DNA from: a virus
Lineage: Duplodnaviria > Caudoviricetes
Reading direction: 5' to 3' (one strand)
Virus record (IMG/VR): IMGVR_UViG_3300043443_000305
Location: 1 to 31,443 of that record
Length of the DNA stretch: 31,443 nucleotides
The translations under genes and the position numbers were made by a program. Of the stretch, positions 1 through 31,443 are shown in pieces (position 1 is the first letter of the stretch; the number at the start of each line of letters is the position of its first letter). A model generated the notes under the pieces. The model ran no database searches, was not told where the DNA came from, and was given only the letters and a program-made list of their open reading frames with translations.

Positions 1-29
1 TATCTCAAGCCTATGATGGGGAAACTGTA

Positions 30-224
30 ATGAAGACGAAGAATGCTTTTGCCTTTGTCCTGTTTGCTGCAATCACTGCGGTGCTTGTCAGCCCGTTTGC
101 TACGATTTGGGCACTGAATACTCTGTTTGCTTTGGGCATTCAGTATAATGTTTGGACTTGGCTTGCAACGTTGTATCTAACCATTGCGCTTTTCGGCAAG
201 GTTTCTGCTAAGAGTGGTGATTGA
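30..224 (+). CDS. small hypothetical membrane protein (2 hydrophobic segments)
   Basis: 64-aa ORF, strongly hydrophobic (FAFVLFAAITAVLVSPFATIWAL; VWTWLATLYLTIALFG); next ATG follows 1 nt after the stop. Confidence 0.7.
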   Translation: MKTKNAFAFVLFAAITAVLVSPFATIWALNTLFALGIQYNVWTWLATLYLTIALFGKVSAKSGD

Positions 225-225
225 A

Positions 226-453
226 ATGCCTTATCAATGGGTTGAACATGATTTGGGTGATTACACCGACGAAGATTTGGTTGAAGAACTGGAACATCGT
301 CACTATAACTTCAAGAATCTTATAAAAGATGAAATAAAAGAAGACATTGATGCTGCTCTATTTGAGTTGGCTGATTGTAAGCGTTACAATCCTGAGAAGT
401 TTGATGCGATGTTTTCCCAGTTTGTTTGGGACACCATTGGAAAGAGTATCTGA
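226..453 (+). CDS. small acidic hypothetical protein
   Basis: ATG at 226 directly after the upstream TGA is a better start than 184; MPYQWVEHDLGDYTDEDLVEELEHR... Confidence 0.7.
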   Translation: MPYQWVEHDLGDYTDEDLVEELEHRHYNFKNLIKDEIKEDIDAALFELADCKRYNPEKFDAMFSQFVWDTIGKSI

Positions 454-455
454 AA

Positions 456-791
456 ATGTATCGTTGGTCTAAAAAGCGCAAGCCAAAGGGTGAAGTTGCT
501 CGCAAACTTGACACCCGAAAGTTGCGTGGCGTTGATGTAGTGTTCGGCAGTAACCGCGCACTGCGTCCTGGTTCTGACGTTGCGTTGAGCATCCAGTCTC
601 ACGTGACATCAACGCAGTTTCTTCCCACGCGCAACAGCGTGATGGATGCGGCTCAACTTGCCAAGGAAGCACCTGAAGTGCGTGATGCCATCATTGCCAA
701 GAGCAAGCGACTGGCTCCTGCGTATTCGAAGGGCGCAGTCCAGTATGTTACTGATGATGCTGATGTACAGTCACTGGGGAGAAAGCGGTGA
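456..791 (+). CDS. conserved phage hypothetical protein (C-terminal APAYxKGAxQY motif)
   Basis: ATG at 456 follows the upstream stop; basic N-terminus and a KRLAPAYSKGAVQYVTD...LGRK C-terminus that I recall from myovirus hypothetical proteins (not searched). Confidence 0.7.
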   Translation: MYRWSKKRKPKGEVARKLDTRKLRGVDVVFGSNRALRPGSDVALSIQSHVTSTQFLPTRNSVMDAAQLAKEAPEVRDAIIAKSKRLAPAYSKGAVQYVTDDADVQSLGRKR

Positions 792-976
792 ACGATTATC
801 AAGACTTGATTGACCAGTTCAAAACTGAGGTGGATGACCGTGCAGAAGAAGTTGACCCAGATATGGAATGCTACTGGCAAGACCTAACTATTGGCTGGGC
901 AATCGGCAAGGGGTTATCACCCAAAGACGCTAGAGATTTTGCAAGGTATGTTCGATATCATACGGAGTTAGCGTGA
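788..976 (+). CDS. hypothetical protein
   Basis: 62-aa ORF, GTGA overlaps with both neighbours. Confidence 0.65.
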   Translation: MNDYQDLIDQFKTEVDDRAEEVDPDMECYWQDLTIGWAIGKGLSPKDARDFARYVRYHTELA

Positions 977-1179
977 ACGAACGAATTAGAGAACTTGCCA
1001 AGCAGGCAGGTGCAGGTGAGTGGGGAGACAGTATAGTTCCAGCAATGATGGATGTTGAAAAATTCGCTGAGTTGCTTATTCAAGAGTGTTGTAATGCCGC
1101 CGATGATTGGTATCAAAATGCCAATGATATTCATTGGGATCCTGCTCAACATATTAGAAATCATTTTGGAGTTGAGTGA
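973..1179 (+). CDS. mini-protein family member 1 (MNERI..LA.QA / KFAEL..QEC / HFGVE)
   Basis: shares three conserved blocks with the ORFs at 1277, 1510 and 1740. Confidence 0.8.
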   Translation: MNERIRELAKQAGAGEWGDSIVPAMMDVEKFAELLIQECCNAADDWYQNANDIHWDPAQHIRNHFGVE

Positions 1180-1274
1180 TGCTCACCTTTATTGCTGGAT
1201 TGCTGATTGGCGTAATTGTATGTTTTGTATTTTTTATTCGTTGGGCAAATCGTAATCTAAAGTTGTGGTGGTAG
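1179..1274 (+). CDS. 31-aa single-pass membrane peptide (MLTFIAGLLIGVIVCFVFFIRWANRNLKLWW), absent from ORF track
   Basis: ATG overlaps the upstream TGA (TGATG); TAG at 1272-1274 ends 2 nt before the next ATG, so it fills the gap exactly; hydrophobic run followed by basic residues. Confidence 0.65.
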   Translation: MLTFIAGLLIGVIVCFVFFIRWANRNLKLWW

Positions 1275-1276
1275 CG

Positions 1277-1510
1277 ATGAACAAACATATCAAAAGGCTT
1301 GCTGAACAGGCTACTCGAGTTTTTGAACCTAACGACCCTGACTACAGGTATGAAACTTTTGACAAAAACAAGTTTGCCGAGTTGATTGTTCAAGAATGTC
1401 TTGACATCATTGCCCCATATCTGCTCAAGGATGAGGCACAGTACCGCGACCCAGGACGACCACGGCAGCATCCTATTCTTGAAATCAAAGACCATTTTGG
1501 AATCAAGTGA
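1277..1510 (+). CDS. mini-protein family member 2
   Basis: MNKHIKRLAEQA...KFAELIVQEC...IKDHFGIK; start placed at 1277 by alignment with paralogs. Confidence 0.8.
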   Translation: MNKHIKRLAEQATRVFEPNDPDYRYETFDKNKFAELIVQECLDIIAPYLLKDEAQYRDPGRPRQHPILEIKDHFGIK

Positions 1511-1747
1511 TGAACGACAAGATTAAGGCACTGATTGCGCCGCACATGATGCACGAGCGTTTTTCTCGATACGGGGAAAGCACTGAAGAGGACTATTATG
1601 AGTTCTATCCTGATGAACTGGAACAGTTTATCAAGGCAATTGTGCAGGAATGTGCAGATATAATTACATCTCAGGATGTTGACCCTGCCTTCAAGAATCG
1701 TATGGCATGGGCAATCAAAGAACATTTTGGAATGAAGTGATGAACGA
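1483..1747 (+). repeat. 35-bp imperfect direct repeat spanning paralog junctions (1483-1517 and 1713-1747)
   Basis: aatcaaagaCcattttggaatCaagtgatgaacga vs aatcaaagaAcattttggaatGaagtgatgaacga, 33/35 identical. Confidence 0.9.
1510..1740 (+). CDS. mini-protein family member 3
   Basis: MNDKIKAL...QFIKAIVQEC...IKEHFGMK; TGATG coupling at both ends. Confidence 0.8.
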   Translation: MNDKIKALIAPHMMHERFSRYGESTEEDYYEFYPDELEQFIKAIVQECADIITSQDVDPAFKNRMAWAIKEHFGMK

Positions 1748-1976
1748 ACGAATTCTTAAACTGGCTAAACAGGCTGGCTTCCATTTGTATGATATGCACA
1801 ATGTCAATGGCGAAGACTTGGGCGAAACTATTGAAGCAGACAGCTGGGATGTTGCAGATAAGTTTGCCCAATTAATTGTTCAAGAAGTCTTATCTGTTCA
1901 AGAAAAACTCATTACTGAAGGGCATAATGCTTGGCATTTGCACGATCTTACCAAAGAACATTTTGGAGTTGAATAA
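1740..1976 (+). CDS. mini-protein family member 4
   Basis: MNERILKLAKQA...KFAQLIVQEV...TKEHFGVE; start 1740 by alignment and TGATG overlap. Confidence 0.8.
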   Translation: MNERILKLAKQAGFHLYDMHNVNGEDLGETIEADSWDVADKFAQLIVQEVLSVQEKLITEGHNAWHLHDLTKEHFGVE

Positions 1977-2203
1977 TGAAAACATTTGATACATTTGAAA
2001 CCGTTGATGGTATGCAGGGTTGCGTCAAGCGACCAATCGTTGTCCATGCTATGCGTATGGATGAAGAGTTTCGCGTCAATACCCTTGAAGGCAACTACAA
2101 GCAGGGCAAGGCTGGCGATTACCTTATGCGCGGTGTTGACGGAGAACTCTATATCTGTGATGGCGCAATCTTTGAAAAGACTTACGACTTTGTGAGTGGC
2201 TAA
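1976..2203 (+). CDS. conserved phage protein, PGDYG-like family
   Basis: KRPIVVHA...TLEG...GDYL.RGVDGELY.C...IF.KTY pattern typical of this small phage family. Confidence 0.7.
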   Translation: MKTFDTFETVDGMQGCVKRPIVVHAMRMDEEFRVNTLEGNYKQGKAGDYLMRGVDGELYICDGAIFEKTYDFVSG

Positions 2204-2205
2204 TC

Positions 2206-2442
2206 ATGGGAATGTTTGACTACGTTACTGTTGAACCTAAGCAATACTGTAGAAATTGCGGTGCTGAGTTGAATGATTGGCAGAGCAAAGATGGTGAATG
2301 TCGCCTAGACCGCATTCACTTCAGTTTCGTAAGAAATTTCTATACTGATTGCAATGTATGCCATCATTGGCATGAGTTCGTTCGCAAGCCAACAAAGTTT
2401 AGCATTGACGATTATGAACTGCTACCAAGTAAGGATGAATGA
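2206..2442 (+). CDS. putative zinc-ribbon protein
   Basis: MGMFDY start, CRNC...CNVC cysteine pairs. Confidence 0.65.
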   Translation: MGMFDYVTVEPKQYCRNCGAELNDWQSKDGECRLDRIHFSFVRNFYTDCNVCHHWHEFVRKPTKFSIDDYELLPSKDE

Positions 2443-2789
2443 TAATGAGCAAACTATCGGATGCAATTACTGCGACATTTACTGGTGAAACTGTACATAC
2501 AATGCAGTTTGTTGATATCGAGGCTTCCAGTATATCTATGCCGTCATATTCATCATTCCCAACTTCTTATGTTTATAACGTAGAAGCAAGATTTGGTATG
2601 AGTAAAGTTGTTGACAAACCGTCACACCTTACAGAATGTCAAAAAGATATCAGGCGAGCAGTTATAGAAGAAGTCTTTGGCGAGTTTCGTCCATATCTAT
2701 ACAATATGCGAGCGGCATTGTACGATAGAGATGACGGCAAGGTTCGCCGTTTACTAAATGAACTAGAAGAAAGGATGTTTGACGTATGA
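2439..2789 (+). CDS. hypothetical protein
   Basis: 116-aa ORF with ATGA overlaps on both sides (start may be 2445). Confidence 0.7.
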   Translation: MIMSKLSDAITATFTGETVHTMQFVDIEASSISMPSYSSFPTSYVYNVEARFGMSKVVDKPSHLTECQKDIRRAVIEEVFGEFRPYLYNMRAALYDRDDGKVRRLLNELEERMFDV

Positions 2790-2998
2790 ACGGAATAGAT
2801 ACACGAATTTATGAATTGGCAGAAAAGTGCCAGAGTTCTGATAAGTTTGATTACAGAAAATTCGCTGAGGAACTGCTCATCATGGCGGCAAACCAGATTG
2901 AAGTCTGGGACCACGGCGTGTTTCCGAATGACCATAATGGCTTGCGACTGCTACAGACCTTTGGCATTCCCTACAAGGTTGTGCGAGGTGATGTATGA
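2786..2998 (+). CDS. divergent mini-protein family member 5
   Basis: TRIYELAEKC...KFAEELL...LQTFGI matches the three-block scaffold loosely. Confidence 0.6.
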   Translation: MNGIDTRIYELAEKCQSSDKFDYRKFAEELLIMAANQIEVWDHGVFPNDHNGLRLLQTFGIPYKVVRGDV

Positions 2999-3237
2999 AA
3001 GTACGATTGATGAAGCGATACGTGAAAGATGTCGAAGACCCATATTATGAAGTGGACAAATGGATTCATCTGTTAGGACCAATCGGGTATTGGAGTACTC
3101 AGCTAAGAACGATGGATTACATGTATGCCATTGCTGTATACGAAGACTATAAGCACGATAGACGCGGCGGACCAGAACGCAAGGCAGAAGTGCTAGCAAT
3201 TCACTATGACGACCATCGTGGCGAATATTCACCTTGA
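2995..3237 (+). CDS. hypothetical protein
   Basis: 80-aa ORF, ATGA overlap with the upstream gene, last gene before an intergenic region. Confidence 0.65.
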   Translation: MKVRLMKRYVKDVEDPYYEVDKWIHLLGPIGYWSTQLRTMDYMYAIAVYEDYKHDRRGGPERKAEVLAIHYDDHRGEYSP

Positions 3238-3243
3238 CTGAAC

Positions 3244-3272
3244 TTGACTTTTTCATTCTAATCTTTTATACT
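3244..3272 (+). promoter_or_regulatory. sigma70-type promoter
   Basis: TTGACT (3244-3249), 17-nt spacer, TATACT (3267-3272) in intergenic DNA. Confidence 0.8.
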
Positions 3273-3281
3273 ATATCTTTC

Positions 3282-3322
3282 GTATGGTTAGTAGGTATCC
3301 TACTAACCATGCTTTTCTTTTT
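3282..3322 (+). terminator. intrinsic terminator-like hairpin
   Basis: gtatggttagtagg-tat-cctactaaccatgc (12 perfect pairs plus G-U and G-C) followed by ttttcttttt. Confidence 0.75.
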
Positions 3323-3333
3323 AGGACTATTGT

Positions 3334-4143
3334 ATGAAGTTACATTTACTAAGCGACCTCCATCTTGAGTTTGCTCCGATAGATTTGCCAGGCGGCGATG
3401 TACTTCTGCTTGCTGGCGATATTTTTGTTGCTAACCAGCTGCGCCCTGACTACACAATACACAGCGAAGAAGTCAAACGCTTCTTCAATGATGCGTGTGC
3501 CAAGTATAACAAGGTAATCTACATCACCGGCAACCACGAACACTATTCTGGCTATTATAACACCACACACGAAAACATTCGTAACTTTTTCCATAAGAAC
3601 GACTTGAAGGTTGTATTCTTGGAAAACAGTTGCTTTGAATTGAATGATGAATACATGTTGTTTGGTTCTACCTTCTGGACAGACTTTAACAATAATGATT
3701 TTTTTGCAGTAGATTCTGCCAAACGCGGAATGAATGACTTCCGTATGATTTCTTTTGAAAACGAAAACAAAACTGGAAGTCTATCGCCATTTGATACTAC
3801 TGAATTTAATTTGATGGCACGTGCGTCACTAAAGATGGCACTAGAGTTTTTTTCAACCAAGAAGTTTATTGTACTGACTCACCACCTGCCTGATATGCTC
3901 AGCGTTGATGCCAAGTATGGTAATGACCCGTTAAATTATGCCTATGCTAACACGGGTCTAAGAGAATTCATATTGGACAATCCCCGTATAAAGTACTGGC
4001 TGCATGGGCACACCCATACCAGCCGCGACTATATAATTGGAGATTGCCGAGTGATGTGCAATCCAAGAGGATACGCCAAACCGTATCGTCCTGAAGAATG
4101 CGAAAATGTTTTGTTTAACGTGAACCACACTATGGAGATTTAA
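3334..4143 (+). CDS. calcineurin-like metallophosphoesterase
   Basis: motifs SDLH, AGD, GNHE, THH, GHTH and NPRGY in canonical order; AGGA RBS upstream. Confidence 0.92.
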   Translation: MKLHLLSDLHLEFAPIDLPGGDVLLLAGDIFVANQLRPDYTIHSEEVKRFFNDACAKYNKVIYITGNHEHYSGYYNTTHENIRNFFHKNDLKVVFLENSCFELNDEYMLFGSTFWTDFNNNDFFAVDSAKRGMNDFRMISFENENKTGSLSPFDTTEFNLMARASLKMALEFFSTKKFIVLTHHLPDMLSVDAKYGNDPLNYAYANTGLREFILDNPRIKYWLHGHTHTSRDYIIGDCRVMCNPRGYAKPYRPEECENVLFNVNHTMEI

Positions 4144-4144
4144 T

Positions 4145-4351
4145 ATGCAACACTTTAATTTTACTATGCACGATGAAGTAGATCTTGACAGCGTTCTTCG
4201 GAATGCTCTTCCAAACAGCACTACAACTGTTAACGTCAGCGGGGAACTTACTCTAGATACCCTCTGCGACTATTTCACGCAGTTTGTTCGTGGCTGCGGA
4301 TATGTTCTCCCAGAGAACTCTAAGATTGGCGTAACTCACCAAGATTTCTAA
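4145..4351 (+). CDS. hypothetical protein
   Basis: 68-aa ORF with 1-nt gaps to both neighbours; F..F.RGCGY motif. Confidence 0.7.
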   Translation: MQHFNFTMHDEVDLDSVLRNALPNSTTTVNVSGELTLDTLCDYFTQFVRGCGYVLPENSKIGVTHQDF

Positions 4352-4352
4352 T

Positions 4353-5096
4353 ATGAAAGTAACCGTTATTACGGCTACTACAGGCAACCCGCTTCTGGCG
4401 GGTTGTTTGCGTTCTGTAGCACAACAAACGTATAAGAACGTGACACATCTTGTCGTCGGGGACGGTCCGGAGCATTGGGAAAAGATTGACTCTATTTTTA
4501 CGAATGCTGCGTTCCCTAATGGAACAAACCAGTTCTATGTAGAAATGCCTTATCCTATCGGTAAGGATCGTTGGAATGCTCACCGCATTTATCCCGCTGC
4601 TACTTATATGGTAGAGGGCGACTATGTTATGTATCTAGACGAAGACAACGTTCTAGAACCTAATCACATTGAGTCTCTAGTAAAATTGGTACAAGAAAAG
4701 AAACTTGATTGGGCATATTCTTTCCGTAAGATTATCGACAAGGAAGGAAACTATCTATGCCACGATGACTGTGAAAGTCTTGGTAAGTGGGCGTCAGTCC
4801 TAAGTCCGCAAGATTTTTTTATTGATGTCAACTGCTATTTTGTTCGCCGAGAAGTAGCAGTGGCTATCACGCCAGCATGGTATCGTAAGTTTCGTGAACC
4901 AGGACAACCAGAAGTTGATAGAGTGCTGGCGCATGTTCTTATGAACAACTTCAAGAACTTTGACACTACGCATGAATACTCTCTACTATATAGAGTAGGA
5001 AACACTCAGTACTCAGTCCAAAAAGAATTCTTTGACCGAGGAAATGCTGAGATGATGCGAAGATATAATGGTAACTTACCTTGGAAAAGTGCATGA
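4353..5096 (+). CDS. glycosyltransferase family 2 (GT-A fold)
   Basis: KVTVITAT, SVAQQTYKN, LVVGDG and YVMYLDEDN (DxD) motifs. Confidence 0.88.
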   Translation: MKVTVITATTGNPLLAGCLRSVAQQTYKNVTHLVVGDGPEHWEKIDSIFTNAAFPNGTNQFYVEMPYPIGKDRWNAHRIYPAATYMVEGDYVMYLDEDNVLEPNHIESLVKLVQEKKLDWAYSFRKIIDKEGNYLCHDDCESLGKWASVLSPQDFFIDVNCYFVRREVAVAITPAWYRKFREPGQPEVDRVLAHVLMNNFKNFDTTHEYSLLYRVGNTQYSVQKEFFDRGNAEMMRRYNGNLPWKSA

Positions 5097-6469
5097 GCAA
5101 ATTAGTAATTTTTGATTTAGACGGCGTCTTGATTGATAGTAGAGACATACATTATGATGCGTTAAATCAAGCACTTGCTAACGTCGGAAATGAGTACGTT
5201 ATTGGGCGAGAAGAACACCTAAGCACGTATGACGGGTTATCCACAACTCGCAAATTGAACATGCTCACCGAAAATAAAGGGTTGCCTGCGGATAAGCATA
5301 ATCAAATTTGGCAAGATAAACAAGCCGCGACGCTTGATATTTTTCAAAAATTACAAAAAGATGATAAACTAATTTCTTTTATGCGAAAGCTGAAAGAAAA
5401 CAACATTAGCATTGCGTGCGCAAGTAATAGCATTCGTAATACCGTAAAATTGGTCCTTCTAAAACTAGGGATACTAGAATTCGTAGATTACTTCGTGAGC
5501 AACGAAGATGTGAAGAGACCAAAACCATTTCCAGAAATGTATTGGCGGTGCATGGTAGAATTAAATGCTGTGCCAAAAAATACCGTAATATTTGAAGATA
5601 GCCATATCGGCAGAAAAGGGGCTATAGATAGTGGAGCGCACCTAATTCCCGTAGAAAACGTTAGTGACTTGACCGTAGACAAAATTAATAGTGCGATAGA
5701 TTACCTGAGCGTCGACAAATCTACTAGCGTGCCATGGAAATCAGAAAAGATGAATGTGCTAATACCTATGGCTGGTGCCGGCAGCAGATTTGCTAGTGCC
5801 GGATACACATTTCCTAAACCGTTAATTGAAGTCAACGGTAAGCCGATGATTCAGGTTGTAGTAGAGAATCTAAACATAGACGCCAACTATATTTTCTTGG
5901 TGCAAAAAGAGCACTACGAAAAATACAGTTTACAATATTTGTTAGGACTGATAACGCCAAACTGCAAGATTGTGCTAGTTGATGGATTAACAGAAGGTGC
6001 CGCATGTACGACTCTGCTCGCAGAAAACCTAATTGACAATGATACGCCGCTGCTAATAGCAAACAGCGACCAATTTATTGAATGGAATAGTAATGAATGC
6101 CTCTATGCGTTTCAAGCAGACCAGATAGATGCAGGTATCCTAACCTTCACCTCAACACACCCTAAGTGGTCATATGCGAAGTTAGACGAAAATGGGTTTG
6201 TTAGCGAAGTAGCAGAAAAGAAGCCAATCAGCGAAAACGCTACGGTCGGTGTCTATTATTGGAAAAAAGGTTCTGACTACGTTAAGTATGCTAAACAAAT
6301 GATTTCTAAAGATGTTAGAACCAATGGAGAATTTTACGTTTGCCCTGTGTTTAACGAGGCAATATTAGACCATAAAAAGGTTCGGGTAAAAAAGATTGAG
6401 AAGATGTGGGGCATAGGTACGCCCGAAGACCTTAATACTTTTATTGCTAATTATAAGGGAAAATACTGA
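5093..6469 (+). CDS. HAD-family phosphatase fused to a BcbE-like sugar-phosphate nucleotidyltransferase
   Basis: N-terminal FDLDGVL, SNS, KPFP, FEDS..G HAD motifs; C-terminal IPMAGAGSRF...PKPLIEV.GKPMI, EGAACT, NSDQ, AEK, NGEFYV.P, GIGTPEDL; start placed at ATG 5093 (ATGA overlap). Confidence 0.88.
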   Translation: MSKLVIFDLDGVLIDSRDIHYDALNQALANVGNEYVIGREEHLSTYDGLSTTRKLNMLTENKGLPADKHNQIWQDKQAATLDIFQKLQKDDKLISFMRKLKENNISIACASNSIRNTVKLVLLKLGILEFVDYFVSNEDVKRPKPFPEMYWRCMVELNAVPKNTVIFEDSHIGRKGAIDSGAHLIPVENVSDLTVDKINSAIDYLSVDKSTSVPWKSEKMNVLIPMAGAGSRFASAGYTFPKPLIEVNGKPMIQVVVENLNIDANYIFLVQKEHYEKYSLQYLLGLITPNCKIVLVDGLTEGAACTTLLAENLIDNDTPLLIANSDQFIEWNSNECLYAFQADQIDAGILTFTSTHPKWSYAKLDENGFVSEVAEKKPISENATVGVYYWKKGSDYVKYAKQMISKDVRTNGEFYVCPVFNEAILDHKKVRVKKIEKMWGIGTPEDLNTFIANYKGKY

Positions 6470-7191
6470 TGAATAATTCAAATCCTTGCATTGTTTCGTT
6501 TTTCATGGACAATGTTGATAGAAAAACGGTAGATCTACAACAACAAGTTATCGCCAAATACAATAAAAGTAAAGTTCCTGTATACGCGATTAAAATTAAT
6601 GTTCCGCATGCTGTTGGTATAGATTACTTTTGGGCAATGAATGGCGTTAAGACTTCTCTTTTTGCTCCACACAATGTGGAGCAAACGCTAGACCACGATT
6701 CTGTGCTGATACTGGACATTGATTGTATTCCGTTGCACGAAGATTCTATCGATTACTATCTAAATGCAGCGGCAGAAGGCAAGGTTATCGGTAACGCACA
6801 ACGCTCCAATCATATTGATAACGGTCAGCACATGTTTGCTGCGCCTTCGGCAGCTGCTATCTCTAAGCAAACTTTCATTGATATCGGTTCGCCATCCGCT
6901 ATTCCGACTGAGCGGTCAGACGTTATGGAAGAATATACTTGGGAAGCAGAAAACCTTGGAAAAAAAGTTGACCTTATCATGCCTTTACGTTATGATAGTT
7001 CACCGTTAAGATTTTCTTGGGAAAAAGAACAACCTCCTTATTGGGCGTTGGCAGAAGGTTATCCTCCGTATGGAGTTGGTACAACGTTTGGAACAGAAAG
7101 CAAAGAATTGTTTTGGCATAGTTTTCAAATCTTTCATCCTGGACAGCAAGAAAGATTTTGGGCTAAGTGCGAATCGCTCCTTAATTCGTAG
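6469..7191 (+). CDS. putative glycosyltransferase (GT-A-like)
   Basis: VLILDIDCIP DxD motif after a hydrophobic strand; lies inside the glycan cluster. Confidence 0.55.
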   Translation: MNNSNPCIVSFFMDNVDRKTVDLQQQVIAKYNKSKVPVYAIKINVPHAVGIDYFWAMNGVKTSLFAPHNVEQTLDHDSVLILDIDCIPLHEDSIDYYLNAAAEGKVIGNAQRSNHIDNGQHMFAAPSAAAISKQTFIDIGSPSAIPTERSDVMEEYTWEAENLGKKVDLIMPLRYDSSPLRFSWEKEQPPYWALAEGYPPYGVGTTFGTESKELFWHSFQIFHPGQQERFWAKCESLLNS

Positions 7192-7199
7192 TAGAAAAT

Positions 7200-8132
7200 A
7201 TGAATAAACCTACATTGCTTATTTCTAACTACCACCTAGATTTCACTGGTGGTGGTACATACGTTATGATGATACTCAACGTCCTAAAAAAGTATTACAC
7301 GCTGTATACAGATAAAGACGATATTGGGTACTACTATCATGAATCTACTCCGTTTAGATTCTCCATGCTTGATAAGATAGAGCAGGCACATCCAAATCAA
7401 ACGTTTGACGTGCACCTGCTTGCGCATTATCGCGGTTGGATTTCTCCTAGAGGGAAAACGAATGCGCAAATACTATACTATCCGATTGACAAAAAAATGG
7501 ATGGTTGGGATAATTTGTTTGTTCTAAATGAATTTTGCGATAAAGCAGCGTCAATCTTTCCAGGAAAAAAGCACATTATCACGCCATATTATGATGCTAG
7601 CAATTTCTGCATTGGTGAAAAAACCGTTGACCTTATCAACATCGGTAACTACTTTATCGAAGGAGACGGGCATTCGAAAAATCAGCATCTGTTTATTGAG
7701 TGGTTTAAAACGCAGCCTCAGTTTAACAAACTAATCTTTCATGGCACAATATGTAACCTTCAATACTATGAATACCTCAGGCATCTAGCATCAACTGAAC
7801 CAAGAATTGAAATTAATCACAGTGCGCCACGCTCTCAAATTCTACGCGATTTATCTGCGTCCAAGTATTTGGTTCATGGTATAGGATATGGGAGAACAAA
7901 TCCTGCAGAAACAGAGCACTTTGGTTTGGTGGCTTTAGAAGCGTTGTTATGCGGTTGTCAACCTATCGTGCATAAATCTGGCGGATGCCCGGATATTCCG
8001 GGTGTGCAATCATACACCAATTTCAATGAAATGATTTTCCGAAACACCGACCCGATACAACTAAGAAATTATGGTATGATGTTTAATCAGCAAAATACTG
8101 AACTAGAATTGAAGAAGGCACTAAATCTATGA
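7200..8132 (+). CDS. glycosyltransferase, GT4/GT-B type
   Basis: N-terminal TGGG loop, HSKNQ, and the EHFGLVALEA EX7E signature followed by G...I...SGG. Confidence 0.85.
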   Translation: MNKPTLLISNYHLDFTGGGTYVMMILNVLKKYYTLYTDKDDIGYYYHESTPFRFSMLDKIEQAHPNQTFDVHLLAHYRGWISPRGKTNAQILYYPIDKKMDGWDNLFVLNEFCDKAASIFPGKKHIITPYYDASNFCIGEKTVDLINIGNYFIEGDGHSKNQHLFIEWFKTQPQFNKLIFHGTICNLQYYEYLRHLASTEPRIEINHSAPRSQILRDLSASKYLVHGIGYGRTNPAETEHFGLVALEALLCGCQPIVHKSGGCPDIPGVQSYTNFNEMIFRNTDPIQLRNYGMMFNQQNTELELKKALNL

Positions 8133-8587
8133 AATCATTAAACTTAGGTTGCGGAAACGACTATAGAGAAGGATGGGTTAATGTTGACGTCGGTAATTGC
8201 AAAAAAGACGTTGAGCATAACTTAGAAAATTTCCCGTATCCTTTCCAAGACAGCGAATTTTCAACGGTCTTGATGCAGCATTGTATTGAGCATATTTCTA
8301 GAGAAAATTTTCCTAAATGTGTTAGGGAGTTACATCGCGTAACTGCCGCAGGAGGAAAGATATATATTTCTGCGCCATATTATCTTTCGCGAAATGCGTT
8401 TACAGACTTCACCCATAAGAATTTTATGACTGAAGAAAGTTTCGCGTATTTCGACAAAAATCATCCTCTTAGAGAATTGGGAATTATCTATGGATTAAAT
8501 TTTGAATTTAACGTTACCGTTGGGTTAGATAGAGATAGGTTCCACCCAGAAGTCAATGTACACTATGAGTTAGAGGTCATTAAATGA
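8129..8587 (+). CDS. class I SAM-dependent methyltransferase-like protein
   Basis: LNLGCG...GWVNVD, PYPF.D, HCIEH, ELHRV...GG and DFTH motifs. Confidence 0.82.
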   Translation: MKSLNLGCGNDYREGWVNVDVGNCKKDVEHNLENFPYPFQDSEFSTVLMQHCIEHISRENFPKCVRELHRVTAAGGKIYISAPYYLSRNAFTDFTHKNFMTEESFAYFDKNHPLRELGIIYGLNFEFNVTVGLDRDRFHPEVNVHYELEVIK

Positions 8588-9558
8588 AAAAAGTAGCATT
8601 CGTAACCGGAACGACAGGACAAGATGGTCCTTACCTTTCTAAACTTCTTTTAGAAAAGGGTTACAAGGTTTATGGTTTGGTAAAGAGATACTCTAACCCG
8701 AACTTAGACAATCTTAAATTTCTCGGTATTGAGAACGATGTTGAGTTGGTTACTGGCGACATTACAGATGAAAATTCTGTTAACCACTTGATGAAGAATA
8801 TCAAACCGCATGAATTTTATAACTTGGCTGCTCAAAGTTTCGTTGGCGTGAGTTGGGAACTCAATAAACTTACAACTGAAGTCAATGCTGTTGGTCCTTT
8901 GAATATCTTAAATGCTATCAAGAGCAACAGTCCAACTACAAAGTATTACCAAGCCAGCACTAGCGAGATGTATGGAAATAGCGATGGGTCTATGCAAAAT
9001 GAATTAACGGCATTTAGACCTAGAAGCCCGTATGGTGTTTCTAAGTTGTATGCTTATTGGATTACAATCAACTTTAGAGAAAGTTATAGCATCCATGCTA
9101 GCAACGGAATTCTTTTCAATCACGAAAGTCCTTTGCGCGGAATTGAATTCGTGACTAGAAAAATTACTGACGGTATTGCTAAGATTAAGTTGGGCAAAGC
9201 AGATAAAATTTCTCTAGGAAATCTAGAGGCTAAACGCGATTGGGGTTTTGCCGGAGACTATGCTGAAGCCATGTGGTTGATGCTGCAGCAAGAAGAACCG
9301 GATGACTATGTAATTTCTACTGGCTTACAGCATAGCATTGAAGATGTTCTTGCTGTAGGGTTTAATCACGTGGGAATTACGGACTGGAAAAAATACATTG
9401 AATCTGATTCTAGGTTCAAACGACCTGCAGATCTGTATAGCCTTTGCGGCGATAGTACGAAGGCTAGAGAAAAACTAGGTTGGGCACCTAAAACTCAATT
9501 TGAAGACATGATTAAAATGATGGTAGATGTTGACTTAGGGAGAAATAAAAATGTTTGA
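8584..9558 (+). CDS. gmd: GDP-mannose 4,6-dehydratase
   Basis: TGTTGQDG, YNLAAQSFV, YQASTSEMYG, PRSPYGVSK (YxxxK), GILFNHESPLRG.EFVTRKI, LGNL.AKRDWG. Confidence 0.96.
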   Translation: MKKVAFVTGTTGQDGPYLSKLLLEKGYKVYGLVKRYSNPNLDNLKFLGIENDVELVTGDITDENSVNHLMKNIKPHEFYNLAAQSFVGVSWELNKLTTEVNAVGPLNILNAIKSNSPTTKYYQASTSEMYGNSDGSMQNELTAFRPRSPYGVSKLYAYWITINFRESYSIHASNGILFNHESPLRGIEFVTRKITDGIAKIKLGKADKISLGNLEAKRDWGFAGDYAEAMWLMLQQEEPDDYVISTGLQHSIEDVLAVGFNHVGITDWKKYIESDSRFKRPADLYSLCGDSTKAREKLGWAPKTQFEDMIKMMVDVDLGRNKNV

Positions 9559-10195
9559 AGCGCACGAAGGCAAAGCCTTTTCTCAGCAAGGGGAAGATGG
9601 CATCATCCAGCACATCTTTAATGTTATTGGAACCACTAACAAAATTGCAGCAGAAATTGGAGTTTGGGCAAATTTTCCAGAATGCAATACTATGTATCTT
9701 GCCCTTACTGGTTGGAAGACGTTTTGGTTTGATATGAATTATGTTGACTCGTCAAAGTTTAACTTGGTCGATAATACATTTGTTTTACAGAAATTGACTG
9801 CGGATAACGTTGCGGAAGAATTTAAGAAAGTTTCTGTTCCATTTGAAATCGATTTGCTTTCGATAGATATTGACGGCAACGACTACCATCTTCGTGAAGC
9901 ATTAAGCGAATATAGACCAAGAGTTTGTATTCAAGAATATAACGGATGCTTTGATGCAACAACTCAACACATTATGCCAAGAAATGACAATTACGTTTTG
10001 TGTGATAGGTCATTTGGTGCGAGTTTGAAGTCAATGGAACTCCAAGCGGAAAGACAAGGCTACGATCTTGTCTATTGCGGTGAAGGCGGCGTCAACGCAT
10101 TTTTTATTAGAAAAGATGTAAATCCGTTCGGAAATATTTCTAGTGAAAAAGCATGGAAAAAGTTATTTTGGGCAGATGGTGATTGGTTAAGATAA
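9551..10195 (+). CDS. FkbM-like methyltransferase domain protein
   Basis: FSQQGEDGII, AEIG, DLLSIDIDGNDY, PRV...EYN, GASL and GVNAFF motifs typical of glycan-cluster methyltransferase-like proteins. Confidence 0.72.
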   Translation: MFEAHEGKAFSQQGEDGIIQHIFNVIGTTNKIAAEIGVWANFPECNTMYLALTGWKTFWFDMNYVDSSKFNLVDNTFVLQKLTADNVAEEFKKVSVPFEIDLLSIDIDGNDYHLREALSEYRPRVCIQEYNGCFDATTQHIMPRNDNYVLCDRSFGASLKSMELQAERQGYDLVYCGEGGVNAFFIRKDVNPFGNISSEKAWKKLFWADGDWLR

Positions 10196-10205
10196 GGAGT
10201 AGATT

Positions 10206-10403
10206 ATGGCTAATCGTAGTGACTATCAGCGGGCAGTACTGCCCCGTCAAATTAAGAAGTTTTTGCTATGCGGCAAGTTTAAAGACGTACATGAGTACGG
10301 AGCAATGAAGCGTTTGTTTATCGAAGCACACGCAATCAATAGAACCGCACGCAATCGTCGTTCGGCTCTTCAGATGGAGAGCGATTCTTCTACGGATGAA
10401 TAG
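10206..10403 (+). CDS. hypothetical protein
   Basis: 65-aa ORF with strong AAGGAG RBS. Confidence 0.75.
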   Translation: MANRSDYQRAVLPRQIKKFLLCGKFKDVHEYGAMKRLFIEAHAINRTARNRRSALQMESDSSTDE

Positions 10404-10644
10404 TCTTGTAGAATTAAAAAATACCTTCCGCCAAAATAGAGTTCCTATCTCAGAAAGTGGCGGTTGGTATTTCACGTGCTGCGGCGATAAGTGGACAATG
10501 TTAGACGGCGCATACTTTCTAAACAACACAAAAATGGATAAGAAAACAATTGCGTCATACATTGAAATGAACAAAGCACGCAAAGCAGCAAAGAAAATTA
10601 AAGCAAATATAGAGGAAGAAGAATATGCCAGTGAGAGTAATTAA
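10396..10644 (+). CDS. hypothetical protein
   Basis: 82-aa ORF overlapping both neighbours by a few codons. Confidence 0.6.
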   Translation: MNSLVELKNTFRQNRVPISESGGWYFTCCGDKWTMLDGAYFLNNTKMDKKTIASYIEMNKARKAAKKIKANIEEEEYASESN

Positions 10645-10921
10645 GTCAGTCACCGGAGAAGAAATTCTTGGTGATGTTGAGGAAGTCCAAGGCGGGTATC
10701 TCGTAAGCAATCCAGTAATTGTAATGATTCGCGGGATGCCGAACGGTGGACAGATGGGGTTGGAATTTATTCCATACATCGCATATGCTGCGGTCAAGTC
10801 CGTAGAGTTTGCCCTAGACAAGGTAATTCACATCCTAGAAGTTGACGATTCGGTAAAAAACCAGTATAATACTATCTTCGGTGGTATTGTTGTGCCGCCT
10901 AAGACTTTAATCATGGGGTAA
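10625..10921 (+). CDS. conserved T4-like protein upstream of gene 43, probable Sm-like beta-barrel
   Basis: IKSVTGEEILG...NPV...F.PY...Y...FG pattern and position immediately before the DNA polymerase. Confidence 0.6.
   Translation: MPVRVIKSVTGEEILGDVEEVQGGYLVSNPVIVMIRGMPNGGQMGLEFIPYIAYAAVKSVEFALDKVIHILEVDDSVKNQYNTIFGGIVVPPKTLIMG
10842..10870 (+). promoter_or_regulatory. sigma70-type promoter for gene 43, embedded in upstream CDS
   Basis: TTGACG-17 nt-TATAAT ending 54 nt before the TTG start. Confidence 0.75.
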
Positions 10922-10924
10922 AAA

Positions 10925-13456
10925 TTGAGCGACTTTTATACTAATGTTGCCCTCTCAGGTAGATTCATTCTTCTGAGAGGGGTTGAAAACGGTCGACGCA
11001 TCAGGAAGAAGGTTGAGTATCACCCAACCTTCTTTTTGCCTTCTATCAATCCTACGGAATTTAAAACTCTATCTGGCGAGTACGTTGCTCCTATCCAACC
11101 GGGAACGATTCCAGAGTGCCGCGATTTTATGTCAAAGTATCGCGATGTAGATAACTTTGCTATCTATGGTAACGCTCGTTACAAGTATGCTTTCATTGGA
11201 GATGAATACCCTCACGATATTGATTGGGATGTCTCTAAGATTCTTATTGCATATCTTGACATTGAGGTCGCATCAGATAACGGGTTCCCAGAGCCACGTG
11301 ATGCTAATGAACAAGTGACGGCAATCAGCCTTAAGATGGGCAAGAAGATTCACACCTTCGCTGCCGGCGAATACGTTAGTGATAACGATAATGTTGTCTA
11401 TCATAAGTGTGAAGACGAATACGATATCCTAAAGCAGTTTCTCAATCATTGGACGTTGTACCTACCTGACGTTGTGTCCGGCTGGAACGTTCATTTGTTT
11501 GACATGACGTATCTAATCAATCGTATCGGCAAGTTGTTTGGAGAAAGCGAAGTAAAGAAGATGTCTCCTTGGGGGCAGGTACACTCGCGCGAGATTACCG
11601 TACAGGGGCGCGTTCAGCAGGCATATGATATCGTTGGCGTAAGTGTACTTGACTATCTTGACTTGTACAAGAAGTATCCTATGCCCAAGTCGCAAGAGTC
11701 TTGGAAACTAGACCACATTGCGCACGTTGAACTTGGAGAACGCAAGTTAGATTACTCTGAGTATGATTCTCTCCATAGTCTCTATAAGAATGACTTTCAG
11801 AAGTTTATTGACTACAACATCCGCGACGTTGAACTAGTTAATAAGTTGAATGAAAAGGGTCGTCTAATTGAACTGGCGCTGACTCTAGCATATGTTGCTA
11901 AGGTTAACTATGATGATGTGTTCACACAGGTTACAATGTGGGACTCTATCATCTATAATCACCTTAAGGCGAAGAATATTGTCGTCCCGCAACCGAAGGA
12001 TAAGAGTAAGAAAGAACAATACGAAGGCGCATATGTTAAGGAACCTGTTCCTGGTATGTACGATTATGTTGCTTCTTTTGACTTGAACTCCCTGTATCCG
12101 CATCTTATCATGCAATACAATATCTCTATGGAGACTTTGATTCAGGGCAGCGACTATACGCCTGAAATGAAAGCAATTCGACAAAGCGACATGACTGTTG
12201 ACGAACTGCTTGCTAAGAGCATCTATACAGATTTTCTCGGAAAGCATAACGTTGCTATGGCGGCGAACGGGCAATTTTTTCAGCGCGATAAGATGGGCAT
12301 CATGCCTGAGATTATGGATACCATGTACAAAGATAGAACACGGTATAAAGATCTTGCTATTGATGCTAAGAAGAAAATGCAAACAGTTCTTGGTGATAAG
12401 AACCAAGTCGCATATCTTGACAAAGAGATTGCGCGTTACAATAATCTTCAGTTGGCGATGAAGGTTACTCTAAACTCTGCTTATGGTGCGATGGGTAACA
12501 ATTACTTCCGGTTCTTTGACTTGCGTATTGCCGAAGCCATCACCTATTCAGGTCAGTTGTCTATTCGTTGGATTATGAATAAGGTCAACCAGTACATGAA
12601 CAATGTACTAAAGACTAACAAAGACTATATCGTTGCATCAGATACTGACTCTATCTATATTCACCTTGGTCCGTTGATTAATAAGGTTGGCATCACGGAT
12701 AAGAAGAAAGCAATTGACTTTATGAACAAGGTGTGTGAAGAGAAGATTCAGCCATATATCGACAAGTCATTCCAAGAGTTGGCTGAATACATGAATGCCT
12801 ATGACCAGAAGATGTTCATGAAGCGGGAGTCTCTTGCAGACAAGGCAATCTGGACAGCGAAGAAAAACTATCTGCTAAATGTATGGGATGATGAAGGTGT
12901 TGCTTATAAGGAGCCGAAGATTAAGATTGTAGGCATGGCTGCAGTCAAATCATCTACTCCGTCTGCTTGCCGGTCTAAGATTAAAGAAGCAATCAGTATT
13001 ATCATTCAGAAAGACCAAGATACGTTGATTGGGTTTATCGAAGACTTCCGCGAGCAGTTTAAGACTCTGCCTATTGAAGAAATTTCTTTCCCGCGAAGCG
13101 TGTCTGGTTTGTCAGAGTATGCTGACGGCTCTAACGTCTATAAGAAGGGTTCTCCTATTCATGTTAAGGCAGCATTGACTCATAATCATTTCATAGACGC
13201 AATGCGTCTATCTAAGAAGTACCAGTACATCAAGGAAGGTGAAAAGATTAAGTTTGTCTATCTTAAGAATCCAAATCCTTTCCGCAATAACACTCTTGGT
13301 TTTCTAACGACGATGCCGAAAGAGTTTCGCGCAGAGGACTACATAGACTATGACCTGCAATTTGAATCGTCATTCCTTCAACCTCTAAAGATTATTCTTG
13401 ATGCGATTAAGTGGAAAACTCAGCAGGTGAGTTCGGTAGAGGATTTCTTCGGATAA
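10925..13456 (+). CDS. 43: family B DNA polymerase (T4 gp43 ortholog)
   Basis: exonuclease motifs DIEV, GWN...FD..Y, YNI.DV; polymerase motifs SFDLNSLYPH, K..LNSAYG, SDTDS, KKNY; TTG start; 843 aa. Confidence 0.98.
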   Translation: MSDFYTNVALSGRFILLRGVENGRRIRKKVEYHPTFFLPSINPTEFKTLSGEYVAPIQPGTIPECRDFMSKYRDVDNFAIYGNARYKYAFIGDEYPHDIDWDVSKILIAYLDIEVASDNGFPEPRDANEQVTAISLKMGKKIHTFAAGEYVSDNDNVVYHKCEDEYDILKQFLNHWTLYLPDVVSGWNVHLFDMTYLINRIGKLFGESEVKKMSPWGQVHSREITVQGRVQQAYDIVGVSVLDYLDLYKKYPMPKSQESWKLDHIAHVELGERKLDYSEYDSLHSLYKNDFQKFIDYNIRDVELVNKLNEKGRLIELALTLAYVAKVNYDDVFTQVTMWDSIIYNHLKAKNIVVPQPKDKSKKEQYEGAYVKEPVPGMYDYVASFDLNSLYPHLIMQYNISMETLIQGSDYTPEMKAIRQSDMTVDELLAKSIYTDFLGKHNVAMAANGQFFQRDKMGIMPEIMDTMYKDRTRYKDLAIDAKKKMQTVLGDKNQVAYLDKEIARYNNLQLAMKVTLNSAYGAMGNNYFRFFDLRIAEAITYSGQLSIRWIMNKVNQYMNNVLKTNKDYIVASDTDSIYIHLGPLINKVGITDKKKAIDFMNKVCEEKIQPYIDKSFQELAEYMNAYDQKMFMKRESLADKAIWTAKKNYLLNVWDDEGVAYKEPKIKIVGMAAVKSSTPSACRSKIKEAISIIIQKDQDTLIGFIEDFREQFKTLPIEEISFPRSVSGLSEYADGSNVYKKGSPIHVKAALTHNHFIDAMRLSKKYQYIKEGEKIKFVYLKNPNPFRNNTLGFLTTMPKEFRAEDYIDYDLQFESSFLQPLKIILDAIKWKTQQVSSVEDFFG

Positions 13457-13461
13457 CAAAA

Positions 13462-14319
13462 ATGGGTTACTTAGCATTATTGGCTGGCTTGCTTCTATCA
13501 GGAACGGCAGCATATTATTCTATAGCAGGGTTGATAGCGATCTTCCCGGGAAGCACAGTAGCAATTATTGCTATGGGAGCCAGCCTAGAATTCGCTAAGT
13601 TGGTTGTAGCATCTTGGTTATATAGAAATTGGAGCATCGCACCACTATTCCTAAAAACGGTCTTTTCGACTGGCGTGGTGGTGTTGATGTTCTTTACCTC
13701 TATGGGCGTCTTTGGTTTCTTATCCAAATCACACCTAGAGCATGCAGCAACTATGGGAGCAGATACGACATATCAAATTGTTTCGTATCAGCAAAAAATT
13801 GTGTCAAAAGAAAAGACCGTCAAGTTGCTAGAGCGACAGATTGATACTATTGACAACTCTATGAATGTCTACCTCGCTCAAGGAAAGGTGAGTGCAGGTC
13901 TACAACAACGCAATAAGTTGAAAGCAGATCGTAAAGCATTAGAGCAGCAAAGACAGACGGCAGAAGACGAGTTGGTAGAACTCAATACAAAGTTGAATAC
14001 TCTAAAGACCGAAAATGCCAAGCGAGAAGTAGAAGTTGGTCCTCTAAAGTATATTGCAGAACTTATCTACGGAAGCGATGCGCAAAACCATTTCGACTCT
14101 GCGGTCCGTGCTGTAATTATTCTAATCGTTGCGGTCTTTGACCCTCTGGCAGTTCTATTATTGATTGCAGCCAACATGAGTCTATCAGGCATCAAGAAGA
14201 AAAAGCAACCAAAGAAAAAGGTTGACTCTACGAACAAAAGAGCGTATAATAAAGAAAAAGATTATGTCGTGATGACAAATAACGAATTTGAAATACAACA
14301 CAAGAAGGATATAACATGA
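13462..14319 (+). CDS. membrane protein with three N-terminal TM helices, long coiled coil and a C-terminal TM helix
   Basis: hydrophobic segments, AAYYSI.GL / LE.AKLV / TSMG.FGFLSK motifs, EVGPLKYIAE and VFDPLAV; ATG 13462 preferred over 13411. Confidence 0.75.
   Translation: MGYLALLAGLLLSGTAAYYSIAGLIAIFPGSTVAIIAMGASLEFAKLVVASWLYRNWSIAPLFLKTVFSTGVVVLMFFTSMGVFGFLSKSHLEHAATMGADTTYQIVSYQQKIVSKEKTVKLLERQIDTIDNSMNVYLAQGKVSAGLQQRNKLKADRKALEQQRQTAEDELVELNTKLNTLKTENAKREVEVGPLKYIAELIYGSDAQNHFDSAVRAVIILIVAVFDPLAVLLLIAANMSLSGIKKKKQPKKKVDSTNKRAYNKEKDYVVMTNNEFEIQHKKDIT
14222..14250 (+). promoter_or_regulatory. sigma70-type promoter for uvsX, embedded in upstream CDS
   Basis: TTGACT-17 nt-TATAAT ending 65 nt before the ATG. 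Confidence 0.8.
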
Positions 14320-15386
14320 GTTTGCTTGACAAGTTGAAGAAGAATACGACTATCAAGGATTCTGCAATTCTTGCTAAGTCTAAGTTTTTTGATAATAAGG
14401 ATCTAATCAAGACCTCTATTCCTGCGCTAAACGTTGCGTTGTCTGGAGATATTGACGGCGGGTTCTCTCCAGGTCTAACTCTTTGGGCTGGTCCGTCTAA
14501 GCACTTTAAGACGGCATTTACTCTGCTTATGGTTAAGGCATATCAGGACAAGTATCCTGATTCTGTAATTTTGTTCTATGACTCTGAGTTTGGTAGTCCT
14601 AAGAACTACTTTGAATCTTTTGGTATTGATACAAACCGTATCGTTCATACGCCAATCACTGACATTGAACAGTTGAAGTTTGACGTTATGAATCAGTTGA
14701 AAGAGATTAATCGCGGCGATCGTATTATGATTGTCGTAGACTCTATCGGCAACCTTGCTTCTAAGAAAGAAGTTGATGATGCCGTTGATCAAAAGTCTGT
14801 TAGTGACATGACTCGTGCCAAGCAGATTAAGTCTCTTTTCCGTATGATTACGCCACACCTGACCATCAAGGATATTCCTATGGTTGCTGTTGCACATATC
14901 TATATGACCCAAGAGATGTTCTCTAAGCCTGTTGTTTCCGGCGGTACTGGTCCTTACTACTCTGCTGATAATATCTTTATCGTTGGACGGCAGCAAGAAA
15001 AGGATGGCACAGACCTTATTGGTTATAGTTTTATCGTTAACGTCGAGAAGTCTCGATACGTTCGCGAGAAGGCAAAGATTCCGGTTACGGTAACTTACGA
15101 CGGTGGCGTCAGCAAGTATTCTGGTCTGCTTGAAATGGCACTAGAGTCTGGACATGTAGTCAAGCCTAATCAGGGATGGTACTCCAAGGTCAACATGGAG
15201 ACGGGCGAAGTAGATACAAAGAAGTATCGCGTCAAGGATACGGATACTGCTGAGTTCTGGGAACCAATCCTTGCTTCCGCTTCTTTTAAGAAGTGGGTGA
15301 TGGATAACTATCGCTTTGGTAATGGTTTGGCGGGTAGTCTTACAGAGGAGTTTCTAGATGAAGAGTCTAAAGACAGTATTCCTTGA
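14316..15386 (+). CDS. uvsX: RecA-like recombinase UvsX
   Basis: GPSKHFKT Walker A, FYDSEFG, DSIGNLASKKE, DMTRAK, SGGTG..YSAD, EKSRYVREK. Confidence 0.97.
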   Translation: MSLLDKLKKNTTIKDSAILAKSKFFDNKDLIKTSIPALNVALSGDIDGGFSPGLTLWAGPSKHFKTAFTLLMVKAYQDKYPDSVILFYDSEFGSPKNYFESFGIDTNRIVHTPITDIEQLKFDVMNQLKEINRGDRIMIVVDSIGNLASKKEVDDAVDQKSVSDMTRAKQIKSLFRMITPHLTIKDIPMVAVAHIYMTQEMFSKPVVSGGTGPYYSADNIFIVGRQQEKDGTDLIGYSFIVNVEKSRYVREKAKIPVTVTYDGGVSKYSGLLEMALESGHVVKPNQGWYSKVNMETGEVDTKKYRVKDTDTAEFWEPILASASFKKWVMDNYRFGNGLAGSLTEEFLDEESKDSIP

Positions 15387-15813
15387 CCTTGTTGCCAAGT
15401 ATGAGTTTTGGCGTGCCACTAGGGTACGGAACGAAAAAGATTGGGAGTTCATGCTAGACATTTCTAATCCTCAAGCATTCTCTATAAGAATTCTAAAGAA
15501 GAAATGGAAAGGTGTGATTGTAGAGTATACAGGTCTACACATGTCAGATGATGCTCAAATGTCATTTGACATGGATGTAATTGCTAATCCCAACTTAAAG
15601 AATACTGATTCTGCGGCATTTAGAAAGTTTACTACTGACATCATCCGTAGTATAATTATTGCCAGCGTAGAACAAGCGAAGGAAGTGTTAAAGAATGAAA
15701 ACGGAACACCTGATTTTGTCGAGCCTCTTGAAGAACGAATTGTTCATGAGGAAGACGATTCCGTACCTGAAGAAAGAGTACCTGAGCGAAAGTCACGAAA
15801 GAAAACTGTTTGA
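15358..15813 (+). CDS. hypothetical protein at the T4 gene 40 position
   Basis: between uvsX and 41; GAGGAG RBS; overlaps 41 by 119 nt; a gp40 assignment rests on synteny only. Confidence 0.6.
   Translation: MKSLKTVFLDLVAKYEFWRATRVRNEKDWEFMLDISNPQAFSIRILKKKWKGVIVEYTGLHMSDDAQMSFDMDVIANPNLKNTDSAAFRKFTTDIIRSIIIASVEQAKEVLKNENGTPDFVEPLEERIVHEEDDSVPEERVPERKSRKKTV
15628..15656 (+). promoter_or_regulatory. sigma70-type promoter for gene 41, embedded in upstream CDS
   Basis: TTTACT-17 nt-TATAAT ending 38 nt before the ATG. Confidence 0.72.
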
Positions 15814-17092
15814 AGAAATTCAGACGTTCGTAAATAAATATAACACGTCTCCAACCCCTGCGGCTCTTAACATTGCGCTTAAGAGCCGCACTGACGTTAC
15901 GGAACCAGAACTAAAGAAAGCAACCGAACTTCTCGTTGAAGTTGTCAAGGATAAGTCTGAGCATAGACTTGAATGGCTTGTAGATGAAACTGAGAAGTTC
16001 TGTCAAGAAAAGGCAGTCTACAATGCTATCATGGACTCTATCCAAATCCTTGACGGGAATGATTCTTCTCGCACTAAAGGTAGCATTCCTTCTATTCTTT
16101 CTGATGCCCTTGGTGTTAGTTTCGACCCTAATGTCGGTCATGACTACCTTGATAACAGTGATTCTCGTTACGATTTCTACCATCGCGTTGAGAAGCGTAT
16201 CCCGTTTGGTCTTCAGTATTTCAACGCGATTACACAAGGTGGTCTTCCACAAAAGACTCTGAACATCGCGCTAGCAGGCACTGGCGTCGGTAAGTCTCTC
16301 TTTATGTGCGACTTTGCGGCTAACTGCTTGCTAAGCCAATACAACGTTCTGTACATCACTCTTGAAATGGCAGAAGAACGTATTGCTGAACGTATTGACG
16401 CTAACCTTCTTGACGTTACTCTAGACGATTTAAAGATGATGCCGAAGGATACGTTTGAAAAGCGTATGGAAAGGCTGAAGAAGAAAGCCAAGGGTAAACT
16501 AATCATCAAAGAATATCCTACTGCTTCGGCTAATGCTGCACACTTTAGAGCATTGCTAAATGAACTAGAGTTGAAGCGGAACTTCAAGCCTGACATTATC
16601 TTCATTGACTATCTAAACATCTGTGCCTCTGCCCGTATCAAGGCAGGAGCCAACGTCAACTCTTACACCTATGTAAAGGCAATCGCAGAAGAACTCCGCG
16701 GTCTAGCAATGGAGCGCAGTGTTCCTATCGTATCTGCTACACAAACAACTCGTTCAGGTTACAATAGTTCTGACCCAGGTCTTGAAGATACTTCTGAATC
16801 TTTCGGTCTGCCCGCAACGGCTGACTTCATGTTTGCTCTTATCTCTACAGAAGAACTAGAGAAACTCGGGCAGATTATGGTCAAGCAGTTAAAGAACCGT
16901 TATGGCGATCCGAACAAGCATAAGCGATTCGTTGTTGGCGTAAACAGGTCTAAGATGCGGTTGTTTGACCTAGAGCAAACCGCGCAAGATGGTCTTTCTT
17001 TGGCAGATGTACCGATCGCGACAAGAATACTGCAAACACCCGGCAGTGCAGTGCAGCAAAAGAACGAAAAGTTTAAGGGTCTGAAGATATAA
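15695..17092 (+). CDS. 41: DnaB-like replicative helicase (T4 gp41 ortholog)
   Basis: AGTGVGKS Walker A, TLEMAEE.IAERIDAN, IIKEYPT, IDYLNIC, AEELRGLA, SATQTTR, SESFGLPATAD, QLKNRY. Confidence 0.97.
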   Translation: MKTEHLILSSLLKNELFMRKTIPYLKKEYLSESHERKLFEEIQTFVNKYNTSPTPAALNIALKSRTDVTEPELKKATELLVEVVKDKSEHRLEWLVDETEKFCQEKAVYNAIMDSIQILDGNDSSRTKGSIPSILSDALGVSFDPNVGHDYLDNSDSRYDFYHRVEKRIPFGLQYFNAITQGGLPQKTLNIALAGTGVGKSLFMCDFAANCLLSQYNVLYITLEMAEERIAERIDANLLDVTLDDLKMMPKDTFEKRMERLKKKAKGKLIIKEYPTASANAAHFRALLNELELKRNFKPDIIFIDYLNICASARIKAGANVNSYTYVKAIAEELRGLAMERSVPIVSATQTTRSGYNSSDPGLEDTSESFGLPATADFMFALISTEELEKLGQIMVKQLKNRYGDPNKHKRFVVGVNRSKMRLFDLEQTAQDGLSLADVPIATRILQTPGSAVQQKNEKFKGLKI

Positions 17093-17095
17093 ATA
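17088..17095 (+). promoter_or_regulatory. T4-type late promoter (gp55-dependent)
   Basis: exact TATAAATA overlapping the gene 41 stop, 31 nt before the next ATG. Confidence 0.8.
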
Positions 17096-17126
17096 GTATA
17101 TCCACGGCATTCGCAGAGAATAACAA

Positions 17127-17888
17127 ATGGCACAGAAAGGTTTTGAATACGAAAATAATGCTTATAAGGCATTACAGAAATACAAAATTTCTACGGGAGG
17201 CACTGCCGGCGCAAGCCATGATAAACCCGACTTGACCATCCAGCGAAATAAAAAAACTAGCGGCGTTGAATTAAAGAACAAACCTACTGCCGCTGGTAGC
17301 CTCGTATTACAATACGATGCAGATAGCCAAAAGTGGAACTTCGGTCCTACAGACGGAAATCCAGAAAAAGAATTCTTAAAGAGTGTCGGTGATGGGGTTA
17401 AGATTTTAGATAGATTGAACAAAGAATGGAAGAATCCTGCACTACGTTATGTAGAAGGTAAGAAAACTTTTCAAGGTTATAGTAACTACAAAAGAGCATA
17501 TGCATACGACTTAGCGACTTTCGGTAATATGTACGTTGATGTTCCTAATAAAACTATTGCAGATTACTACAACAGCAAGAGTTGCTACTATCTAAACGTG
17601 GGTTCTCACGGTTTGTTTATGTTAAACTCGTCAGATCCGTTAAAGTTGAACTCTGCTCTTAAGGAAGCAAAGTTACAACCGATTCCAAACTTTTCTTCTA
17701 ACACATCAGCAACGACTCAGATTCGCGTAAGAGTACAAGACAAGTCTGGAAGTTATCAGTTTGCCTTTACGTTACAGTTTAAAGGTGTTTCGAAATCACC
17801 GTATAACCTAGCACCATTACGCTCTGGTAGCACACATCTTATTGATACAACAGCGTTGAGCAAGAATCCTATATTAAGAATATTCTAG
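17127..17888 (+). CDS. putative PD-(D/E)xK superfamily nuclease
   Basis: N-terminal GFEYE helix followed by KPDLTI...GVELK (PD-x-ExK); YY..K..YY motif; basic protein. Confidence 0.6.
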   Translation: MAQKGFEYENNAYKALQKYKISTGGTAGASHDKPDLTIQRNKKTSGVELKNKPTAAGSLVLQYDADSQKWNFGPTDGNPEKEFLKSVGDGVKILDRLNKEWKNPALRYVEGKKTFQGYSNYKRAYAYDLATFGNMYVDVPNKTIADYYNSKSCYYLNVGSHGLFMLNSSDPLKLNSALKEAKLQPIPNFSSNTSATTQIRVRVQDKSGSYQFAFTLQFKGVSKSPYNLAPLRSGSTHLIDTTALSKNPILRIF

Positions 17889-17895
17889 GAGTTTT

Positions 17896-18828
17896 ATGAC
17901 TGTACTTGTGACTGGTGGATTGGGCTTCATTGGCTCAAATTTTGTTATTCGTCATCTTGAAAAGTATCCTGATGAGCGAGTAGTTGTTGTAGATAATGAA
18001 TCTTATGCTGCTTCTAGGACAAACTTGTCTTGTGTTGCAGATAAGGTAATCGTGCACAAAGTTGATATTGCCGATAAAGATAAAATGAATAAGGTGATGG
18101 CAAAGTATATGCCGCATATCATCTACAACTTTGCGGCTGAATCTCATGTCGATAACTCTATCGCAGATGACTCGGTATTCTATCAAACTAACGTGATGGG
18201 GACATTGAATCTTCTTCACCTAGTAAAAGAATATCAAATCAAGTTGCTTCATGTATCAACAGATGAGGTGTATGGTTCGCTCAAACTGGACGACGAACCT
18301 TTTACTGAGGCTACTCCATATAACCCGTTGAATCCATACTCCGCAAGTAAAGCGGCATCTGACCATATGGTTAGGGCATACGTCAACACGCATAAAATTA
18401 AAGCAGTGGTGACTAATTGCTCGAACAATTACGGTCCTCGCCAGCACGCAGAAAAATTTATCCCTACTATTATTCGCAAAGCCAAAGCAAACGAATGCAT
18501 TCCTATTTACGGAAACGGTTACAATATTCGAGATTGGCTTTACGTTGATGACCACAGCGATGCTCTTATGCGTATCGGAGAAGCGTTTGTCTATGGCGAA
18601 AGATACAATATTGGAGGTCACAACGAACTCCGTAATCTGAACATGGCATGGTTCATTTTAGATCTTATGGGCAAGCCTCGCAGCCTAATTGAGTTCGTCA
18701 AAGACCGTCCCGGGCATGACGCTAGATATGCTATATCCACTAAGAAAATTCAAAAAGAACTTAAGTGGCGTCCTGCTATATCTCTTGAACTTGGAATGAA
18801 GAAAACTTTGGAGTGGTACAATGCGTAA
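17896..18828 (+). CDS. rmlB: dTDP-glucose 4,6-dehydratase
   Basis: TGGLGFIGSNF, FAAESHVDNSI, HVSTDEVYGSL, PYSASKA, CSNNYGP.Q..EKFIP, RDWLYV.DH, DRPGHD.RYA; AGGAG RBS. Confidence 0.96.
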   Translation: MTVLVTGGLGFIGSNFVIRHLEKYPDERVVVVDNESYAASRTNLSCVADKVIVHKVDIADKDKMNKVMAKYMPHIIYNFAAESHVDNSIADDSVFYQTNVMGTLNLLHLVKEYQIKLLHVSTDEVYGSLKLDDEPFTEATPYNPLNPYSASKAASDHMVRAYVNTHKIKAVVTNCSNNYGPRQHAEKFIPTIIRKAKANECIPIYGNGYNIRDWLYVDDHSDALMRIGEAFVYGERYNIGGHNELRNLNMAWFILDLMGKPRSLIEFVKDRPGHDARYAISTKKIQKELKWRPAISLELGMKKTLEWYNA

Positions 18829-19693
18829 AGGTATCGTTTTATCTGGCGGTTTAGGAACCAGACTCTATCCCTGCACAGAAGTTATTTCAAAGCAGCTGCT
18901 TCCTGTGTACGATAAGCCATTGATTTATTATCCTATCTCTACGCTGATGATGGCTGGCATTAGCGATATTATGGTCATCACTAACCCAGAAAACAACTAT
19001 CAATTTCAGACGTTGTTACGAGACGGTTCTCAGTGGGGCATTAACATTTGCTATGCTACCCAAAAAGAGCCAAAGGGTATTGCGGATGCTCTGCTAATTG
19101 CCCAAGGATTTATTGGTAAGGATGACTTTGCTCTAATCCTTGGAGATAACATCTACTATGGTAATGACTTGATGACTAAACTTCAAGTTGCTTCTGATGA
19201 CGTTACTATGAATACCCTATTCGCATATCGCGTAGCAGACCCTGAGCGATTTGGTGTACTTGAAACGGTCAACGGTAATCCCGTTCGTATTCATGAAAAG
19301 CCTACAACGCACGTTTCTAACTATGCGGTTACAGGTCTATATTTCTATCAAAATAAAGCGTTGCAATATGCTAGGGAACTCAAACCTTCTGCTCGTGGCG
19401 AACTAGAAATCACTGACCTCAACAATGTGTTGTTGCAAAACAAAGAGCCTATGTGGATTGAGTACATGAATCGTGGTATTGCTTGGATTGATACCGGAAC
19501 CTTTGAATCTCTTGCTGATGCTTCTACGTTCGTCGGTTCAGTACAAAAGCGAACAGGTACAATGATATGCTGTCCAGAAGAAATTGCATACAAGAATACT
19601 TGGATTAGCAAAGAAGAACTTCTTGATGCAGCGCATAGATACGCTAAGTCTGATTATGGTACATACTTGAGGAAGATAGCAGATGAATCTTAA
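18821..19693 (+). CDS. rmlA: glucose-1-phosphate thymidylyltransferase
   Basis: KGIVLSGGLGTRLYP, SKQLLPVYDKP, LILGDN, EKP, AVTGLYFY, PSARGELEITD, W.DTGT. Confidence 0.97.
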   Translation: MRKGIVLSGGLGTRLYPCTEVISKQLLPVYDKPLIYYPISTLMMAGISDIMVITNPENNYQFQTLLRDGSQWGINICYATQKEPKGIADALLIAQGFIGKDDFALILGDNIYYGNDLMTKLQVASDDVTMNTLFAYRVADPERFGVLETVNGNPVRIHEKPTTHVSNYAVTGLYFYQNKALQYARELKPSARGELEITDLNNVLLQNKEPMWIEYMNRGIAWIDTGTFESLADASTFVGSVQKRTGTMICCPEEIAYKNTWISKEELLDAAHRYAKSDYGTYLRKIADES

Positions 19694-20213
19694 AATTGCC
19701 CAATACGTCGATATTAAGTATTTCCACGATGACCGTGGTTACTTCTGCGAGACATTAAATCTATCTAAGCCACCATTTAATGAACTGACTTATATCCAAA
19801 GCAATATGTCAGTTAACAACAATGATGTGTTGCGAGGAATGCACTATCAGCATAAGTTCCCCCAAGGTAAGTTTTGCTATGCAGTATCTGGAGCAGCATA
19901 CGATTTTGTAATTGACTTGCGACAAAGTTCTCCAGACTTTTTAACTTGCCGCACTTTTTACCTTGAGCCAAAGGGACCAGCCGTTTGGGTTCCTCCTGGT
20001 TATGCTCACGGGTTTTTGTCTTGCCGAGATAACACAATATTTTCTTATCACGTTTTTGGAAATCCGTGGGTAGCAAGCGATGAACATTCTATCAACCCGT
20101 TGTCTGTACCTGATATTAAGCAACTGGTAGACAACAAAATATATTTGCGTATTTCACCAAAGGATATTGCTGGCTATGACTATGCTGCATCAAGTTGTCC
20201 CGTCTATGAGTAA
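19683..20213 (+). CDS. rmlC: dTDP-4-dehydrorhamnose 3,5-epimerase
   Basis: DDRGYF.E, Q.N.S, VLRGMHYQ, QGK, DLR..SP.F, VPPGYAHGF. Confidence 0.94.
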   Translation: MNLKIAQYVDIKYFHDDRGYFCETLNLSKPPFNELTYIQSNMSVNNNDVLRGMHYQHKFPQGKFCYAVSGAAYDFVIDLRQSSPDFLTCRTFYLEPKGPAVWVPPGYAHGFLSCRDNTIFSYHVFGNPWVASDEHSINPLSVPDIKQLVDNKIYLRISPKDIAGYDYAASSCPVYE

Positions 20214-21042
20214 AAGAATCGCCGTTTTTGGCTCCAACGGTCAAATTGGTAGCCACATGATTGACTTGCTGCAAGCAGGCAGTCACTACATGTACTTCGG
20301 GTTCAATAGCACTAACATAGACTATAGCAACCCCCAAGAAGTGCATCGTTGTATTGATATGTTCGAACCAGATGTTATCGTCAATTGCGTTGCATACACT
20401 AATGTTGCTGGCGCAGAAGAAAAAGAAAATCAGCGACTAGCATCACTGCTCAATATTCAGTTGCCTAAGAATCTTACAGATGCGGCTCGTCGGCATAATG
20501 CTCAACTCATTCACTTCTCTACTGACTATGTGTATGATGGTAAGAAGAACGAATATTTTGAGACTGATAAGATGAAACCTCTAAACAACTATGGTCTAAC
20601 TAAGAGCGTTGGCGACAAATTTGTTCTAGAATACGAACGCGCCAAGGTATTCCGAGTACAGTCTGTTTACTCTAATCGCAACAGTAATTTCTACAAAGCG
20701 ATAGTGGGTAAAGCAGAAAAGGGAGAACCCGTATCTGTAGTAGACGACCAATATACCTGCCCGATGTCTGCAGACTGGATTGCTAAGCAGGTACATAGAA
20801 CGTTGTTGATACCCAGCTATGGTCTATTTCATTTGTCTCCGAACAAGTTCTGTTCTTTCGCCGACTTTGCTGAAAGAATCATCGGTGGACGAGTTCCTTT
20901 AAAGCGGATTCGCTACAAAGAACTAGACAGTCCGGTACAGCGTCCACTAGTGACAATTTTAAACCATGAGAAGTTTAACCATGCATTTTTCCCCATCACA
21001 GATTCTTGGGAAGATGTGTACGAAGATTTTCTAATTAACTAA
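20206..21042 (+). CDS. rmlD: dTDP-4-dehydrorhamnose reductase
   Basis: GSNGQIG, VNCVAYTNV..AE, HFSTDYVYDG, P.N.YG.TK, VV.DQ, RP; start placed at ATG 20206. Confidence 0.94.
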   Translation: MSKRIAVFGSNGQIGSHMIDLLQAGSHYMYFGFNSTNIDYSNPQEVHRCIDMFEPDVIVNCVAYTNVAGAEEKENQRLASLLNIQLPKNLTDAARRHNAQLIHFSTDYVYDGKKNEYFETDKMKPLNNYGLTKSVGDKFVLEYERAKVFRVQSVYSNRNSNFYKAIVGKAEKGEPVSVVDDQYTCPMSADWIAKQVHRTLLIPSYGLFHLSPNKFCSFADFAERIIGGRVPLKRIRYKELDSPVQRPLVTILNHEKFNHAFFPITDSWEDVYEDFLIN

Positions 21043-21045
21043 ATA
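21039..21045 (+). promoter_or_regulatory. T4-like late promoter variant CTAAATA
   Basis: aaCTAAATA overlapping the rmlD stop, 31 nt before the next ATG (same spacing as the TATAAATA site at 17088). Confidence 0.65.
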
Positions 21046-21076
21046 ATATACTATCCCGCAGAGTGGAAACGTATTA

Positions 21077-22234
21077 ATGCTTAAATTTACGCAGTTTATT
21101 GTCGAGTCTCTCGAAACAGAAAAACTAACTCACCTCGAGCACGCAGAAGACCATCACGTCAATGCAGACGCTGCTGGTTTTAATCACGCAGTCAAGACTC
21201 TAGAAGCAGTACATCACAAACTATCTGGCAAAGAATCTAACGCAACCATCACAACCAAGTACGATGGTTCTCCTTCTATTGTCTTTGGTCATCACCCAGA
21301 GACAGGCAAGTTCTTTGTCGCATCTAAATCTGCGTTCAACAAGAACCCGAAGTTAAACTACAACGCAAAAGACGTAGACAAGAACCACGGTCACGCTCCT
21401 GGTCTTGCAGACAAACTAAAGACTGCACTCAAGCATTTACCGAAGGTTGCTCCTGGACACGGCGTCTATCAGGGCGACTTGATGTACACCAAAGACGATG
21501 TGCAAGAACACGGCGGTTCTTATCATTTCAAGCCTAATACTATCACTTACTCTTCTAAGAAAGATTCAGAAGAAGGTAAGAAGATTGGTAAGTCTAAGAT
21601 GGGCGTTGTCGTGCACACCAAGTATGAAGGAAAGAACTTCGAAGATATGAAGGCGAAGTTTGCTCCTAAGTTGGGAGGATTCTTTGAGCATAAAGATGTT
21701 CATGTAATGGATCCTCAAACAGACCACGGAAAAGCACACTACACTGCTGAGCAAAAAGACAAGTTTGAAAGCCATATTGAAAAGGCTAAGGCACTTGCCG
21801 CAAAGCACGACTATAGCCATCTAGAAGGTCATCGCGAACACGTTAAGACCTATATCAATCAAACTGTTCGTACAGGCGATAAGCCGACCGTAGAAGGTCT
21901 AAAGGCTCATATCACCAACGTCCACCAAAAGATGGCAGACAAATTAAAGACTCCTGCATCAAAGAGCAAGATCTCTGATAAGATGAACAAGACTTTGGCT
22001 CACGTGACAGCAAATGAAAAGCATTTTAAGAACACATTTGCTATCCATCACCACATACAGCAAGCCAAAGACCAACTAGTTAATGCCCTATCTTCTCACT
22101 CAACCTATGGTCATAGTATCAAAGGTAAAGCAGCAAAGCCAGAAGGTTTCGTTGCAGTGATAGATAATAAGCCGACTAAATTAGTTGATAGAGCTGAATT
22201 CAGTAGAGCCAACTTTGAGGCAAGACCACGATGA
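21077..22234 (+). CDS. conserved T4-like protein (DUF6267-like) with ATP-dependent ligase-type motifs and capsid-targeting-like N-terminus
   Basis: MLKFTQFIVE N-terminus; HLEH.ED, TKYDGSP (KxDG), YQGDL, EGFV and KLVDR.EFS; family name from memory. Confidence 0.7.
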   Translation: MLKFTQFIVESLETEKLTHLEHAEDHHVNADAAGFNHAVKTLEAVHHKLSGKESNATITTKYDGSPSIVFGHHPETGKFFVASKSAFNKNPKLNYNAKDVDKNHGHAPGLADKLKTALKHLPKVAPGHGVYQGDLMYTKDDVQEHGGSYHFKPNTITYSSKKDSEEGKKIGKSKMGVVVHTKYEGKNFEDMKAKFAPKLGGFFEHKDVHVMDPQTDHGKAHYTAEQKDKFESHIEKAKALAAKHDYSHLEGHREHVKTYINQTVRTGDKPTVEGLKAHITNVHQKMADKLKTPASKSKISDKMNKTLAHVTANEKHFKNTFAIHHHIQQAKDQLVNALSSHSTYGHSIKGKAAKPEGFVAVIDNKPTKLVDRAEFSRANFEARPR

Positions 22235-24087
22235 AACACGCAGTCTTTACATTCGGAAGATTTAATCCGCCAACAGAAGCAGGACACGGTAAACTCGTAG
22301 ATGCCGTTAAGTCTCATGCAGAAAAGGTTAGCGGCGACCACTTTGTCTTCCCGTCTCATTCTCAAGACGCAAAAAAGAATCCTTTGTCACACGAAGACAA
22401 GGTTTCTGCTATGCACAAAGTTTTCCCGAAAACAAACGTAGTATCTGATAAACACGTTAAGACTGCGATTGATGCGCTTAAGCATATCGAAAAGAAAGGC
22501 TACACACACGCTACTATGGTAGTTGGTTCTGACCGTGTACCAGAATTTCATAAGTTGCTTAACAAGTACAACGGCAAAGAATACAATTTTAAGAAGATAC
22601 ACGTTAAGTCTGCAGGCAATCGTGACCCAGATGCAGAAGGTGCAGAAGGTATGTCTGCTTCTAAACTCCGTGGTCTAGTGAAGTCCGGCAAAAGAGACGA
22701 GTTCATTAGCCACTATTCTAATAAGAAGGTTGGTGCTGAAATTCACGATAAGGTCAAGGCAGCAATGAGCGAAGAGTCTGTCGCTCCTGTCGGTATATTC
22801 TTATTTGGCGGACCTGGAAGCGGCAAGGACTACGTTCTTACAAACATTTTTTCTAAGTTTAATCTAGTTGAAGTGCAGGCTGACCAGTTATTAAACGGCT
22901 CTGCGCTACCTATCATTGAATACAATCAAAATGTCGTAATCAACTGCTCAGCCGAAAATTCTGCACAGATAGAGCACATCAAATCTCTACTAGAAGGTTA
23001 TGAGTTTGACCATGTATACGTTTCTGTTTCTAACAAAGTCAGTCGTCAAAGAAACGAATTACGTCTAAATCCTCTAAAGGAAGACGTGAGAATCGGTAAG
23101 ATACTGAAGGCAGAAAAGTTAGCCAAGTCATTAGACGAAGTGTTCACGTTTAACAACTCAATAAACCTAACAGAATCTACAGAGATGGAAAAGATCTTCT
23201 TTGCGTCTCAAATAGAAAAACTTCTTGAACGTCTAATCAACAAGGGATTAGTATTTGAGAAGAGTCCCAGTCCAAAATCATTTAGCCAATTAAGAGAGGA
23301 AAGCAAAAATGTTCGAGTTTCTAAGAAAGTTGTTCGGAATGAAGCCGAAGAATGCGACTGTGACGGAAACTGTGCATGTGGAGGAGACTGTGGTTGTGCC
23401 TCCTGTTCAGGAAGTGCCGGTGTCTCCCCCAGTTCCTCCGGTTTCCAAGAAGAAAACGGCAGCACGGTCAAAATCCTCAACAGCCTCAAAAGCAAAGTCA
23501 AAGCCAAAAAAGGTGTAGGACCGACCGACTATGACGGTAGATTGGGAATCAATATCGGACTGATATCTGCCCCAACTACTGTCGGAGAGTCAGTTCAATA
23601 TCATCTAGAAAACAATATTTCTTTTACTAAGAACGTATATCGTCCTGGTTCAGAAATGTTCTTTGCTCTTATCAAAGAAGCCAAGAAGTTGTATGCCGAA
23701 GGAAAGTATCGTCCAGAAGACGAATACGAACTAGAAGTGTTGTCGAGCAACATCGGCGAAAAGGCAATCTATGAAGGCAAAGAAGTTCTTTTAGATTTCC
23801 CATTTGAGGTTCTAGATGAAGAAGGTTCTGACCCAACTAAGGGTCATGGTATCGGCAAACCGTTCCGTAAAGGCGGCGGCGGTGCTGTATACGTCAAGAG
23901 CGGTGATGGGGTAAAACTCGTCAACTTCAGTCAATCTGGCATGTCTAAGAAGTACAATGACCCAGGTCGTCTAAAGAGTTTTATGGCTAGACACCATTGT
24001 CTAACGAACAAAGATAAGACATCTGCATCTTATTGGGCTTGCCGTTGGCCAAGATACTTTAGTTCTGGCGGACAGCAGTGGTGGTAG
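22231..24087 (+). CDS. multidomain protein: HIGH-superfamily (cytidylyltransferase/NMNAT-like) nucleotidyltransferase + P-loop kinase-like domain + C-terminal conserved phage domains
   Basis: FGRFNPPT.AGH, KNPL, VVGSDR, SAG.RDPDAEG..GMSASKLR; then GGPGSGKD and SRQRN; C-terminal SFMARH.C..KDKTSA.YWAC. Confidence 0.8.
   Translation: MKHAVFTFGRFNPPTEAGHGKLVDAVKSHAEKVSGDHFVFPSHSQDAKKNPLSHEDKVSAMHKVFPKTNVVSDKHVKTAIDALKHIEKKGYTHATMVVGSDRVPEFHKLLNKYNGKEYNFKKIHVKSAGNRDPDAEGAEGMSASKLRGLVKSGKRDEFISHYSNKKVGAEIHDKVKAAMSEESVAPVGIFLFGGPGSGKDYVLTNIFSKFNLVEVQADQLLNGSALPIIEYNQNVVINCSAENSAQIEHIKSLLEGYEFDHVYVSVSNKVSRQRNELRLNPLKEDVRIGKILKAEKLAKSLDEVFTFNNSINLTESTEMEKIFFASQIEKLLERLINKGLVFEKSPSPKSFSQLREESKNVRVSKKVVRNEAEECDCDGNCACGGDCGCASCSGSAGVSPSSSGFQEENGSTVKILNSLKSKVKAKKGVGPTDYDGRLGINIGLISAPTTVGESVQYHLENNISFTKNVYRPGSEMFFALIKEAKKLYAEGKYRPEDEYELEVLSSNIGEKAIYEGKEVLLDFPFEVLDEEGSDPTKGHGIGKPFRKGGGGAVYVKSGDGVKLVNFSQSGMSKKYNDPGRLKSFMARHHCLTNKDKTSASYWACRWPRYFSSGGQQWW
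23309..23518 (+). CDS. nested overprinted small protein (+1 frame): amphipathic N-terminus, Pro/Val linker, Lys-rich tail
   Basis: GAGGA RBS 8 nt upstream of ATG; MFEFLRKLFG...PPVQEVPVSPPVPP...KKKTAARSKSSTASKAKSKPKKV; host frame reads as low-complexity by-product here. Confidence 0.6.
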   Translation: MFEFLRKLFGMKPKNATVTETVHVEETVVVPPVQEVPVSPPVPPVSKKKTAARSKSSTASKAKSKPKKV

Positions 24088-24356
24088 AAGATAAGCCATA
24101 TAAGCAGAAAAACCTAAATAATGGTATTATTGAGCGAACTTTTTCTAAAGACGTATTGTCTGAAGAACTAGTTTGGCACAGAGATAGAAAAGATCGTCAT
24201 GTTATCGTGGTTTCTGGAGAGGGTTGGTTACTACAGATAGATAACCAACTCCCTACAGAATTAAAAGAAGGGCACACATATCATATTCCCGCATATGTGT
24301 ATCACAGAATAAAACGCGGGAATACAGATTTGACAGTACAAATCAGAGAGACGTAA
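24078..24356 (+). CDS. small cupin-like protein
   Basis: ELVWHRD..DR...V.SGEGW.LQ.DN.LP..L..G....IP...YHRI..G..DL cupin pattern. Confidence 0.7.
   Translation: MVVEDKPYKQKNLNNGIIERTFSKDVLSEELVWHRDRKDRHVIVVSGEGWLLQIDNQLPTELKEGHTYHIPAYVYHRIKRGNTDLTVQIRET
24114..24120 (+). promoter_or_regulatory. possible late promoter CTAAATA upstream of the 1199-aa gene
   Basis: acCTAAATA inside the cupin CDS; may be incidental. Confidence 0.35.
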
Positions 24357-24357
24357 C

Positions 24358-27300
24358 ATGGCATCATCAAAAGAAAGAGCATGGTTAGCTGCTCATCAAA
24401 AGGGTTCGAAAGCATTAGTTGCCAAACTAGATAAGGCACATGCGAATAATCCTGAATACCAAGCATTCAAAAAGAAGCATGGTCTAGAAAATACCTCTAG
24501 TGTTAAGCAGGTTTCTAAGTCTCAAGTTGATGCTAAGAAAGAAAAAGCACGTCAAGCATTAGCCGCTAAGGCATACGGCGCCACCAAGGGAACTCGTATG
24601 GGTTCTGCTGATGGTACGGGCGAAACTCTCCGCGACACTATTGCGCCGCTTTCACCTGAACAGCACTCAGCTGTTAAGGCAGCAGAAAGAACAGCAAAGG
24701 CAGCCGCCAAGCCTGCTAAGCCAAAGAAAGAAAAGAAGGCAGCAGCAAAGCCAGAAGAATCTCGCCTAGACATAATTAAGCGTCTAGCCGCAAAAAGAAC
24801 AATCAATGCACCTCCTGTTCCAGCAAAAACATTGCGTAGAATCGCTGCTGTTGGTAACATGGAGCACGAACATGGTGGATTTGATGACCTATCAGATACA
24901 AGTTATGGTGGATATCGTGGAAGATATAATATGGATGAAGCAGCACCGCTAGACCACGAAAGCGCAAATGCAAGAAGAGTTGCTGCTATGCCAAAGGGTT
25001 CTATTCTAGGTTCTAAGGATGATATCAAAGCGCATCTAGAGTACCTAAAAGCAAGACACGCGCATCTTAAGAAGTTCGGTTACTCTACTAAACAAGTTGC
25101 AGATAAGATTGGACGAGTCAATCATCTTCTTACGCAAAAAGAAGAAGTCGAGCAGATTGATGAGGCTTCAGATTTACACTGCCCAAGCTGTGGGACAAAC
25201 CACGGTAAAGATAGAGAAAATCCAAAAGATAAAACATGCAGTTCTTGTGGGCATAAGTTTAAAAATATACATGGATATAGCAATGAAACGGACAATGATT
25301 CAGAAGCAGCTGCTTGGTTAAAGCGATTTAATGCAAAAAATCCCGTGAAAGAAGATGCAACTTCTGCGATGTCAGATAAACTAAAAAAGAAAAATATCAA
25401 CACCAAAGATATGAATACGCTTGGCAAATTGCACGCATTGATGAGCAAAGAAAAAGCAAAGCGTAAACCTGTATCTGAGTCATATGATAAGGCAGAAGAA
25501 CATAAAGCAAAGGCAGCAAAGGCTTTAGAAACTAGTGATATGGAAGCATATCACCAGCATATGTCAAATCATCATGAAGAACTTGGTAAGTGGCACGAAT
25601 CAAAAGGTCGTGGAGACTTAGCCCAACGCTCATTCGATAAAGCAGAAAAGCATCACGAAATGAGCCTAAACCCAGATAAGTCTAAGACCTTAAAGAGCGT
25701 AAAAGAAGAAGTATGGGACGAGCCAAACCCTAAGAAAACTTCTAAGGCACTATCTGCTTCTCAAAAAGCAAGAGCCAAAGCAAGAGCAAGAGCAGCAGGT
25801 CGCTCATATCCAAATCTTGTAGACAACATGTGGGCATCTAAATTAGGCGAAGGAATTATTGATAATTTCGTTGCTAAGAAGATTGCTGCTTATCATGGCG
25901 ATAAGGTTAAGGGTTCTGTAGAGCAATCAGATGCTGCCCGTGAAGCCGTCACTAAGAAAATGGAGCCAATCAAGAGAAAGATTGAGCGCATCAAGGCTAG
26001 AGCGTCTTACAAAGATAAGTCTCACGCAAGACATGATGAGACCAAACTAGACCTCAAGCATGCTAATGATGAACACGCGGCACTCAAAGCAGAGCGCGCA
26101 AAACACTATGATGCATTTAAAAATGCATCAGCAGAAAGAGATTCCAATATTGCCTCAGACATGAAGACCTATGACAAGTATGGTCTTGTCGGTCTAGGTC
26201 TAAAACGTTTAAAGCAAAGAATGCAAAAGGAAGAAACCATGAAAGAAGGTTTTCTAAGCAAGTTGCTAGGCAAAAAGCCTGTAGCAAAACCAAAGACAAC
26301 TCCTGCCCATAAAAGTGTAGGATATCAGGGGCTTCCTGCAGAATGGAGCCAGGAAAAGCGTGGCAACGAATATTACGCCAATAAGCAAATGGCAGGACTA
26401 AAGAAGGAAGAAGCAATGAAAGACGAATACAAAGAACCATTTGAAGGCGGTAAGACTCCTTCTAAGAACAAGGGTATTGTAGCAGGCAAGAGCCGTCCTG
26501 AAGGAATGTCTCGCGTTGCTCACCTAGCCCGTCTAGCCCTAAAGAAAAAGGCTATGAAGGAAGGTTACATGAAGGCAAACATGCCGGAAGACGATGACGA
26601 TGGTGAGTCAGATATGGCAGAATATGAGCGTCAAGCAAAGAAAGGCAAGGGCGTTCGTGCATATGACAAGAACGGCAAACTAGTTGGCAACTATCGTAGC
26701 ATGGAAGATGCTAAGAAGTTCAAGCCTGGTCATACGTACAAAGAAGAAGTTACGCCAACACCAGTTCACAAGTTAAATCCTGGCTTGCAAGCAAAAATTG
26801 ATGCTGCTAGCAAAATGAAGAAGCCTCGTCAAGCAGGAACACCTTCTATTGATAAAATCAAACTTATCACTAGAGAAGAAAAAGATTATGCAGCAGTTGC
26901 ACCAGTTCCTGGTGATAAGTGGAAGTCACATGCTATCATGGTACACCCAGAAACTAAGCAAAGAGTTGTAGTTCTTCGTAAGAATGCAAAAAACTATCCA
27001 AAAGCCGATGGTTGGAAAGAAGTTGCCCCAGGCATGAAAGAAGAAGCCGAGCAGATTGATGAAATGGATTCAGAAGGTTATAGAGGAACCAGCGATCCGC
27101 ATTATAGCTCTTTCGCCGGTAAGAAGTGGATAGAAGCAAAAGTAATTACTCCTAAACAGGCAGCAAAAGGTGCTGCAAAAATCTTTAAAAATATTCTTAA
27201 GAAGAAACCAAAACATGTAAAAGAAGAAGCCGAGCAGATTGATGAAGTGATTTCTGCAAAAGAAAGAAAGTGGAGAGAAGCTGTCATCGATAGACACGGC

Positions 27301-27957
27301 GATACTGTCAGATTTAAAAAGAAAAGACATGTCGACGCTAAAACGTACCATACAGTAGCATTCAAGGGTAATAGCGACAAATATGTTGGTAATTTCTTGC
27401 ACTCTGGCAAGATGGCGGGCGGCGCAACGTTCCCAGCACGCGCTGGCGCTGGCGGTAAATGGACAGAAGTATCAGAAGATATTGAGCAGATTCAAGAAGT
27501 TGGTCCGCAAAAGAAAATGAGAAGAATGCTCAACAAACTCCGTGATGCTCGTGCTGGCGAAAAGTATAAGAGAACATCTGGTATGCCAGTACCTGACCGC
27601 GAGCCTGGGCATAAGGACACAGTAGACCACAACAAGGCACTCGGTCGTGCTCTTCGTAAACTAGGTCCTGCAAAACTTGCTGAAGTACTAAAGCCATCTA
27701 TGGGCGCAGATGAATATGTTAGCCACTTTGTTCGTTCAAAGAATCCTAAATTTGAAGGCAAGTCGAAGGCAAAGCGTATTCAGATGGCTCTTGGCGCATA
27801 CTATGGCGATAAGAAAGGCATGAAAGAAGGTCTAGACCCAGTTGGAAAAGAAGATGCAGACGTAAACAACGACGGCAAGCATGGTCATTCAACTGACAAG
27901 TACTTGCTAAAGCGTCGTGCTGCTATCTCTAAGGCAATGGCTAAGAAAGGCAAATAA
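24358..27957 (+). CDS. 1199-aa Lys/Ala-rich modular protein, probable capsid-internal polyprotein
   Basis: short basic modules separated by KEE/EQIDE/MKEG-type acidic motifs; contains CxxC-CxxC, His-rich, NUMOD1-like and DxDxxNDG segments. Confidence 0.7.
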   Translation: MASSKERAWLAAHQKGSKALVAKLDKAHANNPEYQAFKKKHGLENTSSVKQVSKSQVDAKKEKARQALAAKAYGATKGTRMGSADGTGETLRDTIAPLSPEQHSAVKAAERTAKAAAKPAKPKKEKKAAAKPEESRLDIIKRLAAKRTINAPPVPAKTLRRIAAVGNMEHEHGGFDDLSDTSYGGYRGRYNMDEAAPLDHESANARRVAAMPKGSILGSKDDIKAHLEYLKARHAHLKKFGYSTKQVADKIGRVNHLLTQKEEVEQIDEASDLHCPSCGTNHGKDRENPKDKTCSSCGHKFKNIHGYSNETDNDSEAAAWLKRFNAKNPVKEDATSAMSDKLKKKNINTKDMNTLGKLHALMSKEKAKRKPVSESYDKAEEHKAKAAKALETSDMEAYHQHMSNHHEELGKWHESKGRGDLAQRSFDKAEKHHEMSLNPDKSKTLKSVKEEVWDEPNPKKTSKALSASQKARAKARARAAGRSYPNLVDNMWASKLGEGIIDNFVAKKIAAYHGDKVKGSVEQSDAAREAVTKKMEPIKRKIERIKARASYKDKSHARHDETKLDLKHANDEHAALKAERAKHYDAFKNASAERDSNIASDMKTYDKYGLVGLGLKRLKQRMQKEETMKEGFLSKLLGKKPVAKPKTTPAHKSVGYQGLPAEWSQEKRGNEYYANKQMAGLKKEEAMKDEYKEPFEGGKTPSKNKGIVAGKSRPEGMSRVAHLARLALKKKAMKEGYMKANMPEDDDDGESDMAEYERQAKKGKGVRAYDKNGKLVGNYRSMEDAKKFKPGHTYKEEVTPTPVHKLNPGLQAKIDAASKMKKPRQAGTPSIDKIKLITREEKDYAAVAPVPGDKWKSHAIMVHPETKQRVVVLRKNAKNYPKADGWKEVAPGMKEEAEQIDEMDSEGYRGTSDPHYSSFAGKKWIEAKVITPKQAAKGAAKIFKNILKKKPKHVKEEAEQIDEVISAKERKWREAVIDRHGDTVRFKKKRHVDAKTYHTVAFKGNSDKYVGNFLHSGKMAGGATFPARAGAGGKWTEVSEDIEQIQEVGPQKKMRRMLNKLRDARAGEKYKRTSGMPVPDREPGHKDTVDHNKALGRALRKLGPAKLAEVLKPSMGADEYVSHFVRSKNPKFEGKSKAKRIQMALGAYYGDKKGMKEGLDPVGKEDADVNNDGKHGHSTDKYLLKRRAAISKAMAKKGK
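27037..27246 (+). repeat. 27-bp perfect direct repeat (27037-27063, 27220-27246) encoding KEEAEQIDE; third copy 25138-25163 with one mismatch over 26 nt
   Basis: aaagaagaagccgagcagattgatgaa read twice; aaagaagaagtcgagcagattgatga at 25138. Confidence 0.92.
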
Positions 27958-27959
27958 GT

Positions 27960-28154
27960 ATGGATACGGAAAAAGAAAATACAGCTGGCGAAACGCAGAA
28001 AGTAAAATTTCGCCAGTTCCGTTCTAAGTTGAAGAAAACTAGAGACGGAGTAAATCTTGACCCGAAATTAGCGAATACTCGTAGCATGCCAAACGCAGTG
28101 CACGATACAACGTCTGCTGCAGAATCTGGAGCGAATTCTAATGTTAAAGTTTAA
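27960..28154 (+). CDS. small hypothetical protein
   Basis: 64-aa ORF tightly packed between neighbours; internal KFRQFR motif. Confidence 0.55.
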   Translation: MDTEKENTAGETQKVKFRQFRSKLKKTRDGVNLDPKLANTRSMPNAVHDTTSAAESGANSNVKV

Positions 28155-28596
28155 AGATTTTTTCGTTGAGCAAGATGAAACTCTAGATATCGAGACTCCT
28201 CATCTAGAAGCAATTATGAACAACATCAATGCTGACTTGGATGCTCTGGGCGATAGAGTATTCCAAAATAGTGTAGTGTTTATCAACACTGTCCGCGGCA
28301 CAGTAGAAAGGTATGGAATTCTAATTCCACCGAGTTACGGTACAGCTGCTATGAGCATGAGCGCAGAACTAGTTTATAAACTAGGCGAGTCTGGTAAGTT
28401 TCTCTACGTTGTACATGACACTAATGAAGACGGTTTCGTTGAAGGGTACGCGCAAGTTGTCAACAACGAAGAACTAAAAGAATTGTCATCTTTAGATAGC
28501 GAAGATTGGATGAAGGATACCGAAGAATCTGAAATCCAACAAAAAGTTCCCTATAGACATAGAGACGACGATTCTGGAAACGACGACGAATATTAA
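28141..28596 (+). CDS. acidic hypothetical protein with capsid-targeting-like N-terminus
   Basis: MLKFKDFFVE start; GGAG RBS. Confidence 0.72.
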   Translation: MLKFKDFFVEQDETLDIETPHLEAIMNNINADLDALGDRVFQNSVVFINTVRGTVERYGILIPPSYGTAAMSMSAELVYKLGESGKFLYVVHDTNEDGFVEGYAQVVNNEELKELSSLDSEDWMKDTEESEIQQKVPYRHRDDDSGNDDEY

Positions 28597-28599
28597 TGC

Positions 28600-28986
28600 A
28601 TGTTTGATAACTTACGTGAAGACAACATTATTCTATATGCAATCAAATGCTATGACAGACCTAATTGCATAGTCAGTGAATTTGAAGAAGACTTCAAGCG
28701 CGTAAGTTACATAAAGAGGCTATTTAAGAAGTATAGAGAAACCGGAGAAATAAAAGAACGGTTGGTGCTAAATCATGTAGTATTGTTGCAAAACGTTTTC
28801 GGGTTCGTTCCGGCGACTAGAATTCTTTTTGTTCTAATACAAGAACAAGACTATGAAATATTGAAGCCGTTCTTGCTCTACACGTCGGCAATACCTGATG
28901 TGGTCTTAGGGATAAACGGTAAAGACATACACTCTAAAGAAATAGTCATGGATTGGAAGATAGTGGAAAAACTTCGAGTACTATAA
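28600..28986 (+). CDS. conserved T4-like phage hypothetical protein
   Basis: L.EDN..LYA.K.YD.P.C...EF.ED.KR..YIKRL..KY...GE.KERL.LNH...L.NVFG pattern recalled from T4-like phages. Confidence 0.8.
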   Translation: MFDNLREDNIILYAIKCYDRPNCIVSEFEEDFKRVSYIKRLFKKYRETGEIKERLVLNHVVLLQNVFGFVPATRILFVLIQEQDYEILKPFLLYTSAIPDVVLGINGKDIHSKEIVMDWKIVEKLRVL

Positions 28987-29012
28987 ACTTATATTCGAGT
29001 ACTATAAACTTA
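28973..29012. repeat. two perfect 19-bp direct repeats, 21-bp period
   Basis: ttcgagtactataaactta at 28973-28991 and 28994-29012. Confidence 0.92.
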
Positions 29013-29039
29013 AAGTATCACTTCAAAGCCAACATACTG

Positions 29040-29068
29040 ATTATACTGGTATCGGTAAAAAGAGTAAA
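29040..29068 (-). promoter_or_regulatory. antisense sigma70-type promoter
   Basis: minus strand reads TTTACT (29068-29063), 17 nt, TATAAT (29045-29040); same hexamers as the gene 41 promoter. Confidence 0.7.
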
Positions 29069-29073
29069 GTAAA

Positions 29074-29592
29074 ATGGTCAAAAATTTTAAACAGTTTGTC
29101 GAAGATGCTGTTCCAGTAATGGGAGTAGCAAACGTTGGCGGACCAGTATCCGATAACGATCCCCCAGGACCAAGTAAACTAAAGAAGGCACTTCTTAGAA
29201 GAAAGCGTCCTCTAGCAGAAGAAAATAAGATTTCTGACCACATAGAAAAGTTTAAGAGTTATGTTGCTATGGAATTAGGTTTGACTGATGTTCCAGAAGT
29301 AAATGTAATTGATAGCAGAGAAGAAGCCAAGGTCAATACTAGTTTTGGTGGTTACTCTCCTACAAACCGTAGTATCAATGTCAACGTTGGCGGTCGGCAT
29401 ATTGCTGACGTCTTAAGAACTCTGGCTCACGAATTAGTTCATCATAAGCAGAACGAAGAAGGGCGTCTTACTCGCTATGCTGGAGAAACCGGCAGCGAAT
29501 TTGAGAATGAAGCAAATAGCAGGGCTGGCGTTCTAATGCGCAACTACGGTAAAAAGAACCCAGGTATCTACGAAGATTATGAAAACACTTGA
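29074..29592 (+). CDS. HExxH zinc-metallopeptidase-like protein with capsid-targeting-like N-terminus
   Basis: MVKNFKQFVE start; SFGGY, DVLRTLAHELVHHKQ and downstream ENEAN (third ligand candidate). Confidence 0.75.
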   Translation: MVKNFKQFVEDAVPVMGVANVGGPVSDNDPPGPSKLKKALLRRKRPLAEENKISDHIEKFKSYVAMELGLTDVPEVNVIDSREEAKVNTSFGGYSPTNRSINVNVGGRHIADVLRTLAHELVHHKQNEEGRLTRYAGETGSEFENEANSRAGVLMRNYGKKNPGIYEDYENT

Positions 29593-30316
29593 AGAAAAGA
29601 AACTCCTTGTAAAGATGGCACAAATGCTGGGTCAACCCGTAGACCCAGAATTAGTTGAGTCTATTAAAAGAGAAGAATATCTTAATAAGAAAATCTTTGA
29701 AAAAGAAGAAGTTGTTACTCCTTCGCCAAAACCAGTCATAGTAGAAGAAGCACCGCCTCCACCTGCGCCAGCATTTGTGCCGCCAGTAAAAGATACTGTA
29801 CAGCAAGTTGCTAATATGTTCAAGGCTCCAGCAGAAAACAAATTTCGCGACATAGAACTAGAAGGCATGCGCCGTTCTATTGCTGAGATGATGAAGAAGA
29901 TATCGACGCTATCATGGGGTGGCGGTGGTACAGGCGTTGTTCGTATACACGAAACAGACGACTTTGATAAGACTTCTTATGCAGAAGGTAGATATTTAAA
30001 GTGGTCTAACGGCATGTTCCGTCTAGACGATATCAATTCTCAGCAAGTTGTATACAATACAACTACAACAGCAACAAACTACACTATTGCCGATAACGAT
30101 TATTATATCGGAGTAACTGCTGTCCCCGTTACGATTACATTACCTTCTTCTACTGATTCAGGTAGAACCATAGTTATCAAAGACGAAACGGGAAATTGCC
30201 GTAGTAATAATATCACTATTGCTGGAACAATAGACAATGATGCTGGTGGTGTGATACTAGCAATTAACAACGGAGCAGTTCAGTTGCTATTCCGTAATGG
30301 ATGGAGAATTATCTAA
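29579..30316 (+). CDS. putative virion structural protein
   Basis: Pro-rich linker, GGGG hinge, C-terminal beta-rich YYIGV...TITLP...GRTIVIKDE.G domain of the kind found in fibre/baseplate-associated proteins. Confidence 0.6.
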   Translation: MKTLEEKKLLVKMAQMLGQPVDPELVESIKREEYLNKKIFEKEEVVTPSPKPVIVEEAPPPPAPAFVPPVKDTVQQVANMFKAPAENKFRDIELEGMRRSIAEMMKKISTLSWGGGGTGVVRIHETDDFDKTSYAEGRYLKWSNGMFRLDDINSQQVVYNTTTTATNYTIADNDYYIGVTAVPVTITLPSSTDSGRTIVIKDETGNCRSNNITIAGTIDNDAGGVILAINNGAVQLLFRNGWRII

Positions 30317-31443
30317 TGTCATACTTACTAGACAGAAATGTTACGCAAGGCACTATTCCTTGGCAGGTTACAAATTACTTCAATGCCGTTAGCGTTGATG
30401 CCTTTGCGCGTCAGAGAGTTTCTACACCATTTACGTTAGGCGATTACAAGCATCTGTATGGTATTGACCCAAACTTTATCGAAAATACATCTAATGGCGG
30501 AACCGTTGCGTTCCAAGCAAACAAGGCATGCGCGAGGCTTACAACATCAAGCGCGTCAAATAGTTCAGTAATTCACCAAACCAAATTTTACCATCATTAC
30601 ATGCCAGGCAAAAGCCAAATTATAATGAGCAGTTTTACATACTACACTGCAACTGCTAATGTAAGAAAGAGAGTTGGCTATTTTGACGATAACAACGGTA
30701 TATTCTTTGAGCAAGCAGGTGACGGCACACTTGCTATTGTTCTTCGTAGTTACACGTCAGGTGTTGCAGTAGACAGAAAGTTTAGCCAATTTGGCGGAGT
30801 CTATGGTGCAGGTGATACTGGTTGGAACGTAGATGCTTGTGCAGGCGGCGCAAGTAATTCTCTAAACCCAAGCGGATTCAATTTAGATGTCACTAAGACC
30901 CAGTTGTTAATAATTGATTTTCAATGGCTTGGTGTTGGTCGTATTCGTGTTGGTTTTGCGCACAACGGAGACTTTGTTCTTGCACACACATTTAATGGTT
31001 CTAATGAACTCGATGTTGTATACATGAGCACGCCAAATCTTCCCCAACGTTGCGAAATTGTAAATACAGGAACTACTACTGGCGCGTACTTTGACCAAAT
31101 ATGTGGAACTGTAATGTCAGAAGGCGGGTATGTTGAAGCAGGTCAAGACTGGGCAGTTTCTAATCCAACACTAAGAACTCTTACGTCAGGTTCGACGCTT
31201 CCTATTATGGCAATCAGACTAAAGAATACCTTTAAAACGTACTTGAATAGAATGATTGTTAGAATGGGAAATGTTAATATCTTCTCTTCAGGAGAAAACA
31301 TCAAGTGGGAATTAATTAAACTTCCTAATCAAGCAGCATTAACAGGCAGCACTTGGGTTGATGTCGGTACAGATAGCGGCGTGCAATATAATGATACATG
31401 CACAGCATATTCTGGTGGTGATGAAATTGATAATGGTTGGGTT
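30316..31443 (+). CDS. putative virion structural protein, truncated by window end (absent from ORF track)
   Basis: ATG overlaps upstream TAA; frame open to the window end; MSYLLD...DAFARQRVSTPFTL...YMPGKSQ...RVGYFDDNNGIFFE...DFQWLGVGRIRVGF, beta/Gly/Thr-rich. Confidence 0.75.
   Translation, partial: MSYLLDRNVTQGTIPWQVTNYFNAVSVDAFARQRVSTPFTLGDYKHLYGIDPNFIENTSNGGTVAFQANKACARLTTSSASNSSVIHQTKFYHHYMPGKSQIIMSSFTYYTATANVRKRVGYFDDNNGIFFEQAGDGTLAIVLRSYTSGVAVDRKFSQFGGVYGAGDTGWNVDACAGGASNSLNPSGFNLDVTKTQLLIIDFQWLGVGRIRVGFAHNGDFVLAHTFNGSNELDVVYMSTPNLPQRCEIVNTGTTTGAYFDQICGTVMSEGGYVEAGQDWAVSNPTLRTLTSGSTLPIMAIRLKNTFKTYLNRMIVRMGNVNIFSSGENIKWELIKLPNQAALTGSTWVDVGTDSGVQYNDTCTAYSGGDEIDNGWV

Follow-up and report, generated by a model that had tools for sequence, protein, structure and literature searches.

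The window analyzed here is the whole 31,443-nucleotide stretch of IMG/VR record IMGVR_UViG_3300043443_000305, which belongs to an uncultured, T4-related freshwater phage whose nearest cultured DNA polymerases are those of cyanophages (50–52% identity). Its plus strand carries, at positions 24358–27957, a single ORF for a 1199-amino-acid protein (P0001, first residues MASSKERAW), as a sequence-only reading had claimed and our ORF check bore out. The protein has a net charge of +86 and a pI of 9.8, and consists of 17 modules, A to Q, connected by 16 joints. The whole gene is spanned, with zero differences, by one unitig of run X1, possibly the source sample. An assembly chimera is unlikely, given this single unitig, collinear blocks in homologues P0002–P0004, and a frame that is open across all joints. 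Frameshifting or recoding is unnecessary to account for the gene. A contig joint (25166–27507) was discounted, as a depth of 2.9 and 29 letters were too weak. None of the RNA data sets listed contained the gene.

The polyprotein gene lies between cytidylyltransferase and DUF7207 genes, in a plus-strand block after gp41 and outside the gp20–gp23 head cluster. The first gene of the block (DUF6267, 21077–22234) has a CTS-like start, and is followed by a cytidylyltransferase/NMNAT-like gene with appended modules (22231–24087), homologues of which were detected in cyanophage virions. Downstream genes (28141–29592) include two with CTS-like starts, at 28141 and 29074, which flank DUF7207 (28600). 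The 31-kb contig contains no head genes, and the phage's own gp21 lies outside it; a gp21-type protease is present in both of two related records. In relative G001, which encodes gp21 (L005:10518–11162), an 836-aa orthologue occupies the same slot. A late-promoter-like CTAAATA variant is located upstream of the operon (21038–21045, plus strand), and is also found upstream of the orthologue in locus L001 and of gp18 in L005. The T4-type late promoter consensus is TATAAATA; its exact form occurs once, which equals chance expectation, and a sigma-70 promoter scan of the sequence scored below chance. Late expression is suggested by the promoter motif and gene order.

Modules were counted among 170 homologous proteins. 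Module A (24358–24939, 194 aa), a conserved N-terminal region ending with M-D-E, is present in 55 of them; its residues 1–41 are predicted to form a bundle of three helices, one of which bears a conserved [FY]xx[FW] (pLDDT 81–92 over residues 1–40). Module B, together with the long linker KEEVEQIDE (25138–25164), occupies 24940–25164, is found in 16 proteins, and is relocated to residues 1176–1235 in P0002. Module C (25165–25353, ending V-K-E) contains a zinc-ribbon-like CxxC...CxxC arrangement, and a 100% identical copy is located at residues 631–693 of P0005. The 42-aa module D (25354–25479, ending V-S-E) is present in four proteins. Module E (25480–25710, ending V-K-E-E) is His-rich and helical, with invariant His/Trp columns that possibly bind metal; it is present in 47 proteins, and also occurs in head-core slot genes of L014 and L018. 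Module F (25711–25851; KARAKARA..., ending L-G-E) matches phrog_34011, a family of 55 positions, at E=3.8e-21, and is fused to a nucleotidyltransferase in L117 and L118. The 132-aa module G (25852–26247, ending KEETMKE) was found in nine proteins. Modules H and I (26248–26562) are separated by a KKEE joint without Phi-x-E (Phi being L, I, V or M); module I ends with M-K-E and opens a separate ORF in L012.

Module J (26563–26748, ending Y-K-E-E) combines an acidic part with a NUMOD1-like beta-beta-alpha unit (26653–26718), predicted as E-E-H with pLDDT 84–87. Modules K and L (26749–27063) meet at a TREE joint, again without Phi-x-E, and end in linker KEEAEQIDE (27037–27063); module L, present in 31 of 170 proteins, is a confidently predicted hairpin-helix mini-domain (pLDDT 94–95). 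Modules M and N (27064–27498), each in three proteins, carry linkers KEEAEQIDE (27220–27246) and SEDIEQIQE (27472–27498) and DNA repeat family D1. Module O (27499–27684, ending L-A-E) occurs in 20 proteins. The most widespread module, P (FVRSKNPKFEGKSK..., 27685–27828, ending M-K-E), was found in 56 of 170 proteins and in at least 537 confirmed IMG/VR stretches, and a near stand-alone gene for it is known among relatives. Module Q (27829–27954), present in 35 proteins, has a calcium-loop-like Dx[DN]NDG loop followed by a helix; such a loop is seen in 33 copies, and of the two flanking helices only the exiting one is predicted. Module Q shares 72–75% identity with part of S-SCSM1 ORF92 and of S-SM2 gp186. 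All 22 motifs named in the sequence-only reading were found, its coordinates for a zinc finger (25180–25248) and the NUMOD1-like unit were exact, and the other features it named fall within the mapped modules. Its module size of 40–130 aa does not extend to the N-terminal module; predicted mature pieces range from 42 to 194 aa, and 15 of 17 are net basic.

The zinc-finger, NUMOD1 and EF-hand labels remain sub-threshold as family assignments: zinc ribbons score below the Pfam cut-off, module J matches NUMOD1 (PF07453) with E=0.0035 and 18.0 bits against a cut-off of 22.8, and module Q gives no EF-hand family match in Pfam (Dockerin_1, E=0.045). No Pfam family scored above cut-off in P0001, and matches at 1e-5 were obtained for 6 of 158 homologues. 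Per-module Pfam and PHROGs searches and a PDB sequence search yielded no usable function. PADLOC, whose models describe defence rather than counter-defence, had no matches among 10 proteins. Folding covered modules A and J–Q, and two partial models (pTM 0.24–0.26) show separate confident beads. Foldseek produced nothing at E<=0.001 for module A, and two viral matches at this threshold, both unnamed, for modules J–Q, the set also covered by VIA-align (best Z 5.0, from generic helices in a part that aligned poorly). The best ESM Atlas score, 0.79, is a lead only, and module E had no usable match there. Modules F, P and E had no match among cultured phage records. Such blank searches do not show that the folds are new. 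The pieces may associate with DNA, as their charge suggests; an anti-defence activity is unsupported.

Comparison of homologues supports the modular make-up of the protein and the shuffling of modules at Glu joints. Module order differs in 35 of 101 multi-module homologues, and the homologues are not collinear proteins with a single fold, the best single alignment covering at most 39%. Defining homology ends as the ends of blocks at least 65% identical, we found that 70 of 90 ends lie no more than 5 residues from a Phi-x-E or [KR]EE joint (background 0.20), the ends being mutually dependent and the [KR]EE class having been added post hoc. The 90 ends collapse to 22 distinct places, 16 of them near such a joint; for Phi-x-E alone, 48 of 90 ends are near (background 0.16). 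The coincidence persists when linkers are masked (41% vs 16%), and family-wide 402 of 657 ends lie near joints (background 0.20). The modules are under purifying selection, with dN/dS of 0.05–0.23 in 16 of 19 comparisons, the other three being saturated. dS varies 25-fold between modules, which points to module-wise exchange.

Proteases of the gp21 type cleave head-internal proteins after Glu. The available text of PMC9026906 gives the T4 gp21 site as L/I-x-E, and that of PMC12991175 describes weaker cutting at non-canonical xxE. Six of the 16 joints are strict L/I-x-E, seven are V/M-x-E, and three are neither, so that most resemble T4-type head protease sites. On this likeness, the chain probably enters the capsid and is probably cleaved into separate peptides. 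The number of Phi-x-E motifs in the whole protein (18 vs 14.8 in shuffles, p=0.21) shows no enrichment and was rejected as evidence. In G001, Phi-x-E is enriched in gp22 (31 vs 16.5) and gp21 (13 vs 6.0), and not in gp20 or gp17. Narrower patterns, picked after the sequence was seen, are enriched over shuffles (EE.EQ, 3 vs 0.0; KEE, 7 vs 1.1). What is non-random is the position of the motif, which coincides with homology breakpoints: L/I/V/M is at P3 of 17 of 48 Glu residues near breakpoints and of 1 of 45 away from them (Fisher p=3.5e-5), and the motif is depleted at module-internal Glu (p=0.008). In EExExxxE linkers, P3 is I/V/L/M in 250 of 272 cases.

The proposed link to the prohead core is backed by homologues that share modules with head-core genes. 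In 36 of 80 loci, module P occupies the prohead-core gene slot, with gp20 on one side and gp21 on the other; in L052 and L066 it follows a gp67-like prohead protein, to which it is joined via IQE or LEE. N-terminal leaders resembling those of T4 internal proteins (taken from NC_000866) are present in 40 of 170 homologues, in 1 of 55 proteins with module A vs 39 of 115 others. P0001 has no N-terminal match to a T4-type leader; its internal YxxF helix scores −3.8 on the leader profile, members of which score at least 7.4. We propose module A as a candidate alternative targeting domain. Cultured homologues share at most one module with P0001: S-SCSM1 ORF92 (module Q) is annotated as a virion protein. 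Two jointed basic proteins of the same block, S-CREM2 gp155 and gp160, are listed in a virion proteome table (PMC10665884, Table 3). Tryptic virion proteomics, according to that paper and a second cyanophage proteome paper, does not distinguish cut from uncut protein, or cargo from carry-over.

We consider it probable that the polyprotein is prohead cargo, cut by a gp21-type protease into peptides resembling internal proteins. Seventeen independently exchanged mini-proteins would be made as one string, likely late, and loaded into the prohead core, module A replacing the T4 leader, so that a single loading event would carry many peptides. Packaging is suggested by homologues in virions and by gp67 fusions. 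The protease would then likely cut at Glu-ending joints, releasing small basic peptides, as the motif match and its avoidance inside modules suggest; the absence of internal sites argues for persistence of the pieces. These would probably remain associated with the DNA, as T4 internal proteins do, and may be injected into the next host. The joints would double as in-frame exchange points. A broader reading, which we entertain tentatively, is that a large, recombining mini-protein library is plugged at protease joints into head-cargo polyproteins of T4-like phages from freshwater and from the sea, loaded once and freed at injection as a counter-defence or takeover cocktail, with module A as a second kind of capsid-targeting domain.

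It is unlikely that the chain is a packed and cut core filler, its pieces cleared like gp22/gp67/gp68 fragments or serving as mere DNA counter-charge, with a role in head assembly rather than in the next host. Such a role would fit the gp67 fusions of module P and its place in the gp67/gp68 slot, the cutting of T4 core proteins into mostly removed fragments (as the available literature text has it), the basic character of 76% of 1300 family pieces (median 58 aa), and the lack of known activity for any module. However, scaffolds are site-dense and these modules site-avoiding, mini-domain folds are predicted for several modules, specific residues (His/Trp, CxxC, DxDNDG) are conserved at low dN/dS, and high module turnover would be unexpected. 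Less expected still is an uncut string of beads, in which the joints serve as acidic spacers and as homology for recombination, their likeness to protease sites being incidental. The linkers do form a DNA repeat family, their first two Glu are encoded by GAA GAA in all 14 copies listed (several of them duplicates), three joints lack the motif, and contigs of related phages break off at joints. However, the remaining linker codons show synonymous variation and P3 can be I, V or L, which indicates conservation at the peptide level, and neither Phi-x-E avoidance inside modules nor the same motif at the end of CTS-like leaders is predicted by an uncut string. A non-virion role, as a late nucleic-acid-binding or host-takeover protein active in the infected cell, is very improbable. 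In its favour, the polyprotein lacks a CTS, direct virion data concern relatives, and the cyanophage proteome authors allow for carry-over; against it, modules also occur in head-core genes and in proteins that carry leaders, and neighbouring genes have CTS-like starts.

The known systems closest to the putative cargo polyprotein include T4 IPI, IPII, IPIII and Alt, which have a CTS and are processed by gp21. Small basic mature products, predicted here, Glu-ending protease-type sites, and content that is hypervariable between related phages are common to both, and CTS-like leaders are carried by neighbours of the polyprotein and the 40 homologues. In T4, however, one gene has one leader, an N-terminal CTS of 10–19 aa, and a single Phi-x-E per protein, while P0001 strings 17 modules into one chain and lacks a CTS; it gave no match to T4 sequences. 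Multiple gp21-type sites are also a feature of gp22, gp67 and gp68, but the polyprotein is basic, has its sites only at the joints that separate conserved modules rather than densely throughout, and only module-P relatives lie in the head cluster. Polyvalent proteins, which phages and conjugative elements encode (Iyer et al. 2017; PMC5512222), are likewise multi-module, mosaic, predicted to be virion-borne, and likened by their authors to RNA-virus polyproteins. They have recognisable catalytic domains, mostly an embedded metallopeptidase (MPTase, in about 36% of members and not required of all; PMC5512222), in contrast to the tiny unannotated modules seen here and to the putative site, repeated along the chain, for a separate head protease; Pfam detected no embedded peptidase in P0001. 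In SPN3US/phiKZ head ejection proteins the prohead protease also cuts after Glu at several sites per protein, but the multi-cut parts are removed propeptides and the motif is A/S-x-E. Cyanophage virion proteins encoded near NMNAT/cytidylyltransferase (S-SCSM1 ORF92, S-SM2 gp186, S-CREM2 gp155/gp160) share the block, Phi-x-E joints and modules, but are 173–520 aa long and carry labels such as hypothetical or virion protein; the available text mentions neither modules nor processing. A literature search found no description of such a shuffled, protease-jointed capsid polyprotein.

The joints set exact boundaries by which peptides of 40–130 aa could be screened for DNA binding or for counter-defence. 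If the library reading is true, they would also provide a sequence rule from which candidate effectors could be read out by the thousand. A targeting domain that works without a leader would give capsid loading a new tool. If cutting is real, the recurrence of NMNAT-like enzymes and their neighbours in cyanophage virion proteomes would be accounted for, a large class of “hypothetical” genes of T4-like phages would have been mis-read as single proteins, and tailed phages would deliver many small proteins at once through a polyprotein strategy and a shared head protease.

The open reading frame that the sequence-only reading had interpreted as a capsid-cargo polyprotein (window 24358..27957, + strand; 1199-aa product P0001) exists, and 22 of the 22 motifs named in that reading were found. 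The composition of P0001 is by itself unconvincing, and it is the position of the motifs that counts: Phi-x-E ([LIVM]-x-E) occurs 18 times versus 14.8 in shuffles, and the long linker (EExExxxE) and KEE are enriched over shuffles. Homologues (169) came from two overlapping searches, 27 in one and the best 150 of 1526 in the other. In the 27-homologue search, a full-length collinear homologue was not found, with single-piece alignment to P0001 reaching at most 39%. Cutting P0001 at homology-supported joints gave 17 modules (A to Q), and 35 of the 101 homologues with at least two modules contained them in another order. Homologue P0002 has modules A-D-E-F-H-I-J-K-L-N-B-P-Q plus foreign modules, and P0003, encoded by relative genome G001 in the slot matching that of P0001, has A-G-H-I-J-K-P-Q. 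At L012:2590-4765, this slot is divided at a module boundary into two genes, for an A-type and an I-E-P-Q protein. A 63-aa gene at L087:4950-5141, in a locus where the T4 markers looked for are absent, consists of a short leader and module P alone. Sister polyprotein P0038 (L021/L105) has a Dps/ferritin-like domain between Glu joints; a similar stand-alone gene is located at L002:9063-9503.

Only blocks that reached 65% identity and 30 aa and had unrelated flanks were scored for homology ends, which yielded 90 ends, not independent of each other, at 22 distinct places. Phi-x-E was found within 5 aa of 48 of the 90 ends (background 0.16) and at 14 distinct places; with [KR]EE added, the numbers were 70 (background 0.20) and 16. 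When linkers were masked, 41% of 222 unfiltered, non-independent ends remained within 5 aa of a motif, and 402 of 657 breakpoints (likewise not independent) in a family all-against-all comparison were this close. Related-phage contigs stop at 25167, 25349, 27063, 27215, and 27246, all joints, a weak indication among the 20 loose ends listed. The jointed modular design is real and widespread. It is apparently undescribed in the searchable literature: no description of protease-jointed shuffled polyproteins in T4-like phages was found in the literature searched, most subscription journals being outside its scope.

The modules are under constraint, with dN/dS of 0.05-0.23 in 16 of 19 comparisons and similar or slightly lower values (0.06-0.09) in flanking genes. 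Compared to one orthologue, dS ranged from 0.10 (modules I and K) to 2.6 (module A), values that are noisy in short modules, versus 0.87-2.6 in flanking genes, which suggests that modules were exchanged recently one by one. In a predicted J-Q model (pTM 0.24), built on a mosaic alignment and uninformative in its low-confidence parts, the NUMOD1-like unit, L, P, and the Q helix form separate confident beads. Function searches on P0001 modules gave no assignment; 15 of the 17 pieces are net basic, and this charge is consistent with possible DNA association. That P0001 is simply packed filler appears unlikely next to such constraint.

T4 gp21 is described as cleaving after L/I-x-E (PMC9026906) and, more weakly, after other xxE (PMC12991175). 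P0001 has its 18 Phi-x-E motifs mostly at joints: 16 of them occupy 13 of the 16 joints, and the remaining two are in module J. Among Glu residues separated from every homology end by over 10 aa, 1 of 45 has L/I/V/M at P3, versus 17 of 48 near ends (3 of 52 versus 15 of 41 with a 6-aa zone). In long linkers of the family, P3 is I, V, L, or M in 250 of 272 cases, P1' varies freely, and synonymous codons vary among copies. G001 has a gp21 gene, and its scaffold and protease are enriched in Phi-x-E (all four residues), while its portal and terminase are not. The strict L/I-x-E form is present at only 6 of the 16 joints of P0001, and the KKEE, YKEE, and TREE joints contain no Phi-x-E site, so some neighbouring modules may stay joined. 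A chain that remains uncut throughout is quite improbable, given where Phi-x-E is placed.

At least 537 module-P loci were confirmed, with some near-duplicates among them. In the best 80 of these, module P is found between gp20 and gp21 in 36 loci and in the post-gp41 block in 42, while the other 2 have it at neither position. Module-A loci are post-gp41 in 27 of 27 cases. At L052 and L066, a gp67-like prohead protein (phrog_1064) is followed by IQE or LEE and then directly by module P. The 1035-aa portal gp20 at L023:1263-4370 contains an insertion that we take to be intein-like. A leader resembling those of T4 internal proteins starts 40 of 170 proteins; it was looked for at the P0001 N-terminus and not found. 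It is present in 1 of 55 module-A proteins versus 39 of 115 others, a difference whose p-value is inflated by related sequences. Module A starts with a confidently predicted helical bundle with a conserved [FY]xx[FW] helix, which scored poorly on the leader profile. Because of this bundle and the near-exclusivity with the leader, we hypothesize that module A may replace the leader as a targeting domain.

The window was typed as a T4-like phage fragment (gp43, UvsX, and gp41 present); the nearest cultured polymerases are from cyanophages (50-52% identity), and the sequencing runs holding most of the window are of freshwater or aquatic origin. After gp41 come a sugar-pathway block, DUF6267, cytidylyltransferase, cupin, the P0001 gene, and DUF7207. 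A late-promoter-like CTAAATA is located 5' of DUF6267 in the window and in a relative, and also 5' of that relative's gp18. At 17896-21042, immediately behind gp41 and a late-promoter match (17088), is a complete rmlB-rmlA-rmlC-rmlD (dTDP-rhamnose) set, which has the identical order in L001. Ahead of gp43 (4353-10195), genes for glycosyltransferase, HAD/nucleotidyltransferase, methyltransferase, and sugar epimerase possibly serve DNA or surface glycosylation. The cytidylyltransferase gene holds a 69-aa Lys/Pro-rich ORF nested out of frame (23309-23518, + strand), with a comparable one at L001:8930-9142. Since leaders like the T4 capsid targeting sequence (CTS) start three neighbours of the P0001 gene (21077, 28141, and 29074; a loose pattern additionally picks 22231, a likely false match), the block resembles an operon for capsid cargo. 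In the gene at 29074-29592, the leader precedes an HExxH metallopeptidase-like domain (weak matches).

In cultured cyanophages, the corresponding gene block is virion-associated, with carry-over allowed by the authors of both proteome papers (PMC9602691, PMC10665884). NMNAT ORF91 of S-SCSM1, in a gene block as in the window, was virion-associated by mass spectrometry (PMC9602691); ORF92 shares module Q with P0001 at 72%, "virion protein" being its GenBank label. Table 3 of PMC10665884 lists S-CREM2 gp154, gp155, gp156, and gp160; the last of these, a basic protein with joints, is related to P0016 and not to P0001 itself. It is highly improbable that P0001 is not a virion protein.

P0001 is probably packed into the head and cut at Glu joints into lasting peptides. 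The scheme would resemble the way T4 loads and matures its internal proteins. P0001 nonetheless has no CTS; it is neither an internal protein nor a T4 core protein, and it is probably not a polyvalent protein (PMC5512222). An anti-defence role of the pieces may be inferred by analogy with IPI (PMC3012670) and from module turnover. Tentatively, the joint-released mini-proteins could be a library loaded once and delivered at injection as counter-defence or takeover peptides, a reading that is possible but doubtful.
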